A DNA stretch of 62,724 bases, the filler included, from Hausera hauseri (taxonomy: Eukaryota): NCBI GenBank assembly GCA_046269625.1. It is 11 parts of 11 records of this genome, joined end to end, with 100 filler letters (N's around TTAATTAATTAA, not from the genome) between each part and the next. Parts side by side here need not be neighbours in the genome. Positions count along the whole stretch, not along the records: positions 55,995 to 62,724 come from JBJURY010071439.1; 10 more parts are not named here. The stretch is one strand, 5' to 3'. The notes below the pieces were generated by a model. The model searched no databases. It saw nothing but the letters and a program-made list of their open reading frames with translations, and was not told the origin of the DNA. Shown here piece after piece: positions 1 through 62,724 of this stretch (position 1 is the first letter of the stretch; the number at the start of each line of letters is the position of its first letter). The position numbers were made by a program, and so were the translations under genes.

Positions 1-1606
1 TAAACAACAAAAAACTGGTATGGACCGAGCCTTGCAACGAAGCATTTGAAGCAATGAAGGTGGCATTGGCGTCACCATCAATACTAGGGTTCCCAGACTT
101 CAGCAAGGAATTTATTCTGGATACTGATGCTAGCTTTGATACGATTGGAGCAGTGTTATCACAGAAAGACAGCACCGGACATGAAAGAGTGATTGCATAC
201 GGATCACACGGAATAAATAATTACGAAAAGGGCTAGTGCATTACACGGAAGTAGTTGCAATCATTAATCATTACTTGTATGAGAGAAGGTTTACACTGAG
301 GACGGATCACAAGGCCATTACCTTCATGTTGAAAACAAAAAAGCCGTTAACGGCACAATTTCAAACCTAGATAAACTATTTATCAAGTCTAGACATAAGA
401 CTGGAATACAGGAAAGGAACGGATAACGCAAACAGCGACAAGTTATCCCGGACCAATTGCGGCACATGCATCCTATGCATGTTAGCTCACGAAGAGGCCA
501 AAACCCATAAGATCAAGACTCGGTGGATAAACGCAGTAGAATCGACAGAAGCATATACATATCAAAAAGACAGTAAAGAAATTGAAGAAATAAAAGAAGA
601 CACCTCAAAGAAAGAGCATTGGAAAATCATAGTAGAAAATGGCATAGTGAGGACAAGAACAGCCAAGATATGGATACCAAAGGATACGAGGGGAGAAATG
701 ATAATGCAAAGCCACGTCTTGCTATCCCATGCTGGAATAGAAAAAGTAAAAAAATACATAAACAATAACTACTATATGACAAACATAAAAGACACCGTCA
801 AGGAAGTGACTGGACTCTGTGAGGCATGTCGACGAAACAAGACCGTGACAACGGGTACGAAGGAAGAGACCTTGAGACTCACTGCGAGAAGATCTACATT
901 GACATGCACGGACCGTTAAAAGAAACCTGGAAGAAAAAAATGTATATATTGGCCATCATAGACCAGTTTAGCAGATATATATATATTACTATCGGCAATA
1001 GCAAAACAGGACGAAGTAACAATAAAAGATACCGTACCAAGAGATGCATTCTCAAATTCGGCGCACCGAAAGAGATGCACACAGATTCTGGAAAAGCATT
1101 TAAATCTAAGGTATTTAGAGACATGACGGAGTCAATGGGCATCAAAATATGCTATTCGAGCACGTATCATCACAACACCAATGGCATATTGGAAAGTCAG
1201 TTCCGGATAATTAGAGTATATAGGTGCGTCTCTCCACGATCGACTACGAACAGATTGGAAAGAGATACTACCAGAGATAGAATTCACACTGAATGCGACA
1301 GTTCAGAAAACAACAGGGAAGAGCCCAGCATAAATAATATTTGGAAGAAAAATACATAGAGAGAGATGGCATGGACAGAATAAAACAACAAAAGAAACTA
1401 CGAACAACCACTCAGAAAGGGTACCAGTAAGAAGAGTATTCCGGGTCGGAAAAAGTGTACTAATACAGAGAATCAGGAGCAAAGGATAAAGACAAATATG
1501 AAGAGCCATACGAAGTTATCGAGAGAAGACACGACAGACGATATGCACTGCAACACGCGGACGGCAGAATTCTGGAAAGAAATGTGGAGAAACTGCAAAT
1601 ATTCTT
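1..1606 (+). mobile_element. Ty3/Gypsy pol, decayed (RT connection/RNase H, integrase Zn-binding and core domains)
   Basis: FILDTDAS..IGAVLSQ..VIAYGS RNase H-like region; HVLLSHAG..CEAC integrase HHCC; YIDMHGP, IIDQFSRY, HTDSGKAF core. Several stops and frameshifts. Confidence 0.93.
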
Positions 1607-1618
1607 AAAGGAGGGGGA

Positions 1619-1847
1619 TGTGATGAGGAATTGAAACGGATATTAAGGTTTAAATTTGAATCAAAGTTAATTCAATAAAAAGCCAACAGAAAGTCCGGAA
1701 ATTCAGAAAAGAAGGAAAATAAGACTCGTTTAATGAGTGGAGATAAATGTTATATAAACTTTTATAGTAAATCTTTTATGGATAAATCAATCTTACAATC
1801 ATTAAGTGATGTTGAGGTCGAGAAGGTAGAAACGCGATCTACTCACA
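1619..1847 (+). repeat. Probable 3' LTR of the Gypsy element, preceded by a polypurine tract (1607-1618)
   Basis: AAAGGAGGGGGA is followed directly by TGTGA; the complementary terminus TCACA ends at 1847. The right end is inferred from this short match only. Confidence 0.65.
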
Positions 1848-2737
1848 GCTTCAATTGCGGAAAACCGACGTGACGAACTCATTTATAAGATATAAATAAC
1901 TTTCAATAAACGTGCAACACTAAAAATAATGTACAATGACAGTCAGTCAGTCAGTTTGTAATAATTATGCTTCTATGCTATTTAGATTCAGCAAAATTCA
2001 CTAGGCTTGTAAATATTAAACTTTACTAAACTGCTATCAAAATGACCACACAGTAGTTGTAGAATTATTGAATAATTTTTACTTGTTACATTGATACCTT
2101 GTATATCGTTAATACTGCAGATTAAACTTCAAAATGAATCATTTACATTCGGTAAAATTTGACTTTGAAATGTATTTCATTCGTGCACTAATCAACTTTA
2201 TCTTTTAAAATGCGGTCAGTTTGACCACACCGTAGTTTTCATGTTAATCGACATAAAATCTTGTACTTTCAGAACGTGTAAAACCCCGACTACCAGTAAT
2301 GTGTTGTTCATTGTAAGTGTGAAAAGTTTCACTGAAATCTGAGTTTTGCAGTTAGTTACAATGAAATATTTTTTATTTAAAAATTGAAAAGAATAATATT
2401 AAGTACATTTCTAACAAATTAATTGGTCGAGTTAATGCAACAGAAAACCGAAAGTCTTAAAACATTCGACACCGGAAAAATTCGAAGGAAATTACGTATT
2501 TTCAAAACAAACTGGAAAATATTATATTAGCAACATTTTTCAGAAAGAAACCGTTAGGAAATAATAAAATACGAGTTTTACGAATATCAGTTAACCCGAT
2601 TCAAAATATTAAAAAAATTCATGGAAAAATGAAAACTCCCAAGTTTTACCTAAGACTGAAGACAATTTATTAGAAAAAAAACGAAGAATTATCAAATAGT
2701 TAAAACCAAAAAAGCAAATTATTATCATCAATGGTAA

Positions 2738-3487
2738 CTAATTCAACTTCAAAATTTTCTTTACTTCTCCTCGAGTTACTGGATGAAAACCATTCTCCCG
2801 CTGTCTAAAATTGTCAATAGCCCGTTGTTTCAATTCCGGCCAATCATAAAGGAACCTGCAACGTATTCAATAATCCCAAAATATGACGTTGCATCTACCT
2901 GTAAATTGGCTTGTTATACATTAATCGACCATTACTGTTAAGAAACTCAAATATTTGTTCGAGAGCTGGTTCATACCGCGAACGTAAACACAGACAAGAC
3001 CATCCGTACAGAATTTCCGAATTTTTCGTTTCCCGTAAACCATACAATTGCCTCATCAAATCCAAACTGGACGCTGGCAAAGCCACTCTCCTTACATTTA
3101 TCAGAATTCGGTAAAAATAAAATCTTTGATCAGTGACCAATTTGTCGTATCTGTTCTTCAATTCCACTTTCATTTCATCATTAAACACTGTTTCGTTTAT
3201 CCATAAATCGGCCAATTCATTACACTGTACAACCATCGCATCATTCAAATATCTAATAACGACAAACTAATCGAAATACATGTCGCAATCACCACACCTG
3301 TCTGGATCAATATGGATGTTGGCCGTTCCAAAGAACCATAAGTCCCAATCAACTTCCGACAAAACGTTCGGTTTAATATTTTCCGTTTTCGTCATGTAAT
3401 CGATGAAAAAGTTTTTCCATTCAAATGTTGTCAAAGATTTAAGCCTGTACGTTTTGATATACGTTTTTAACCATCTTGACATCTGGT
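2738..3487 (-). CDS. LTA4H: Leukotriene A4 hydrolase / M1 aminopeptidase, C-terminal exons only; introns 2856-2898 (43 nt) and 3253-3297 (45 nt)
   Basis: KSLTTFEWKNFF, VDWDLWF, KNSEILYGW..C, GRLMYNKPIYR, FHPVT match the LTA4H C-terminal domain. Removing the GT-AG introns restores the frame. No GAMEN/HEXXH catalytic part is seen upstream. Confidence 0.85.
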
Positions 3488-5912
3488 CTGTGGAAAAGTA
3501 ATTTTAACAAACTGTTCCAAACAGTACTTCATTTATTAGCTCAAAATAACTAAAAAATTCAAAGTTGGTAACGAATAGTGGATTAAGCAGTCACATGGTA
3601 ACTTGACTTGGAGTGATTAGGAACTCGCGATTAAAGGATGCAGAATTGAAAAAGGAACATAAATTTTAGCTCCGTAGTAGAAGATAGAAGAGAGCTTTGG
3701 AAGACCTCCTATCGTAAAATAAACTACAAACCCCATACCAGTCAACATGTACTGATGAAATCAATCGATCTGTGTTAGTCAAAGACGCCACCTACTATCA
3801 ATCTTCAATTATACATGTTGTAGATCTGATTGTGTTGTAGATTTGATTACCTCCGAGGCAATAATTAAATATTCTCATTAAATTCTTTCTATTGTAAATC
3901 TGATTGCCTCAGAGGCACAGTTACTGTTATGGGAACTGCGGAAATGGTTGTTAATTGATAATCTCATTGTATATCAATTTTTAAGACAATTGCATGAGAC
4001 ACACTGTTCACATTTTTTTAATTAGTAATGTATATATATATACAAAGTAGAAATAGAGACATGAACAAAAAAATAAAGGAAGAATCATTGAGTTGTTTTA
4101 TTTATGAAAACGGGAGGATGTTATTTGAAATCTTAACCGGCGTTGATGGTCAATCGAGTTTGTAGAATTTCGACTTGTGGGGAATAGAAAGAGAAAAAAA
4201 AGGAAATAAGCAAATTACTTCCAAGTGGGTGGTAATTTTTTCTTAATTTTTCCTTATTATACTTTAATTGTCATATTTCCTTTTTTAGAGAGAAAGAAAG
4301 TAAAATAAGGCCCTAAATATTGTGTTTGAAAAAAAATCGTCTGCGTGTAGTTAGAAAATTGTGGACGATTTGTTAAATTGCCACAATTTTCTACTCGTGA
4401 TTGATAAACTCCTTGTTGATTTTGATAAAATCATACCTAGTTGTTTTTTTTGTGGGCTTACACTATCGTAATCACTTTAGTTTGTCTGATCTCAATCGGG
4501 CTCGGAGCACTTCAACCAGTTCGTTTGGATAGTAATAAACAACGATAGAAAAAGCAAGTGGATAAAAGCTTTGAGGAAGGTTTGTGTTAAAGTGGAAATT
4601 ACGTGACAAATAATACGAAAATCATAGTAGTTAAAAAAGAAAAAGGGGGAGAAATTAATTAGAGTCAAATCAAGTAAATCATAACAATTTAATCTGGGAG
4701 TGGGGAAGTGATAAAATAACGTATAAACAAACATACAATTAAATTTTATCGTGAGATCTTAGTCACATCAAGTTAGGTTCTCTTGTCAATTACTTCAGAC
4801 AAACGGCCTCGAAACACTAACTAAACACTCTCCGCAATTCCACATACCTTCTCTGGTTTCCGTATTGCAATCGTGTTGCCTTTTTATAAGTTTAATTTCT
4901 AATTTAGTTCATCGGTTACTAAATATGGAAAATACATTCTGATGAATTGACCCCGTTTCTCTTTGTAAATCTTTCTAATATGAAGTTTGGTTTATCATTG
5001 AAACGTTTGGTGCCCAGTATAAATGGATTTAAAACAACACAACGAATAAATGGGGATAAACAAAATTTAATAATAAATTTCCGCCTTCATGTTCTATAGT
5101 CCCATCCAAGTTCAAATGAAGCAGTAGCTACCAAGTCCTCAATGTCAAAATCCTATTCTCACTGATGCAATACATCCACCAGACAAAAGTCACTAGGATA
5201 ATCCAGTGTATAAGTATTTATAGGAATAGCCTATAAAGATAACAGTCCAGCCACAACTTTAGCGTATTGGAAATCTAGTGACAACATGACTTTGCCATAT
5301 AAGTAATAGCAGACAATAACTACTTTGCCGTATTTTCGATTTTATGTTCTACGTACAATTTCGAACGAACTTCTGTGCTGTATTGTTATGAATAAATTTC
5401 AAAAACATAATTTCCAATTCTGTTTATTCGCTGTGTTCGAAATTAAACCCGTGTTCTATTTTTAGTATATTTGACTTAGATTTTTGAATAGTAACGTCAG
5501 CATTTCTAATGCTTCCATTTAGTATCAACATTCATTAAGACAATACACAAACAAATTGAGCAATCACTTTAATGCTTGAAAAAATAAATTCCAATTGAGA
5601 AATAAATTCCAATTTCTAAATCCGTCTTTAGCGAAATGAATTACCAAAGAAAACAATTGAGACTGTAAAGTTTATTCAAACGTTTTTAATCAATTTTTTT
5701 TAAATCAGTTAATCATTTAACAATATTTACATAAAAGGTATTTGTATATATACAATGAATGTCTAACACGTCGACTGTCCAGTAGGCGAGGCTGATTTCG
5801 GAAAGGAGAATGTTGAAGAATTGTGAGATGACGTAATCATATATATATATATATATGTTGCAGCCCACACACTCCAAATTCAGATCACCCATTTGATTGT
5901 CCAATAGCGGGA

Positions 5913-6012
5913 NNNNNNNNNNNNNNNNNNNNNNNNNNNNNNNNNNNNNNNNNNNNTTAATTAATTAANNNNNNNNNNNNNNNNNNNNNNNNNNNNNNNN
6001 NNNNNNNNNNNN
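5913..6012. other. Artificial contig spacer
   Basis: 44N + TTAATTAATTAA (stop codons in all six frames) + 44N. Confidence 0.99.
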
Positions 6013-6169
6013 AGCATTCCTAACTTAATCTTGTGTTATTACTTTTAAGAAAGGAATGCTATACCTACATGGACCATTGGCCGCATGCTGATTTCACAGT
6101 GCTTGCTATTGCATTCTAAATGTGTATATAATAACTGTGATTACATGTTTATGATCTGCTTTTACTCAG

Positions 6170-6308
6170 GTGTTCTCCTCCTGCTTTGCTGGTGTGTACA
6201 ATGAATTTCTGCTGAAAGACACAGGTGTAGATGTTCACATTATGATGGCTAATGTTTTCATGTACCTGAACTCGATAATCTGTAATGTCCTGATACTGGC
6301 TTTTAGAG
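6170..6308 (+). pseudogene. Exon of an SLC35A-type nucleotide-sugar transporter (senju-like); neighbouring exons decayed
   Basis: AG/GT-bounded exon encoding VFSSCFAGVYNEFLLKDTGVDVHIMMANVFMYLNSIICN. Confidence 0.75.
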
Positions 6309-6554
6309 GTAAGGCACAGTCTTGCTTAGTGTAATGATAATGTTTGAATTTACATTACAGAGACATGACAAGTGATAGTTGTATAATTGTGGAAAATGCT
6401 TTCTTTCCATGCTTTTCTCATTTTCAATTAATTCAAAATATTTATGTATGAGAAATGAAAATTATTAAAGAAAATCTCAATTTGTCCACTATAAATATTT
6501 TATTTTTCATAAAACATTTATTTCGGATGCCAGTTCCGAAGGGCTTGTGACTTT

Positions 6555-6900
6555 CATCTTCTTCGTCATATCTACCGGGATACGGAGAAATCTTTATGCA
6601 GATCTGCGCTTTGATTTCTTTGAGAATTCTAGATTCGTCAGAGGTATTCAACGGTAGAATGAGGTTATTATATCGTTGAGTTTCGCGGAAATAATTCGTC
6701 CACGTATCGAGATTACCTTCGACATATCTCGGCAAATCTGGATAATTTAAACTCTGGAATATTCTGGCAACTAGCAACCAACAATTCATTTGGACACGTA
6801 AACGGACCAACTAAATTCTTTATAACTTCTTTATTTTCTAACCAAAGTTTATTGGATTTTGTTTCTTCTAGATATCGTTTGAACAAACTGATCAAATCTA
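6555..6900 (-). pseudogene. CSE1L: Exportin-2 (CSE1L) internal fragment with a deletion/frameshift
   Basis: SLFKRY..ETKSNKLWLE.K.V then, in another frame, RIFQSLNYPDLP..VEGNLDTW..IKAQIC..YDEE. Confidence 0.8.
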
Positions 6901-8936
6901 TTCTCCAATGATTGAAATTAACATATGCTCTATTTGATTAACAATGGTACGGACTTTCATAATTGTACAAACACATGTTTTATTTGATCGACTATGATTG
7001 ACATATTGAGAGTTGATTTATTCCTGGTTATTTTATCATAGTAATGTACTTAAATAAGATTTTTATAAATTTAAAAGTGATCTTAAGACAATTTTTGAAC
7101 TAATCGTAATGATTATCTACATATGGTAACATAAAAATTCAACTATAAATAGTTGATCGAAAAAGACCAAATTCAGAAATAAACTTTTAGTTTGTGATCG
7201 TTCTTACGTCTAATCTTTATGCACCTTAGTAAGTATATGTTGATTATGTATTTTTACGGTTATCATTTATTTTTGATATCATCATTAAATTTTCTTTTGT
7301 ATTCGTTATATTGATTTGACAATTGTAACTAAAACTAAGTAAATAAATAATTGTGGATTGTCATCCGTCCAGGTCGAACCTACCTGACGGAACCATCTAA
7401 GTAAATTTAGTGACAAGTATAACCTTAAGGCCAAGTAATAGACTCGAGCCCCACAGGCTACACTGTCCCCCACACATTACCTATAAGATAGTGCTAGGTA
7501 GATTGAACCTCCCATCTTCTCCGATTATCACATCGATCGTCCCTACCTTGTTCTCTTCGCTAATTTGGTTAAAAGAAATAAGTCTCTCCCAATACAAATC
7601 GGTGAAGATTGAACAAATGTTCCAAAATAAATTAACAAATGCCTTTAAATTTTAGTAAAATAATAATTAGAAGATATCGCAAATTGTGATATTATAACCA
7701 AATACATAAGTTATATTATAGAGTAGGTGGTTGCAAATGAAATAAATTACGCAACTAATTTAAGAAGCCACGAAATACAGCATCTGATTGGCACAATGAT
7801 TGCCTTTCCTTAGCTCTTCGGTTTCAAACATTTTTGAACTGGGGTAACATTTAAAATGATTTAAAATGATTTCGCGTAACGCAGTTTTTGGAAGGCTTAT
7901 GTAGATGATACATTATATCTTAGTAGTAATTTCAATACTTTTCTGCATATCATTACAAACTGGAGAGAGCTGCTATCGTATTTACTCGAAAGTCAGAATG
8001 CCGCAGTTTCTTCAAGCATTGCTGGAACAACGTGATGGATTGAAAGATCTAGGCTAAACGAAGGAGAATTAGTAAGAAACAATTAGTACAACTATCTCAT
8101 ACTATATGTGAATTGATGCATTGTTCAACAGAAGGCACAGTTTCTTTAATCGTGGTTTTTGGACAAGGTACTATACGTATTCTATCAACATTCAGTAGTA
8201 CTGAGAATTCATCCGGGTTTTTGAAGTCGTACCCCTAGCAGAATCCAGAATGATGAATGGCGCTAAATTTCAAGTATATGGATAGTTGTTTAGTGTACTC
8301 TTTGTACGTTTTCTGGTCATCGATCCATTTTCGCAATTCTTGTAACTTTTCTCTCGTGCCTGGTGAGATCTCTAGTGGTCGGCCTATTCTTTTTACGTCT
8401 CAAACACGTGTGCATTGACTTCTAAATTTGCGTATTCATAAGTTTCACTTAACTAGGAAATAATATCCTGTCTACTGATGCTGAGTAGACTTCAAAATTT
8501 TACAAAAGTTCGGAATTCGATATTGTCTTACAATACTTTGCATAAATTTTGATTACATTTATTTAAATTACTTATTTTTTCTTTGTAGGCTCTGTTTGCA
8601 GCATCACTAAACCATCCACGTCACGACATTCAATATTTGGATTATACATTACTATTGGACACTGACAATCAGAAACATCTTATACCAAAACTAAACATGG
8701 CGACTGATTCCAGGATTGACGTACATGATCTGGAGTCGGATTTAAATTATTTGATCAGTCATTTTGTCGAATGTGGATATTACGTCTTTACTTTACTCCT
8801 GAGATCTCTGGACTAATATGTTGTTTATTCTTGCTTGCGGAACGCTCAACTCTGTGTCCACATTCAAATAATCAAACTTCGAATTTCAATCAAATTGAAA
8901 ATGTTTTAGAAAGGCATTACGTTTATCTTTAATCTT

Positions 8937-10151
8937 TTGACCGGAAGTAGACTTGCACAGTTATTCGATGCTAAGTCCCCACCTTCAGTTTCAAAAGTTC
9001 CTTCACACGAATTCAACGATCAGCGACATATTACGGATGAGAGTAATTTACGAATTCTCGATATGGTGATGTATCGCCAACTAAATCCAACATTAGCTCA
9101 ACGACATGGTCCAGTGATTTCAAACGAAATTTCAATTCTTCAAGCTGAATTACTTACGGAACTTGCATCTATTTTACCCATGTATCCGAAACAAATGGAT
9201 TCAAAAATATTGGACTCACCAGCTACCACCAATAATAAGAAGAAATCGCTTCCGAGAAAGTCGGTGGTGTCTAAATTGCAATCAGAGGATTATCAGTTAT
9301 CGGTATTGGAACAAGTGACCACTAATTTGGACTTTGCCAACCAAACGGACCTAACCTCCGCACAACTGAAATGCATCATGAATTTGGTTTCTTCGAGAAT
9401 GCTCTGGCCATTGACAGAAGACATTTTGTCGAATATTCAGAAATATGTTCCGAATGTCTGGATAAAACATGCAGAAGAGGTTAACAGCATCGTGCATGCC
9501 TTGTCGGTACAGTCTCAAAATACTCGATTACAGCACTGCAATCGTTCGGCTGCAAGATTGGCCATATTGGCGTTTAATATTTCGAATGAAGTAAATCAAC
9601 AGAATATTGCTGTAAACAATTCATCCAGTCGATTTTTGAGAAAACTCAATATATTTTTACACTTGAAATGCGAAAAGGAAATTATAAATGCATTGTTGAC
9701 AGAAATATCTGTGGGAAATATCATTAATCCCGGTAGTACAGCAATTCCCGATGTTCCAGAGGTGAAAGAGATAATTATTTCGTCTATATCGGATTGGGAA
9801 GAAAATGGATTAAAATTAAATAAGGCCTGGTTTGTAGCGGCCCTCGCAAAATATGTTTCGACTTCTTGTTACGAAGGTGAAAAATACATGGCCTTATTAA
9901 AAGAAGGCATAAGCATCTTAAAAACGGGTATCGAACTTTCGGACGATGAGCTTCAACTTCTTATTGTGGAACGACTTAGTTTGCTTAATGCAAAGCTTTC
10001 AATTCATTCAGATTGTAATGAACCATTGATAACTGAGATGGAGAAGAGCTCGATTTTACTGCAACACTCAGTGACCGTATTTACAGAAAATATATACCCA
10101 TTATCCGCCCTGTGGATTAGGAATAACGATTCTTTCAGTTATAGACGTTGA
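8937..10151 (+). CDS. 404-aa open frame, unknown eukaryotic protein (probably a large internal exon)
   Basis: Long stop-free frame in AT-rich DNA with no ATG start; no motif recognised. Confidence 0.55.
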   Translation: MTGSRLAQLFDAKSPPSVSKVPSHEFNDQRHITDESNLRILDMVMYRQLNPTLAQRHGPVISNEISILQAELLTELASILPMYPKQMDSKILDSPATTNNKKKSLPRKSVVSKLQSEDYQLSVLEQVTTNLDFANQTDLTSAQLKCIMNLVSSRMLWPLTEDILSNIQKYVPNVWIKHAEEVNSIVHALSVQSQNTRLQHCNRSAARLAILAFNISNEVNQQNIAVNNSSSRFLRKLNIFLHLKCEKEIINALLTEISVGNIINPGSTAIPDVPEVKEIIISSISDWEENGLKLNKAWFVAALAKYVSTSCYEGEKYMALLKEGISILKTGIELSDDELQLLIVERLSLLNAKLSIHSDCNEPLITEMEKSSILLQHSVTVFTENIYPLSALWIRNNDSFSYRR

Positions 10152-10518
10152 CAAATCTATTCTGTGCGTTCTACATTCTGGTCTGGTTATATGCAGGAGT
10201 TTTGGCCTTCGCGAACCGAGAATCGAAATCGAAATTTCACTAGCTATTGTACATCTTCAGAGATTCCTTACTCTGAAAAAATTCGTTACACCGACAGTTA
10301 TGATATCTAGCCTGATTGAAGTTTTGAAGTTAGCTACAACGTCTGCAAATCACTTCGGAATCATAAAACAAAAATATTTCGATCTAGCCATATCATTAAT
10401 TATATGTAGTAACATGATTTCAGAATCATCCAATGCACGTGGTGAAATTATGTCATATGCTATATTACGCACGTCTTCCAAACAAACGATTACAATTAAA
10501 AAAGGAACCGATCAAACT

Positions 10519-10745
10519 ATACATAACAATATTCTGACTAAGTTGTGTAATTTAATAATGTGTGAACCGCTTTTCAATAAATTACGTGCCGAAGAACAAT
10601 TGAAATGCGGTCATCGAAAATATCGCCAGTCCTTGAAAAGACCCGGTGAACTTAATGAACGAGTGGTACATTTGCTGGTGACGTTTTATGACGAATTGAT
10701 ACAAATGGCCGACGATGAATTCCAGAGTTACAAAACTGCACCGAG
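10519..10745 (+). pseudogene. IDE: Insulin-degrading enzyme (M16 peptidase) C-terminal fragment
   Basis: IMCEPLFNKLRAEEQL..QS.KRP..LNERV..F..ELIQM.DDEF resembles IDE IISEPCFNTLRTKEQL..QSEKPP..LESRV..MTEEAF; GYIV segment deleted. Confidence 0.7.
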
Positions 10746-11451
10746 AACGTTTTGTACCAAAATAAAAGTATCATGCCAATCCATAATTTTATTGCTACCC
10801 GTGGGTGCCTTCAGTGACAACGTAAGGACATCCTGCCTTGGATCAACAAAAAGGTCGGTGAATTTGCTATATTTCTGTTTCGTTATAATTTGTAAAATAA
10901 TACCAACCAAGGTAGTTCAATCATCGCACTCAATATCTCTTAGTGTATTTATTCACTTAAGTCTTACAAATTTGTCTGTCTACCCAATAAACTAAGTAAT
11001 GATAGACACCATTTGATAACTCCTTTCCTATTTTGTGAATGTGTGAGAAGCATTAAAGAACCCCTTACGCATGCTTCTGAAGGTATAACATACAATGCTA
11101 TTGAGAAACTACAAAACATGTCCTAATTTATTCATTACATCACTTTCTGATGCTTATTTGAATTATCTTAATGCCAGTGATAAACAGCCTGGTACTACAT
11201 CGTTAGTTGACGACATTCCAGTTGATTCAATGCGGGACAAATTGTTAGAAAGACATTTATCAAAATTACGGGAAACCAATGTCACATCTACCGAGCTGGA
11301 GTCGCAGGGCGTCTATTCTAGTGTTTGCCACCCCGGTTGGGCAAATCGACCGTCACATCGTAGGGATTTTTGGTGCGCCCACGTCGTATGCACCACACTG
11401 CACACCCGACTTGTTTGACAATTTCGTCCCACTTGTCTTGTTATTCGAAAA

Positions 11452-11551
11452 NNNNNNNNNNNNNNNNNNNNNNNNNNNNNNNNNNNNNNNNNNNNTTAAT
11501 TAATTAANNNNNNNNNNNNNNNNNNNNNNNNNNNNNNNNNNNNNNNNNNNN
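11452..11551. other. Artificial contig spacer
   Basis: N-TTAATTAATTAA-N. Confidence 0.99.
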
Positions 11552-13745
11552 TGGATGCCTACCCTCTACCATTAATCAACGATATCCTTCACAGGCTCCA
11601 TGGTTCAACCATTTTTTCCTGCATTGATTTGCACAAAGCATACTATTAAATTCTGGTGGCCCCAGCAGACATTCCGAAAACGACTGTTATTACATCTTTC
11701 GGCCTCTTCGATTACTTTTTCATGTCTTTTGGACTTCGTAGCGCTTCCCAGACCTTCCAAAGGCATATTGATACAGTCCTATCAGATTTAAGCTTTGCCT
11801 ATCCCTATATTGATGATATCCTAATTGCATCATCTTTCTCGAAGCAGCACTCCAAACATTTACGTTTAATCTTCCAGCGTTTGCACCAAAACAATTTGCA
11901 AATTAATTTCGCCAAATGCTCCTTTTTTCAACATAAGGTCAACTTCCTAGGACACATTATTAGCTCCTCCATACATTTACGTCAACCAGAGCGCATCACA
12001 CAGTTCAAAAACATACAACTACCACGTACATTAACAGAGATGCGTTTTTTCCTCGGAACCTTGCATTTTATTAATAAGTATGTTCCACACAGTTCCACTT
12101 TAACCGTTCCATTTGCATCACTAAGCTCTGACAAGAAGAAACAGCCTATTCAATGGACCGCCAATTTAGTCAATGCTTTTGATCGTCTCAAAGAAAATTT
12201 AAAAACGGTTGAAATCCTGGCCTATCCAGACTCCCATACAGAACTCTTCTTAACCACGGATGCATCTACAACCGCTGCAGGTGCTGTCCTTCATCAAGTC
12301 AAAAATCGATACCATGTGCCATTAGAATTCTTTTCTCAAAAATTCACGGCACAAAAGCAAAGATATTCCATCTTTGACGGAGAGTTGCTTGCAATGGTCC
12401 TTGCCGTAAAACACTTTAAGCATTTGCTAACCGCACGAACCTTCACAATACAAAGGGACCACAAGCCCTTGCTTTAAATTCTCACTATTAAATCGCCTTC
12501 TCCACGTCAGGAGAGGCAAATATCGTATTTGTCCACATTTAATTTTGAAATTGAACACCTAAACGGAGTCGACAATTTAGTAGTTGACTTTTTGTCCCGA
12601 TCGGTCAGCTCAATTGATTTTACACCAATTTTCCCTTAGTCCAAACTTCAACAAAACCAGCCACCTCCTGACATCCTTAAATCTCTTAAATCGTGCAAAA
12701 CCATCGACGGTGTGGCCTTTGACACCTTTAAACCTAATAATCCTAAAGTCATCCTTTCTGAATCGCTTCAAAAAGAAACATTCAACAACATCCATTCGTT
12801 GCATCATTCCGGTGCCAAGGCCACTTTTCGACTCTTACAAAGCCAAGTAGTATGGTCATCGATGCGCTCTGACGTGCAGGCATGGGTTAGGCAGTGTGTG
12901 GCATGCCAAAAATACAAAGTTACTTATTACCTAAAGCCACCACTATATCATTTTCCCTGCACGTCTCGTTTTGAATCTGTTCAAATTGATCTTGTAGGCC
13001 AATTACCCTTATACAACGGCCATCAGTTCATCCTCACAATGGTGGACCGTTCCTCGCGGTAGCCAGTGACTGTCCCGCTTCGGAGCACCAACACAGAAAC
13101 AATCGCAGACGTTTTCATCCGCACTTGGATCAGAAAGTTTGGATCGCCTCGCCATATCATTTCGGACCCAGGTCCACAATTCGAATCCAACCTGCTTAAA
13201 GCTCTTGTCAATCGATTGGGAATTAACCACATTCACACGTTACCACATCATCCCCAATCGAATGGCCTTTTCGAACGCTTTCACCGAACGATGAAAACGT
13301 CTCTCAAAATCCTCGCTGAGTCCAATCTCAGTTGGACTACACTCCTTCAGTACTTTCTGCTTGGCTGACGGAATACACCATCAACTTCTACAGGCTGTTC
13401 ACCTGCAGAAGCATTATTTGGCACTTACATCAGATCATTATTCGAGATGACTGTGCTGGACAATACTCGTACAGACGAAACCATACAAGCGGCACAGTGA
13501 CACTTTGTTGAGATAAGCAATGACTCATTTTGCAGACTGTTACACGCAAATAAACCCTACATACCCGACGATTTATATACTGCTAAGTTCGTTTGTTTAA
13601 AGAATCAGACGCCGTGTGGCTTTCAACCTCAGTATGTCGGCCATTACAAAGTAATTCGCTTACACTCCCACAACATCATCATTCTCAAAGACGACAAAGA
13701 AGTAGCAGTTCACATCAACAACGCTAAACCGGCTTTCTTCATTGA
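11552..13745 (+). mobile_element. Ty3/Gypsy pol (RT, RNase H, integrase), decayed
   Basis: MSFGLRSASQTFQR, YIDD, LTTDAS, HSLHHSG..CVAC, IDLVG, ISDPGPQF, HPQSNGLFER; in-frame stops. Confidence 0.95.
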
Positions 13746-13749
13746 CGAC

Positions 13750-14450
13750 ACGTCTCCCATCGAAACCACTTCTCCACCAACATCTTTACACGACTCGCAG
13801 CAATCCAACAATTCACCTTCCATCTCTACTCAATGTCTTAATCCATTTTCCCTTACGTCTTCTCCCAAAACTTCCCCTTCAATTTCTTCTCACAATTCAG
13901 CCCCTTTCTTCCCTTCCGATTCTGCACCTTCAAGCCTTTTACCACTTTCTTCATCCCTTCACAACAACCTGCTTTCTCCTTTCACAGCACTCCCTCCATC
14001 AAACACCATTTTGACTTTACCAATCTCTCCATCCACACCTTTCATCATTCCAACCTCTTGGCCACGACCCTCCAACTACTTTCCTTTGCTCTCTCCATCT
14101 TCACGCTCTCTTTCGCCTTGTACCTCTCGCCGTCTTTCTCTCTTCCTCATCTTCGGCGCTTTTTTCCTTCCTTTCTCCTCAGACATCATCTTCTACTCCT
14201 TTCACTTCCGCTTTACAACTTCCTCATCTCTTCGCCTTTTTCCCTATCATTTGTCCTCTTTCTACTACTACTTCTGTTTCATCTTCTACTCCCACTCTCT
14301 CATACAATTCAATTCCAACCTCTATCCGCCACTACACCTTTAATCAATCCTTCATCCTCAACAATCTCTCTTCCTCGTTCACCTTCTTCTTTTCTTCCTT
14401 CTTATTCGTCTTCGCACGATACAACACTTACAACAAAATCTGACCATTTT
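13750..14450 (+). repeat. Pyrimidine-rich low-complexity tract in the Gypsy 3' region
   Basis: Strong C/T bias between the integrase end and the PPT. Confidence 0.7.
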
Positions 14451-14657
14451 TCCCAAACCTTAAACTCTGCAAATAAACATACAGCACAAAGACAAAACAC
14501 GCACAGCCACATTCAGCAAGTATAGCAGGAAAAAATCGTTAGAAGGCACACAACTTCTTGTCCACACTAAGACCGACTGACACAGACACTTTTTCGTTTT
14601 GCGGTTCTTTCTCTTTTTACCCTTCATAGCTTTCACTTTGCCACGGAAGCGGGGTGA

Positions 14658-14830
14658 TGTGATGCCCACAGCGGTCGGCGCCCTTTGACCCATTTGGTTG
14701 GACATGGTCGGGCGTCCGCCGCCGCTGCGTCGGGCCCATAGGCGGGCCCCGATCTTCCGCCTCCAAAGACGTTACGTCGAGCTAATCTGAAACATTTGAA
14801 GTTTAACCGTCGAACGTCGAAAATAATACA
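14658..14830 (+). repeat. Probable 3' LTR of the Gypsy element (right end uncertain)
   Basis: Purine-rich GGAAGCGGGGTGA followed by TGTGATG, the same start as the contig-1 LTR; a CA end is available at 14830. Confidence 0.5.
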
Positions 14831-15279
14831 TCTCTTCCACCGGGTTACCAAATAAGCACATATTAAATGCAAAATGTATCCAGTTTCAGTTTAAATATTC
14901 ATTCAACGCCACGGAATACACAGCCAACAAAACCTATTGTTACCGGTCAAACATTTACAATTTATCCAAATCTAGGTATGAAAAATCACAACGAATTATC
15001 AGCTGCAATAAATTTATCACCAGAAAAAATAACAGTATTGGCTAAAGAGACACCAGAAATAATACTGTGTTCAGAAGTAAAATAGTGTCCCTTGTTAGAT
15101 TTTCTGTACGTTCCATTTTTTTGCAATTTAAAATGCATGTCTATGTATTTTATTTACGCATTTATTTCCCATAACAATTTGATATTTGCAATTGTTTCGA
15201 TATTTATTTTATTATGTAAATTTAAGAAATGTTATTCAATTAAATTTCGGATTTACAATTTACCTACAAAAGAACATAC

Positions 15280-16100
15280 TGGAGAACATACAGAATGCAT
15301 CGTGTCACTATAGTCCGTTGATGTACGCTCCATCTGCAGATTAGTTACGTTGTCAATTATGTTCCGGATTTCTGAACACTGGTGGATTTTCTCAATTGCA
15401 GTTGTCCAGGTACCACCAGCATGGGTAGTGCTTGTCTGAAAAGCAATTGGAGTTCGTACAATCCATCTTTTTCGCTTTATGCGGCGACAGATGGTCAAAC
15501 TGTCACTTCGACTTGTTTATCAGAAAATTTATTGACAGCGATAGTCTTGTGTGAAAATTCGTCAACGCATCAATACAACAGAAATGACGTATTGGATATT
15601 CAATTAGCCGCATACAATCTCACCCGACATTTCATCGATATGCATAATGCCACATCTGGTGGATAATTGCATTTATGTCCTGGAAGTAATGCTAAACGTG
15701 CGCAGTCACTCAAATTCGGTGTAAATTATACAGAAACATGTTCCCTATGGACATTATCATTGTTCAGTCAGTCAGAACATCTTGCGGTATTTTATGATGT
15801 TTACCTCGGTTATTGGCGATCATGATTATATTACTTATTACCAATTCAAGAAAAAATTAACCAAATGGTAAATGACGCACGGAATCCAAATATCAAAACA
15901 ACCTCCTCCAGTTGCATATGTACACAACGATTATTAATGGTGGACAATGTTGATGTAATAGCAGGCACATCAAACAAACTCATCTGCACAGTACGTCACT
16001 TATGCATCAGAAATTCGTCTCAATATCCAATTACAAGGCAACACTTTATTTGATTCCTCAAGAGATGGACTCATTACATGGCCGCAGTTAGAAATTAATT
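15280..16100 (+). pseudogene. TMEM67: Meckelin (TMEM67) fragments with stops and internal deletions
   Basis: LHLCP..KFGVNYTETCSL..VFYDVYLGY..QRLLMVDNV resembles meckelin LQLCP..FGTTYQQNC..IFYDVYLEY..RRIFLVDAV; Cys-rich piece upstream. Confidence 0.72.
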
Positions 16101-16379
16101 TATGAACAATTTGTTTAAATATGGTAAAAAAATAAATAAACGATTTTGCCTTCTAAAATTTTCAAATCATAATTAGCCATTTTTGTATTTTGGATTTAAG
16201 CTTTGAACTTTGTTAATTTTACTTTGATTTTGTCAGCCATAGTGGAATTTGTTCTCGATATCTTAAAGGATCATATTCGCATTATTCATTGTGTTGTTTT
16301 GTTGTTTCATCATCAGTTTGTGAACTTTTCTTGATTCACGGATATAATACAAAAAACAATCATAATAAGGCTTCACTGA

Positions 16380-16627
16380 CTCTAAACAGCGTGAAAATCG
16401 AAGGCAACACCAGTCTATACAGTATCAAAGCACTCACTGAAACGGCTCTGTATTACAGTGAAAACATGAAAACGATTCCTTTGACGAAAACCATCAGATA
16501 TGATGACACTGCAGCAAACCGTCAGGCATGGATGGCAGAATCAAAAGCGCTTACAATGTGTGGGCCGTTGTACTTTGACTTTATAGATCAGCCGAAATAC
16601 CTACTTGTAGTGCTTAAGGTGTGGTGA
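16380..16627 (+). pseudogene. Fragment of a Polinton/adintovirus major capsid protein
   Basis: LNSVKI..LYSIKALTETALYYS..K..L..DT..R..MAESK..MCGPLYFDFIDQPKYLL follows the Polinton MCP pattern LN..YPYRAYIETLLNY..SK..MxGxLHxDxFxQxKYLL. Confidence 0.62.
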
Positions 16628-16774
16628 CACTGGAGGAGCTAGCGGATCGGTGAGAGGATTTTTGCCCCCCATTCAAATATCAAGTGTAATCTCAGAATAT
16701 CAAGTGTAGCGCGGTCAGATGGATATACCATTACATGTCCTCATTCCAGCTCTTTCGAACTCTGCAACAGATAA

Positions 16775-16874
16775 NNNNNNNNNNNNNNNNNNNNNNNNNN
16801 NNNNNNNNNNNNNNNNNNTTAATTAATTAANNNNNNNNNNNNNNNNNNNNNNNNNNNNNNNNNNNNNNNNNNNN
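16775..16874. other. Artificial contig spacer
   Basis: N-TTAATTAATTAA-N. Confidence 0.99.
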
Positions 16875-17358
16875 ATTGATTCACGAAAACAAACGCAACA
16901 AAATATGTACATATGTGATTAAATACGGTCAATCAACTTTTTCACTACAATACAAAGCGAATCAGAAAATACAAGTTTAATGAGGAAATTAATGCCTTGT
17001 TGTCGTTTTCATCTCATTTCACCCTCGATACGTGTAACGAAGAGAAACCTGACTATCAATTCAATATATTCTCTCCTGCTCATTATTCTTGTTTCTGTGA
17101 GTTCATATAAAAACTGTGAAAGAAACACATATCCAGTCATCATGTGATTGGTCAATTTCTGAATTTCGCTTTTAATGCACTGTTCCACTTGATTAGTAGT
17201 AATAATAGAAGTATGGGGAGCAAATGTTTATAACAAAGTAAGACAATTTCACAGACCATTGGACTTATGTTTAATGTTTAATTTCACGAATTTATGTATT
17301 TTAATTTATTTTATTTATCATTTTAATCTATTTTAAACGTTAATTTGTTTCAATTTAA

Positions 17359-20300
17359 AAATGTAAGCAATATCCTATGTATTGCGTCTTATCATCAGTG
17401 CTATCAACATATGGTGAAATATTACACAATTGTAACGGATACGTATGTGTGTCCAACGTGTGATGTTTCTTCCCAAGCCCCTTAATCCGACTTTTATGAG
17501 GTGCCGCATCATAATCTCGGACCGTTAACTCGGTCTAAGAAGATGATGTTTATGCATTGCTTTACATACCCACGCTATTGCAATACTAAAATGCACAACA
17601 TTAGTGGTTGTCATAGGGCAATGGAGCAGTACTATGGCACCACAACGCTGCACAATAAACGGGCCTACGTTTGCCCCGATTGTTTAATAGTTGCTACAAT
17701 CAACTATGAACGATTTTATAATCTGCACAAGGACCACTTAAACCAGTTTAAGCGGTCGAAAAAACAATTAATTATGGATTCAATTAAAAGCAGCTGAAGC
17801 AACATCATCCCCTCAATAATTACTAAGAAACATCATGTCTCAACAAGTCTTGACGAAATAATCAGAAACAGTACCCAGCAGCAGAAGAAATAGGAGCAGC
17901 AGGAATATTATCAACAACAACAACAATAAGAACAGGAGCAACAGGAACCCAATATTCCAAATATTAACGTCAAGTACGATCTGAACAGATCGTACGTGGA
18001 CAAAAAAGGGAACATATAGGCGAAAACAACAACAACAACGCAATTGAGACATATTCCGCAAAATGTGCGCAACCAGTTGGAATCAAATGTGGAAAAATTC
18101 CAACATCATTGCAAAGTGCAATATTATGCACTTGCAGAATTCGAAAACGTACAAGGTGACAGAAAACAATGGTACTTGTCACATCGAACTGTACCATACG
18201 CCGAAGGTTTTATTGCCGATATAGGCGAAAAGATCGAGGAGAAAATCGCCAACTACAAGGAAAAGTGTAGTAATTGGTGAATTATACGAATTGTGACTCT
18301 CGGCTTTATTATAACAAAGTCGAGTGGCATAATATATTTGTCTGGCCAGTCATTCATACCGACAACTGTAGCTTTAAAGCAGTCTCTTGCGGTAGTGAAT
18401 ATAAAAAATACAAACGATGAATACTGCTTTCTTTACAGTATTCTGGCGGTATTGAAATATTACGAAGTAGACAGACATATTGCATATAGACCAAAACAGT
18501 ATCAGACATATTTTTTTCGATTTAAATTACGATGGATGCTGGAGGCCGATGAAACTGAAATCTATTCCGGCATTTGAACAGCGTAATCCGACACTGGCAA
18601 TCAATGTTTTCCGGTAAAACACAATAATAGAAATAACGGAGGATGAAGAAATTTACAAAAATCCTCATGTGAATATAATCCATCGTAGTCGGAACCCAAA
18701 TGGCAGCCCAATAAACTTGCTGCCATTAGAGCAAAAGGAAAAATTCCATTACCTTGCAGTGGCAAATCTGGATACACTGCTGAACATGGAACATTACTAG
18801 GTCATCAAAAAGCGTATACGGTGTAAATGGCGTCCTGTATTTATGCATGGATTCAGATCAGAAACAACATGGGAGAAACATGTGACTTCTGCAGCAAAAT
18901 TCGTCAGGAAACACAATGTATGTCATGCCTGTTAAACAGGAACTCAGGTTCACTAATTGGTCAAAAACAGACAGTCCGGCATGTGTAGTATATGTCGATA
19001 TCCAAGCTATCTTACCACTGCACAATATATATGAACAAAAACATGTTCCAATCACCGTCGGTATATTGGTTGCCCCAATAAAAGCTGAAGGTCAACCTCA
19101 ATATTATGTTTCCCATAGATGGATTTGTGTACGCGATTTGCAAACTATATTGTAAACTGAAATCGCACCCTGGTACAGCAGAAATAGCAATAAACTCTTT
19201 ATGTGGATAGATGAAGATGAACGCCTGACGTTTGAAGTCACAGATGAATGTTACGTGTGCCACAAAATATTACCGTTTTATTCAGAGGAACGGCTCGTAC
19301 TAGATCACAATCATTTTATCGGTCAATATTTTAAAGCTGCATGTAATTCCTGAAATTTCACAAGGCGTGTGCAGCCATTCCTACTGGTGATCTTTCATAA
19401 TTTCCGAGGTTATGATTGTCACCATATACTTAAATGAGTCATCAAAGGATTTCTGCACTGGGAACTGTCCATAATCCCAACAACAATGGAGAAGTACCTG
19501 TCCCTGTCGGCACGCATAAACGGGTTTCATGTACGCTTACTAGATTCATTGCAATATCTCAATGAATCTCTGGCAAAGCTGGTAAATGCCTTGCCAGATG
19601 CGCCGATAACATTGACTCAGTTACTTGTACATATTGCGTGTAGCAAAGTCATATTCCCATATGACTTTGCGGCTCCAGACGACAGATGAATTACCACTGC
19701 AATGGCCCGGTATCACAGACGAAATTGGATGTGTACCTGTTAGTCGATGTGTTCCAGGCGTTTCGAGTGAAAGTGTTTGCGAAAGGCAGGCTAGACCCAC
19801 TTAACTTTTATTCCATACCGGAAATGAGTTGGGCGTCAGCTCTAATGTCACTGGGTTGAGACATTGAACTTCTGGAAGACCCGGAAATGTACCGGCTGTT
19901 TCATGTTGGTATTCGCGGCGGCATGACATTTGTCAACAGGCATCACGTAACCATTGATGATGTCACATCACTATTGTATATCGACATTAATAACCTGTGC
20001 GGTTGGGCGCTTTCACAACCCTTGCCGTACGGTTCATTCGAATTGATAGTAGACAAGCAAGAGCTGGACGCAATAATAGAAAATCTGCGGAGAGCAGACA
20101 CAACAGAAAACAGCTCAATCGGATACCTGATGAAAGTTGATCTCGTTGTACCATATGAGCTGCATGACGTTCTGGATAAACTGCCGGTCGCACCAATTAG
20201 CCAATGTCAACCGGGTTAGAAGGTGAAGAAGCTGCTTATGACGCATGAATCTAAGCCAAATTACACAGTTCATTGGCTTCTGTTGCAAGTTTGCATGCAG

Positions 20301-21179
20301 TTGGGTTTACGTGTCACACAACTGCATCGCGCAATCCGAATTGCACAGGCTTTGATATTTAAGGCGTATATTAGTCGGAATTTGGAAAAACGAGTTGCAG
20401 CTTGTACGAAGTTTTATAAAGACTATTACAAACTGAAAAACAATTCTCTCTACGGAAAAACAGTAGAGAATCTGAAAAAGCGACTCAATTTACGCATGTG
20501 CAATAGATAAAAGAGGTTGGTCACGTGCACAAGTAAGGCGCAGTTTCGGAGGTCAATGCACACTGCCGATAGATTGGTTGCCGTGCTTTTAAACAGGGAA
20601 AAAGTCGTACTGTACCTGCCAAGTTATATAGGACAAGTGGTATTGGATATGAGCAAGTTGCGGATGTATGAGCTGCACTATCGCCGTTTGGCACGATACC
20701 GGCAAATATTTGGCGGCGGCGGGTGCAGGATTATTATAATTGCAGTTGATACAGACAGTTTTTTCTGGGAATTGGAAAACGTCAATCGCGAACAACTACT
20801 GCAGAAAATGATGGCAGATAGATTACTGGATACGTCCAATTACCCCAGAATCATCCATTGTGCAATAATGCCATCACAAGCAAAATCGGCAGCTTCAAGA
20901 TTGAAAGTTAAGGTCGGGTTCAGTATAGGGAATGGATATTTCTACGGTCAAAATGTTAGTCTTTTAAATGACTGTGGACAGAAAATGCACGCTAAAGAAG
21001 TTCAGTTAATTCTGACGGAAATAAACCATGGTAATTGTCGCTGTATCTATGGAGGAGGAGACGGAGGACAAACAAAGGCTGTTGTGTTTCAAACGATCAT
21101 CCGATCAATCGAGCACCAGCTGTATATTGTGACCAATACAAAAGTCGCTTTGTCATGCAATGATGATAAACGTAAGTAG
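17359..21179 (+). mobile_element. Polinton/adintovirus-type protein-primed family B DNA polymerase, pseudogenised, with N-terminal tandem Cys/His domains
   Basis: GQSFIP..AVVNIKN.NDEYCFLYSIL; endonuclease VII-like C..C..DHNH..G..AAC; FHNFRGYD (ExoII); GIRGG; YIDINNL.GWALSQPLP (motif A); KLKNNSLYGK (B); DTDS (C); many frameshifts. Confidence 0.92.
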
Positions 21180-22585
21180 GTGGGACGCAATAAGAGTTGG
21201 CCGTATGGATATTGGCGTTTGGTGTAAAACATGCACACACATGAATTCGGTGCTGGGGATGCAGACAGATCAAAGTGACCCATTTACTTCGACAATCTCT
21301 ATATATTTAATTAAATGTGATACCAAACAATAACATGAACAAAGTCAATAAAATTTAGTAATATTAAGGAGGTAGAAGTGTAGGCTCCACCGCATTTTCC
21401 CAGAAGTGCTCAGATCGACCTCGGACCTAGTTTTCCCCACCTATCTCGCAATTCTGAGAATTTTATGTCTCGAGGTCGGAGATCCTCCACCAAGGAAAGA
21501 AGAAGGTTGAGCAATGGACTTTAAACCGAGACTAATCGATCGAGCCGGATAAGGCGAACAAAAGTTGACTACGTCGTGAAGCCTGAAAATGTATTCCGGC
21601 GGCACAGGAGGTGGAAGAAGAAAAAGGGGCAATGTGCAACTAGCAACGCAACACATGTTGCTGATATACCGAAATTTTGTACAGAGGTAAAATTCATGTT
21701 GGCAAGTCGAATGGACACGGTTTCGTCATCGTTCGACCAAAGGAATATGGGGAAAACCAGTTTTGAAAATTTCTGTTGGATAAAATTCCCCATGTTCAAG
21801 TTTGATTGTTATGAAAATGGGGCTCGAACATTGCCCATAAGTTGCAGAAATTTTTCTATTATAACAGCCTCACAATCAGATCAACACATCCGGGTGAAAA
21901 ATTCAATAGAAAAACGCATTGTTAAAAGTCATGGTTGTAAATGCGTTTCCTTTTTGTAGAAAAGTCGGGAATTTTATTTTGTAAGACGACTATGACGCTT
22001 AAAAGCGATTGCACAAATTACCACGAGCATAATGCGACACATAGCAACGAGTTGAGTCGGAAAAAATTTTACCACCACCACCAAATGTGTAACAGAGATG
22101 AAAATATAATGAAAATATAATATTATTTGTCATGACTTTTTCACTCTTAACTCTAAAGTTCAATCCTGAAATATTGGACATTTGACGTAGAGACTGTGTT
22201 GTTTTTTGGAAGCACTGTTTTCAAAATCAACAATGTGTGTCAATAAATTATGACCACTACGCACACACTAACATGAAATACCACGGCACTTAGTTTACCG
22301 TTATTTCGAAAACTTGCAACAACCGAAGATGGATCACCCAGTGAACGTTAGTTTTTGTTTTTTAATAATTTTTTATAGTATTTTATTATTAATTTTAATA
22401 TTTTAATCACTTTTCTTTAATTATTAATTTTATTAATGACTCATGGACGGACCACACCTGTCGCGTTGGCTATAACAATCAGAAATACTGATAATTCAAG
22501 TCTGAATCGAATATTTATTTCCCTTTGTTTTGTATAACTACAACAACAAGTAAATCGTTTTTAATGAATGTTAGAAGCACACAAA

Positions 22586-22685
22586 NNNNNNNNNNNNNNN
22601 NNNNNNNNNNNNNNNNNNNNNNNNNNNNNTTAATTAATTAANNNNNNNNNNNNNNNNNNNNNNNNNNNNNNNNNNNNNNNNNNNN
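22586..22685. other. Artificial contig spacer
   Basis: N-TTAATTAATTAA-N. Confidence 0.99.
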
Positions 22686-23065
22686 CTTAGAGTCTCACAC
22701 TCCACGAAGAAAACTCAGAGACATAGGAGGACCGTTCTCTGAGCACCCCAGGGGAATGCCCCCGAGTACGTGTGAATTGTACGAATATTGTTTTATTGTG
22801 TACTAACCACCTATTTTTCTCTATTTTTACTGCAGTTTGATTTAGGCCACATCCAACTATTTACCCAGCTAAAAGTGATAAGTATACTCAGCTCAGTGAC
22901 TGTTAAAATTACTTCTTATAATCCCAGATGAAGTAAAGTATATTAACAAAGTGTTATCTTGTGTTTATTTTGTGTTAAAGGTACCGCTTGCCTGGCTGAC
23001 TGGTGAGGAACTGCTGTGTGTACCATTTCATCCATTGTGTGCAGCTCTAGCATAACATTAGCAAA

Positions 23066-25081
23066 ATGTGGTGGCCACCAAAACCTGTGGTGATAGGAGT
23101 TGGTGTTTTATCAACTATCGTGCTATCACTCATTTTCTCTCTTGAATATTTCTGCGTGATCCCAGGTCTAAAGAGTTGCAGGGCCACTGTGGCGAAACGT
23201 AGAGAGAAACGAACTGTGTCCCCATTACAAACGCTGAAAGACTACTATGGCAAGCCCATATTAGACGTACAATATCCCAGAGGCTCCGCCACCACCCTGA
23301 AACTGTCAATTTGCAGCATGTTTGACTGCAAGGACTCACGTATCACGCACGCAAACTTCTACATTTGCCCATGTCCCCACCCAACTGGCTGTCGCTTCTG
23401 TGAGTGGACAGATGTTGTTCTGTACTCAGGTTCATGGGTTCCAACTATGACTGCATATCCTCCAAAATACGTAAGTTGGTGGAAAAACAATGCCACCCTA
23501 ACTAAGGGTGGAAATGATTTGCTCCTCACTCTCAAAAGAGTTGACAAGTGGTTTAAAATGACCTATTTAGGCTCTGGTGACATGGACTTCAATTTTGTTA
23601 CTGATCCTATGTCGGTACTGATAGCTGCGGAAGTCACTAATAGAGATCCCATACGAGTGTTACAACTCTCACTCACTGACGAACTTGAATCAGACACTTC
23701 TACAACAACTACGGCCCCTCCGTCGTCTGCCCCCACGCCTGTAAAAATGCGCATAGACAGCGTCGATTACACCAGTCTGACACCTGTGGAGGTAATTACT
23801 ATGTCTACAGGATACTCAGAGTCTAACATTTGGTTGGAGTGGCTCGCGGAAGCTGCAAGACAGGCTTCTTTATCTGAGTGTGTTGCTTGTGCAGCAGCTC
23901 GACCGACCTTGTATACCCAACCTGCTCCACTAGTTCCACAGGACGAGTGGGGATTTCAGTGTATGTTGAGTTTGACTAGAAAACGACAGAATAAGAACTG
24001 TACCACATTAGATCAATTGTTCCCACTAATCTCCAATAAAACTAAACTAGGTTCATTTACGCCCGCAAAACGACATGATTATTATTGTTTTAACTTCACC
24101 TCCAACAGTACTAACCAGATTGATCTGGGACAAATACAGCCAGACTGGTGCAACATTACACAGCAGAATGGTACCGACAACACCCGAGTGGGTAAGGTTG
24201 CACGTGCTGAATTATATTACTTTTGTGGAGGTAGGCGTCTGCTCACTCACATCCCTCAGGATTCTGTTGGCTTGTGTGCGATGGTACGATTGACTGCTTC
24301 CTTAACATTGATTGGCCCTCGGTTGGAAGTCCTGAATGACACCTCCAACCAACACAGTAGAAAGAGACGCTCGACACACAACTTTGATCCTACTGTTGGT
24401 TCACCAACATACATTGATGCCATCGGAATCCCTCGGGGAGTTCCTGATGAGTATAAATTAGCAGATCAGATTGCAGCAGGCTTTGAGAATATACCTGTTG
24501 TCTCAGCATATTTCCCAATCACCCCCAACAAAAATGTGGACAGGATAAATTACATACATTACAATGTGATGCGTTTATCTAATCTTACCAGGGATGCTGT
24601 GGAAGGCCTAGCTGAACAACTCGCCCCCACTTCACTGATGGCTGTGCAGAACAGAATGGCTCTTGATATGCTGTTAGCAGAGAAAGGAGGTGTGTGTAGC
24701 ATGTTTGGTGACCTTTGTTGTAGTTTCATTCCTAATAACACTGCCCCTGATGGAAAAGTGACCCGTGCACTTGAAGGTTTGAGAACGCTGTCTAATGAGA
24801 TGAAGTCTCATTCAGGGGTAGGTAACTCTTTTGATGATTGGCTCCTCAGTGTGTTTGGCCCCTGGAAGCAAATGATTATATCCATGTTAATGTCAATCGC
24901 AGTATTTGCAGCTATCTTGATCACATGCGGATGCTGCTGCATTCCGTGCTTGAGATCTTTGTCCGTGCGCCTCATCACTTCCACCTTAGAGAAGCGTGAT
25001 CCAGAAATCACCCGTCAACTTCTCATGCGCAAAGGCTATAACTTAGAGGATTTTGAGATGACCCCACGTTGCCGTACATAG
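23066..25081 (+). CDS. env: Intact gamma-type retroviral envelope glycoprotein of a fish-type ERV
   Basis: N-terminal hydrophobic segment, CVAC (CXXC), furin site RKRR, immunosuppressive domain AVQNRMALDMLLAEKGGVC, CX6CC, TM helix, CCCIPC; 671 aa with no stops. Confidence 0.95.
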   Translation: MWWPPKPVVIGVGVLSTIVLSLIFSLEYFCVIPGLKSCRATVAKRREKRTVSPLQTLKDYYGKPILDVQYPRGSATTLKLSICSMFDCKDSRITHANFYICPCPHPTGCRFCEWTDVVLYSGSWVPTMTAYPPKYVSWWKNNATLTKGGNDLLLTLKRVDKWFKMTYLGSGDMDFNFVTDPMSVLIAAEVTNRDPIRVLQLSLTDELESDTSTTTTAPPSSAPTPVKMRIDSVDYTSLTPVEVITMSTGYSESNIWLEWLAEAARQASLSECVACAAARPTLYTQPAPLVPQDEWGFQCMLSLTRKRQNKNCTTLDQLFPLISNKTKLGSFTPAKRHDYYCFNFTSNSTNQIDLGQIQPDWCNITQQNGTDNTRVGKVARAELYYFCGGRRLLTHIPQDSVGLCAMVRLTASLTLIGPRLEVLNDTSNQHSRKRRSTHNFDPTVGSPTYIDAIGIPRGVPDEYKLADQIAAGFENIPVVSAYFPITPNKNVDRINYIHYNVMRLSNLTRDAVEGLAEQLAPTSLMAVQNRMALDMLLAEKGGVCSMFGDLCCSFIPNNTAPDGKVTRALEGLRTLSNEMKSHSGVGNSFDDWLLSVFGPWKQMIISMLMSIAVFAAILITCGCCCIPCLRSLSVRLITSTLEKRDPEITRQLLMRKGYNLEDFEMTPRCRT

Positions 25082-25135
25082 ACTCTAAGATTTACTTATG
25101 GTCGACCTCAGATAGGTGAGGTCGAAAGGGGGAAT

Positions 25136-25614
25136 TATTATACATTTATATTAATTTGACTTTCTGCATGGTTTACATTTCATCTGCTTTTGTGCATGAC
25201 ACGATGAGTCATACATCCTGTTTTGTACAAGTTCGGCCCGACCCAGACTTACAGAACCGGAACTGCACAGAGGAACAGCAGCTCGTGCTCTGTGAGTGTG
25301 TGTGAAATGAGGAACTATCCAGCTTACAGTATAAGAGCCACAGCACTTCCTCTTCAGACAGACGGTGCAGCGAGAGAGGCAGACTTTTGATCATTTTTAC
25401 AGGTTGTATTCTCTTCATCGGATGGGCATTCAATGTTTAGATTGCTAAGATAATAACTGCATTGTACTAATCCACTGTTTTGCTTGTGAACCTGTGACTC
25501 CTTCTTTGAAACTTATTCATTCAGATACGTATTAAATATTCTTAAACTTGATGGTGCGTCTGTCGTATTCTGAGTATGTGTCCTTGACTCCTTTTTACAG
25601 GGAAATGATAAACA
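25136..25614 (+). repeat. ERV LTR following PPT GAAAGGGGGAA (25124-25134)
   Basis: PPT directly after env; TATAA near 25330; ATTAAA at 25531; ends ATAAACA. The 5' TG is mutated to TA, and boundaries are approximate. Confidence 0.6.
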
Positions 25615-25915
25615 CGAGTTCGGGCGGACAATAAAAGTGACCGCTACACTTACTAAATTGGTAAATAAGTGAGTGAGGCGGAATCTGGTGAGATTAAAAG
25701 AACCACAGAAGTTAAATAAAATAATTTACTGGCAACCTCAAATATAATAACAAAAATAAATAAATAAAAAATAAATATAATAAAATAATAATAATTTTTC
25801 ACAAACAAGAGTAATACAACAAAGGGGTCAACGCACATTAGTACAAACTATAGGTTCTCTGGTATAAATAAAACTGTGGTGTCCTGACTCGCGTGAATGT
25901 GTGAGTGAATGAAAG

Positions 25916-27421
25916 TTGGCCTGTCTTATATGTTTGTCTCACTACGTGAGTAGTGAGGCATTGTCCCATCATAAGACCAACTGTATGAAAGGAAAAGAGA
26001 AAATAAAAAGAGTTCCTGAGGTGATATTAATATCAACGAAGGTTCTAGGTGATCTAACTCACCCTTGTGGAACGCTCAGGTCCTCAGAACCTCTCGAGAA
26101 TCTCGGGATTAAGTTGATATCTCACTAGTTCCAGAAACAATAAAGATTTTGAGTGCCCTGACTGTGTGAGTGTGTGTAAAAATATGGGTGACAAAGTTGA
26201 GATGCAAGCAAGACAGGAGGAAGTGAAAAAGCAGAAGTCGGTAAAGAAATTAAAACCCTTTAAAGAGCAAATGAAAATAGTAAAAGAGGCCATTTCCTTA
26301 ACGATAGGGAACAAAAACGACAAAAAATTGTTAAACCAGAAACTAACCAGTGTAGAAGAGCATGAAGAACAGGAGAGCGTTATGGAAACATTGTGGGGTG
26401 AGGTGCGTAGGTGCAAAAAGGAGAAAGAGAAGTTGGAGAGAGAAATCAGTGAAGCAAGTGGATTGTTAGTAAAGAGGAAGCACAAAAATAAACTGGCAGG
26501 CCTAGAAACAGACTATAAAGAATGGTTCAACCTGGCAGTGCTCACACAGGGGTTAGCACATCTCTTATCTGACAATAAATCTTTCTCAGATGAGCAGCAG
26601 GCCCCTCATGACCCACCACCATACTCGTGACCAAACATGTGTCCCATCTATGCTGTGGATTCAGGCATTGTTCAAGTCACTTCTGAACCCAGTCCAGGGT
26701 CCACCCACAGTGGGCCTTACGGGCCCCTGAGCAGAGCATTGAGCTCAATGAACACAGACGAACTAGTCACAGTAGATGCCACAGGTTTTTCCAAACAGGG
26801 CTTAACTGCTTTTTCCACGCCAAACCAAAACATACAATTGACACCCCAACAGCATAGACCCAGGGTGGTCAGTTCAGGCCAGCTTTCGCCTGCTCCACCC
26901 ATATTAACTCCCCAGGCTTATTTAACTCCACCACCTTCTTTGGCCGCCTCCCAGGCCTCATGGGTTCCAGATCCATCAGGACCATTAAAGATATCTTCTA
27001 CACTGTATACAACACCATGCCAGTCCTATGCATTGTCTGACACAAACCCTGAGGAAAATGATGTTACTAACTCAATAGTTTATATAATATTAGCTCATTA
27101 TTTACAACAACTTCCAACTGTTGGGGAATACTCCAAAGTTACAACCCCCAAGATATTATCACATGTCGACTCTGTACACATGACAAGTGCCCAGGGTCTT
27201 TTGATAGCGACAAGTCTTAGATATCAGTCCTACAACAATTCCTACATTCGTGATTGTATCCAGTCCAAACGAAACATTAACAAATGAATCTGCAGATGAG
27301 TAGTATAGAACATGAAAAACAACGCTCGTTTCAGGATGAAAATGGCTCGCGTTAAGAAAAAACCTGGAGCAAGGCTGGCGTAAGGTTGCAGCAGGTAAGG
27401 AGAGATAATACAGGCGCAATC
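25916..27421 (+). pseudogene. Gag-like N-terminal region of an ERV, decayed
   Basis: Lies downstream of the LTR; coiled-coil region, DPPPYS late domain, Pro/Ser-rich linker; stops and frameshifts. Confidence 0.55.
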
Positions 27422-27521
27422 NNNNNNNNNNNNNNNNNNNNNNNNNNNNNNNNNNNNNNNNNNNNTTAATTAATTAANNNNNNNNNNNNNNNNNNNNNNN
27501 NNNNNNNNNNNNNNNNNNNNN
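27422..27521. other. Artificial contig spacer
   Basis: N-TTAATTAATTAA-N. Confidence 0.99.
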
Positions 27522-28660
27522 TCATCCAGCCCGATGATGTCTCCTTCTTCAATTATCTGGAATTTCATAACCTCGTTCATAAATGCCGCATAGGAGCGTT
27601 GTTCCCACCATAGTAAGTTTTCAGTTTTTCTAAGGATGCTCTATATCCTTCTTCTTAAAGATCGAAATTTTCGACCAGTTTTTTCGGCTCCCCATACAAA
27701 CATTTATTTAACTGTAGTTGTTTGTATATATCCGTCATTGAGGTCTTGTGGATACACGTATCAAATGTCTTCCTCCATTTATCGTATTCTTTAACTATTC
27801 CCCGAACTTCGGTAATTCTAATTTTTGTAACTTTGGTAGAATTACCCTTTCCCTTTTTTCCTCTTCTGATCTTCCTCTGACGGCCATCATTTTATTTTCT
27901 CTTGAGGTTCTTTCATAGATGATCGCGTTAATTTTTTCATTCTGATCATCTAGCTTCTCCATGTCGTTTTCTAGTAACGTGATGTTTTCCTTCTTCTTCA
28001 ACTTTCTTGCCGCGGTAGCTAATACACACAGCTCCCCTTGAAGTACGTTGTAGGCTTTATCGTATTTTTGATGATAAACCTCGTACTCTTGATCGCTCAT
28101 GCTCGCATCCATCAACTTCCTCCGAATCGCTGATAGATCGTTAATAAATTTACGCCGTTCCGACAGTCTCTCTTCTAATTCTTCCGTAGTTAACTCGCTC
28201 CCACCTTTTAACCGCAACTGCAAAAAGAATGGTCGAGCCCTTCTGAATATAGTATTCATCAAGTTTTGGCACTCCTCAAGTTGTTTCCCGTTATAGATTA
28301 ACCGTTGTTGTTTTATCGGAATCCCTTCCTTTTCCTCGACTGCCAACTTCAACTCCTTTACTTTGTCCGACGTCTTCACTAAGACCGCAACTATTTTTCC
28401 CGAAATTGTTTCAAAAAATATCATTGTTTTTTCTTCTTCCAACTTTGTTGTTTCCTCTTACACAATTTCCTTGAGGACGAGTTCCCTTCTTTCGTCCTTT
28501 ACAGATGACACCTCTGGTGGTCGTGACTCACCTCTCTCTGGTTTTTCTCCCTGAATTTGCAGTTCTACAATCTTGAATCCGGAGTCATTTTTAGATTCCT
28601 GAGGTCCATTTGAATTTCCGCGGCAGCTCGTTTCAAAGGAGAACCCTTTTACGATTTCGC
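27522..28660 (-). mobile_element. BEL/Pao retrotransposon gag (DUF1759-like) with an internal ubiquitin-like domain, decayed
   Basis: KLELPKFG..EYDKWRKTFDTCIH..MTDIYK..CLYGEPKKLVENF..Y..SLEKLKTYYGG is typical of BEL gag. Confidence 0.82.
28200..28424 (-). other. Ubiquitin/NEDD8-like domain ending in LRLKGG
   Basis: MIFFETISGK..SDKVKELK..VEEKEGIP.KQQRLIYNGKQLE..LRLKGG; an alternate frame gives DEYYIQKGSTI (compensating frameshifts). Confidence 0.92.
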
Positions 28661-28674
28661 TTCCCCAGTCAAAT

Positions 28675-29112
28675 GCTATTGATTCCGTCAGTTGATGCCT
28701 ATTTTCCAACTGTTTAGAGAGACAGACATGCTTTTTATTCCCTTTTAAATATTTACCGCCTCCAGCGCAAGACACCTCAACTCCTGGTATTAGCATTGCC
28801 TTTGTGGAATTGTCACGATGTTTTAATGTATTCATTTTTCCTTTGATCCTCATCGTGCATATTCCACATAATGATTCCGCCTTCATTATAACATTTAAAC
28901 GGAAAGAACAAAGCCCGAACGCAAGGAGAAAGACATACAGAGCCTCGAAGACAACCGCATAACGTGGATTGCGTCTGCGGATCACGGCCCACGACGGCCG
29001 GTGCCCTTTGGCCCATTTGGTTGGGCGCGGCCGGGTGTCCGCTGTCTCCGTGTTGGATTCGTAGTCGGGCCCGATTTTTCGACTCGAAATTTTACGGTTT
29101 CCCTATGTTACA
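28675..29112 (-). repeat. Probable 5' LTR of the BEL element
   Basis: Starts TGTAAC on the minus strand at 29112; AATAAA near 28735-28740; CA ends available at about 28711 or 28675, just before gag. Confidence 0.5.
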
Positions 29113-29959
29113 GAAAATAAAAGTTGATTATAGATAGCTATCTGATGCACCATATGATCGCGGCGTTATACAACATACAGATAGAATTAACCAATTTTAC
29201 ACGCGAATACAAGTTCTTATATGTTATTCAAGTAATTCCGCATTTGGTCATTAGCCAAGTTGTTCCCATAGCATTACCTTATTTATCCATATCAAAAGTT
29301 GCGATAAATCAAAAGAATGAGGAAAGTGGATGTTATTTGTTGATGAAAGATATTCTTCTCCAAAATCAATTTATCATTTAAAAAAAATTGCATCGCACCA
29401 CCGCGACCTTGCTTTTCAAATTGCAAATTTTCTGAGCAAGAGCTTGGATGATTCCAACAAAAATGCATTTACAACAAGTGTACTTAGTTGTCCAACTTCG
29501 CAACTAATATGAATGATACTCTAAAGAGAACCCTAGTTGCTAAAAGGCAAAAGATTTATCCAAACACTCCATTAAAACTGATTTTTGTAGCAATTGAAGA
29601 AGGTGTTATGAAGACGTACTATGAATTAACATTGAAAAACGGATTGTTAATTATCGGAGTGAGATTTCAGGAAGAAAAGTTCATGAAATATATAACACAA
29701 AACAGTGATCACTTGAAAGAAATCGACATTAATTTACATTTAATATTGAATTACGCGTTCAGTTTCTATCTGACCAAACGAAACTTCGGCCAAGTATATT
29801 TCTCGACGAAATTCCATGAAAAAGAAGGTACACTTACTCATCCAAAACTGATCGATCGAATCATGGTTGATTGTTTGTATCCATCAACTCTGCAATGCCA
29901 GTAAACTCTTACGACATGTGCGAAAACTACCACCAAAAGTGAAAACTTCCATTAATACT

Positions 29960-30780
29960 AAAATATGGCCAAACCAAGACGATATATCAAACCTTATTTA
30001 CTGTTGGCTAGATCAAGTAAAGGAACGAGACAAAATCACGAGACAGCGAGTAGGAAATGAATTCGTAAGGCTCCTCGCAGATGAAAAACTCACAGTCCAA
30101 GATATAGCGTCGGGAATAAATCGCTTTGTTAAAGTTTGGATGATTTGGTCACTGACATTCCGCTTGTTTAGGAAAGTTTTGGCTCAATTTTATCATGTTT
30201 TATCAGATGCTCTTCGGATGTATCACCTTTCAAAAACATTTTTGATGAAACTGTGCCAAAGTCAAATGTTTTAAATCGTATCGTGCTCTCATTGAATTAT
30301 GCTTCAGAAGATTCTATGAATGTTGTGGCAGAATTGATGGACCATTCTGCGTGGTTTCTTACAGATTTCGGACAATTATGATCTATTAAAGTGTTACTTA
30401 AGACTCATAAACTTAAGTCCTCGTTGAAAATTTTGAAAGTTTCAATGAAGAAGAATTAGTACCATATGAAACCATTCAAAATGAACTTATTGATCTTTTA
30501 CCAAAGGATGATGAAAAGATTTAACAGTTATTGATCATTATAAATTATTGGAAAACAAAGATCCCGATTTTATTCGTTTTGTTTTTTTGGCATTCTTTCA
30601 TACATTTGTGACTTATCATCAGATAATATCAAAAGACGCATTTATCCAGTTATACCAGAACCTTCCGATCAAAAATCAGTCGTTATCCGACAACGTATGG
30701 AGTTCTAATCAGAAAATCGTTTTCAATGCTGTTAATACGTTTCTGGATAAACTCTCGGTAGTATACGAGCGGAGACATAT
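29960..30780 (+). pseudogene. eIF4G C-terminal (MA3 and W2) fragments with deletions
   Basis: ERDKITRQRVG..FVRLL..GI..DDLVTDIP (MA3-like); DPDFIR..IISKDAF..AVNTFLDKL (W2-like). Confidence 0.65.
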
Positions 30781-31665
30781 CTTACTTTATTTTAGACGGT
30801 GAATTTTGTTCCTTTTGTTCTGTTGAATGAATACTTAATTTTCATAAAATTATCTTAAAACCGTAATTCAACAATGTACATACTTTTCTAGATTTCTATA
30901 CATGTGTATATATAGATTTTTTGTAGTTGTTTAAACACAATAAAAAATTTGCGTCGGTTTTTGATTTGTCATTCGCCATAGTGGAAAATTTCGTATAGAT
31001 AATTCAAAGTTTTAGCAATATCAATTTGATTTCTCTCAATTCTGAATGCGTAAAACGATTTTTGAAAGTTTAGTCCAGGAAAATACTCAAGTTACTTTAA
31101 AAAAGGGTTAAAAAAGGAAAGATGCAAAAATTGTTCTGTGATGATTTGGCAAAGTTTTGCCGGAATTTTCCGCTGCAGTCGCATACGTGGGATTTATTAA
31201 TCAACGAAGAATATGCCAATAAATGGTGTCAGAAATGTTACTCGCTTATCTGATGGCCCTCGCACGTGGAATTTTTCAACCATATAACGTTGATATTTTT
31301 ATCCATTTCAAATTTTGTAAATTCTGTCCATGATAATAGCGAATATGTGTTCTGTTCTGTTTCGAAAATGGGTATTGATGATCTGTATGTCGATACCAAC
31401 TACTTTCTTGATATAACTGGCAACGAAACCCGCTAACTCTAACCAGATACGCATCTGTCCCCCCCAACCATGTTTACCGATGGCCATTTGCGAATACAAC
31501 AACACACCGTTCTGCTTGGCTGCTGGGCCCGATAGATTTGCCTATCGGGTAGCGGAGAGGCACGTTGGTGCTGGGCCAGTATCACTGGACATGTATGACA
31601 TATCGTGCCCAATCACTGACGGAAGTAGTCACACTGCTATAGCATCTACGGTCCCTATTTCTGAT

Positions 31666-31765
31666 NNNNNNNNNNNNNNNNNNNNNNNNNNNNNNNNNNN
31701 NNNNNNNNNTTAATTAATTAANNNNNNNNNNNNNNNNNNNNNNNNNNNNNNNNNNNNNNNNNNNN
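31666..31765. other. Artificial contig spacer
   Basis: N-TTAATTAATTAA-N. Confidence 0.99.
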
Positions 31766-32649
31766 AGCACATCGAGATGCACCTTGATATATACTGTGCA
31801 GTGCAAAAACACGTGTGCAAGTGTGCAAAAATCAATAATATCAGATTTCCGATATTTCCAATATTGATGATTAGGACATGTGACCGGGTGCATTCGAACA
31901 CAAATATGGTGCAGTATATGAATGTGCAGCTAGAATTTAAATTTATCTATCAGTTTTCGAATAATATCGATCCAAAGTGCAAGTGGGACAGACACCCCAT
32001 AGGTTTTTAGGTCCTAAGGATGCATAATTCGGTATTATAATTAGCGGGGACAAATAGGAAGTTGAATATGGCGATCTCGAATCTCATGTCAGATATTTGA
32101 AATTCGAATATCTTTTGGCTCTAATATCGAAGTTTGAACTTTTCGAAAAATCTAACAGCGGCAATCGATTCCTCATATATGAAAACCCTTTTCAATAAAA
32201 ACTATTTCATGAAAATCTACTATATAGATATAAAATCAATATTTCGAATTAGGCAAAATCTGCATTTAAAACTCAGTGAAGCTAAAATCGACAAATCTAT
32301 AAGCGGTCACGGATAGGAAGTCATAAATGTTGAACTGGAATATGGCATCAGTTATTCGAATTCGAGCTTCCAAGACGAATACTTAGCTATTCGAACTCGA
32401 ATATTTGGTCAAGCATGCATTATTCGACGAATCTAATGACGTCATTCGAATCCTCATGGTTGAAAACCTTAAATTTGGTGCCACCATGTATTTAATTTAA
32501 TTGATGTATTAAAACAAAAGTGCATTAAAACCGATCAATAAGCGGGGCAGTGCATGGTGATATAGATATATTTTTCATTATTACCAAAATCACTTCAAGG
32601 AATGGCGAGGTTTTTAATTGTGTTCCTTAAATAATTAATTGATTTTCAG

Positions 32650-35600
32650 ATGTGCAAACTCTACAGAGATTGCATGGCTCAAATCCATGAGCTTGAAAAT
32701 TGCCACAATATTATGAAGAAGTATTTCAGCCATATGTACAACGGGGTTCAGTATTATATATGCCCTACATGTGAAGTAGTGTGCCAAACCAATTATGAAG
32801 ACTTTTACAATGTCCATAAACAGCACTTGATTTCCTTCACAAAGTCGAAAAACAAAAATTCAGTACCAATATGCCAATAATGACTTTCGTGCCAAAGGAA
32901 AATCAAAGATGCAGTTTATATGTGTACTGCACATGTGCAATACACAACCCTCAAAATTGCCACAATGCCATGAGCAGCTATTATTGACACAAGTTTAACA
33001 GGATCATTTATTATATCTGCCCTGGATGTCAGGCTGTATGTGATGGAGAATACATACAGTTTTATAAAGATCACAAACATCCTTTGACTGACTTTGCATC
33101 AAAGTCAAAGAAGATCATCTTTAATGAACATAAGCCAGTTGCACAGCCCGCAGTACCACAGCCTTCAGTACAGCCATATGCAGTATTAAAACGCATATCA
33201 GGCGCATCAGGCGCATCAGGCGTACCGGCTCCATCAAAGAGTCAAAGAAAGCGGCCAGTTGATGCTGCAACATTAAAGACGAAAGTTCCACAAATATATC
33301 ATTGATGCAACTGGTCAAACAACCATGAAGGAGTCCCTGGAGTACACAGACGAAGAAACAGAGGGAATTCTCCAGGATAGCATAGCTGAGCTCAATGCCA
33401 TTAAGACTAATATGAAACTGGAGACCATATAGTCAATGTTGATGGCGAAGAATCCAATAGAGCCTTCAAGACCAGAAATAGACCTATTTTTGAAGCCACG
33501 AATATAGTAGAATGGCTGCATGAAGAGCATGCAAAGCTTATCCGTGAAGCCGATGAGAGTCAGGATAAGAAGGGTGGATAGACTCTGGCAATCATCAAGA
33601 GATTGCCTGTGTATGTTCACGAGTACTCTCCCATGCGGGGCAGTTCTTATATTCAGCTTCCGGAATGGATCGCTAATAAAAAATCATGCATCAATGTCCA
33701 TAATAATGACAACAAGTGTTTCATGTATGCCATTCTATCAAAACTCGTACCAGATCATAAACATGCAGCGAATCGAGTTTGGCTATATAATAATCTGAAG
33801 CACAACTATGACTTCCAATGTACCACATTCCCTCCATCCTTACATGAAATTAAGAAGTTCAGCCGAATCAACAACATATCCATTAACATCATTGGATTAG
33901 ATAATGAGGACAAATTTTATCCCCTGCAGATATATGATACTAAATTGGAAGATCATAAGGATCTGTTCGTACTAGACGATGGAGACAAGAAACATTATGT
34001 TTGGATCAAAAATTTTGAGCGTCTAGTCAGATCCCAAATTACAAATCATCATGGATAAATAAAAATATGTAAACGATGTTTATCTCATTTCATTGGTGAT
34101 ACAGCAGTGAACAAGCTTGCAGAGCACAAAATGTACTGCAACAACAATTACTGTGTAAGACCAGAATTGTCCAAGGGGAACTATATTGAATTCAAGGAGT
34201 TCGAGAAGATCAAGGTCCCAATAGTGATCTGTTGCGACTTTAAGGCTATTCTCAGGCCAATTCACAGCTGCACTCCCAGTGCTCAACATAGCAGCACAAC
34301 GACATACCAATATCATGAACTCTCATCGTATTGCATATATGCCAAAGGACTGGACAGTGAACCATTTTTATTCAGGGGTCCATGTACAGCATCATATTTC
34401 ATGAAACGACTTAAAGACATGGCTCATAGGCTTGGAAACATGCTTCAGAAGCATAAGGATAATATGAGCATGTCGTAGAAACAAGCTGAAGAATGACGCA
34501 AGGCAACAACATATTATGCTCCAAATCATTCACCAAGGATAATCATAAAGTCAAGGATCATTGCTATTTTACAGTAACATATCGGGGCGCAGTATGCAAC
34601 AACTGCAATCTGCGTTGCAAAACATGCATATATGTGCCTGTAGTGTTTCACAATCTCAGTGACTATGATTCCCACTTCATTGTTCAGGAACTGGGCAACA
34701 CTGATAGGAACATTGATGTCATTCCCAATAGTGAGGAAAAATACATCACTTTTACCAAGCATGTCGGCCGCATTAGACTTCGATTATTAGAGAGCTTCCG
34801 CTTTATGAACTCGTCACTGGATAGTTTAGTGAAGAACCTCCCTGCAGAAGACCGGAAGAAGACGAAGCGGTTCTTCCCTACTACCCATCCTTATGACTAC
34901 ATAACTTCATGTGAAACACTGAATGAGACTTCACTGCCGGACAAGAAGGACTTTTACAGTATCCTCTCTCATTGTAATATCAGTGATGCTGACTACCAGC
35001 ATGCTCAGAATGTCTGGCATGCATTCAAATGCCGAACATTAGGGGAATACAACGACATATACCTCAAGACGGACGTTCTGTTGATGACAGATGTCTTTGA
35101 GAGTTACACGGATGTCACAATGAAGAGCCATGCTTTGGATCCGGCTCATTTCTTTACGATTCCAGGGATGAGCTGGACAGCTATGCTGAGATATACCGGC
35201 ATAAGGCTGCAGATCATTAAGAATTACTATATAATCCTTATGATCGAGAGAGGAATTAGAGGCGGAATATGCCAGGCCATTCACCGGTATAGCGAGGTCA
35301 ACAACAAGTATGTGGCCCAGTATGATCCGTCCAAGGAATCCTCATATATATCATACATGGATGTCAACAACTTGTATGGATATGCATTGAGCGCCCAATT
35401 GCCGTATGATGACTTCAAATGGGTCGAGAATCCTGAAACCATCCCTATATTGGACTTGGATCCCACCGGAGATACGGGATATATACTGGAGGTGGATATG
35501 GAATATCCGGCTTTAATCCACGCAAGGCATCAACAGCTGCCTTTCATCCCTGAGTAGGCATCCGCCCCATAGAAAGCAGAGAAAGCTGCTCTGTCAACTG

Positions 35601-35741
35601 GGTAATAGGAAGAGGTATGTAGTTCACTACATCAATCTTCCCCAGGCAGTCAAACATGGACTTTGTATTACCAAGATCCATAGAGCCCTCCAGTTTAGCC
35701 AGTCTATGTGCCTGCAGCCCTACATAGATCACAATACCAAG
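32650..35741 (+). mobile_element. Second Polinton/adintovirus-type pPolB, pseudogenised, cut by the contig end; N-terminal tandem Cys/His domains
   Basis: YSPMRGSSYIQLPEWIANKKSCINVHNNDNKCF; CDFKAIL (ExoI); VKDHC..YRGAVCNNCNL; FHNLSDYD; YLKTDV; GIRGG; YMDVNNLYG. Confidence 0.93.
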
Positions 35742-35841
35742 NNNNNNNNNNNNNNNNNNNNNNNNNNNNNNNNNNNNNNNNNNNNTTAATTAATTAANNN
35801 NNNNNNNNNNNNNNNNNNNNNNNNNNNNNNNNNNNNNNNNN
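35742..35841. other. Artificial contig spacer
   Basis: N-TTAATTAATTAA-N. Confidence 0.99.
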
Positions 35842-37200
35842 AAACTTAATAAACCAAATCAAAAAATTATTAGACAACAACATACCGGTACCGGTAACAT
35901 AAAAAGTAGGTCATAAAACAAAAATCACTAATACATGATAGTCACTAAAATAATAAATATAAACAGTAATAAAACGTAATAACAAAAAATATAATTATTA
36001 ATAAAATAGCTAATGTCACAAAGAACTATTATGATAAATACAGTGTATGTAAAACGAAATAAAAAAAAAATTATCTTAGTCAATCAATAAAACATATTGT
36101 ATTGTCATGACTTGTCCTATTTTTGTGTAATGTCTTGTCCTTTTTCGTAGCTGTATTTTTTCCAGCAGCGACATTGTCGTCGGTGAAACGAATTCTACAC
36201 AGAGAGTCTACGGGCCGGAAACCGGAAGTGCATCATCATCGGTGGAACCAAGTCTACCCAAGCATTCTATAGCCAGGATTTGTATCAACCACCTGAGAAT
36301 ACCACACAACCTATAGTTTAGATTGGCTTGTGTTGTCATGTTTATTTTTTTGCATATTGTATTGAATTGTTCTGTATTATGTATTTTGTATCGTTCTATT
36401 TTTGTTTGCATTACTTCTTGTATTGTTGTGTGCTTTTGTAGTTTCATTTATCAGATACCCGGAAACGCATTGTCAGCGGCAGATCAAGTTCAACGCAGAG
36501 TCTACAGTCCGGAATCGTGTCAACCACGACAAGCATAGTCCTATGATATAGATCAATCTATAGTTTAGATTAGCTTAAATTGTCATATATATATTTATTT
36601 GCTTAATGTATTGCATTTTTGTCTTTCTAATGCATTTTGTACCGTCCTGTCTTTTTTTAATGTAATATCTTTATTTTTCAGATCCCCGGAAGATGGAAGT
36701 GCACGGTGGATGGATGGATGGATTATGCCTCTGTAACTGCAAGTTCTTCTCTTGGCAGCATTGCTTGATGGAAGCGCACAACGGTGGATCCAAGTCTACA
36801 TGGAGAGTCTGCAGCCTGGAAGAAGGAAGTGAATTTGTTAATTTTGGATCCAATTCTACAGTCTGTATCATCATGTATTTTGTATATTTGTATTGTCCTG
36901 TTTTTGTACCCAGTCTATTTATAATTTAAGAATAAAACATACAAAACAAACATAAAACAGTAATGACACTAAGATACCGGTACCGGTAATATTAAAAGTA
37001 GATAACTGAGCATAACTAAAATAAAATAATCACTAAAATAATAATAAAAAATAAACATAACAAAATAACAATAAATATACAGAAAATAAACAATATAACA
37101 GAATAAACATACATAAAATAAGCAATAATATATAATAATAAAATAGGGCCAATTGTATGTCTTGTAGTCCTGTTAACATAAAATTCGTTTTATGTATGTC

Positions 37201-37279
37201 ATACCCGTGTGAGCCCGGGGTAAAATAGGCGCACTACTCCGCCATCAGTATGTCGTAAGAGGTGACAAAAGATGGGTAT
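37201..37279 (+). ncRNA. Structured RNA motif, copy 1 (candidate retroelement 5' ribozyme)
   Basis: ACCCG/CGGGGT hairpin, AAAATAGG, CCATC/GATGG stem enclosing the TGTCG-TAAGAGG-TGACA hairpin. Confidence 0.45.
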
Positions 37280-38926
37280 TGGGTAGATGATGCTTGCTAA
37301 CCGTAGTTAGCAGTCTGGAAGACGGGAGGGACCTTACCAACAGTGGATTCAAGTCTACATACGGAAGCAGGATGTGTATCATCAGTTTGAATGATGCTGC
37401 GATCCGGGAAAAACGGTCTGCAAGATATGTCATCTGATGCTAACTGTCGCATGTATTATTTTATGTTCTATTATATATTATGTGCATGAAATCCTTTATG
37501 TTTACTATGTGTTTTCTATGTACATTTTTTGTTGTTGCAATGTTATCTTAAGCTTTGTGTTTACTATATTTGCTATGTTTTCTGTATTTTCTTTATATTT
37601 GTCAAATACATGTGTTATGTTATATGCGTGTGAATCTGTGGGCTGAATAGCTTGATTGCTGGAAAAAGGAATGGACATTGTCAACATTGGATCAACATCT
37701 AGCCGGAGAGTACAAAGCCTGAAAGATAGATGCAACTTGTCAGCCCTTGGTCCAAATCTATGCAGAGATTCAGCAGTCTCGAGGACGGATGCGATAACGT
37801 CGACAACGATGCAAGTCCACACGGTGAGTGTACACTCTCATGTCTATTAAATGTGTGTATTGTCCACTGTTGTTGCCTTTTTGCATGTTATATATATATA
37901 TAGGAATTAAACTTAATAAACCAAATCAAAAAATTATTAGACAACAACATACCGGTACCGGTAACATAAAAAGTAGGTCATAAAAAAAAAATCACTAATA
38001 CATGATAGTCACTAAAATAATAAATATAAACAGTAATAAAACGTAATAACAAAAAATATTTTTTAAAATTTATTTTTTTGCATATTGTATTGAATTGTTC
38101 TATATTATGTATTTTGTATCGTTTAATTTTTGTTTTCGTTACTTCTTGTATTGTCATTTGCTTTTGTAGTTTCATTTATCAGATACCCGGAAATGCATCG
38201 TCAGCGGCAGATCAAGTTCAACGCAGAGTCTACAGTCCGGAATCGTGTCAACCACGATAAGCATAGTCCTATGGTTTAGATCAATCTATAGTTTAGCTTA
38301 GCTTAAATTGTCATATATATATTTATTTGCTTAATGTATTGCATTTTTCTTTCTTATGCATTTTGTACTGTCCTGTCTTTTTTTTATGTAATATCTTCAT
38401 TTTTCGGATCCCCGGAAGATGGAAGTGCACGGTGGAAGGATGGATGGATTATGCCTCTGTAACTGCAAGTTCTTCTCTTGGCAGCATTGCTTGATGGAAG
38501 CGCACATCGGTGGATCCAAGTCTACATGGAGAGTCTGCAGCCTGGAAGAAGGAAGTGAATTTGTTAATTTTGGATCCAATTCTACAGTCTGTATCATCAT
38601 GTATTTTGTATATTTGTATTGTCCTGTTTTTGTACCCAGTCTATTTATAATTTAAGAATAAAACATACAAAACAAACATAAAACAGTAATGACACTAAGA
38701 TACCGGTACCGGTAATATTAAAAGTAGATAACTGAGCATAACTAAAATAAAATAATCACTAAAATAATAATAAAAAATAAACATAACAAAATAACAATAA
38801 ATATACAGAAAATAAACAATATAACAGAATAAACATACATAAAATAAGCAATAATATATAATAATAAAATAGGGCCAATTGTATGTCTTGTAGTCCTGTT
38901 AACATAAAATTCGTTTTATGTATGTC

Positions 38927-39005
38927 ATACCCGTGTGAGCCCGGGGTAAAATAGGCGCACTACTCCGCCATCAGTATGTCGTAAGAGGTGACAAAAGATG
39001 GGTAT
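38927..39005 (+). ncRNA. Structured RNA motif, copy 2
   Basis: Identical to 37201-37279. Confidence 0.45.
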
Positions 39006-39847
39006 TGGGTAGATGATGCTTGCTAACCGTAGTTAGCAGTCTGGAAGACGGGAGGGACCTTACCAACAGTGGATTCAAGTCTACATACGGAAGCAGGATG
39101 TGTATCATCAGTTTGAATGATGCTGCGATCCGGGAAAAACGGTCTGCAAGATATGTCATCTGATGCTAACTGTCGCATGTATTATTTTATGTTCTATTAT
39201 ATATTATGTGCATGAAATCCTTTATGTTTACTATGTGTTTTCTATGTACATTTTTTGTTGTTGCAATGTTATCTTAAGCTTTGTGTTTACTATATTTGCT
39301 ATGTTTTCTGTATTTTCTTTATATTTGTCAAATACATGTGTTATGTTATATGCGTGTGAATCTGTGGGCTGAATAGCTTGATTGCTGGAAAAAGGAATGG
39401 ACATTGTCAACATTGGATCAACATCTAGCCGGAGAGTACAAAGCCTGAAAGATAGATGCAACTTGTCAGCCCTTGGTCCAAATCTATGCAGAGATTCAGC
39501 AGTCTCGAGGACGGATGCGATAACGTCGACAACGATGCAAGTCCACACGGTGAGTGTACACTCTCATGTCTATTAAATGTGTGTATTGTCCACTGTTGTT
39601 GCCTTTTTGCATGTTATATATATATATAGGAATTAAACTTAATAAACCAAATCAAAAAATTATTAGACAACAACATACCGGTACCGGTAACATAAAAAGT
39701 AGGTCATAAAACAAAAATCACTAATACATGATAGTCACTAAAATAATAAATATAAACAGTAATAAAACGTAATAACAAAAAATATAATTATTAATAAAAT
39801 AGCTAATGTCACAAAGAACTATTATGATAAATACAGTGTATGTAAAA

Positions 39848-39947
39848 NNNNNNNNNNNNNNNNNNNNNNNNNNNNNNNNNNNNNNNNNNNNTTAATTAAT
39901 TAANNNNNNNNNNNNNNNNNNNNNNNNNNNNNNNNNNNNNNNNNNNN
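39848..39947. other. Artificial contig spacer
   Basis: N-TTAATTAATTAA-N. Confidence 0.99.
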
Positions 39948-40346
39948 ATAATTATTACAGCGTAGGATACTGATAAACAGTACTCTGTATTCATATACCT
40001 ATACTTGGCTACGTAATTCTTCAAACTATGAAGCTACATCTGGAAGACATATCCACCATAATGGGAACTTATCATTTAGCATATGTTGTACTTCTGGAGG
40101 TTTCTCTGGCTCAGTGGAATCTGATTGTAGGGGGTTCAAAACCACACAGTATTCCACTCATGATGGACTGGTCATCTGTTGTGAGTTTTAGTAGGGCCAT
40201 CGAAATGTTGGCAGCTCTTGAGAATGCCCTGACGCACCACAAGGTGTATGTGTCAATTTTATTTTTATTTTATCTGATATGTTGTACTTTTAAAGAAAAT
40301 GACAACTATTTTTGACCCTGTACAACTGTCATAATCACATTCTTAC

Positions 40347-40529
40347 CTTGCTGAGACCTGAATTCAGCTTCTCCCATTGTATGAGGCTGCATGAGCTCTC
40401 CTACTGGTGCTGAGATGGTTACAGAGAATGTCTTCTGCTCACTAGCCAACTGGAAAGCAGCAGGCTGAGTTGTATCATTAAAGTTGATCCCCATAAGGAC
40501 TGAAGTGCTGGCCCCAACACCAAGAGTAG
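40347..40529 (-). CDS. Exon of AP-3 complex beta subunit (C-terminal ear region)
   Basis: AG/GT-bounded exon MGINFNDTTQPAAFQL..FSVTISAPVGELMQP.TM.E.EF..QQG resembles AP3B MGIDF.DSTQ.A.FQL..PPVGELL.P..M.E..F.KEQG. Confidence 0.78.
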
Positions 40530-41021
40530 CTGTAAATTAAAATGTATACAGTACATCAGGGCTATTTAACAAACTCAGGGGACCACAGTTACTCAAAGCC
40601 AACATATCATTAGAAGAAAAATACAGTAAAAACTGACTCTGATACAGTAGTTTTATCAGATCCATTTTTTTATTCAGAAAGAGTTCTGTGCTAATTAATC
40701 TTATAATTCTCCGTGTGATCGGCAGCTAATTAAATCACCGATACATCAAAGCTCTTTGAGCCAGTTCCCAGAACCTGGCTCGCCTTTGCAGAGGCCTGAA
40801 CCTTGCAGAGCTGACAAATCTATCCACATTTGAGCTCATTAAATATTATGAACTCAATCTCTCCCTCTCTCCCAGTTCTCTCTTTACATCCCTATCTGTA
40901 TTTGTCTTTCTATCCGCCATCCTACAATATCCTCCCCTTCTTCAAAGCAGATGGAAAATAAAGTTGTATTCTCATCAATTGAACCAGTCTCAGTGGAAAT
41001 AATTTTTTCACTTCAACAATT

Positions 41022-41039
41022 TGGCGTTGTTGGCAGGAT
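41022..41039 (+). promoter_or_regulatory. Primer binding site, tRNA-Ser-like
   Basis: TGGCGTTGTTGGCAGGAT 3 nt after the LTR end CAACA; 2 mismatches to TGGCGTAGTCGGCAGGAT. Confidence 0.8.
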
Positions 41040-41590
41040 CCATCGCTGGTTCGTCCACTCGTTGGAGTCAGACCGGGGCTGATCACCCAAAAACCTGTCA
41101 CGGTATTTCCTCAACCTCCACCAGGCCAGTCTGTGAGTCGAGGACGGCTACTGCTCCATTGAGAGGACCGGCCGTGACTGAATCCGATACCGAAGAGACT
41201 GAGAGAAACAACTAACAAGGTAATTAAACCTTTCTACTAAATTGTAAGTCCTACAAAAAGGACTGAGTGTAAAAGCCCTATATTCGAGAAAAAAATAAAA
41301 ATAAAAAAAAGGGAAGGGCTGAGTTTAAATTGTAGGCCTTTGGCTAAAGGCTGAGTGTAGGTCCATATATTAGAGAAAAATAAATAAGAAGGACTGAGTT
41401 TAAATTGTAGGTTTTCGGCGTAAAACCGAGGGTAGGTCCTGTTGGAACTGAGTTATGACGTCATAATTGAAGTGTAGGTTTCAACATTAAAAAAGGACTG
41501 AGGTGGAGAAAATTTTTATTTCATAAAAATCTTCTCCAGCCCACCATAAAACACCACCATATATTTGGAATAAAATTACTTTGTTCTAAA

Positions 41591-43645
41591 ATGGGTGGTT
41601 ACCTTAGGAAACACGGAGATGACGATTATATACCTTTTGGGCCCATTATAGACCTTATGAGAGAAAAACACGGAGAGACATGCATTTCTTTTTTGCCACA
41701 ATGGCATAATAAATTAGGTTTTCCTAAAAATGGCAGTCTAGACCCGGCTGACATTCAAAATCTGGAGGAAAAACTAATGAGCCAAAAGCAGAAAATGTTA
41801 AAACATAACAAAATATCTCGCGACCAGCTGGTCACTGAGTGCACATGAGGATGCTTTTAGACCCTGCTTTTAGACTGTGGAAAAATATGTCTTTAATTCA
41901 GCAATCCAAGGTCCACACTATGATTCAGATAATAGGGAAAACAGATTCAAAAATACAAGCCTTAAAAGAAAAATTACCTGATGAAACTAATCCGTCTGTT
42001 TTTTCTTTTCCATCCCCCACACCCTCTCATGCTCGAGCCCCATCCAGGCCCTCGGCCCCTCCAGCGGCTCCTAGTCTGTACCCCTCTCTCACGGGACTAA
42101 GGCACGATCCTCCTCCACCCTACGAATCTCCCACCCCATCCAAACCATCTCAGCCAACACCTAAGCCACGAGGAGGGCCACTCAAAATCCTTTGGCAGTG
42201 TGAGGGAGATGATGATTACCAGAACTGTGGGGATACATCTGACCGCCCTCTTGGTCAGGTTCTGGCTGTTCCAGCTCTCCCACAACAGCAACCAGATCCG
42301 CCTGTTAATGAGCAGCCTGCCCCTTCCACCCCAGGGTGATATAGCTGCAGCTTCAGGCTCCACAGTTCACTCAGATCCACCATCTTCCAACCTCAGAAGC
42401 AAAAAGGTAAAAACCCATGAAGAGTATGAAACTGAACTAAAAAACAAAGAAGCAGAACTAATTGCCCTTCAGAAAGAAGTAGCTAAAGTAGAGGCAAAGA
42501 GAAAAAGAAAACAAAAATCCAAACAAGACCAAGAAGAAAGGCTAAAGCAAGAAGAGGCTGTTGCCTGCCAGCTCCTGAAAGACCTTCTTCTGACCAAGAT
42601 CCCACCCCCATCAGACACTGCCCAAACTCCCCAGCTCCCCGTCGACACCCCACCTGAGGACACCCTCAGTTGTCCCATGGTTGAGGTAGGGGGCCCGCAG
42701 GGTGCACAACTAGTCCTCCGCACCTGGACCCGTATCGAACTGGTAGACATGGCGAAATCCTTCCTACCTGTAGTAGAACAGGGGGGCACAGAAATTGCAA
42801 AAGCCCTGGACACAATGTGCCACACCATGCGCCCCAGCACTGATGAACTGAGGGTTATCTTTGGGTCTGTTTACGGGGTGGGGTTCCTGTCAACTTTGGG
42901 CAACGTTTTTGGGGACGACAATCTTGTCCTTAGAAACATTGATCTAACTCACGCCTCAAATGATGCTTACAAAACAGTTCTCACCGCCATTAAAACCGCT
43001 CTAACTGACAAAATAAAAAAATGCCCCAAAATGAATTTAGTCAAAGTCTGTAAATACCAACTTGGTGATGTCCCCGCTGAATACTATGCCAGACTGAAGA
43101 AACTCTTCGACGTCCATGCTGGTCTGACTGAGCCTAGAAATGAATGGCTAACAGATGCTGACCCTGATCCCTATGAAAGTCTCCTAGCCCAATGTTTCAT
43201 GGATGGTCTGCCACCAACTCTTCAAGCTGCTGTAAAACTCACCTACACCGGCTGGGATGACGGCCTTCGCATGAAAAAGCTCCTTAAACACACAAAACAC
43301 GCTGTGGCCACCCAATCCCTCGCCAAAGAAGAAGCTGAAACAAAAAAGAGCTGCCTCCAGGAAGAAGCCCAGCTGACCCTGGTCCAAGCAGCTTCCACTT
43401 TCTATCAAAATGACCAGGGCAGGAGCCAAGGCCAAGATGACGCCTGTTTTATCTGTGGAGCTGATGACCACTGGTCCAGAAACTGTCCTGATCGCCGTCC
43501 CAGTCGCGGCCGAAGAGGCCGAGGGGGACCACCCAGAGGCCGTAGCTACAACAATAACAACCAGGGCTACAGAGGACAAAAGGGAGGATCCTTTCGTGGG
43601 GGTAAGAGGGGAGGTGTGCCCCCTTTTAGAGGTCAATCTTCATGA
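41591..43645 (+). pseudogene. gag: ERV gag, two frameshifts (about 41840 and 42330)
   Basis: MG myristoylation start, PSAP/LYPSL/PPPY late domains, CFICGADDHWSRNC Zn knuckle, RG-rich tail. Confidence 0.9.
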
Positions 43646-46600
43646 CTACAGCCGCTGGACGGACTCCAAGGACTCCAGCCCCTGATGAGTATCGAAATAC
43701 ACCCACCTAACACATGTTACTTACAATATTCATCCTCTGCTCATTTAAAGCTCCCTATGCTAACTGTACAAGTTCAAAACACACCCATTGATTTTCTTGT
43801 AGACTCAGGAGCCACTCAATCTCTCATTAAACATTCTTGTTTACCTGGAGCACCCCTCTGTGGTCGTACAGTCCACTCCACAGGTGCTTCAGGGGAAACT
43901 GTTCCTGAGCCAGTAACTTCACCACTCTCTTTAACAGACCATTTTTAAAGAAAATCAGACCACACCCCCCAGATGAGTGGCAGTTTGTCCAAGATCTCAG
44001 AGCTGTTAATGCTGCTGTACAACCCCGTGCTCCCATTGTCCCCAATCCTTATACTATCTTAACTCAAATACCTTCTTCTAGCACTTGGTTTACAGTTATT
44101 GATCTAGCTAATGCTTTTTTCAGCATCCCTATGCACCCTGACAGCCAGTTCTGGTTTGCTTTCGAGTTTAAAGGCAAGTCTTATACATTCACTCGCCTGT
44201 GTCAGGGATACTGTGAATCTCCTACCATTTTTCACCAGGCTTTGAATGATAACCTTGCTTCTTTTTTCCTGCCTGCAGGATCTGCTCTGCTCCAATATGT
44301 TGATGATCTCCTCCTTGCTGCACCCTCCAAGGATGAGTGCATCACCCAGTTTTTCCGTCTTCTCTCCTTCCTAGCTGAAAATGGTCATAAAGCATCAAAA
44401 TAATAAATAATAATAATAAATAAGCTCCAATTTGTCCAACCAACTGTTACATTTCTGGGTCACGTCATCTCCAAAGAGGGAAGGGCCATAGCTCAACCTC
44501 GTGTTGACGCTATTGTTTCACTGCCTCTTCCCAAAACTAAAAAACAACTTATGTCTTTCCTAGGTCTGTGTGGGTATTGTAGGCATTTCATTCCATGTTA
44601 TGCTGAGTTAGAAACCCCATTAAGAGAAGTATGTCATGACAAGGGGTTACAAATGAGCTCACATGTCAACTGGACTGCAGCTGCCATAAAAGCCTTCGAA
44701 GCGCTCAAAATTCAATTACAAAAAGCACCCACTCTTGGTATTCCAGATCCAACTCGTCCTTTTGTGCAGACGGTGGATGAGAAGTGCGGTTGCATGACTT
44801 CTGTTTTGCTCCAAAAACATGGCGACAGATTGAGACCAGTTGCTTATTTTAGTTCTAAATTGGATCCTGTTGCAGCTGGCCTGCCCCACTGCCTTAGAGC
44901 CGTGGCGGCCGCGGATAAGGCTGTAACAGCATCCCGAGACATTGTGGGTTATTCTGATCTGACCCTCCTCGTTCCCCACGCTGTCACCCTCATCCTCAAC
45001 GAACAGAAAACCGCTCATTTATCTACTGCTCGTTGGTTGAGGTATCATGCTAGCTTATTAGACATGCCTAACATCACCATCCAGCGCTGTAATGTTCTTA
45101 ACCCTGCCTCTTTGCTCCCAACACCTGAGGACGGCCAACCTCATGACTGTGTTGCTGAACTTGACGTCATCTGCTCACCTAGACCTGATCTACAACAACA
45201 TCCCCTTGTCTCTCCAGACTGGGAACTCTTTGTAGATGGCTCCGCCTCTCGTGACCCCCACACTGGCTCCGCCCTGTGTGGCTATGCTGTTGTGACAGCT
45301 TCTGAGGTCATTGAAGCCCACCCCCTGTCCTCTTGTTCCGCCCAAGCCTGTGAACTTATCGCCCTGACTCAGGCCTGCATTTTGTCTTCTGAAAAATCTG
45401 TAAATATTTACACTGACTCTCGTTATGCTTTTGGTGTTGTTCATGATTTTGGTGCCTTATGGAAACACAGACGTTTCCTTCGGTCAGATGGCCCATTTTA
45501 AATCACCTTCTAGTCTGACCTCTTAGAGGCCATTATGCTCCCGTCCCAAATTGCTGTTATAAAATGTTCTGCCCACACATCTTCTATAGATCCTGTTTCT
45601 TTAGGAAATGCATTTGCTGACTCTACAGCTAAATCTGCCGCCCGACTGACCACTGACCTACTCTTACCACTACTACCCTCTGACCCACCTCTCTCATTAT
45701 CTGATTACAGAAGTTCTCCACTCCTGCTGAACGCTCCTCCTGGAAATCCTGTGGCTCCTCCTTCACTGACTCCATCTGGATTGGCCCTAATGGTAATCCA
45801 TAAACAATTTTTTTCCCAGCTTTCGCCGTTTTGACACACGGTCCTGACCATGTGTCAAAGGGAGGAATGCTGAGGGTCATTGATAAACACTGGTTCACCA
45901 TAAATCTTTCAAAAACAGCAAAATCCTTCTGTGACTCCTGCTTAACATGTGCTACACACAACATAAGCAGAGGTCAGAAATTAACAACACAAGGAGCACA
46001 TAAGCCCACCTGTGTTCCTTTCCAACACCTAATGATTGATTTTATAGAAATGACCCCAGTGGAAAATAAAAAGTATTGTCTAGTTATGGTTGACATGCCA
46101 AAGCAGTTGCTAAATGTCTGCTCACAGATGTAATCAGCAGATGGGGTATTCCCCGCCGAATCAGCAGTGACAATGGACCCCACTTTGCAAATCAGATAAT
46201 GACTGAAGTCTCCCAACTACTAGACATTGATCTAGCAAAACACTGTGCCTACCACCCTCAGAGTGGTGGTGCAGTAGAGCGTGAAAATGGAACATTAAAA
46301 CTGAAACTAAACAAAATTTGTTCCCACACAGGTCTCAACTGGGTCCAAGCCCTGCCTATTGCTCTCATGTCCATGAGAATGAGGGAAAGAGCCAAACATA
46401 ACCTTTCACCTTTTGAAATCCTTTTTGCAGGACCGCCCAACCTTGGTCTGGGCCCACCAAAAGACCCTCACAGCTGTCTCACCACATGTGATGACAAAAT
46501 GCTCCAATACTGCATTGAACTAACAAAATCTTTGACTTCTCTCAGGAAAAATGTTCAAGGAGGACAACCTGGACCAGCACAAGAATCGTTGCATTCTATA

Positions 46601-46760
46601 CAGCCTGGAGATTTTGTTATGCTTAAAAATTTCAGGAGAAAGCGGTGGAACAGTCCAAGGTCCCTTCCAGGTCCACCCACACCGCTGTGAAGGTCGCTGA
46701 ATGAGCCACTTGGGTCCACGCCTCCCACTGCAAAAAAGTTCGGGACCAGCCCACCATCAT
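43646..46760 (+). pseudogene. pol: ERV pro-pol (protease, RT, RNase H, integrase), defective
   Basis: FLVDSGA; VQDLRAVN, YVDD; FVDGS, IYTDSRYAF; H..H..C..C, SDNGPHF, HPQSGGAVEREN. Deletion at about 43945; (TAA)n insert at about 44400. Confidence 0.93.
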
Positions 46761-47561
46761 CCGGCCCGGGAGGACCAGACAAACCACCAGCATCCTAGAA
46801 CCCCTAGGCTGCCACCTACAGCTCACTCAGTGTCTCAGGACAGCTGAGGCTGCATTTCCTCAAACAAGATCAGAGAAGACAACTCCACATAATGCCTGGT
46901 GCCAACACCAGGACCCCCAGATGGGTACAACACTCCATACTATATTACATTTTCACATTAATAGCCATATTGATATTTCTGTTTTCATGGTATTCACACC
47001 CCTCTCAGAAACCCCTTTTCAGCCCTAACACAACCTCAGATGACCCCTATCTGAGGACGAAGATGCCTTTGTTCTCACACGCCCCAAAACCCTCAGCTCA
47101 AAGTTGTAAAGGCCATTCATTATTTTTATCCTTATCTTAACAAGGGTTGTTAGCTATTTCTGTATCTTTTCATTATGATGTTTTTGAGTGTCTTTTCTTT
47201 TATGATTTAGACAGCCCTGTCTGTCTCTTGCAGATGTTTTTTTATTTTATTTTATTTTTATTATTATTTTGTTGTTTGATTCTTCCCTTATTTGAAGAAT
47301 TTTTGGTGTCTGTCTATTTTTTCGTGTTTTTAACTTACATTTGTTCTTTTTGTCTGCAGTTCATTTCTTGCCCCTCCGACCATGCATTTTGCCACTGCTG
47401 GAGTAGGCCCAGGGTGATGTGTCTGTTTTCCTCCACTACAATTCAAACACAGCCTACAGATGGAGGTTTTTCCAGAACATATGGTCATCTTATGGACGGC
47501 GGCATTTGTGATATTTTATTTTCTATTTTTAATTGTTCCATTAGGAACAAAAGGGAGGAAT

Positions 47562-48028
47562 TGTGAAATAAAATATGTATTAAATAAGACTCAATGCATT
47601 TACATTAGATTAAGCAGTTTCATTAGTTATTTGTGTCATCAGATGCTGTTGCACACAGTGTAAGTTTGTTTTACAAGGTTGCAGCAAAACATGAGTTTTT
47701 GTAGATAGGCTTAACAAAACGCCCTTGATGGGAGTCTGGGAAGAGGCGACAAAGTTATCCAAGGAGCATAACGAAACAACTGTGGTATTTGATAGAAATT
47801 GTTTCCCAGAGAAACTAAAATGTGCAACGTCCACGCAACCATGAAAGAATGTAGACGCAACCCTGTGTGTCTGTGAAGAACTGTATAAAAGATGTAACTG
47901 TGTACTGCTTACTCAGAGCTCACCCGGACTGCCCGGGTGCGTCTCTCCATCTGCGCAGATGAAAAATAAAAACTTGTTTCTCTTCAATTTTAAACAGTCT
48001 CAGTGGAAATAATTTTTTCACCTCAACA
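47562..48028 (+). repeat. ERV 3' LTR
   Basis: PPT AAAAGGGAGGAA then TG..CA; TATAAAA at 47884, AATAAA at about 47965; the last ~75 nt match 40947-41018. Confidence 0.88.
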
Positions 48029-48794
48029 ATTGTTATTAAAGACGAGGATGTTGATCCAGTTAGTCTGCTTCAGGAGGTCCAACCTGATCTGGTTTCAGCT
48101 CAGAACATTTATGAAAACAGTTTGTGTTTGTGAGAAGAATGTGTCCAGATGTTTGCAGCAGCAGAGGACACATTCATGTCAGCTCCCACTGAAAACAACA
48201 TGTTGCAGATGAAATCACAACAAGAGCTGCTGCAGAGAAACACCAGCTCCTCCTGACCCGGGAAGGAGAAGCAGGAGAAGAAACTGGAGGAAATCAATGA
48301 AATAAATAAAATAATTAGATGTTTAGATCAGGAGAAGAGAAAAGAGGAGGAGGAGGAAGATGAAAAGTCTGACAGACAGATGAAGAAGAGTTCTTACAGT
48401 TTGTTCAAGTTTAAAAAGAACTCTTGTCATAAAAAATAATGTTTTGTTTCCATCAGCTGCCTCACTAAGCTAACATGTCACATGACTGAATTAATTTAAC
48501 TTCAGCTTCAAAATAAGAAAAACAAATCAGCCGATGAACGTCTGCTGATCACTTCCTGTTTCAGTTCAGTGGTTCATAAGATATTTTGCTAACACACAGG
48601 AAAACCCTCATCTTTCACTTTAAACAGCTGCTGCCTCTCATTTAGAGCAAACCACACAAAATGATTTGAAACATTATTTTATCTGAGTTTTGATTTTCCA
48701 GGTGAAAATGTAAAATCTGTTGAAATCTGAGCCGTCTTCTGGCAGCCATGTTTTTATTTTCTGTTTGTTCGCTGCGTTTACAGCTGAGCCCAAT

Positions 48795-48894
48795 NNNNNN
48801 NNNNNNNNNNNNNNNNNNNNNNNNNNNNNNNNNNNNNNTTAATTAATTAANNNNNNNNNNNNNNNNNNNNNNNNNNNNNNNNNNNNNNNNNNNN
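48795..48894. other. Artificial contig spacer
   Basis: N-TTAATTAATTAA-N. Confidence 0.99.
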
Positions 48895-49122
48895 CAAGAT
48901 TTCTAATTTTATTTACATTTTTCTTCATTAAATTTTGATTGTTTAAATTAAGTTTATTTTTACAAATTTCGTCATCTTTAAATGCACAGTTATTGAAATA
49001 AATTATTTACAAAATATTCAAGGTATGATTGACAATTTCGCGAGAATTAAATAAATTCTAAATATATCAGCTGAGTAATTTCTAAATTAAGCCGCACTAT
49101 TAATCGACATAGTCCATTGCAG

Positions 49123-49938
49123 TTATATTTCTCCTCCCTGAGCGGCATCCTCGAAGGAGCCTATTGCGTCAGAAGAGGTGGCGCCAAATGTTCTTGGTTG
49201 CCTTAATCGATTCGTTCTTTCTCGCAAATCAGTTTGGGAATCTGGTTGATCTTTACTTCTTATGGGGCTCGTCTCTAGGTCATAACTATGGTAGGGCTTA
49301 ATGCGAAAAACTCGGGTGTAACTCCCGTCGGAGTAATACTTTAATTCCGTTGCCTCTGCTCGGCACACCGGACATGTTGTTTTTCCATTGTCTAGTGTCC
49401 ACTTGTCCAAACAGTCTCGACGATACTTATGACGGCAAATTTTGTTGTCCAGTACCACATAGCCTTGGTTTAAGTTGGCATGGCACACAGGGCATTCATT
49501 ATCCTCCTTATCCCAATCATCTCTATCTAAATCAACCTGGATTGTCAATTCAATGGGATCGAATATAAGGCCATCCTCGTCGTTATAAAGGTATCCATGA
49601 ATTACCTTCTGCTTAGGATTAATGGAGTTCTTCCGTGGGTCACAGCTTACTTGTATTAGGGTCCAATCTGCCACGAGGTCTCGGTCTAAGTCTAGAATCC
49701 TTCCTTCTATTTGATATCTTTGATATTGCTTCTTTAGTAATATCCGGATTTGCTTATCTACTGGGACTATTATTTTTCCTGTCCTTTTTGAGCGGAAGAC
49801 TGAGGTAAGGTAGTTTCCTAACTTAGGGTTTTCCCAAACATATGTATTTTCGAAAACTTCTCTCGCTGGGGCAACTTTTATGTAAAACATGGCTTCTTTG
49901 ACCATCTTCTTACTACAATATTCTGTAGTTATAAGCAT
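49123..49938 (-). CDS. RING-finger protein ORF inside an LTR element (RING at 49360-49494)
   Basis: CPVC-x15-CRH-x5-CLDKW-x8-CPVCR, a RING-H2-like pattern with the fifth ligand replaced by R. Confidence 0.8.
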   Translation of the reverse strand: MLITTEYCSKKMVKEAMFYIKVAPAREVFENTYVWENPKLGNYLTSVFRSKRTGKIIVPVDKQIRILLKKQYQRYQIEGRILDLDRDLVADWTLIQVSCDPRKNSINPKQKVIHGYLYNDEDGLIFDPIELTIQVDLDRDDWDKEDNECPVCHANLNQGYVVLDNKICRHKYRRDCLDKWTLDNGKTTCPVCRAEATELKYYSDGSYTRVFRIKPYHSYDLETSPIRSKDQPDSQTDLRERTNRLRQPRTFGATSSDAIGSFEDAAQGGEI

Positions 49939-49960
49939 TCTTGGTGAGTCCTGAGCCGTT

Positions 49961-52067
49961 TTACATTGGACGATTTTTTTTAATTTTCTTCCCTAAAAGG
50001 ACATTAACTTCGATTATCATGGGTTCAATAACTTTCTTTTCTACAGATTTTACCTTCTGGGAGGTACTTGGTTCAGTTTGTTGGTTTTCTTCCTTTGGCT
50101 TCTTGCTTTTTCCCTCTTTCTTAAATAAGTAATTATAAATGGATAGCGTTTTCTTGGGTTGGGACTTTTCTTCTAATTTCTGTCTCTTTATTATTTTTTC
50201 CGGCCTCAACTCTTCTTTGTGTTTCTCTGGTGACTTTGATGTTCTATCTGGTGTTTCATTTTCTTTTTTGATCGTCTGTAATTCCGTTTTATTTTATTCT
50301 TGTCCTTCCATAGGTTTTTGTACTGTGATAATAAGGCTATGCTTGCCAGTTGGCTGGACGGTTCTGATCGAAGAGTAGGGTTTGATATTCTTTCTATATT
50401 TAATATATATTTCTTCGGGCTTTAGGGAACTGCGTAAATTGTATGTGGGGTTTCTAGGAGCCCATTCGTGTTCCCACTTTAACGATTTACACATTTCTTG
50501 CAAATATTTGGAGCGTTGGCTAGCCGTTAGAAGTCTTGGAATTCTACTCGAGTCATTGCTCATTGCATCGATCATTAACTTGAAGAAGGCTTCTGGAGCG
50601 GTTGGTCAATTTCTTCCTTGTACGGTTTTCTCCATTCGTTCTTGGATTATTGGGTGGGTGGCCATTTCCCTAAGTCCGGCAATATTTGCATAGGATATTT
50701 CTAGTAACTCAATTGATCGTTGCACATTATATCCTGTCAGCATACAACCGTAAAGACAATGATCCAACTCGGACTTGCTTAATGCTTTTCCTCTTATGAG
50801 CTGCTCTCTTCTTAATTGGTGTCTCATTATATGCTCGACCATAGCGAATTCTGTCAGTCTTTCATTTATTATTCCTGCTATGGAAGGTAACAAGTCTATC
50901 CACTTCCTTATTTGTTTAGATATTGCTGGTTTAGCGTAGATTATTTCGTTTAATGTCTCAGTAGCTTCTTTTAGTTCGTGATCTGGCCCTCGTACAAATT
51001 CTATGATATGTTTCACGTAGTTGAATTCTTCCTTATACTCATCTAATTCAAGAAGACAAGCACGTATTATTCTCTGTGCTTCTGCCTTTTCAGGATGGAC
51101 TACACCGATTTTTAAGTCGTTAATTTCGATTCGTATTTTGTTTTCTCTTTCAATGCGTATTTTCAAATCCGGGTATTGTCGAGGATTATGCTTTATCAGG
51201 CTACACATTGCTATTAAAGGGGGAATATCGATTTGGTCTATACCCAATATCTCTAGGTCGGCATTAGTCAGTTCATATACCGGCTTGTTATGAAGATAAG
51301 AAATTATCGCCTCTTCGATCTCATACATCAATCTTTCTAAATTACGTCTTACGAGTTTCAGTTTTGGGTTGTCTTTTAGTGCGTTTAATAGTCCTTGCGC
51401 TTGATTCATTTGATCGAGGAATGGCTCATTCTATTCCACCATATTTTCGTAAAATCGATCGCACTCCTTGTCCACAGTTCTAATTTATTTTTCCAACTCT
51501 CTATCAAGTCTTGTGGCGTTTCTTGAAGTTCGTAAGGTGTTTTTTCTTTCTGTTTGTGAGGGCCGGGTTGGAGCTTTTTATATAGTTTTTCTATGAATTG
51601 TTGTTCTTTTCCGGAGATATCCAACTGTTTGCTCATCTTCTAAAGTTTTTGCAGGCTCTCCTGTAGCCTTTCTGGGTCATTCAGTGCGTCAATTATTTTG
51701 GTTAGTTCGTTTGCATTTTTCCAAGATTTTCTAATCCCCCCAAACTTAACAGGTTTTTCCTCTTCTGATTCCTCTTCGCTAGGTGGTAATGGACATACTT
51801 CATTAATTTCATCAATATTTGAAATATTTGTTGTTTCCGGAACGCCTTGGGTTAGAACGGGAGTATTTAACTCCGTTTCATCTCTTAAAGTGATGATAAA
51901 GTCGTCATCTTTTTCTAAATTCTTTTAATAGGGGATCTTGAACGAGTTCCCGACCTTCTCCTAAATGAAGGGCTTCTACCCCTATTTTTGGTTATCTTGA
52001 GTATTAGTGGGCCAATGAATTCGCTCGCAACCTCGTCTGTTATTTTATCCTCATTTCGCGACGCGGC
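49961..52067 (-). pseudogene. Run of co-oriented ORFs of unknown function between gag and the RING ORF
   Basis: ORFs 51406-51636, 50606-51409, 50294-50575 and 49961-50209 abut or overlap, like a frameshifted long ORF; no PR/RT/IN motifs. Confidence 0.55.
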
Positions 52068-53476
52068 TTAGGTATCTGCAACCAAGTCTACACTTGGAGA
52101 CGTAGTCGGCTTTCCTTCTTCCGCTATTTGGTTTAGGTTTCTGTTCCAGGCCATGTTAATATTCTTAGGTGCTATAGCATTCTCATACTCCGTTTTGGGT
52201 TCTCTTAACCCATGATAAACTTCCATTAGCTGCAACTTTTCTTCATACTCCTTCCTGACCTTGATTACTTGTGGATTATTAAATTCGCCCATATTTCTTA
52301 TATACCATCGTAAGTCCTGCATCTCGATAATCATGCTTATATCACCTTGTTTCCCATAAATTCTTTCCAAATTATCCTTTATCGTGCTAGCTTTACTGGT
52401 CTCTGAAAATGATACGCTTCGTGGATTAGGACATGATCTAGCTATATGTCCTTCCTTACCGCATGAATAACAAATCAGATTCCCGTCTCGGCCAATTCTT
52501 TGTCGTCCGTCTTCATTCACTGATGATTTGGATCTGCCTGTTATTTTGTTTTGAGTCGGTTTAGTTTGCTTATCGATTCTGTTATTTCTATTTTCGAAAC
52601 TTCGATTATCTATATATCGATTCTTATTGCTTCGGTCAATATATTGGTTCCTATCCGAAACATAACCTGTTTTGTTATAAGGGTTATATGTGTTCCGATT
52701 ATCACTAAAGTTCCTACTGTCATATCTTGTGCTGCGATTAGTGGCATTTTGAGCTCTATTTTCATAACCTCGGTCCTTATTATTATCGCTAAATCTTCTA
52801 TTGTTCCGATTTCTATCTCGATTATCGCGATCATTATTTTGGTCATATCTATCACTCTGTCTAGCGTATCTATCTAGTGCCATTTCTAATTTCTGAGCTA
52901 ACTATAATGCAGTCTCAAAATTGTCTGGTCAAGCTAAAATTAGTTGCTTAACTAAATCTCTGGACCATATACCGTTTATTAATTGAGTTGTCATCATGAC
53001 ATCTAAATCCGGCGGGCTAGCTTTTCTGCCGCTTCGCGTTCCGCGTCCGTCTTTGCCTTCGCCGCATTAACTATCCTTAGCGTACTCACGTAACTATTAG
53101 CAAGCTTCTTTAGTGCAAATGCAAATTGGGTGACTGATTCACCCTTTTGTTGCGTTCTGTTTTGGAAGGCCATAAGCTTTTGTTCTGGCGTCACCGTCGG
53201 CAACAGTTTGCGGTTCAGTGCTCCTACTACGGTGGACCATGATTTCTTCTCGACATTGGTAAGTTCACTATAGGCATCTGCAGCCAGATTTTTTAAGTAT
53301 AATGACAGTCGTTTAATCATAAGTTTGGGCGCAAGACTGGCACGTTCTGCGTATAATTTATAAGTTTTTAAAAAGTCATTTAACCAATCCGGGTCACCGT
53401 CGTATGCCGGTAAGTTCAAAGAATCGAACGTAAAAATGTCAAGTTTCTGTGCTATAGCAGGGTTGTCTGCTGCCAT
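52068..53476 (-). mobile_element. gag: Gypsy-like gag (capsid domain plus CCHC knuckle), disrupted
   Basis: LPAYDGDP..FL..Y..L.LYLK..A..W..L..RTQQKGESVTQFA; N/R/D-rich linker; CYSCGKEGHIARSC. Confidence 0.88.
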
Positions 53477-53838
53477 CTTTAATGGATTTGGTTTATATGC
53501 TTTATGAATTTTAGGAGGAGCTTTGAATTCTTTAACGGAGGTTAGTTCAGTGTCAGATAAACAGTGCTTATCTATTACCTTGTCTTCAATATAAAGTTTA
53601 TTCCGTGTTTCTCTTTGGTTAAGTTTCTCGGTACCGTTTACTAATAAGTTTTGACACGAGTTGAAGCTCTCAGTGTTTACTCTCGGATTAATCTTTACTT
53701 AATTCCCTTCTAACCACTTATGATCCCAAGTTTAAGTTCTTAACTCGTATTGTATAACAATTATTTGGTGTAAATGGCGCTATTCGCCCGTATGCCGCTA
53801 ATTGACTCTCGAAAGTAATGTCTAGCGAGGCACAAACT

Positions 53839-53856
53839 GTCCTGCTAGGGTTGCCA
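53839..53856 (-). promoter_or_regulatory. Primer binding site (tRNA-Arg-like)
   Basis: TGGCAACCCTAGCAGGAC 2 nt after the LTR end TGTAACA. Confidence 0.65.
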
Positions 53857-53858
53857 AA

Positions 53859-54493
53859 TGTTACAGTTGGGGTGCCCCTTACCGTTTCCCACTATAACAA
53901 TATTTTCACTTGAAATTAATATTCCTATAAGCAGGTTAGGACTACTCGTTCTCGAATAGTCTGCTTGTACCTTAGGAATTTAATTGATATTATATAGTGA
54001 TGCCTGTACTGTCTGCTTGAATGAATGCCTCAGTTTATTTAAGTTCTCGCTTTAACTATATACTTTAGTAATGATTTTGCCCTTATTGTAGTCTAATCGT
54101 CTTTAAGAGACGATGCGAAACTATGAGGGATTTTAATAAACAAAATTTAAATAACCTTTATTTTTATAGTACGACCACAAGATTTCAATACAATCAATCA
54201 CGAATAAGTTCAGTTTGGATAAGTCGTAGTCATAGTCAATAATTGATTTCGATTTCGTTTTGTTCTGATGGGCTCTAAGGTCGATAGCTGGTTTGTGGTT
54301 CTGTTCTGTCTCTATACGAAGCCTGCTTATATAGTGGCAGGTCCGGAATTCGTTAAGTTTATTCACAAAATATTTAAATCTTCGAATTTTTAGCATTATA
54401 ATTCATCCGTAACTATTATATAACTATTTGTCTATCAGCGTATATTCTAGTAACTGGCAATTCCATAAATAAATTCCGTAATACTTGCTAACA
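53859..54493 (-). repeat. 5' LTR of the gag-RING element
   Basis: Minus strand TGTTA(54493)..TAACA(53859) inverted termini adjoining the PBS. Confidence 0.6.
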
Positions 54494-55894
54494 ATTTACA
54501 TTCAATCGTTCATTTCCGAAATAATGGTTAAACAATATAATTCAGGAATAGGGAGACTGTGATCCAAGAACTAACAATAAAGAAGTGTTTCCGACTGTTG
54601 CCACTAATTGTAATAGTATTTGTAAACCACATAAGTGAGGATAGAATATAGTTTTACTTTAGATTAATTGTTTTAGGAGTGGCTATATTAATGATTCACA
54701 TTTAACTTTCCCTTATAATCCTTGAATTAAGAAACAGCTGAGCAGGGTGCAACTTTGAGTAAACTAATTGGAACTGAAAACCCAGTGAAGTGTATGTCTC
54801 ATGGTAGAAATGAGTTCATGGAGAGTACAAAATTGAGCAAGCAAGGAACAGGAAATTGAATTAATATTAATATAACTTTTATGGTTTTCACAATCACTGC
54901 AAATGCGACAATCCCATAGTTCCTCAGTAGCCTGTAGCAACAATCATGGTTGGGAGTGCGTAGGCCTATTCCCTTTGGAGGATTGTATGTTACAGCTGTT
55001 AGGAAGGAGCAATGAATGATGTCCAGTGTTGCACACAACACACTAGCTCAGCACTTATGATTTATCTGTAACACATCCAGTGCATCTTAAATGACTATTG
55101 CAGCTCGAAGTGTTTATTTATACCTTTTACTCATTATTTGACTTCCATGATTTACTTTTCCCTGCATTCTAATGTTGAAGGTGTTGGAGGAGCCCACTGT
55201 GATTTATTTATTGTCAGGTTCTTATTTTGTTTTGATTGTATTCTTGAATGTTTACTATTTCCTTTGTCCTTGAGGATAGAACAAATAGGCTTGTCACATA
55301 ACTCTAAGAATTAGTTTTTGCCACTGCCTATGATCGATCATTCGTGTCCAGCCCAGGTCTGATTCCTAACCGCACCTCTCGCTCTTGGTGCCTGTACCCG
55401 GCAGACGCAAGTTTAATTTATTATGTTTTTCAAATAAAACAGCCTTGCGGTTCAACAAGCATCACAAACTGAGTACCGGAGTAAGTCGCTGGTAAATAAA
55501 AGACGTGGAGACTCACTCCTCTTTTCCTTTTACGACTTTAGATTGAATGGTAACAATCTATTTAATGGTACCAGTACACAGATCAAACAGGCAGTAAGCA
55601 GAAGAGGAAGAATAATAGGCCTACTTTAAAAGGAAGGTATCAGGAACCACGTGATACAATATATGAGGGGTGAATGAACACGGAGGGCGAACAGCGAGAG
55701 AGATTTCCTACAATAAACACGTTTTTACTTCTATTCACACGTTTGAGAGATTCTGAAGGAATTCGAAGGGCAAACTTTGATGCAGGAATGCGGAGGGTCA
55801 CTTCTGGCTCTCACCCTCACCTACAAGTCCTCGCATTAACCCTTGACGGAGGAGTAACGAGGTTCACACCCGGTCAAGGATAGTCAGTGACCAG

Positions 55895-55994
55895 NNNNNN
55901 NNNNNNNNNNNNNNNNNNNNNNNNNNNNNNNNNNNNNNTTAATTAATTAANNNNNNNNNNNNNNNNNNNNNNNNNNNNNNNNNNNNNNNNNNNN
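55895..55994. other. Artificial contig spacer
   Basis: N-TTAATTAATTAA-N. Confidence 0.99.
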
Positions 55995-56463
55995 CTTTCC
56001 ATTGTACGTGTACTGCCCGAGAGATAATTGTTATCGGCCTTTCTATTGCGCTACAGCCAGCCCGAGACCCTATACGATCGGTCCCGCTGACTTAAACTAT
56101 GTAAATTGTCGATTATAAATCTGACTGAAATTTAATGTAGCCGAATGGCTCAAATTGAAATAAAATGAAATAATTATATTTAAATAATAATAATAATAAT
56201 ATTAATAATAATATTTTAATAATATTAATAATAATGATAATATTTATATATAAATTATAAAATTTTTGAATTTTTTTTTTTTTTTTTAAGAGCCGAAGGT
56301 CATCCTTCGAGCCAGTCACTTTTCCGGGGGAAGCGGGCTCTAGATCCACATGCGGAGCTTGAAGCCAGCACCGGAATAGGATTTTAATTAATTAACTTAG
56401 ATGTTTTTTCGCTTATTAATTTAAATGTATTTTTATTTATTTATTTATTTTATTTATTTTTAG

Positions 56464-56910
56464 ATGATAAATTTTGAGCAGTGCATTAGGATATGGAAAA
56501 TATTTAATTCCTTGCAACGGGATGTGTTGCATAGAAAATTAATATGGTGTCGTGGACAGCAGGAACGTTTCGAGGATTTGGGTAGGCGCATGGAACAAAG
56601 AAGGGATGAAATTTGTGTTTTGTATTGTGGATCGCGGGATACCGATTTTTTAGATTTGTATAATGAGATTCGTGGTGCTATAGCGGAGTTAAGGCAGTGT
56701 CTTGCGGAATTGTTGGATCGGATGGAGTCTTATCGTCAAGCCTTGGAATATTATTGTTTATATGTAGATGGGGAAACCTATTACTACGAAAACACGGATG
56801 ATATTTTAGAGTATTGGAATGGGCTTAGCACGGAGGAACAGGTGAAGTTGTTACGAGAGCATGAGCGACGTATAATAGACTTGCAGCATGATTTAGTATG
56901 GAATATGTAA
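56464..56910 (+). CDS. 148-aa acidic, probably helical protein of unknown function; likely the last exon of a spliced gene
   Basis: Preceded by a T-rich tract and TAG acceptor; TATAAA at 56114; AATAAA at 56920. Confidence 0.65.
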   Translation: MINFEQCIRIWKIFNSLQRDVLHRKLIWCRGQQERFEDLGRRMEQRRDEICVLYCGSRDTDFLDLYNEIRGAIAELRQCLAELLDRMESYRQALEYYCLYVDGETYYYENTDDILEYWNGLSTEEQVKLLREHERRIIDLQHDLVWNM

Positions 56911-56935
56911 ATGTTTTATAATAAATGTTTATGTG

Positions 56936-57002
56936 TGTTATTTTTTAATGTGGCCGACGCCGGTCTTAAGCCCGGGTGAAAAACACAGAAAGGAAAATAA
57001 CA
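56936..57002 (+). ncRNA. Twister ribozyme (P1 type)
   Basis: P1 TGTTATTTT/AAAATAACA; U^AA cleavage site (56946/56947); P2 TGTG/CACA; GC/GC pseudoknot; P4 CCGG/CCGG with loop TCTTAAGC; TCTT/AAGG pseudoknot; conserved GA. Same layout as the rice twister UAA-P2-GCC..CCGGUCCCAAGCCCGG..GAGGG. Confidence 0.88.
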
Positions 57003-57008
57003 TATATT

Positions 57009-58241
57009 TTATTTGAATAAAACATTATCACGAATTGATGTTAGTATTCGTGTTATTTCTGGGTCATCGTAATTGATGCTCATTGAAAATTTGATCGGAC
57101 GTATTGTGTTGATTAGTAATCGTCGTACGAAGAATGAGAGGTATTGACGAAGGGATTATAACACTTTTGTAAAGGCCTCTTATTGATCTATTATCATTCT
57201 GGTGATTACACTGAATGATACTGAGGAACGTATCTGGCGGTGTGTCGTGAAATCCTATGTCATCTAGGACGACGAGGTCGTATTCACCTGTCCAGTCCAC
57301 TGGACAGTCGTGTAGTGAGTGGAGAATTAATGGGTTGTTGCCGTGTGATAAGGCAAACGAGGTTTTGCCGATATTTGAGGCAACAAATATGATCGCTGAG
57401 TTTATACCTCTGTCTGGTTGAAATGTAATTTTGTCAATTAGAAATTCTAGATCTCTTCTGGGAACGTATCTTTCCCGAAATTTATTCCTGACGTAGGTAC
57501 ATAAGAGCTTGTTCCTGGTGACAAATTCGGCCCTGTCACCCTCTTTCATTATTTCTAATGCCTCATTGGCTGATTTGGCATCATCGAACATCCGGTATAC
57601 CGCCTTTCTGCTGGTGTTGTCCCGGAGTACGTTAAAGGGCGGTACACCGAATTGAACGACAGTTGCGCCCTCGAAGGTGGGCTTATGATGGTATAGGTAG
57701 ACCTGTTAAATTAATAATAATATTAATAATATAAATTTGTATACTTTTTGTATGTCTTCTCTAAACGGTAAGATGAAAGCTCCCAATATCTTCCACATCG
57801 TTCTCATTCGATATGGTTGTGGTGTATGAATGAGAACGTGTAGATGCTTGTTACCTCCTTTGGATAATTCCTCTTGGAGGCGGATGAACCATTTGTGTTT
57901 ATAGTGCATTGGGAGGTAGACTGATTCAGCAAAGTATCTTCCTGTGAAATCTTCATCAATTTTGTGTACAAGCATGAAATGTCTGAATGTTGCTGATCTG
58001 GGAGGCATAGCAAGTTTATTAATGTCTTCAGTAAATTTAGATTGTAATGAATCAAGGATATCTTTGTCAAATGCGTTGTCCGGGAACAACGGGATATCCT
58101 TTTCAGTAAATACATGAAAATTTCTGCGATATTTCCTTTATTTCAAAAATTAAAATTTAAAAAAATATCAAAATGTACCTTTCATTATTATCTACATGCT
58201 CATTAGGTTGTACCATTTGTCTTTCTACATAAACATTGTCC

Positions 58242-58243
<2 letters not shown>
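57009..58243 (-). CDS. rep: CRESS-type Rep (HUH endonuclease + SF3 helicase), three exons: 58243-58179, 58135-57745, 57702-end; 3' deletion/frameshift
   Basis: FMLV (motif I), QEE..G.KHLHVLI (II), YHHK (III), VASNIGKT (Walker A, first G lost), VVLDDIG (Walker B), FVRRL arginine finger in a shifted frame ending at 57009; GT-AG introns. Confidence 0.85.
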
Positions 58244-58272
<29 letters not shown>

Positions 58273-58603
58273 TAAATATATTTTTAAGTTTTTGGCTCAA
58301 AAAGTAGTAAAAGAGTTTTCAATATGAATTGAGCCGGCTCAAATTGTATATATATTTGTTGAAAACAAAATGAGCCGGCTAGAAAATGCATTATGTGTGT
58401 GTAAAATTATCTGCAGTTGGTTACAAAAATTAATCAATAATGTTAAGTAGTTTCCGCGGCTGTAATTAGCCTGCGGTTCTCGGCTATTACATGCAAATGA
58501 CTGACAGCCACTTAAGTGGCCACTTGAGTTTGTGTGTAGCTACCGCCGATAATTAGACTGCGTTTATCGGGCAGCTAATGCACCGGACTTTCCATTACTA
58601 ATG

Positions 58604-58844
58604 GATTTATGCACGAGTTTTCTGGAGGCAAATGATTGTTTGGTTTGATAAGGTGCAAAAAATCTGTCATGGCTTCAATGATGTGATGTGTTTTCAGTAG
58701 AGACCGCATAAGCGTATTGTAATTGTCGGTTATAGATTTATTAGGCATATAGATTGAGTTAACGAAATAATCATTATTTATAACTGACAACCGCGTATGT
58801 GTGTCTGGTATGTGTTGGGCTTGTCTAATTAAATTAGCACTCAT
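58604..58844 (-). pseudogene. 5' part of an unknown ORF, truncated next to the CRESS unit; paralog at 62285-62724
   Basis: 58604-58716 is identical to 62611-62724. Confidence 0.65.
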
Positions 58845-59278
58845 ATCAGAACAAATAAGAAAAAGAACAAAATTATATTCAATATATACAACATGTACAA
58901 CACGAGAAAATGAGCATGCAAATGAGCACCAATCACAACGTCACGTGGTGATCAATGCCGAAATCAACATTCAGGCTATTAACTCCATTACCCCCAGGGG
59001 CACTATTCATATATTCTGCATCATTTCCCGTATTTAAGAAATCGACCTGTGGAGCAACATAGCACCTTTCACTGCACATGTGGAAAGGGTTCAAAATTTC
59101 GTTATATGTCGGACGATAATCAACCGGAACAAAAGTTGGCGTATTTAAAACACTCAATTCGATGGTCATCAATAGAAGAAATCTGATCCGGAATATAAAT
59201 ACTCAAACCCTGCGGTAAAACAGTGCTATGAGCAACATTAGGTACACTGGATTGAGACTGAATCTAATTATAATATAA

Positions 59279-60396
59279 TTATAAAAATAAAGAAATAATT
59301 AAAACCTGATTATAATTTTTTGCTAATTGCCTGAAGTCCACCTTGTTCTGACTTAGGAAATCATCTCTACTATTTCCGGTTCTATACAACATAAAATCAC
59401 CTAGGTCGTACAACAGGCACCTCTTTAAACAAGCCTCTTTGACTGAGGTCCATACGTCTGGACCATTTTGTTTACACAAAGAAGTAAATCCATTCGATCA
59501 TTCATTTCTTGTACATCTGTCAATCCGTACAACAGAAGAACGTCACGGAAATCTTCGATTTCGTACTTTTCTAACATTTTATCAATATTCTTCGTCCAAA
59601 AGATTATGCCGTCGGCTAGCAATATTCTTCTTTCCATATCCCATCTTTTGTTATTTTTATATTTCTAACGACAAAGGAACGGATTCTTTTGGCTAAATAG
59701 ATCCATATAAATTATATGTCAAAGAATAAAAAGTATATTAATTTGGTCTAACATTTGTATGTTCTCTAAATAATTTGGCACCCATGACATATTTCAGTGA
59801 TACTATCACACAATCCTCAGTAAATATGTTTAATTAAAACATGATTTTCATTGCCTTAATAGATAGTTGCAATGAATCCGATGAAATATTTTATTTGTTA
59901 AAAAAACGCTTAATTTGTATTATTTGGAATTCTACTCAATAGGTCTTGCCTCATCACATAAAATTGACGACATATGAATTGCATCAGTTTGTGCGGCCTT
60001 CCAAAGTTTCTGACATGGTTTGAATATACATTTTCATATGTATTTCATGGGATTGAATTACATCATGCGGTAATTTTGGAACCTTCATGAATGCTTCTTT
60101 TCTTTTCTGTTGGTGAATTACTCGGTGCAACAGATTATTTTTAACCATTTTGTTTACACAAAGAAGTAAATCCATTCGATCATTCATTTCTTGTACATCT
60201 GTCAATCCGTACAACAGAAGNNNNNNNNNNNNNNNNNNNNNNNNNNNNNNNNNNNNNNNNNNNNNNNNNNNNNNNNNNNNNNNNNNNNNNNNNNNNNNNN
60301 NNNNNNNNNNNNNNNNNNNNTGTATTTCATGGGATTGAATTACATCATGCGGTAATTTTGGAACCTTCATGAATGCTTCTTTTCTTTTCTGTTGGT
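59279..60396 (-). pseudogene. Duplicated fragments of an unknown ORF around a scaffold gap
   Basis: LLYGLTDVQEMNDRMDLLLCVNKMV occurs at about 59464-59538 and 60145-60220; 60040-60113 repeats at 60321-60395. Confidence 0.55.
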
Positions 60397-61010
60397 GGCA
60401 TCACAACGGACTTGTACAAACCCCTAATGCTCCTATTATCATTAGGATGGTTGCACTGAATAATAGAAAGGAATAAGTCAGGACGACGTCACTGAATCCG
60501 ACATCATCAAACACTAACAAATCGAATTCGCCACTCCATTCAGGAGTGTCGTGAAGCGAATGGAGAACAAGAGGGTTAGATCCGTGACTAATAGCATAGC
60601 ATGTCGTCCCTATATTTGAACTACCAAAGATAAGAGCGCTATTTACACCGCGATTAATATCAAAAGCTATAGGAGGTAACGTAAACACAAAATTATTAGC
60701 CAAACACACCTTAGGTCGAAATTCCGCACTTACATAAGACGTTAACATCTTATGCCGAGTTACAAATTCAGCGCGATCGCCATCTTTCATTATTTGCATG
60801 GCGTCGGCTACAGTTGGGGCCTCATCAAACATCCTATACAAGGCCTTCCTACTAGTGTTATCCTTCGTTATATCTATCGGAGGGACCCCAAACTCAATAA
60901 CAAAAGAATTTAAACTAACTTGTTTGCAATGATACTTATAAACGGCAAAAACATCATGCCGAAAAGGTATTACGTATTGTAAATCAAAAACAGCTTTAAA
61001 TTGGGACAAT
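60397..61010 (-). pseudogene. rep: Second, divergent Rep copy, truncated at both ends and intronless
   Basis: FGVPP..DNTSRKA.YRMFD.A..DRAEFVTR.K, GSSNIGTT, LLVFDDVG, then frameshifted FLSIIQCNH.NDNRSIRGLYKSV. Confidence 0.85.
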
Positions 61011-61135
61011 CTCAAATGCAAACAAAAAACATTAAGGAATTTTCGTCGTAAAGGAAAATTTCAAACTGTCACAAGATATTTATATAAGAAATAGGCAGAT
61101 ATGTGAAATTAATGTTAATTAATAATACGAAAGAT

Positions 61136-61957
61136 AAATGAAATTAAATGAATATAACATCTTTACCACTATTTTCATGGCTACTTCCAGCAACTGGACT
61201 AATCTAAAATTATAGCGGTTATTTAAATAATAACAATGTGAAAAAATATAGTAATGAAATTAAATTAATATTACGTCTCACTTTTCATGGCCACTTCCAG
61301 CAACTGGATTAATCTAAAATTGTAGCGGTTATTTAAATAACAATAATATTAAAAACAGAAATGAAATTAAATGAATATAACCTCAACAACTATTTTTGTG
61401 GCCATTTCCAGCAACTGGACTAATATAAAATTATAGTGATTATTTAAATAACAATAATATGAAGAGAAATGAAATTAAATGAATATAACCTCTACCATTA
61501 TATTCATAGCCATTTCCAGCCACTGGACTTATCTAAAATTATAGTCGTTATATGAATAATAGTAATATGAAAAAAGATAGAAATGAAATTAAATGAATAT
61601 TACTTCGACCACTATTTTTATGGCTATTTCCAGCAATTGGACTAATCTAAAATTAGTGGTTATTTAAATAACAATATGAAAAATGATAGAAATGAAATTA
61701 AGTTAATATAACCTCTCTACCGCCATTTTCATGGCTACTTGCAGCGACTGTACTATCTGAATTTAGTGTTTATTTAAATAAAAATAATATGAAGTAAGAT
61801 AGAAATGAAATTAAATGATTATTACCCCTCTACCACTATTTTCATGGCCGCTTCCAGCAACTGGATTAATCTAAAATTAGTGGTTATTTAAATATCAATA
61901 ATATGAAAAAAGATAGAAATGAAATTAAATGAATATTACCTCTCTACCACTATTTTC
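61136..61957. repeat. Imperfect tandem array, about 110-120 bp unit, 7 copies plus a partial
   Basis: AAATGAAATTAAATGAATA..CATGGC.ACTTCCAGCAACTGGA.TAATCTAAAAT repeated. Confidence 0.92.
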
Positions 61958-62284
61958 GCGCAACCGATATACATAGGGCTAAACATAGCAAAGGCTAAAC
62001 ATAGTCACCTTGTTTGATATCACCTTGTTTCATGGCCCCTAGGTTCATATTATGCTAAGCACTGTGCTCAAAAATCTCCTCGAAGATTCTTTTTTTTAAT
62101 TAATACTGGGATAACAGATAATGAGCATGCATGAAGAATGTACAAATGTCGAGGATAGTCTTTGTAATAATGTGAGGTATATTTATTCTACATCACTGAT
62201 GATCCGAGCATCTTCAGGAATCGGGATCGTCAGATGACATGGGTAGTGTTTCATTTAAGTCTGCTTCTAAACCGAGGAATAGAG

Positions 62285-62724
62285 TTAATACCAATCATTA
62301 AGGTAACCTTTTATATCTGATGGTTTGAATACTTCAATGCACAGAGGACATGGATTATTGTGTAATTTCGATTTACGGGGGCAATAAGTGTCGGATACAT
62401 TCATCAGAGCTTTGTATAAATCATTGCATATCTGACTTTCGGAATGTAGAACAATAGTAGACAATCCAATATCTGTTGTTGTTACAATTCCATTAAGTTG
62501 CATCCTTACAGGCATGCAATCTTTAATTTGACATTCATCTGCTAACCTGGCATAAGTATTTAACTGATCGAAATTCAGATGAGATAAATCCTTTGTTAAC
62601 AGTGTCACGTGATTTATGCACGAGTTTTCTGGAGGCAAATGATTGTTTGGTTTGATAAGGTGCAAAAAATCTGTCATGGCTTCAATGATGTGATGTGTTT
62701 TCAGTAGAGACCGCATAAGCGTAT
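62285..62724 (-). CDS. Unknown protein, 5'-incomplete, with a C..CPLC motif
   Basis: 143+ aa frame; its N-terminal part can be inferred from the copy at 58604-58844. Confidence 0.5.
   Translation of the reverse strand, partial: TLMRSLLKTHHIIEAMTDFLHLIKPNNHLPPENSCINHVTLLTKDLSHLNFDQLNTYARLADECQIKDCMPVRMQLNGIVTTTDIGLSTIVLHSESQICNDLYKALMNVSDTYCPRKSKLHNNPCPLCIEVFKPSDIKGYLNDWY

Follow-up and report, generated by a model that had tools for sequence, protein, structure and literature searches.

Linear fusions in which ubiquitin and its di-glycine (GG) are followed directly by another protein are known from the cellular precursors Ub-eS31, Ub-eL40 and polyubiquitin. These precursors are trimmed by host enzymes, and their ubiquitin is N-terminal, invariant, and itself the product. 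In pestiviruses, captured ubiquitin is found within the viral polyprotein, directly before a domain that needs an authentic N-terminus, and further host sequence may lie upstream of the insert (available portions of PMC8310069 and PMC13517609). The ubiquitin-NS3 fusion of BVDV is cut by hydrolases, as described in the accessible part of PMC8310069. According to the available part of PMC9703124, a Pro after the GG blocks cleavage, and uncut ubiquitin between domains drives degradation. A ubiquitin-fold domain also occurs in an LTR retrotransposon polyprotein, that of the Burro/GYPSM1 giant Gypsy elements of planarians. There, however, the element is a Gypsy, and the domain is SUMO-like (PF11976) and lies after Gag, between MATH and BCL-2; neither a di-glycine nor processing is mentioned in the accessible portion of the source (PMC6431247).

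LTR retroelements are assumed to rely on their own protease for Gag maturation, and the ICTV profile of the Belpaoviridae, which are described from metazoans, names the element's own protease as the only processing enzyme (PMC8742986). In the part of the Atlas preprint available to us, the belpaovirus Gag opens with a helical matrix, residues 2-137 (10.64898/2026.03.22.711591). The Gag described here lies within the window, by which we mean the whole stretch of Hausera hauseri DNA that was analysed, 62,724 nucleotides of joined records and filler. It belongs to the record at positions 27522-31665 and is on the minus strand, and the element runs off the record end at 27522. Since the Belpaoviridae are described from metazoans, the element's host is taken to be an animal. 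The features, in window coordinates, are as follows.

28428-28886, minus strand: leader, in the same frame as the ubiquitin domain, with its first ATG at 28886 and one stop at 28460-28458
28200-28427, minus strand: ubiquitin domain, 76 codons, matching PF00240 (E 1.9e-13) and ubiquitin entries of the PDB
28200-28217, minus strand: LRLKGG, predicted deubiquitinase cut site, with the GG at 28205-28200 and Ser next
28226-28264, minus strand: out-of-register stretch of about 13 codons inside the ubiquitin domain, decay of the window copy
27900-28199, minus strand: helical bundle that shares 62% identity with P0001 and P0002 and probably corresponds to the matrix-like domain with which an ordinary BEL Gag opens
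27522-27839, minus strand: N-terminal part of the capsid (DUF1759), interrupted by stops and two frameshifts and truncated where the record ends
28711-28738, minus strand: possible 3' end of a 5' LTR (AATAAA, then CA, then TGG), weak
28987-29112, plus strand: high-copy, GC-rich repeat that probably derives from the LTR of another, abutting element and lies outside the Gag system

An open reading frame at 28457-27798 on the minus strand encodes the ubiquitin domain with its GG and the Ser after it, then a helical segment of about 100 residues and the first residues of the capsid. The preliminary description of this DNA had recognised a BEL/Pao Gag with an embedded ubiquitin domain that keeps its di-glycine, and this is confirmed. 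It had also called the ubiquitin-fold sequence full and in frame with the capsid. The domain does run to LRLKGG, but with the stretch at 28264-28226 out of register, and only the first capsid residues are in frame, the remainder lying in two other frames with stops. By tblastn, the window capsid matches the related Gags P0001 and P0002 at 51-64% identity in three frames, -2, -1, and -3; DUF1759 is found in these two proteins at E 7e-16 and 6e-17. The PF00240 match of the window frame covers profile positions 1-54 of 72, and over ubiquitin positions 55-68 a neighbouring natural frame matches 5-7 of 14 residues, as against 1-2 of 14 for the frame of the ORF. Counted by hand from the alignment, 31 of 74 residues of the window domain are identical to ubiquitin; given the out-of-register codons, part of this apparent divergence is decay of the copy. 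The leader, said to be in frame across one stop, was found just so. From its ATG it is open for 142 codons, a length reached in 0 of 20000 shuffles, and searches of Pfam and the PDB gave no match to it. Of the BEL/Pao traits of paired LTRs and a tRNA-Arg or tRNA-Gly primer-binding site, the record at 27522-31665 offers only the candidate LTR end, which would place the start codon within the LTR; a second LTR to confirm it is absent from the record.

Two public runs with two organism labels, X1 and X2, contain the stretch, and they contributed 2284 (X1) and 110 (X2) aligned contigs; X1, which may be related to the source of the window, does not count as independent support. The stretch appeared in no RNA run, which has no bearing on its expression. 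Depth, which is not copy number, is 815-1451 over the ubiquitin region in X1 against 17-118 in the flank, and about 21 against 0-6 in X2. The GG junction is bridged by X2 contig 12 and the leader junction by X2 contigs 13 and 14. At the stop codon, the window letters are contradicted by nearly all of the sister depth (872 of 887 in X1, 16.2 of 16.2 in X2), and the sister contigs differ from the window in register near 28226-28264, so that the stop and the register fault are private to the window copy. One contig in each run skips 28142-28273, including the GG; the intervening letters are not known.

A longer-protein search retrieved P0001 and P0002, which are 61-63% identical over the part that follows ubiquitin and have LKGG-S at the same place as the window. 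When P0002 was compared with 1.84 billion representatives, 1891 matches were obtained, and the analysis covers the best 150 of these 1891. Within those 150, the Pfam ubiquitin profile matches P0006 (E 4e-28), P0007 (4e-22), P0009 (4e-11), and P0021 (1e-25), all of which also have DUF1759, and P0020 carries a C-terminal ubiquitin remnant. Counting the window, PF00240 was found in 5 of 12 members and DUF1759 in 11 of 12 aligned members. In seven Gags (P0001, P0002, P0006, P0007, P0009, P0020, and P0021), a domain or remnant ending in L-x-G-G precedes the capsid, and the distance from the end of the GG to the capsid start is 111-120 residues in all seven members long enough to show the site. Four other rows of the group, P0004, P0005, P0019, and P0108, are N-terminally truncated and too short for it.

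A tree was built from the capsid columns only, with 148 rows (two were dropped for short coverage; P0003 and P0061 are without a capsid match; the tree is unrooted). The seven ubiquitin Gags and the four truncated rows form one group on it. The support for this group is 99 in FastTree and 93/99 in IQ-TREE, where 35 rows were chosen and the bootstrap had not fully settled; a mixture model lowers it to 86, and the end branches are long. The ubiquitin-GG trait requires one change on the tree for 7 rows with it and 14 without. The outside rows number 137, of which 64 have 130 or more residues ahead of the capsid and 37 have 200 or more, and none of the 64 Gags of sufficient length has the ubiquitin-GG layout (best 150 of 1891). 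A plain GG lies 100-140 residues upstream of the capsid in 4 of the 64, none with the L-x-G-G motif. The ubiquitin profile, run on 75 outside Gags, reached at best 10.7 bits; this hit, in P0033, was rejected as an outside ubiquitin since it falls on a coiled stretch with no GG. The MTMEGG of P0032 was likewise set aside, as it is 267 residues upstream. When 7997 candidates were scored with a profile of the region after the GG, P0007 and P0002 were the only matches, and residues 150-430 of P0002, used as query, found only P0002 itself and P0001. A search for the relatives' DNA loci in viral contigs, metagenome contigs, and prokaryote genomes found none. As judged from these sequences, a ubiquitin-GG ahead of Gag is a trait of a deep BEL/Pao group, not a one-off. 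The notion of a one-off insertion, with sister copies lacking the domain, is refuted by the sister contigs and the seven distant Gags, which carry it. An old capture, as had been suggested, is supported by the depth of the group, with capsids 19-40% identical between main branches, and not by the divergence of the window copy, which is partly its private frameshift.

The group resembles other BEL/Pao elements in its DUF1759-type capsid, the model of which is closest to the PNMA2 and Copia capsids, and in a downstream protease, seen weakly and in the relatives only (P0001, Asp_protease_2 at E 0.004 and DUF1758 at E 0.098; P0009, DUF1758 at E 0.008); the record in the window ends before this region. 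It differs in that its Gags are preceded by a leader and a ubiquitin-GG. BEL/Pao elements are also marked by an RT-RNase H-integrase order, and their superfamilies (Pao, Sinbad, BEL, Tas, Suzu, Dan, and Flow) rest on RT phylogeny; no group member with an RT was found; the outside relative P0023 has Peptidase_A17, RVT_1, and integrase. The three Cys-His nucleocapsid knuckles of BEL/Pao are visible in P0009, whereas P0001 and P0153 have CCCH fingers instead, which is, by these motifs, a nucleocapsid swap within the group. The CCCH zinc fingers are in tandem, at 400-454 in P0001 and 222-246 in P0153, in the same sub-branch as the window.

The L-x-G-G motif is present in all eight sequences that reach the site, the seven Gags and the window. 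The residue after the GG is Ser in six, Gly in one, Met in one, and Pro in none. Only 5 of the 59 columns filled in six domains are invariant, namely L43, L50, L73, G75, and G76. At one extreme, the P0006 domain is identical to ubiquitin at 61 of 76 residues (80%, a hand count from the alignment), and P0007 has ubiquitin, its fusions, or its variants in all of its 60 best PDB rows. At the other, the P0002 domain gives no ubiquitin signal with Pfam, hhalign, or HMM; its identity to the window is 18% in the domain, against 62% in the bundle, and both end in LKGG-S. The mutual identity of P0006, P0021, and P0007 is 54-67% in the domain and 19-36% in the capsid. For P0006 and P0021 the figures are 67% and 36%, an excess in the domain that fits either strong selection or refreshment from host mRNA. 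The surface positions 44, 48, 63, 68, 70, 72, and 74 are variable: position 70 is Gln, Thr, Ala, Leu, Leu, and Val, position 44 is Ile, Leu, or Val, and position 72 is Arg, Lys, Asn, or Gly, with Asn72/Tyr74 in P0021 and Gly72 in P0002. The preliminary description had called the domain ubiquitin/NEDD8-like, and over the window copy's intact first 54 residues ubiquitin and NEDD8 tie (45-47 vs 46 bits). NEDD8 has Ala at position 72, a residue seen there in none of the aligned domains. As a small control, the PARP-domain protein P0003 has two ubiquitin-like domains, both without a terminal GG.

The leaders are mutually unrelated; that of the window has no similarity to those of other members (best E 0.42), and that of P0021 holds a piece of HSP90 (E 1.1e-11). 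Host-gene pieces are in frame in 3 of the 11 group proteins, HSP90 at 76-141 of P0021, CFAP58 at 920-993 of P0001, and CCDC149 at 371-529 of P0019, and two of them sit after the protease region in seemingly internally deleted elements. They are either cargo capture or gene-caller joins. A settled reading as gene-caller joins was dropped, as P0021 fills 1575 of 1878 contig bases and P0019 1815 of 2153.

Structural models bear on the domain and on where Gag would begin. The P0002 domain, modelled with AlphaFold from an alignment that included ubiquitin rows, is a beta-grasp with a pLDDT of about 80, a partly circular result, and its pLDDT is under 50 when the ubiquitin rows are removed. The model superimposes on ISG15 with a Z of 9.8 and an rmsd of 2.6 over 73 aligned residues. 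Atlas leads for P0002, at 0.80-0.81 and of lead level only, include three named clusters among 30 matches that are ubiquitin or SUMO-like. Foldseek gave no match at E <= 0.001 in pdb or viral, and its second-ranked hit, BAG1 (a ubiquitin-like domain plus a bundle), was rejected as the donor given an rmsd of 18 and the presence of the bundle in ubiquitin-less Gags. The P0002 model places LKGG in a loop of low confidence that connects two folded domains, and the segment after the GG, which the preliminary description had taken for a coiled coil, is instead a predicted three-helix bundle (pLDDT about 90). Of 75 outside Gags, 10 gave a match to the bundle profile, and in 8 of these 10 the bundle begins no more than 25 residues from the predicted N-terminus, the Gag starts being those of the gene caller. 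Because the bundle is near the N-terminus in these 8 Gags, and the Atlas Gag likewise opens with a helical matrix, we regard the leader and ubiquitin as an add-on to a complete Gag; the predicted cut after the GG would restore the usual Gag start.

We propose, by analogy with the pestivirus ubiquitin inserts, that host deubiquitinases cut after the GG, separating a normal Gag from its variable leader, a reading to which we assign a probability of about 0.7. Translation would run from an upstream start through the leader, and a host ubiquitin C-terminal hydrolase would cut after the GG. The freed Gag would begin with Ser, Gly, or Met, which are stabilising N-terminal residues, and would assemble as usual. 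The leader-ubiquitin piece would be mostly a by-product, leaving the leader free to vary or to pick up host-gene scraps. Since uncut internal ubiquitin triggers degradation, the GG would stay under selection once captured. In favour of the proposal we count the fixed spacing of the GG, the invariance of Leu73 and both glycines, the absence of Pro after the GG, the unrelated leaders, and the loss of the GG in P0003. Several observations fit it less well. Among them are the contigs, one in each run, that skip the GG, the missing sequence signal of the P0002 domain, the small number of outside Gags (10 of 75) with a bundle match, and the lower group support under the mixture model. Positions 72 and 74 are read by many deubiquitinases, and their variability in P0021 and P0002 counts against cutting by the host; also, the conservation of the whole domain in P0006, P0021, and P0007 seems more than a bare cut site would need. 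Processing by host deubiquitinases had been put forward in the preliminary description as one possibility, with the release of a ubiquitin decoy as the other: the former is favoured by an invariant L-x-G-G at a fixed place, and the latter appears less likely, the binding and conjugation surfaces being variable. The ubiquitin of the group, unlike that of the cellular precursors, is internal and divergent. In the accessible pestivirus reports, cleavage is shown, whereas for the BEL/Pao group it is predicted; moreover, the pestivirus inserts are recent, near-identical to host mRNA, and independent in single isolates (available text of PMC13517609), in contrast to a BEL/Pao trait that is fixed in a deep group and widely diverged. 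It is tempting to go further and suppose that host deubiquitination is an obligatory first step of Gag maturation and that the front of Gag is a free cargo slot, from which any leader, captured host-gene pieces included, would be released ending in a free-GG ubiquitin that is conjugable in some branches; this larger proposal is tentative, and we think it more apt to be wrong than right.

If cutting occurs, the released piece could itself be the point, with the leader-ubiquitin and its free GG being conjugated to host or element proteins or serving as a decoy for ubiquitin readers. P0006 retains 61 of 76 ubiquitin residues, including Arg42, Lys48, Arg72, and Arg74, and the domain is better conserved than the capsid among P0006, P0007, and P0021, as such a role would have it. 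Yet the hydrophobic patch is eroded (positions 70 and 44), Lys48 and Lys63 vary, positions 72/74 are altered in P0021 and P0002, the leaders have nothing in common, and the P0002 domain is barely ubiquitin-like, all of which makes this role unlikely. We consider it quite unlikely that the domain, like uncleaved ubiquitin-like domains, remains part of Gag to help in folding, spacing, or binding, with the GG kept as a flexible linker, although the GG is in a predicted loop, positions 72/74 vary, and the Burro elements have an internal SUMO-like domain for which the accessible part of PMC6431247 claims no processing. A linker would not fix Leu73 and both glycines at one position over such depth; a GG at 100-140 residues before the capsid is rare in the outside Gags and there lacks the motif, and the domains of P0003, which are of the uncleaved type, have no GG.

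The layout might also be an artefact, a chance insertion in the window copy or false joins made by gene callers in the database proteins. The window copy is indeed decayed, host-gene pieces are present in three group proteins, and the relatives are known here from protein sequences alone. However, the window fusion lies in continuous DNA, both junctions are bridged by sister contigs from two runs with two organism labels, seven proteins from two sources keep the spacing to the capsid constant to within 10 residues, and the trait needs a single change on a tree built without it. This explanation is very improbable and in our view already largely refuted.

As far as the accessible sources show, a ubiquitin-capped BEL/Pao Gag has apparently not been described: the literature search gave no report of ubiquitin in a Gag of this superfamily, and annotations may exist in Repbase, Dfam, or GyDB. 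The word ubiquitin is absent from the accessible main text of PMC3118150, PMC8321522, PMC12440569, and the Atlas preprint (10.64898/2026.03.22.711591), as well as from that of PMC6338049 by term search, and none was noticed in PMC8742986. The protein motifs are absent from nine supplementary files of PMC3118150, a weak negative given that the sequences may be DNA and that one large file lay outside the search. If the proposal is right, a lineage that has kept a host deubiquitinase site over deep time would depend on its host in a new way, one that may offer a point of control, and the group would be a stable natural counterpart to the pestivirus inserts, which are short-lived. With the cut motif fixed while the domain ranges from 80% ubiquitin to barely recognisable, the series may also indicate how little ubiquitin a processing signal needs.

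Other elements are present in the window. The GC-rich repeat of about 135 nt is common to 28987-29112 and 14654-14793, in two records, with an X1 depth of 23,000; the former copy is 75% identical over 104 nt to 14664-14767 and has no Rfam match. In both runs there are a depth peak and loose contig ends at 28987. An open frame from 29102 was rejected as wholly coding, since its first third crosses the repeat and sister contigs leave at 28987. In the flank, broken plus-strand frames at 29488-30802, with no Pfam match below E 0.05, are covered by several X1 variant contigs and possibly belong to another repeat family. A decayed Gypsy-type pol (RT, RNase H, and integrase zinc finger) with a long Ser/Pro-rich tail occupies 11650-14340; downstream of it the repeat at 14654-14793 follows a purine run and looks like a short LTR. 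Broken frames at 33582-35557 and 20511-21176 resemble, by eye, what we take to be Polinton-type protein-primed DNA polymerases. Retrovirus-like env or gag-pol frames, unrelated to the ubiquitin-Gag, are found in separate records at 23051-27287 and 39948-48794.

Follow-up and report, generated by a model that had tools for sequence, protein, structure and literature searches.

A 7,000-bp contig (JBJURY010044776.1; positions 48,895-55,894 of the window, the 62,724-nt stretch of joined Hausera hauseri contigs analyzed here) carries on its minus strand an LTR-like end, a primer-binding site and a gag gene, followed by coding sequence that ends in a RING finger on a polypurine tract, with no pol detected on the contig. 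The coding region is a single decayed path of about 1,450 codons with 6 or 7 stops and 4 frame changes, and the part of it that has a relative begins inside a predicted nuclease fold. We propose, as a reading with about an even chance of being right, that the locus is a dead, pol-less derivative of a Ty3/gypsy-like LTR family carrying a 3′ accessory gene. Such a gene would encode an N-domain, a catalytically dead DEDDh nuclease fold, a basic linker, an uncharacterised domain and a C3HC4 RING, and would end on the polypurine tract. In the following list of parts, P0002 is the relative described below.

53859-54520 (-): putative 5′ LTR, single copy, placed by motifs and a CpG step; upstream boundary approximate
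53839-53856 (-): primer-binding site, 18 nt, 2 nt past the LTR end
52431-53476 (-): gag, with a capsid region, an R/N/D-rich spacer and one CCHC knuckle (52472-52431)
50816-52430 (-): coding sequence without known family, about 540 codons, continuing the gag path
50477-50815 (-): C-terminal part of a predicted, inactive DnaQ/DEDDh-type nuclease fold; 45/113 identical to P0002 295-412
49990-50476 (-): post-nuclease segment (50476-50315) and K/E-rich linker with basic clusters; 22/54 and 20/72 identical to P0002
49525-49950 (-): uncharacterised domain of about 140 aa before the RING; 65/139 identical to P0002 601-740
49363-49494 (-): RING finger, C3HC4 type; zf-RING_2 E 2.1e-8; 32/44 identical to P0002
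49123-49362 (-): post-RING segment and ORF tail; 14/31 and 16/40 identical to P0002
49128-49139 (-): polypurine tract, underlying the last ORF codons
48895-49127 (-): AT-rich, CpG-undepleted tail at the expected 3′ LTR start, cut by the contig end

Layout, decay and the missing pol

One frame is favoured in each stretch from gag to the RING, with a coding-type codon-position bias along the whole path, which is continuous from the gag ATG to the polypurine tract. An earlier note on this DNA had described an LTR-gag-RING layout with abutting ORFs. Its primer-binding site, gag with CCHC, lack of pol and RING stand, whereas its separate ORFs do not: frame and codon-bias analysis resolves the ORFs into fragments of one decayed reading path. 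The copy in the window is dead and probably rearranged.

The gag frame is open from 53698, has its first ATG at 53476, and carries a frame change near 53010 and stops at 52931 and 52904. The presence of a gag with CCHC is borne out by Pfam, in which Retrotrans_gag matches 53006-53698(-) below the Pfam cut-off (E 0.005) and zf-CCHC matches its knuckle (E 7.5e-7). The reported absence of pol was confirmed in a motif scan of the contig and by tblastn. No protease motif was found in any of the six frames; the only minus-strand [YF]xDD match lies inside the non-coding tail, and the only minus-strand HHCC pattern lies in the upstream flank and spans stops. None of six pol pieces from other contigs of the window matched (0/6 at E<=0.1). 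Because the ORF ends on the polypurine tract, pol cannot lie beyond the contig end. The suggestion of non-autonomy is thus supported for this copy, which, with no pol found, cannot replicate itself. Without pol the superfamily cannot be fixed, and the Ty3/gypsy-like label is suggested by the gag family match together with a layout that we take to be gypsy-like.

The cis signals of an LTR element, a primer-binding site and a polypurine tract, are present at the expected positions. The identity of the putative 5′ LTR is inferred from a TATA-like box (54333), two AATAAA motifs (54162 and 54039), a CA end (53859) before the primer-binding site, and a step in CpG observed/expected ratio near 54520, from 1.0-1.6 inside the LTR-like region to 0.2-0.4 just upstream. 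To that extent the LTR of the first reading is upheld, as a single copy with no second one detectable. The primer-binding site seen in the first reading also holds: it fits the complement of a tRNA 3′ end (CCA, C61/C62, pyrimidine 60), possibly of the tRNA-Arg type. The contig contains a single instance of the pattern CA-N0-3-TGG-N11-GG-purine, at 53860 on the minus strand, and shuffling the 1,044 nt upstream of gag reproduced it in 54 of 2000 trials. Rfam gave 0 matches in the contig, and a 41-nt inverted repeat before the primer-binding site was rejected, since its folding is no better than that of shuffles (z 0.38).

The polypurine tract (49139-49128) had been overlooked in the first reading. 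It is one of 13 purine runs of at least 11 nt on the contig's minus strand, 4 of which have at least 6 G, and it draws its weight from its position and the conserved peptide end. Beyond it, AT-rich DNA runs to the contig end as previously described (GC 0.30), and the canonical TG is absent at its start. This 230-nt tail is unlike the one LTR-like end, and the contig stops there: compared with the 5′ region it gave no match (180 of 300 shuffles scored as well; 130, 30 and 22 of 300 under three other scorings), and when anchored at 54493 it was equalled by 38 of 500 shuffles and 206 of 762 real AT-rich windows. By eye the tail resembled the 5′ LTR in register, but the likeness lacked significance.

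Roughly 3 kb after gag had been called unknown. About half of this has a relative, and 52430-50816 (about 1.6 kb) is without one. The latter region carries stops at 52070, 51642 and perhaps 51433 and frame changes near 51990-51930 and 51500; its last 200 codons are largely helical. Family and sequence-relative searches, including Pfam and NCBIfam, gave no match. The AF2 model of 50609-51430 from a single sequence (pLDDT 42) had no Foldseek match, and Foldseek against viral structures returned 0 matches at E<=0.001. For the helical ORF, the Atlas gave no usable match and a word-based search of longer proteins confirmed 0 of 2426 candidates, the search being a weak one that missed P0002. Homology of this ORF to P0002 100-250, suggested by MAFFT, was not borne out against shuffles; a match of five residues, off frame near 51030, was dropped because 68 of 300 shuffles did as well.

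The RING end and its relative P0002

An exhaustive search of 1.84 billion representatives found one full-length relative, P0002 (870 aa; E 6.7e-72). It aligns to 50815-49126 at 40-47% identity (RING 73%), including the last codons, and the match extends across 50815-50099 as well. P0002 comprises, in order, a predicted DnaQ/DEDDh nuclease fold without the ExoI/ExoII acids, a linker, an uncharacterised domain and a complete C3HC4 RING, and Pfam and NCBIfam find no Gag family in it. The family architecture is that of this one relative, which is known here only as a protein. Its residues 1-294 have no counterpart in any frame, their score being reached by 173 of 1000 shuffles. Used as a query, P0002 found only itself (1/5902). 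Among the matches listed (best 150 of 356), 150 of 150 cover the RING and none is a Gag-fused relative; gag residues 70-231 gave 0/2336 against longer proteins in a weak, word-based comparison. Two scans of prokaryotic genomes confirmed 0 of 259 and 0 of 102 candidate stretches, and no named or family-annotated protein sharing the non-RING parts was found.

The RING is the most conserved block of the alignment. Both the RING and the stop of the first reading are present, the former matching zf-RING_2 at 49494-49363 and the latter lying at 49125-49123; the zinc site is incomplete, with 7 of 8 ligands in the window copy (a non-ligand residue replaces the fifth) and 8 of 8 in P0002. The RING of P0002 also exceeds the Pfam cut-off for zf-C3HC4 and has the conserved Trp. 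Pairing of a RING with an E2 is textbook biochemistry, and an intact protein would probably have E3 ligase activity. Because the P0002 match runs to the last codons, with terminal residues shared over the polypurine tract, the RING belongs to the element; its assignment to the element, and not to a host gene or a separate insertion, is upheld by the conservation of 50815-49126 in P0002. The domain at 49525-49950 has no convincing Pfam, NCBIfam or PDB match and is a candidate substrate-binding module. The linker region upstream of it carries a stop at 50296 and a frame change near 49990.

Four partly independent signals, each weak, suggest a DnaQ nuclease fold in P0002. It matches DnaQ (E 1.1e-4) and the PolC exonuclease (E 4.5e-4), and in NCBIfam DnaQ/PolC (E 0.004-0.011); in the Atlas its RNase_T score of 0.88 is below 0.9 and a lead only. 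Pfam RNase_T does not match P0002, the window piece alone has no family match, and the AF2 model of P0002 (3 rows), at pLDDT 30, is uninformative. Within the DnaQ alignment, P0002 has other residues in place of all three ExoI and ExoII acids (Asp and Glu of ExoI, Asp of ExoII); ExoIII falls outside this alignment and was judged absent by eye only. The window piece lacks the N-terminal strands with ExoI, starts at the junction at 50815 and contains a stop at 50608. A UBA/CUE reading of 50770-50690, made by eye, was dropped after the stretch aligned to the nuclease fold.

The junction at 50815 and alternative readings

Because the P0002 match starts abruptly in mid-nuclease and P0002 1-294 is unmatched, position 50815 is apparently a secondary junction. 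Over what survives of the nuclease fold, identity to P0002 is 40%, versus 47% and 45% for the intact domains flanking the RING. Being as conserved as these, the half-fold would have been constrained as long, which argues that the cut is recent. In the proposed derivative, an internal deletion or a template switch would have brought a long ORF from the Gag side into frame with the mid-part of the accessory gene; pol and the first third of that gene would have been lost in the process, shortly before or after the death of this copy. The conservation of the half-fold, the shared ORF end on the purine tract and the few lesions count in favour of the proposed reading as a whole, as do the A-rich strand skew and undepleted CpG common to gag and the RING gene. 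Further ORFs lying 3′ of pol, DEDDy nucleases among them, have been documented (PMC5408684), which also counts in its favour. Against it count the in-frame junction (1 in 3 by chance) without a composition step at 50815, the mismatch of the 5′ and 3′ ends, for which the 5′ LTR must have been truncated or the 3′ LTR lost, the single relative, known as a protein, and the individually weak nuclease signals.

That terminal mismatch, with 5′ and 3′ regions unrelated, would be expected of a chimera of two elements, in which gag and the 5′ LTR come from one and the nuclease-RING gene and 3′ LTR from the other by nested insertion, inter-family recombination or mis-assembly, the RING gene then being cargo of another gag's family. 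With so few lesions, a true LTR pair would be expected to be very alike still, and both the abrupt homology break and the lack of a relative linking gag to the RING gene fit a chimera as well. We consider it rather unlikely, however: the two sides are on the same strand and in frame, their codon-position bias is similar, and no LTR, PBS or repeat signature was found at the junction.

The giant Gag-RING polyprotein put forward in the earlier note is weakened by P0002, an 870-aa ORF without Gag, and by the match starting in mid-nuclease. A genuine non-autonomous family, encoding a Gag-X-half-nuclease-RING polyprotein of about 1,450 aa that is mobilised in trans and packages an E3 ligase in its particles, would explain the continuous path from gag ATG to purine tract, the in-frame junction, the uniform composition and the retained PBS and PPT. 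There are partial precedents in Gag-only non-autonomous elements that are described as transposing in plants (PMC8704663) and in Burro, which is described with ubiquitin-system domains fused behind Gag (PMC6431247). We nevertheless regard such a family as unlikely, given that the junction cuts through a predicted fold whose surviving half matches the intact domains in conservation, that the sole relative found is without Gag, and that no Gag-fused one appeared in weak word-based searches or in the best 150 of 356 matches. Quite unlikely is its fuller form, an animal LTR lineage in which a nucleic-acid-binding E3 ligase fused to Gag, its dead DEDDh fold and RING mirroring the arrangement in PML, took the place of pol and which, mobilised in trans, would help an autonomous partner through a particle-borne ligase destroying host silencing factors.

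That the RING ORF is a gene of the host, a retrocopy or a gene of a DNA virus adjoining a truncated gag is very improbable: hosts and large DNA viruses commonly encode RING domains, every listed match covers the RING and P0002 is known only as a protein, but the ORF is intronless and decayed like gag, its CpG is undepleted beside a depleted flank, it ends on the purine tract with the residues shared with P0002, and no protein with a name or family annotation was found to share its non-RING parts. Before its capture the cargo may have come from a virus.

Predicted function and known retroelement cargo

In intact members of the proposed accessory-gene family, the dead nuclease fold and the basic linker would bind RNA or cDNA, and the RING would recruit a host E2 and ubiquitylate proteins on the bound nucleic acid. 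We infer that the accessory protein is probably a nucleic-acid-guided E3 ligase. The likeliest targets would be host silencing or restriction factors acting on the element RNP, and we give an anti-defence role tentative credence, somewhat short of even; alternatively, the protein may act on the element's own Gag/RNP, in its turnover or trafficking.

Ubiquitin-system cargo in LTR elements has already been described for Burro/GYPSM1, giant gypsy-like elements of planarians (25-30 kb) that keep PR-RT-RH-IN and carry MATH-TRAF, Ubi2/SUMO-like, BIR, BCL2 and AIR1 'with RING Zn-finger' (PMC6431247). As in that description, a Gag with CCHC continues here in frame into long non-canonical sequence, and the Burro cargo is linked to ubiquitin and apoptosis (PMC6431247). 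Unlike Burro, whose cargo is reported upstream of a retained pol (PMC6431247), this locus has a 3′ C3HC4 RING on the purine tract and a predicted dead DEDDh fold. None of the domains of the giant Burro polyprotein (MATH, BIR, ankyrin, BCL2, env and pol), nor any other Burro cargo family, had a Pfam match in the contig ORFs or P0002. Vesta and Juno, gypsy-like LTR elements of bdelloid rotifers with a DEDDy ORF3, resemble it in having a 3′ accessory ORF of DnaQ-like 3′-5′ exonuclease origin (PMC5408684). Their nuclease is of the DEDDy/RNase D type with intact catalytic residues, and the word RING is absent from the paper (PMC5408684); here, in contrast, matches are to the DnaQ/RNase T type, other residues stand in for the acids, and the fold is joined to a RING.

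TR-GAG elements share gag without pol between LTR-type cis signals; those described are from plants and have a pair of LTRs and a single intact ORF that encodes Gag alone (PMC8704663). Our locus differs in that it is broken, has an LTR-like sequence at one end, and carries another 3.3 kb of coding sequence that includes nuclease-like and RING parts. PML/TRIM19 combines in one chain a RING and a DEDDh fold that is dead in amniotes and acts on retroelement RNPs; it is described as a host restriction factor that begins with RING-B-box-coiled coil and has its nuclease at the end (PMC10123124). The protein here is element-encoded, has the reversed order and no B-box, and its likeness to PML is a functional analogy only. 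Cer1 CERV was set aside as irrelevant, 'ring' meaning oligomers in that account (PMC10309623).

A combination of nuclease and ubiquitin-system cargo was not found in our literature searches, each being known separately (Vesta/Juno; Burro). To our knowledge, element-encoded counter-defence proteins have rarely been identified in animal LTR retrotransposons. A predicted dead DEDDh fold with an intact RING in a conserved accessory gene is a concrete candidate for one, and such elements may tamper with host defences through a pseudo-nuclease-RING gene. To the known cargo of active DEDDy nucleases and of Burro's ubiquitin and apoptosis domains this would add a new architecture paralleling PML. The dead, probably rearranged state of the window copy limits the surprise; through P0002, the relative that is intact, E3 activity, nucleic-acid binding and substrates can be tested directly.

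The contigs of the window are joined by artificial N spacers, so contig 6, whose ubiquitin-Gag fusion the earlier note had set beside this element, is not its genomic neighbour. On that unlinked contig the fusion itself looks real (ubiquitin E 1.9e-13; a weak DUF1759 match, E 0.056).

The RING gene and its relative

The element in contig 10 was compared with the proteins found by a phmmer search of its RING ORF against 1.84 billion representatives (E ≤ 0.001), which gave 356 matches, 150 of them listed. All 150 listed matches include the RING, and among them only P0002 (870 aa, E 6.7e-72) aligns along the full length of the query. Among the matches listed, 18 of 203 tblastn pieces reach past the RING, two from P0002 and a further 16 that are RING-anchored and of low identity (24-37%). 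P0002 comes from a single ENA contig of 16,242 bp, and no relative was found in the prokaryotic genomes scanned. It additionally aligns to 50815-50099, and the RING is the most conserved block between P0002 and the window.

Identity between P0002 and contig 10, by block in order
First four blocks: 45/113, 22/54, 20/72, 65/139
RING: 32/44
Later blocks: 14/31, 16/40

The C-terminal residues of P0002 and the contig 10 ORF are identical, and in the window their codons form the polypurine tract (PPT). ORFs of gypsy-like elements often extend onto the PPT. The shared ORF end on the PPT therefore places the RING gene last in an LTR element, at its 3′ end, with no space for pol downstream. The RING is thus element-borne, as the earlier note had supposed.

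For P0002 residues ~246-345, just two PDB entries are matched at E ≤ 5: DnaQ (E 1.1e-4) and PolC exonuclease (E 4.5e-4). NCBIfam DnaQ/PolC models are concordant (E 0.004-0.011, far short of their cut-offs). Atlas, a protein-cluster resource, returned RNase_T clusters at 0.87-0.88, a lead by its own scale, with 10 of the 10 best family matches in one family or clan. Pfam gave no match to the nuclease stretch, and an AF2 prediction of P0002 was uninformative. Because other residues stand in place of the ExoI and ExoII acids, we read the fold as a pseudo-nuclease, predicted to be catalytically dead. All eight RING ligands are present in P0002 and seven of eight in the window copy. No family assignment was found for P0002 residues 55-240 and 601-740; the latter domain is 47% conserved in the window. 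The finding, a pseudo-nuclease plus RING that is real and element-borne, is more specific than the earlier note could see.

Coding path and ends of the element

The earlier identifications of gag, its CCHC knuckle and the RING hold, as does the absence of pol, judged by a motif scan of contig 10 and by tblastn with six pol pieces from the window (0/6 matched). A codon model, with the homology-supported segments as its training set, prefers a single frame at any point between 53698 and 49126.

48895-55894: contig 10 (7,000 bp), with the element on its minus strand
Near 53010, 51990-51930, 51500 and 49990, minus strand: frame changes in the coding path (codon model)
52931, 52904, 52070, 51642, 50608, 50296 and possibly 51433, minus strand: in-path stops

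Together, these features indicate that what had been described as abutting ORFs is a single coding path of about 1,450 codons, now decayed. About 540 codons, from the CCHC knuckle to the start of the P0002 match at 50815, are coding yet unexplained by the searches made; candidate explanations are a long extension of Gag, as in Burro, and a piece of another ORF.

The primer-binding site (PBS) proposed earlier stands, its pattern occurring once in contig 10 (54 of 2,000 shuffles also yield it), and the LTR proposed beside it could not be backed by a second copy in contig 10. Directly before the PBS lies a 41-nt segment (53859-53899, minus strand) with inverted-repeat ends TGTTA...TAACA, which may represent either a collapsed LTR or a U5 hairpin; its folding is not significant. 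In the ORF tail, a second ACATTTGG followed by CGCC (49176-49191, minus strand) resembles an LTR end and PBS start, lacks the full PBS pattern and is probably due to chance. An open frame of 89 codons within the putative LTR (54133-54402, minus strand), with marginal Pfam matches only (E 0.05-0.13), is probably also due to chance.

CpG is depleted in the flank 54520-55300 (o/e 0.2-0.45) and undepleted in the element (mostly 0.6-1.6), a contrast that would point to a methylating host, probably an animal. Upstream of the element, at 55300-55894, the CpG ratio recovers to an o/e of about 0.85 and strand skew is reversed; a further repeat or LTR, in plus orientation, may end here.

Origin of the fusion and proposed function

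The match of P0002, which has no Gag, begins at residue 295, within the nuclease fold; none of the window's frames contains anything corresponding to residues 1-294. The half-fold in the window is 40% identical to P0002, and the adjoining intact domains are 45-47% identical. Since the half-fold is conserved like its intact neighbours, we read 50815 as a secondary junction; judging from these identities, the fold was probably still complete until recently. The event behind the junction would have cost the element pol and the beginning of its accessory gene. A chimera of two elements is a live alternative to a single element, as the 5′ and 3′ ends do not match. That Gag-RING fusion is the design of the family, the giant polyprotein of the earlier note, is less likely than an accident, even though the junction is in frame, there is no compositional step at 50815, and the family is defined by one relative only. 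The contig 10 copy is dead, and produces no accessory protein of the nuclease-RING kind.

The accessory protein of an intact member would attach to nucleic acid by its basic linker and dead nuclease fold, and its RING would ubiquitylate proteins nearby. Such an element-encoded protein would most plausibly remove host silencing or restriction factors; alternatively, it may control the element's own Gag or RNP. Maelstrom and EXD1 are described as dead DEDD folds that retain RNA binding (PMC5408684), and PML as an L1 suppressor in which a dead DEDDh fold accompanies a RING (PMC10123124).

The closest systems are Burro, Vesta/Juno and TR-GAG, and the contig 10 element belongs to none. Burro carries ubiquitin and apoptosis cargo and has pol, which the window copy lacks (PMC6431247). 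ORF3 of rotifer Vesta/Juno is an active DEDDy nuclease with no RING (PMC5408684), whereas the fold of contig 10 and P0002 is predicted dead and fused to a RING. The element is likewise not a member of TR-GAG (PMC8704663). In the literature covered (mostly listings and abstracts, few subscription papers), a DEDDh-RING accessory gene was not found in any LTR element; the family may already be catalogued in Repbase or Dfam.

Other pieces in the window

The window joins 12 unrelated contigs with N spacers, and retroelement, polB and Rep-like pieces are present on the other contigs. Because the contigs are unrelated and mixed in content, co-occurrence is not linkage.

27522-28457, minus strand, contig 6: Pfam ubiquitin domain (E 1.9e-13) with a di-glycine at its end, followed by a stretch resembling a coiled coil and by the broken start of a DUF1759-like region (E 0.056)
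57064-58137 and 60404-61060, minus strand, contigs 11 and 12: Rep-like frames (Gemini_AL1 E 0.007)
20511-21956 and 33582-35554: protein-primed polB remnants, Polinton/adintovirus-like (DNA_pol_B_2 E 1.3e-8 at 34490-35554; the contig 4 remnant recognised by eye only)
23051-25078, plus strand, contig 5: retroviral env (TLV_coat E 4e-9)
41471-46690, plus strand, contig 9: gag-pol with depleted CpG and two matches to RNase H
8910-10148 (plus), 6445-6810 (minus) and 2898-3266 (minus), contigs 1-2: host-gene-like pieces, matching CDK5 activator (E 0.0014), Cse1 and the leukotriene A4 hydrolase C-terminal domain

The contig 6 frame, not linked to contig 10, probably represents a gag of BEL/Pao type that carries ubiquitin at its N-terminus. 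The env and gag-pol are broken endogenous retrovirus pieces. The Rep-like frames look mutually related, have a Walker-A-like stretch seen by eye, and are possible CRESS-DNA-like endogenous elements.

Follow-up and report, generated by a model that had tools for sequence, protein, structure and literature searches.

A 2.6-kb unit at positions 55995 to 58596 of the window, a stretch of 62,724 nucleotides from the Hausera hauseri assembly, may well be a broken copy of a multi-copy family of CRESS type with no recognizable capsid gene. The family is likely integrated in the DNA of a eukaryote whose introns are short and AT-rich, and Rep-driven rolling-circle release and re-joining at an origin hairpin is the likely way in which it spreads. 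We place about half of our confidence in this explanation. The window consists of 11 unrelated small scaffolds joined by 10 identical artificial linkers (N44-TTAATTAATTAA-N44), and the last of these, at 55895..55994, is not biological. The scaffold carrying the unit spans 55995-62724 and includes a 100-N gap. Its left end is an assembly edge, because 55995 is the first base after the linker, and the sequence to the left is therefore not part of the element. The genuine self-overlaps in this scaffold measure 77 and 114 nt, not 9 nt, and it also contains a 682-nt sub-loop.

The minus strand of the unit encodes a Rep in three predicted exons that are in phase across two predicted GT-AG introns, which bears out the spliced, CRESS-like Rep proposed in an earlier note on this DNA. 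Predicted exon 1 (58179..58243) begins at an ATG (58243) that immediately follows a (TA)n run and is called from the sequence only. The phase of predicted intron 1 (58136..58178; 43 nt, 88% AT) fits exon 1. Exon 2 (57745..58135) contains a motif I-like FMLV and the HUH motif HLH; it matched PF00799 below the cut-off (E = 0.007), and an HUH-type fold was predicted. Intron 2 (57703..57744; 42 nt, 90% AT, phase 0) contains an in-frame stop and is predicted to lie between the HUH motif and the catalytic tyrosine. It is supported by a related Rep in the neighboring unit, which is contiguous at that site. A ciliate code for the in-frame TAA was rejected, because the GT-AG ends, the 90% AT content, and the intron-free neighboring Rep explain it. 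Exon 3 (57064..57702) comprises motif III (YHHK), an oligomerization domain, and an SF3 helicase, as judged from motifs and the structural model.

The assignment as an HUH endonuclease joined to an SF3 helicase came from motifs, homologues, and the predicted fold. With phmmer, 1.84 billion representatives were searched; 89 hits reached E ≤ 0.001 and none 1e-10, the identities being 23 to 37%, and a CRESS Rep Pfam domain (Viral_Rep, Gemini_AL1, or Gemini_AL1_M) was present in 22 of the 30 best hits. In the Rep model (pLDDT 72), the best named fold matches of the predicted structure were CRESS, crucivirus, and begomovirus Reps. The single Rep sequence found nothing in the PDB, and a Rep profile found Reps. 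No close relatives were detected by a word-indexed protein search with Rep or ORF2 (the convergent reading frame of the unit) or among viral contigs, metagenome contigs, and plasmids. In a quick tree of 130 rows and 219 columns, built without named family references, the two Reps of the scaffold formed a clade with SH-aLRT support of 99; its stem was 1.55 changes per site long, and no sister was reliable. The placement of this clade was rejected as uninformative, since it joined another long branch. The Rep lineage is thus its own long branch, of the CRESS type with HUH and SF3 domains.

This copy of Rep is damaged in several places. Its Walker A motif lacks the first glycine, which is present in 20 of 20 other alignment rows. 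A frameshift near 57135 removes helicase motif C and puts an arginine-finger-like stretch out of frame, and the reading frame stops short of the conserved helicase C terminus. Contigs from a sequencing run, X1, depart from the scaffold sequence at 57133 and 57136, and the lesion may represent a deletion at a 4-nt overlap, with which it fits. Because the helicase is broken, the copy as written is not an autonomous replicon. The proposal of a circular ssDNA replicon or HUH transposon adapted to host splicing therefore keeps its CRESS-type Rep and its host-type introns but loses its autonomy.

Diverged relatives of the unit are numerous. Half of the sampled words were found in X1, the only run with the sequence and possibly the source of the assembly; no RNA run was listed with it. 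The contig comparison spanned 55995-58136, which leaves the right junction outside, and contig cover is absent over much of ORF2 (the convergent reading frame) and Rep exon 2, so that the uncovered parts are uninformative. Within this span, 46 contigs matched (13 at ≥99% identity, 5 at 95 to 99%, 14 at 90 to 95%, and 14 below 90%), and 41% of them continue into unlike sequence. Relative to one another, exact-match pieces had depths of 4 to 6 and diverged pieces had depths of 115 to 163 (115 to 138 for Rep pieces). Among the X1 relatives, the differences listed for Rep exon 3 number 38, and 31 of them fell at codon position 3 (P = 1e-9); a further 66 rows lie outside this list. This bias indicates that the Rep lineages diverged under purifying selection, that is, while functional, which also fits a replicating virus or plasmid swarm. 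Other copies of the unit, for which the earlier note proposed a search, are thus represented by diverged relatives, but no group of copies with common ends in unlike surroundings was obtained.

On the plus strand, a convergent ORF of 148 amino acids (ORF2; 56464..56910) was present as claimed. It is net acidic and predicted to be almost entirely helical, and a stop-free frame of at least 140 amino acids arose in only 7 of 2,000 shuffles. Searches of Pfam, PHROG, sequences, and folds gave no homologue, no fold match, and no jelly-roll, in agreement with the absence of an evident capsid gene. The single-sequence model was helical at low confidence (pLDDT 68), and ORF2 might yet be a helical coat protein. 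ORF2 occupies the slot of a larger ORF in distant relatives, whose contigs are ordinary 2- to 5-kb viral contigs. The tested second ORFs of these relatives have 240 to 503 amino acids, and 8 of 20 carry a capsid Pfam domain. Upstream of ORF2 lie an AT-only spacer (56161..56289; 2% GC, with a TATA-like run near 56246), which is likely the promoter region of ORF2, and a GC-rich island on the plus strand (56290..56382; 58% GC) with a predicted long stem (z = −2.2, 4 of 200 shuffles) that matches no Rfam family. A candidate AT-rich GT-AG intron, also read from the letters alone, occupies 56403..56463 on the plus strand (61 nt, or 37 nt from 56427) and ends just before the ORF2 ATG. Two further ribozyme candidates were rejected. 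A hammerhead at 56104-56165 had a core one base longer than CUGANGA and no Rfam match, and an HDV or hairpin ribozyme at 56290-56382 failed a by-eye check against known patterns and likewise had no Rfam match.

A predicted type-P1 twister ribozyme was located at 56942..56996 on the plus strand. It is flanked by the poly(A)-like signals of the two genes that converge here (AATAAA, at 56920 on the plus strand and at 57013 on the minus strand). On the ORF2 strand, it follows the AATAAA of that gene by 22 nt and precedes the rep poly(A)-like signal. The twister reported earlier is thus present as a prediction below the Rfam cut-off, with a twister-P1 score of 40.2 bits (E = 2.5e-6) against a gathering score of 67.2. 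All domains in Table 1 of PMC8501958 can be assigned in order (P1, UAA, P2, GC, P4, L4, and L1'), as in type-P1 twister RF03160, and the pseudoknot partners agree, with the L4 change CC>UU matched by the L1' change GG>AA. The candidate differs from RF03160 by its score and by a minimal P3. A diverged X1 contig also spans this stretch, and none of the 20 distant viral relatives scanned (of 40) gave an Rfam match. From its sequence, a twister at this site is plausible. It would stand downstream of a gene, within a DNA replicon, in contrast to the Schistosoma variants described in PMC8501958, which stand ahead of non-LTR retrotransposon ORFs.

The ends of the unit were examined for an origin. The 9-mer CTTTCCATT was present at 55995-56003 and 58588-58596, and the four 8-mers and the pair TGCAC (58579) and GTGTA (56008) named in the earlier note were all located. 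The 9-mer alone is weak: its 2 copies compare with 1.25 expected, at least 2 copies occurred in 33 of 100 shuffles of the whole window, it was repeated in 19 of 500 shuffles of the scaffold, and in 2 of the 10 other scaffolds of the window the first bases (at least 9) also recur. The claimed nested stem held up better. The 60 nt after the left core and the 68 nt ending at the right core, folded as separate strands, paired at −18.6 kcal/mol, with 5 of 1,000 shuffles as good, and the top 8 of 1,278 scaffold windows as pairing partners of the left end all overlapped the right terminus. Each hairpin arm also self-folds as an imperfect palindrome of one motif, and part of the arm-arm pairing signal therefore comes from one palindromic motif on both sides, an arrangement that would be expected of a Rep-binding origin. 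The left half of the origin-like hairpin (55995..56056, plus strand; defined by motif positions and the duplex test) consists of the core CTTTCCATT, then GTAC, then the arm, and by analogy a candidate nick T^AC may be placed at 56005/56006 in the left copy TTCCATTGTAC. The right half (58441..58596, plus strand) contains palindromes, a degenerate second copy (58463-58502), the arm (58534-58583), and the core (58588-58596).

The right copy was said to resemble NANTATT^AC; its AC is the center of the junction palindrome TCCATTA-C-TAATGGA and belongs to the filler, and TTCCATTAC was therefore rejected as a true nonanucleotide. The origin core does not fit NANTANTAN in the CRESS nonanucleotide test, and the stem itself is supported. 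A scan with the origin-core pattern returned at least 120 matches, which were due to chance, and a Rep was found near none of 80 new loci. Both ends do lie within the core of one origin-like hairpin, as suggested for a unit opened inside its origin, but opening exactly at the nick was not borne out, because both ends carry the core, the sequence slightly exceeds unit length, and fold-back filler is present at the right end. Similarly, the unit length of 2,593 nt (2,602 − 9) was reproduced for the proposed circle, but no circle junction was observed in the assembly, and 0 of the 46 matching X1 contigs pass 55995, where contigs can show presence and not absence. One X1 contig of depth 163 is shared from 56014 onward and before that point has other letters with the same core in the opposite orientation, which suggests that the element family rearranges at the origin hairpin.

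On the right, the core is followed by a perfect 7-bp fold-back and then by the middle of an ORF. The junction palindrome (58591..58605) joins the core to a neighboring self-closing unit (58604..62724, minus strand), in which 58604-58717 equals 62611-62724; the ORF is in frame across this closure, and the 114-nt repeat has a second copy at which the interrupted ORF keeps its frame. Self-closure is compatible with a tandem array and a free circle alike. The related Rep of this unit (60401-61060) lies 1.8 kb away from the 2.6-kb unit, is 54% identical to its Rep over the shared part, and has decayed further, by different lesions (GKT to GTT, and a frameshift). Neither an HUH exon of this Rep nor an origin-like core with arms was found in the neighboring unit. 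An intron candidate of 42 nt (59264-59305) is present there, as is a decayed 114-nt array (61136-61957) whose mini-exons measure about 45 nt.

These features can be arranged in one conditional scheme. Host splicing would remove the two introns of 42 to 43 nt to yield Rep, and an intact Rep from another copy would nick the hairpin loop. The unit between two cores would then be released as a circle and re-joined, by analogy with geminivirus and circovirus origins, which are recombination hot-spots through replicational release (PMC3187698). A nicked end would fold back, copy a few of its own bases, and be joined into the neighboring ORF, leaving the fold-back junction. Cleavage by the twister would sever the ORF2 transcript immediately beyond the poly(A) signal, so that less transcription reads through into rep antisense, and the broken copy would be mobilized in trans only. 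The position of the right breakpoint on the core and the 7-bp palindrome favor this explanation, and the same-size intron candidate and the decayed mini-exon array next door argue for a host-like context. Against integration, neither a left flank nor a host gene is in view. Fold-back junctions also arise in whole-genome amplification.

The most serious rival, less probable than integration yet a real possibility, is that the unit belongs to a CRESS virus or nuclear plasmid that has not been described and that replicates in the eukaryote from which the sequence came; it would be a defective sub-genomic circle in the free state, or one segment. In that case, the scaffold would start at the origin since origins assemble badly, and the join would be inter-circle recombination or an amplification chimera. 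The variant swarm with its very different depths and codon-position-3 bias agrees with such a circle, as do the self-closing neighbor, the 682-nt sub-loop, and the ordinary viral contigs of the distant relatives with capsid domains in 8 of 20 tested second ORFs. There are also precedents: geminiviruses commonly give rise to sub-genomic molecules bearing deletions, inversions, and host fragments (PMC3187698), and PMC11071296 reports circles with only a Rep, reads that did not extend across an anellovirus origin, and one CRESS genome whose coat-like protein is helical. However, none of the 46 contigs spans the circle junction at 55995, and the end overlap is 9 nt and not at least 77 nt. Moreover, two Reps within 6.7 kb have decayed in several independent ways beside a decayed mini-exon array, and slow neutral decay fits such repeated independent decay better than fresh defectives do. 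This decay, together with the intron-bearing neighbors, is why integration is favored over a free defective circle.

It is unlikely that the unit is a true HUH transposon retaining an SF3 helicase, that is, a domesticated CRESS replicon that moves by copy-and-paste and whose ends are origin halves. A short direct repeat at each end, a feature of Replitrons (PMC10288648), the host-size introns, the right end in the middle of an ORF, and the many copies would suit it, but the right junction carries fold-back filler instead of a clean HUH strand transfer, a single junction is visible, and no copies with shared ends and different flanks were obtained. Like Replitrons and Helitrons, the unit has a Y1 HUH Rep, a putative short terminal direct repeat, a terminal hairpin, and predicted introns (two in Replitron-1), whereas Replitrons lack a helicase, Helitrons combine Y2 with SF1B, and the Rep here combines Y1 with SF3 (PMC10288648). 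A Replitron was rejected because an SF3 helicase domain is present against the helicase-less definition in that source, and a Helitron was rejected on the single tyrosine motif YHHK and the SF3 fold. The 9-nt repeat, a candidate counterpart of the terminal direct repeats of Replitrons, is present, but one of its copies is at the scaffold edge. Finally, that a real Rep fossil has matching ends merely by coincidence of an assembler cut is very improbable: the near-chance 9-mer, the self-palindromic arms that inflate the pairing, and the scaffold edge at the left end speak for it, but the left end has its best pairing partner directly before the second 9-mer, the right junction falls independently on the core, and the abundant X1 relative (one contig) diverges at the same hairpin with its core inverted.

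Returning to the family favored above, we compared its architecture with that of known capsid-less elements. The unit was said to combine features in a way not recognized from any described element. The general architecture does have a described parallel in yam EGV1, which consists of 2,642-bp tandem units with rep and ren and without a coat protein (PMC5014472), and the combination is therefore less unprecedented than claimed; the twister, introns, and Rep lineage remain new. With yam EGV1 and EGV2 and tobacco (Nicotiana) GRD, the last being arrays of truncated rep and origin, the unit has in common a size of about 2.6 kb and a content of rep, one further small ORF, and a hairpin at the origin, with the coat protein lacking, as well as many distinct copies, degenerate and truncated reps (GRD), and a proposed rolling-circle spread (PMC5014472). 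In contrast, its Rep is not begomovirus-like (PF00799 sub-threshold only, own long branch), its origin core is TTCCATT and not TAATATTAC, and it has two predicted short introns and a predicted twister. The head-to-tail tandem arrangement and the chromosomal integration of EGV and GRD were not seen in the present unit, whose left flank lies beyond the scaffold. The element thus has rep and origin without a coat protein, as these elements do, and lacks a geminivirus-derived Rep and a TAATATTAC origin.

Likewise, the unit has the HUH and SF3 Rep of CRESS-DNA viruses (Cressdnaviricota), with its helicase broken, and lacks a recognizable capsid gene. It shares with unclassified CRESS-DNA viruses and cruciviruses the Rep fold, the helicase signature, and the ambisense convergent layout (PMC7468197, PMC6186406), but in place of a jelly-roll capsid a 148-aa predicted helical protein fills the convergent slot, and one predicted intron falls within the endonuclease domain. 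Alphasatellites and Rep-only circles also have Rep and origin without a capsid and an AT-rich spacer (PMC6186406, PMC11071296). The unit is larger, carries a second ORF and predicted introns and ribozyme, and has a broken Rep; PMC11071296 names Rep-only contigs of apparently about 1 to 2 kb. Rep-only circles are already known from that source, as are spliced Reps from PMC7468197 and PMC6186406, where 36 crucivirus Reps are predicted to be spliced. The Rep lineage, the origin core, the predicted intron inside the endonuclease, and the predicted twister are new here. The ribozyme discussed in PMC11071296 is a DNA-nicking hypothesis for anelloviruses, and the consulted passages of PMC6765202 name no twister in a CRESS replicon context. 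Our literature search returned no ribozyme in CRESS replicons or DNA viruses and no description of host-style introns paired with a self-cutting RNA in a capsid-less rolling-circle element.

The strongest form of this interpretation, which we regard as unlikely, is an unsampled capsid-less CRESS-derived lineage that keeps its SF3 helicase, has host introns in its endonuclease gene, inserts by way of its origin core, and terminates transcription between the two convergent genes with a twister. If true, it would add a third kind to the HUH mobile elements of eukaryotes, next to Helitrons and Replitrons, with the first self-cleaving ribozyme in a Rep-encoding DNA replicon. A working twister between converging poly(A) sites would have a possible role in ending transcription and limiting double-stranded RNA in a DNA replicon. 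Capsid-less arrays of rep and origin are known mainly from geminiviruses in plants. With a distant Rep, another origin core, and host-size introns, the present family would point to the same path from virus to mobile element in another eukaryotic lineage, with many diverged copies.

The neighbouring unit (58604 to 62724), directly to the right of the 2.6-kb CRESS-type element (55995 to 58596) on the same scaffold, contains a decayed relative of the element's Rep. An ORF stays in frame through the unit's closure at a 114-nt repeat, every ORF of the unit is on the minus strand, and none showed a Pfam match. With this repeat as the point of self-closure, the unit is approximately 3.7 kb.

Also in this unit, an array (61136 to 61957) comprises 7.4 repeats of 114 nt. 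As read from the sequence, the array alternates exons of about 45 nt (ISPVAGSSHENSG-like) with AT-rich GT-AG introns of about 70 nt, and several repeats carry stops. The array looks like a captured host gene that has decayed. Additionally, 77-nt overlaps flank the N gap on either side (59462 to 60397), thereby implying a 682-nt sub-loop or a rearranged variant that was scaffolded and left unresolved by the assembler.

Within the 2.6-kb element, a GC-rich island (56290 to 56382) is set between AT-only tracts. A long stem with purine-rich internal loops was predicted for it (z = -2.2), and no Rfam family was found for the island. The island could be an undescribed structured RNA within the leader of ORF2, the 148-aa ORF convergent with rep. 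A second stretch (56104 to 56165) has hammerhead-like spacing, with CUGACUGA followed by a stem and GAAA; its core is one base too long, and it had no Rfam match. Palindromes (GAGCCGGCTC) upstream of rep (58328 to 58383) and a similar motif (GGCTCAAATTG) upstream of ORF2 (56135 to 56156) are possibly a promoter element common to both genes.

Elsewhere in the window, a separate scaffold (35842 to 39847) carries a 213-nt terminal repeat as well as a 1.73-kb tandem duplication whose copies are 98.6% identical. Four others (39948 to 48794, 22686 to 27421, 31766 to 35741, and 1 to 5912), with translations judged by eye, resemble retroviral gag-pol and env, Polinton-type polymerase, and Ty3/Gypsy fragments; they appear unrelated to the 2.6-kb element.

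In X1, a sequencing run with contigs matching the element, the longest record partly matching 55995 to 58136 was 78.5 kb. If the match involves more than AT-rich sequence, this record would represent a copy in a chromosome together with its flanking sequence.

Follow-up and report, generated by a model that had tools for sequence, protein, structure and literature searches.

The 2.6-kb unit and its two converging genes

The window, that is, the whole 62,724-nt stretch of DNA that was analysed, consists of contigs joined by N-spacers, and the element described here lies in the last of them (55995-62724). The element unit measures 2,593 bp between two 9-nt direct repeats (at 55995 and 58588) and contains a 148-aa ORF on the plus strand and a three-exon Rep gene on the minus strand (Table 1). 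Its terminal arms can pair with each other: the duplex of 55995-56050 with 58536-58603 reached -18.4 kcal/mol, a value as good being found in none of 500 shuffles, and the best partners of the left arm among 639 windows of the contig were all located at 58511-58628. The contig runs on beyond the right 9-nt repeat, and none of the sibling contigs listed from sequencing run X1, a comparison that covered 55995-58130 of the unit, spans the junction.

Table 1. Features of the 2.6-kb unit, with positions in the window
Feature	Position	Strand	Basis
Left 9-nt direct repeat, first bases of the contig, left unit end	55995-56003	+	9-mer found elsewhere in the 62.7-kb window only at 58588
Left terminal arm, candidate half of a replication-origin stem	55995-56050		Complementary to right arm
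148-aa ORF, possible last exon	56464-56910	+	Splice-acceptor-like tract just before it
AATAAA poly(A) signal of the 148-aa gene	56920-56925	+	Sequence
Type-P1 twister, 14-bp P1, no P3 or P5	56931-57007	+	Rfam match, helix reading, folding, descriptor, phage comparison
AATAAA overlapping the TAA at 57011-57009	57008-57013	-	Sequence
48-codon open frame, off-frame with helicase exon	57012-57155	-	Frame reading
Rep exon 3: YxxK motif III, oligomerisation region, SF3 helicase	57067-57702	-	Profile E 2e-34
Break in Rep copy	57133-57136		Loose ends of sibling contigs at 57133 and 57136; frame switch
Rep intron, predicted 42-nt GT-AG, frame kept	57703-57744	-	Sequence
Rep exon 2, HUH endonuclease region, HLH motif II	57745-58135	-	Pfam Gemini_AL1 E 0.006
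Rep exon 1, predicted (ATG at 58243), and 43-nt GT-AG intron	58136-58243	-	Frame-consistent with exon 2
Right terminal arm, with second 9-nt direct repeat (58588-58596)	58536-58603		Complementary to left arm

The predicted product of the minus-strand gene is a CRESS-type Rep that joins an HUH endonuclease to an SF3 helicase. Both exon 2 (E 3e-6) and exon 3 are matched by a profile built from 74 relatives, the helicase has a Walker B motif and a Walker A motif that differs from the relatives at one conserved position, and the first Atlas match is a Cressdnaviricota helicase cluster (0.95). The relatives are distant. That is, a search with exon 3 returned 100 proteins that are 22-36% identical over the matched stretches (at most 35% among the best 60 of the 100), the top ten of which are encoded on contigs of 1.3-2.9 kb; among 32 aligned relatives, 18 match Viral_Rep and 12 match Gemini_AL1_M. 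Word-based protein searches with exon 3 gave no relative, and single-protein locus searches found no related locus in viral contigs, metagenomes or plasmids.

The Rep copy itself is broken near its C-terminus. The first-pass annotation had noted neither this break nor the defined ends of the unit and its apparent lack of a capsid gene. It had placed the Rep stop at 57009, but the frame of the helicase exon already stops at 57064-57066 and the stop at 57009-57011 belongs to a different frame. The match to the profile of relatives ends near 57124, the 48-codon frame closed at 57009-57011 was not detected by this profile, and sibling contigs from run X1 stop matching at 57133 and 57136, coming from opposite sides. 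We infer that the 48-codon frame is probably the natural C-terminal tail of Rep, and that the AATAAA overlapping its stop likely provides the poly(A) signal at which the Rep gene naturally ends.

The 148-aa ORF is predicted to be mostly helical (pLDDT 67.8, single-sequence structure prediction). A fold search with the model gave no match at E<=0.001 and no viral fold, and the ORF had no relative in word-based protein searches and no usable match in the ESM Atlas. The element therefore seems to be capsid-less, its only partner ORF being 148 aa long, helical and without a viral fold match, although an upstream exon is possible. The two predicted GT-AG introns of 42-43 nt, together with the AATAAA signals, would point to a eukaryote nucleus, and the 2.6-kb unit is likely of eukaryotic origin. 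Upstream of the 148-aa ORF, a GC-rich island (56%; 56288-56385) lies between two AT tracts; it folds with a z-score of about -2.2 on both strands, has no Rfam match and is possibly a 5′ exon or leader. Related short motifs, seen by eye, are present upstream of both genes, to either side of the unit ends (56139-56157, 58329-58346 and 58371-58389), and could be sites of Rep binding or promoters.

Like the CRESS-DNA viruses (Cressdnaviricota; e.g. circoviruses and mastreviruses), the element has a Y1 HUH Rep with SF3 helicase and a size of about 2.6 kb, and, as in two-way CRESS genomes, its genes converge on a small intergenic region that contains their poly(A) signals. It differs from them by having no capsid-like gene, by its two very short predicted introns, by a Rep whose identity to the proteins found does not exceed 35%, by the ribozyme in the gap between its genes, and by the canonical nonanucleotide, NANTATTAC, which is absent from 55995-58603 whereas 26 of 42 relatives contain it. 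The element would thus be a CRESS-like replicon in which two features of CRESS membership, a capsid gene and an NANTATTAC stem-loop origin, are apparently missing. Replitrons are eukaryotic and also combine a CRESS-related Y1 Rep with short terminal direct repeats, but have no helicase as they are described in PMC10288648, whereas the element has both an SF3 helicase in its Rep and a converging partner gene; despite the terminal direct repeats, the helicase rules out that the element is a Replitron.

A twister sequence in the gap between the genes

The gap between the two stops is 98 nt long, of which 77 nt are occupied by a complete type-P1 twister sequence, on the same strand as the 148-aa gene. 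The twister begins 6 nt past the plus-strand AATAAA and finishes 1 nt short of the minus-strand AATAAA, so that 20 nt and 1 nt of the gap remain on its two sides. The location between the convergent 3′ ends of a Rep gene and its partner ORF was thus correctly recognized by the first-pass annotation, the partner being a CRESS-type Rep. Read from the sequence, P1 (56931-56944/56994-57007; 14 bp with two G-U pairs), P2 (56949-52/56984-87), P4 (56960-63/56972-75) and the pseudoknots T1 (56964-67/56990-93) and T2 (56953-54/56970-71) all pair, i.e. five helices out of five including both pseudoknots, and the core bases and U-A cleavage site of 56942-56996 agree with the Rfam consensus line. This bears out the annotated presence of every pairing and conserved nucleotide of a P1 twister; the annotated span of 56936-57002 was too short, as P1 extends to 56931-57007.

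A search with Rfam twister-P1 (RF03160), suggested as a check at the outset, matched 56942-56996 (+) over the whole model, with an E-value of 3.3e-6 (computed over 8.7 kb x 4227 families), but the score of 40.2 bits is 27 bits under the Rfam gathering score of 67.2; no Rfam family reached its gathering threshold anywhere in the whole 62,724-nt window. The P3 region of the model is nearly absent from 56931-57007. A strict helix-plus-core descriptor, run on both strands of the 62.7-kb window, found the twister as its single site, and a lax descriptor matched in none of 300 first-order Markov resamples. On the plus strand, 56920-57010 folds with a z-score of -3.39, equalled in 0 of 200 shuffles, and on the minus strand 56936-57002 folds with a z-score of -1.49. 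Compared with eight phage twisters (chosen by a zero-mismatch descriptor, so that their 100% pairing is by construction), the element twister has 23 invariant columns in common with all of them, and its A-U-rich P1 and T1 pairs represent double-sided changes.

The element twister has the full set of helices of type-P1 twisters (RF03160), the two pseudoknots included, as well as their invariant core and U-A cleavage site, and differs from them in its A-U-rich T1 and P1, the 14-bp P1 and the score under the curated cut-off. The minimal form without P3 is shared with several phage twisters. The predicted cut between U56946 and A56947, as given by the first-pass annotation, is retained and falls 21 nt past the AATAAA at 56920-25.

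An alignment search yielded 42 distant viral CRESS loci, which are 21-46% identical. The screen of related Rep loci that had also been proposed was negative in all 42 of these, both with Rfam and with the helix descriptor (the bare P4 core alone occurs in two), and positive in one sibling contig of run X1. Pattern scans recovered many phage twisters, none of which adjoins a Rep. The scan with the twister core pattern found at least 126 viral stretches, and among those listed a Rep match was seen only at the mastrevirus-like L120/L129. Many of the stretches L001-L126 are phage contigs in which twisters, either P1-type or apparently permuted, immediately precede genes; some of these contigs have two or three twister copies. 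In L129, the 17-nt P4/L4 core of the twister (1152-1167) lies in a long hairpin of the small intergenic region, on the Rep-sense strand. This mastrevirus lead was abandoned, as the core is present in only one of two genomes (L129, not L255) and L129 scored 16.4 bits with E 0.77. Patterns of the A-U-type pseudoknots, found in 74 viral and 9 metagenome stretches, were judged by eye to be chance matches, none of them being a full twister or accompanied by a Rep.

Run X1 contains half of the sampled words of the element. It is possibly the source sample of the element, so that the siblings found in this run do not form an independent sample. Among 46 aligned contigs of this run, 13 are >=99% alike to the element and 14 are <90% alike. 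Contigs identical to the element copy have a depth of about 4-6, the depth over the twister is 14 and over the left arm (55995-56050) 125, and diverged contigs with Rep and the left end reach 115-165. Differences in exon 3 fall mostly at third codon positions (31 of the 38 listed, from 40 of 105 rows), which indicates that the Rep family is under purifying selection. One sibling contig spans 56894-57024, twister included, with about 87% identity, 15 substitutions and two gaps, both in the outer P1 arm; the first 77 bases of this contig, which face the ORF, do not fit the element. Judged by overall likeness, this hints that a diverged sibling may have retained the gap with its twister. At 85% likeness, the sibling Rep contigs of greatest depth (115-165) do not align on the twister. 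The element belongs to a divergent, multi-copy Rep family that has no close relative in the collections searched and is marked by the twister.

Known twisters are located in phages, bacteria or retroelements, and a Rep-encoding element is an unusual home for one. The literature searched contained no report of a twister in a CRESS virus or Rep element, although subscription papers and supplements, which lay outside its scope, could list such loci; ribozymes in anelloviruses are speculated on in PMC11071296, with no twister. The ribozyme class is known; its combination with a divergent CRESS-like unit was not found in this literature.

Predicted self-cleavage and polyadenylation

The reading that we favour, although we see the case for it as evenly balanced, is that the twister cleaves transcripts of the 148-aa gene that read past the poly(A) signal, as an element-borne fail-safe similar to that of HDV. 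It is supported by the Rfam match with all pairs intact, by the strand and spacing of the twister relative to the poly(A) signals, by the sibling contig that spans the twister and by the selection on the Rep family. Normal poly(A) cleavage takes place 10-30 nt after AATAAA, and would split the 5′ strand of the twister from the remainder. Conversely, the twister would be foldable only after the RNA polymerase has reached 57007. Polyadenylation and self-cleavage would thus be mutually exclusive alternatives acting in the same window. The twister cut would sever the coding RNA from a tail antisense to Rep, and, in a two-way genome as compact as this one, could thereby keep down antisense RNA that is long and capped. 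A parallel is the antigenomic ribozyme of HDV, which is located just after a poly(A) signal and for which polyadenylation and self-cleavage are described as alternatives (PMC2396440). HDV differs from the element in being an RNA circle with another ribozyme class that cuts 33 nt after the poly(A) site (PMC2396440), whereas the element has a DNA genome and a predicted cut inside the expected poly(A) window.

Among the three functions proposed in the first-pass annotation, formation of the mature mRNA 3′ end would be the weakest, because ribozyme cleavage leaves a 2′,3′-cyclic phosphate (PMC6765202) and a canonical AATAAA already points there. Nor would the removal of antisense read-through RNA be automatic, since a 5′-OH RNA end is a poor substrate for Rat1/Xrn2 (PMC2702688); this resistance weakens simple read-through removal and keeps alive a role in making unit-length RNA. 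It also counts against the fail-safe reading that the locus itself may be dead, as its Rep copy is broken. Further points against it are the Rfam score under the cut-off, the lack of a twister in all 42 distant relatives and the deepest sibling Reps that do not align on the twister. Whatever its role, a twister placed between two poly(A) signals in a gap of 98 nt would offer a sharp and cheap test of self-cleavage versus polyadenylation in a DNA element. In the accounts of PMC8501958 and PMC6765202, twister ribozymes have almost no assigned natural function.

The first alternative, which we consider unlikely, is that the twister is a passenger, i.e. a working or recently working ribozyme that came from a host repeat or retroelement into one sub-lineage and is of no use to the element. 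Twisters are abundant in some eukaryote genomes, where they are linked to non-LTR retroelements (PMC8501958), and such an origin would agree with its absence from all 42 distant relatives and with the failure of the deepest sibling Reps to align on it. However, no carrier sequence, tail or target-site duplication was found in the 98-nt gap, and the twister abuts both poly(A) signals so closely that no room is left for a retroelement carrier. Moreover, its orientation and spacing suit the poly(A) signal, and its region is retained, by overall likeness, in one diverged sibling. A ribozyme-bearing retroelement of the SINE, retrozyme or Perere-3 type was rejected, as no carrier, tail, target-site duplication or adjoining reverse transcriptase was seen in the gap or in the contig 55995-62724; there is no tRNA in the window.

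A second alternative, which appears doubtful, is that read-through all around a circular or tandem form is cut by the twister into 2.6-kb monomers with 5′-OH and cyclic-phosphate ends, which a host ligase would close into RNA circles, as for HDV, the Varkud satellite and retrozymes. In line with this, the unit ends are complementary and share a direct repeat, as would a circle opened at its origin, and 5′-OH ends favour read-through (PMC2702688). Ribozyme products are also ligatable, and a small DNA plasmid is known to follow the same logic (PMC6765202). The Varkud satellite of Neurospora is, like the element, a small DNA with a self-cleaving ribozyme in its transcript, but it is mitochondrial, reverse-transcribed and without Rep (PMC6765202). 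On the other hand, the element encodes an HUH Rep and an SF3 helicase with which it can replicate as DNA, it lacks a reverse transcriptase, its circular form is assumed, and neither Rfam nor the pattern search revealed another ribozyme on the opposite strand. Equally speculative is the idea that, in a capsid-less, intron-bearing CRESS-like family, the twister acts as a switch at the poly(A) site, read-through leading to unit-length, possibly circular RNA of a rolling-circle DNA replicon; if true, this would link ssDNA viruses with viroid-like RNAs.

It is very unlikely that twister and Rep were brought together in an assembly chimera, or by a recent rearrangement, with the join near 57133-57136. 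The departure of the sibling contigs from both sides of these positions, the low depth (about 4-6) of the contigs identical to the element copy, the tail frame of 48 codons that the Rep profile does not recognise, and the 100-N gap and duplicated ends further on in the contig would all fit such a join. Nevertheless, matching unit ends flank both genes, the unit size and two-way layout agree with the relatives, and the AATAAA overlaps the tail stop, as expected at the Rep gene's own end. Finally, the least probable explanation is that the stem-loop matters as ssDNA, e.g. near a site of complementary-strand priming, its likeness to twister being incidental or ancestral. In mastreviruses the primers do map to the small intergenic region (PMC10653810), where the hairpin of L129 contains the same 17-nt core. 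However, a DNA hairpin needs neither two pseudoknots nor cleavage-site bases, the other parts of the ribozyme are missing from L129, the core of L129 is on the opposite strand with respect to Rep when compared with the element, and the second mastrevirus, L255, has no core.

Other features of the window

The remainder of the contig (58604-62724) contains a second Rep-bearing segment, near whose Rep neither Rfam nor the pattern search found a ribozyme. Over 137 aa, this second Rep has 56% identity to the first; it has a frame shift near 60490 and is truncated at about 60400. The segment is bounded by an exact 114-nt repeat, which an ORF seems to cross, as would be the case for a 4-kb circle or tandem unit. 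A short ORF in the same segment (59428-59664, minus strand) has a weak likeness to residues 91-116 of the 148-aa ORF (35% over 26 aa, pairwise E 0.009). In other contigs of the window, frames at 23051-25081 and 41471-46690 are presumably retrovirus-like env, gag and pol, and 33582-35557 resembles what we take to be a Polinton-type DNA polymerase. Upstream of the second Rep, a 110-114-nt unit is repeated in tandem about 7.4 times (61136-61957); four of the copies contain NANTATTAC-like words, with one exact TAATATTAC.

Follow-up and report, generated by a model that had tools for sequence, protein, structure and literature searches.

The window, the whole 62,724-nt stretch of DNA that we analysed, consists of eleven contigs with N spacers between them, and the Rep genes described here lie on the last of these (contig 11, 55995-62724), which has a 100-N gap of its own at 60221-60320. 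Positions 55995-58605 form a 2.6-kb unit with two facing genes and related ends, and one of these genes, Rep1, encodes on the minus strand (ATG at 58243) an HUH nuclease and SF3 helicase, the domains that mark CRESS-type Reps (PMC5923481). The features of contig 11 are the following:

55995-56055, no strand: left unit end, at the contig start, with arms complementary to the right end and a shared 9-nt direct repeat
56427-56463, plus strand: candidate leader intron (weak), 37 nt, AT-rich, GT-AG, ending directly before the ORF X ATG
56464-56910, plus strand: ORF X, 148 aa, facing Rep1, with predicted long helices
56920-56925, plus strand: poly(A)-like signal AATAAA, 3' of ORF X and 5' of the ribozyme
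56942-56996, plus strand: predicted type-P1 twister (Rfam RF03160), where the 3' ends of ORF X and Rep1 face each other
57008-57013, minus strand: poly(A)-like signal AATAAA, 3' of Rep1
57064-57702, minus strand: Rep1 exon 3, 639 nt to the stop, with motif III, central domain and SF3 helicase
57703-57744, minus strand: predicted intron 2, 42 nt, GT-AG, phase 0, with an in-frame TAA, just before motif III
57745-58135, minus strand: Rep1 exon 2, 391 nt, with 42 non-homologous codons, then an internal Met and HUH motifs I and II
58136-58178, minus strand: predicted intron 1, 43 nt, GT-AG, AAG acceptor, GC 0.12
58179-58243, minus strand: predicted Rep1 exon 1, 65 nt, ATG at 58243, without homology to other Reps
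58535-58605, no strand: right unit end, hairpin-rich, related to the left end and adjoining a 114-nt repeat
59264-59305, minus strand: third GT-AG intron candidate, 42 nt, GC 0.07, two in-frame stops, junction direct repeat
60398-61012, minus strand: Rep2, without intron 2 and motifs I-II, with a frameshift near 60485, cut before motif C
61136-61957, no strand: tandem array, 7.4 copies with a period of about 114 nt, in the place expected for the 5' part of Rep2

The two unit ends share two inverted 8-mers, an in-register inverted 6-mer and a direct 9-mer; among 6022 control stretches, two inverted 8-mers occurred in none and a direct 9-mer in 60, in a comparison that was picked after inspection of the sequence and in which the left end is the contig start. 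Hairpins and related ends are present, and the canonical nonanucleotide NANTATTAC was found in neither end of the unit. Nonanucleotide matches in the AT-rich tandem array were treated as chance; the units of this array are about 80% identical, and several carry nonanucleotide-like words and a small hairpin. Neither a flanking host gene nor a target-site duplication was seen around the unit. The 114-nt repeat (58604-58717) recurs at the end of contig 11 (62611-62724), and two 77-nt repeats lie on either side of the 60221-60320 gap; both kinds of repeat presumably represent loops of the assembly graph. ORFs at 58575-58940 and 62285-62722 (minus strand) read as one unassigned ORF that continues through the 114-nt repeat into the contig end, and the arrangement suggests that a loop or tandem unit of roughly 4 kb contains Rep2 and that the Rep1 unit interrupts it.

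The structure model of ORF X (pLDDT 68) consists of long helices and is not a jelly-roll capsid, and comparison of ORF X with Pfam, PHROG, the Atlas and known folds yielded nothing usable (fold search: 0 matches at E<=0.001). Since ORF X is helical in the model and lacks a usable family match, no capsid gene was found in the unit; the remaining frames of contig 11 are unassigned. The candidate leader intron has an alternative form of 61 nt that starts at 56403. The same leader layout occurs on another contig of the window, which bears a protein-primed-type DNA polymerase (Polinton-like) and on which a 40-nt AT-rich GT-AG stretch (32610-32649, plus strand) ends immediately 5' of an ATG. Further upstream of ORF X, a GC-rich island between two AT-rich tracts (56285-56380, plus strand) is structured (z -2.7, DNA fold) and has no Rfam match. 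A similar GGCTCA-type motif lies upstream of ORF X (56138-56155, plus strand) and of Rep1 (58320-58382), the Rep-side stretch folding strongly (z -5.2), and this motif is possibly a shared promoter or iteron.

The twister between the two genes matches RF03160 over the full-length model with 40.2 bits (E 2.5e-6), below the Rfam gathering score of 67.2, in a model that scores no pseudoknots. A search of the other 56 kb of the window gave nothing at E<=0.1. The element has the helices P1, P2 and P4, the conserved core, a U-A step and a T1 pseudoknot that is paired, and we take the T1 strands to be those of the known twister structure; plain folding of the region is unremarkable (z -0.72). Among the core matches listed (IMG/VR loci plus the window; 116 distinct), 40 are P1-type, and T1 pairing is kept in 39 of these, as CCC/GGG in 37, CTC/GAG in one and CTT/AAG in the window, with T1 unpaired in the remaining one. 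The window's CTT/AAG reads as a double compensation, and it is very likely that the predicted twister is active in self-cleavage. Its position just past the ORF X poly(A) signal suggests a role as a terminator between the facing genes, towards which we lean slightly. Twister-like cores occurred at 129 loci at least, with full flanks covering 80 of them, and among the matches listed a single locus, L001, carried a Rep; L001 is without twister architecture. This 2701-nt mastrevirus-like genome has an exact 17-nt match to the twister core (1152-1168, minus strand), the sole one among the IMG/VR matches listed, in the short region between its facing genes and so at the same layout position as the window twister; the match may have arisen by chance or reflect a hairpin motif common to both.

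In Rep1, the CRESS Rep profile begins at the internal Met of exon 2, an exon that scored E 3.6e-5 with the homolog profile and E 0.007, under the cut-off, with Pfam Gemini_AL1. With 14 inserted codons set aside, Rep1 aligns at HUH motifs I, II and III. In exon 3 the helicase has Walker B, departs from the norm in Walker A and motif C, and is short at the C-terminus: Walker A differs at residues kept in 89 of 89 homologs and motif C at residues kept in 87 of 89, the frame stops before the arginine finger, and the protein ends 24 residues past the motif C strand where 88 of 88 homologs have at least 33. With two deviant helicase motifs and an early end, this Rep1 copy may be dead or decaying. 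A frame beyond motif C that resembles a Rep C-terminus, and would have required a third Rep1 intron, had a profile score of -2.7 and was therefore rejected as unsupported. A single-sequence fold of Rep1 (pLDDT 34) was unusable.

A phmmer search of 1.84 billion representatives returned 89 proteins at E<=0.001, 23-37% identical to Rep1, and none at 1e-10. Viral_Rep, Gemini_AL1 or Gemini_AL1_M was matched by 22 of the 27 homologs scanned, and none of the 20 homolog names looked up was informative. In the Atlas, the clusters next to exon 3 bear the labels Cressdnaviricota and Eukaryota/Rotifera (0.96, with few members behind the taxa). Close relatives were absent from word-indexed protein searches, IMG/VR, JGI metagenomes and plasmids, and Rep matches from PDB sequences and PHROGs. 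By these comparisons, Rep1 and Rep2 are an uncatalogued lineage of CRESS-type Reps. The planarian element PEVE was dropped as a lead, its description in PMC3198968 being that of a relative of parvovirus-like elements.

An earlier note on this DNA had claimed a 42-nt GT-AG intron immediately ahead of motif III of Rep1, containing an in-frame stop, and homology bears this out, the segment being a 14-codon insertion relative to Rep2 and to the homologs. The site is spanned by 81 of the 89 homologs, and 13 of the 14 alignment columns of the insert are empty in every other row; because the homologs come from predicted ORFs, this outgroup is skewed to unbroken frames, and Reps split by a stop-bearing intron would be missed. 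Rep1 has a motif II-III spacing of 51 with the insert and of 37 without it, the homologs a median of 39 (range 36-60 in the 75 with both residues; 72 of 75 below 51). Intron 2 begins GTATAC, ends CAG and has a GC content of 0.10 versus 0.37 and 0.43 in the flanking exons, and no 42-nt window of the Rep1 exons falls below 0.21. A GT..HAG segment of exactly 42 nt within 9 nt on either side arose in 0.6% of 100,000 shuffles. With GT-AG ends, a frame-compatible length and absence from homologs, the insert has the characters of a U2 spliceosomal intron, and we regard its splicing, as predicted from sequence, as highly probable.

The same note had placed a 43- or 55-nt intron from 58178, and here the ends and the frame stood up to inspection, the call being less certain because intron 1 lies upstream of the region homologous to other Reps, where ends and frame are its support. 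Removal of either the 43-nt form or the 55-nt form (acceptor at 58124) leaves the reading frame of the ATG at 58243 intact; the former fits the size of the other introns and the latter has the commoner CAG end. As the homolog profile starts at the internal Met of exon 2 (residue 39 of the exon 2 frame), intron 1 would interrupt either a leader or an N-terminal extension. The stretch of 42 codons upstream of this Met is stop-free in 3.6% of shuffles and exon 1 in 11.7%, and a coding extension is modestly favoured; the internal Met could nevertheless be the real start of Rep1. Intron 1 is probably spliced.

Contig 11 contains three AT-rich GT-AG candidates of 42-43 nt in all, the third (59305-59264) sitting between two open frames of an unrelated neighbour, not of a Rep. 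We compared junctions in five introns, namely these three and two in the LTA4H gene of contig 1: the start of intron 2 has nearly the same bases as the exon that follows it, a short imperfect junction repeat (p about 0.015), and the third candidate ends like its preceding exon (p about 0.002), with no junction repeat in intron 1 or in either LTA4H intron. Junction repeats flank 43% of gained introns in Daphnia, and in Drosophila they are reported as no commoner around gained than around conserved introns (PMC3443670).

The LTA4H gene is real (Pfam PF09127, E 1e-11) and has two GT-AG introns of 45 and 43 nt. The earlier note had matched the Rep introns to these, and the match held for size (42-43 versus 43/45 nt) and failed for composition, the Rep introns having 10-12% GC, far more AT-rich than their exons, and the LTA4H introns 37-38%, like theirs (exon GC 0.36). 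Moreover, CpG o/e is 0.37 and 0.51 in two contigs of the window (depleted, as in vertebrate DNA) and near 1.0 in contig 11 and the LTA4H contig, so the window holds DNA of more than one organism, and contig 11 is unlike vertebrate DNA in this respect. With contigs mixed and intron GC differing, the LTA4H organism is no more than a possible host of the Rep. Gyrodactylus is likewise unsupported as host by size, since the intron modes of Gyrodactylus salaris are about 32 and 58 nt (PMC4040987) against 42-45 nt in the window. Elsewhere in the window, two CpG-depleted contigs (39948-48794 and 22686-27421) have retrovirus-like gag/pol and env-like frames, labels from ORF reading with no family scan, and are likely of vertebrate origin; a RING-finger ORF (49123-49992) shares its contig with retrotransposon gag frames, and another contig has a ubiquitin-like ORF (27795-28457, minus strand).

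Rep2 reads straight through the site of intron 2, as had been claimed. Rep1 read through, with X at the stop, aligns to Rep2 by BLASTP (E 3e-63) with a single 14-residue gap at intron 2, the junction is precise in the DNA, and the first three codons of intron 2 encode the same residues that Rep2 carries at that site. Rep2 is 5'-truncated and fused to other sequence, motif III being its sole HUH motif, and its truncation before motif C coincides with a 77-nt assembly repeat. In the main block the two copies have the same residue at 83 of 153 codons (54%), 53 of these 83 through different codons; in a second block, where the DNA is 65% identical, 23 of 25 residues are kept. Because residues are kept by different codons and synonymous sites are saturated (dS not computable), Rep1 and Rep2, on this evidence, split long ago under protein-level constraint. 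They group together in a quick tree of 83 rows, with 8 homologs under 245 aa left out (SH-aLRT 100, stem length 1.79), and the insert is in Rep1 alone, in agreement with the proposal of intron presence and absence within one Rep lineage. The accompanying proposal of long residence in a host goes beyond what the sequence shows: Rep introns occur in free viruses and so need only nuclear transcription, and the copies diverged under protein-level constraint. Because no close relative was found, the choice between gain and loss rests on two copies; gain of intron 2 on the Rep1 branch is the simpler reading and a likely one.

We consider it reasonably probable that 55995-58605 is a unit-length copy of a small, nuclear CRESS-type rolling-circle replicon of a eukaryote that gained host-sized introns while functional and that is now probably integrated and decaying. 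Host Pol II would transcribe ORF X and Rep1 outward from the origin-like unit ends, and the host spliceosome would remove the 42-43-nt AT-rich introns from the Rep1 transcript. Intron 2 would have been gained after the Rep1/Rep2 split, with the element still a functional replicon, by a small insertion or duplication that left the short junction repeat. The twister would cut the ORF X transcript just past the poly(A) signal and thereby limit read-through into Rep1. Both copies at hand have probably integrated and begun to decay, which is clear for Rep2 and possible for Rep1. Only tentatively do we extend this to a capsid-less or multi-component invertebrate replicon lineage, possibly of a parasitic flatworm, with repeated intron gain and a twister terminator.

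An old integrated Rep that became a host gene or a transposon family, its introns gained or lost in the host genome, is unlikely, even though both Reps share one scaffold with a satellite-like array and rearrangements, the Rep introns have the size of the LTA4H introns, the nearest Atlas clusters include Eukaryota/Rotifera Reps (again at 0.96, with taxa resting on few members) and endogenous Rep-derived transposons are known (PMC3198968): the virus-like two-gene layout, the related ends and the ribozyme are kept, Rep intron composition is unlike that of LTA4H, free viruses have Rep introns too, and neither a host flanking gene nor a target-site duplication was seen. We give still less credence to an ancestral intron 2 that Rep2 lost through reverse-transcribed spliced mRNA (as a retrocopy or by cDNA recombination). 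The precise junction and the truncation and fusion of Rep2 agree with such a loss; on the other hand, the divergence of Rep2 from Rep1 is too great for a copy, a 42-nt intron candidate is retained in a neighbouring frame of the same strand, and the repeat at the junctions of intron 2 points to a recent insertion. Least credible is the reading of the 42 nt as AT-rich sequence that slippage or repair inserted, thereby inactivating a dead copy, and that has GT-AG ends by chance, for, although the segment is low-complexity AT sequence, the helicase motifs of Rep1 are deviant and the GT could come from a duplicated codon, its exact in-frame length with a pyrimidine-AG acceptor is rare in shuffles (the 0.6% above), contig 11 has two further candidates that resemble it in size and style, and the frames on either side of the 42 nt are long and open.

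If the reading as an intron-gaining replicon is true, the locus records a dated intron gain in a fast-evolving nuclear ssDNA-type replicon, outside the classic geminivirus site, and intron size could mark the host of orphan CRESS elements. It would also explain why ORF-based surveys miss such intron-split Reps, and the twister, a ribozyme whose role is mostly unknown, would acquire a function open to test, namely transcript termination between the facing genes of a DNA replicon.

The genomovirus Rep intron lies between the central domain and the helicase. The mastrevirus intron has this position as well, and intron 2 lies before motif III: the Rep frames of L001 cover profile positions 9-172 and 191-296, and since intron 2 falls at about 95-109 and this break at 172/191, the two sites differ, as the earlier note had maintained. 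Like mastreviruses and other geminiviruses, for which a spliced Rep is described in PMC13696870, the unit would express an HUH and SF3 Rep from a predicted spliced transcript, and it shares with mastreviruses and L001 a size of 2.6-2.8 kb and two facing genes that end in a short intergenic region. It differs from mastreviruses in its 42-43-nt introns, in having no recognised capsid or movement gene and no canonical nonanucleotide at the unit ends, and in its 23-37% identity to any Rep found.

Rep introns have also been predicted for cruciviruses, in 36 genomes (PMC7468197), and for CRESS genomes associated with arthropods (PMC6186406); there, as in Rep1, in-frame Rep stops are resolved by predicted splicing, the introns are taken as a sign of a eukaryotic host and some genomes have incomplete helicase motifs. 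By contrast, the second exon of cruciviruses mostly holds the helicase, and a capsid gene is present (PMC7468197, PMC6186406); passages of these two papers contained neither intron presence and absence within a lineage nor a ribozyme. Endogenous Reps and Rep-derived transposons are known in eukaryotes (PMC3198968, Liu et al. 2011) and a CRESS virus has been described from a flatworm (PMC10269781); such endogenous copies, too, are often broken and found in animal assemblies including those of flatworms, and they are integrated, as the unit in the window probably is. The word intron is absent from the main text of both PMC3198968 and PMC10269781, and in the literature on Rep introns and endogenous Reps, represented mostly by titles and the starts of abstracts, no title names two micro-introns or intron presence and absence in one Rep lineage.

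Twisters have two pseudoknots, a U-A cleavage step and a little-known function, and in eukaryotes the type-P1 form is known from the 5' end of Schistosoma non-LTR retrotransposons (PMC8501958, PMC6765202). The predicted twister in the window differs from these in its place, which is past a poly(A) signal and between two genes of a Rep element that face each other. Spliced Reps are already known, and it is the site of intron 2 and the ribozyme that look unusual here.
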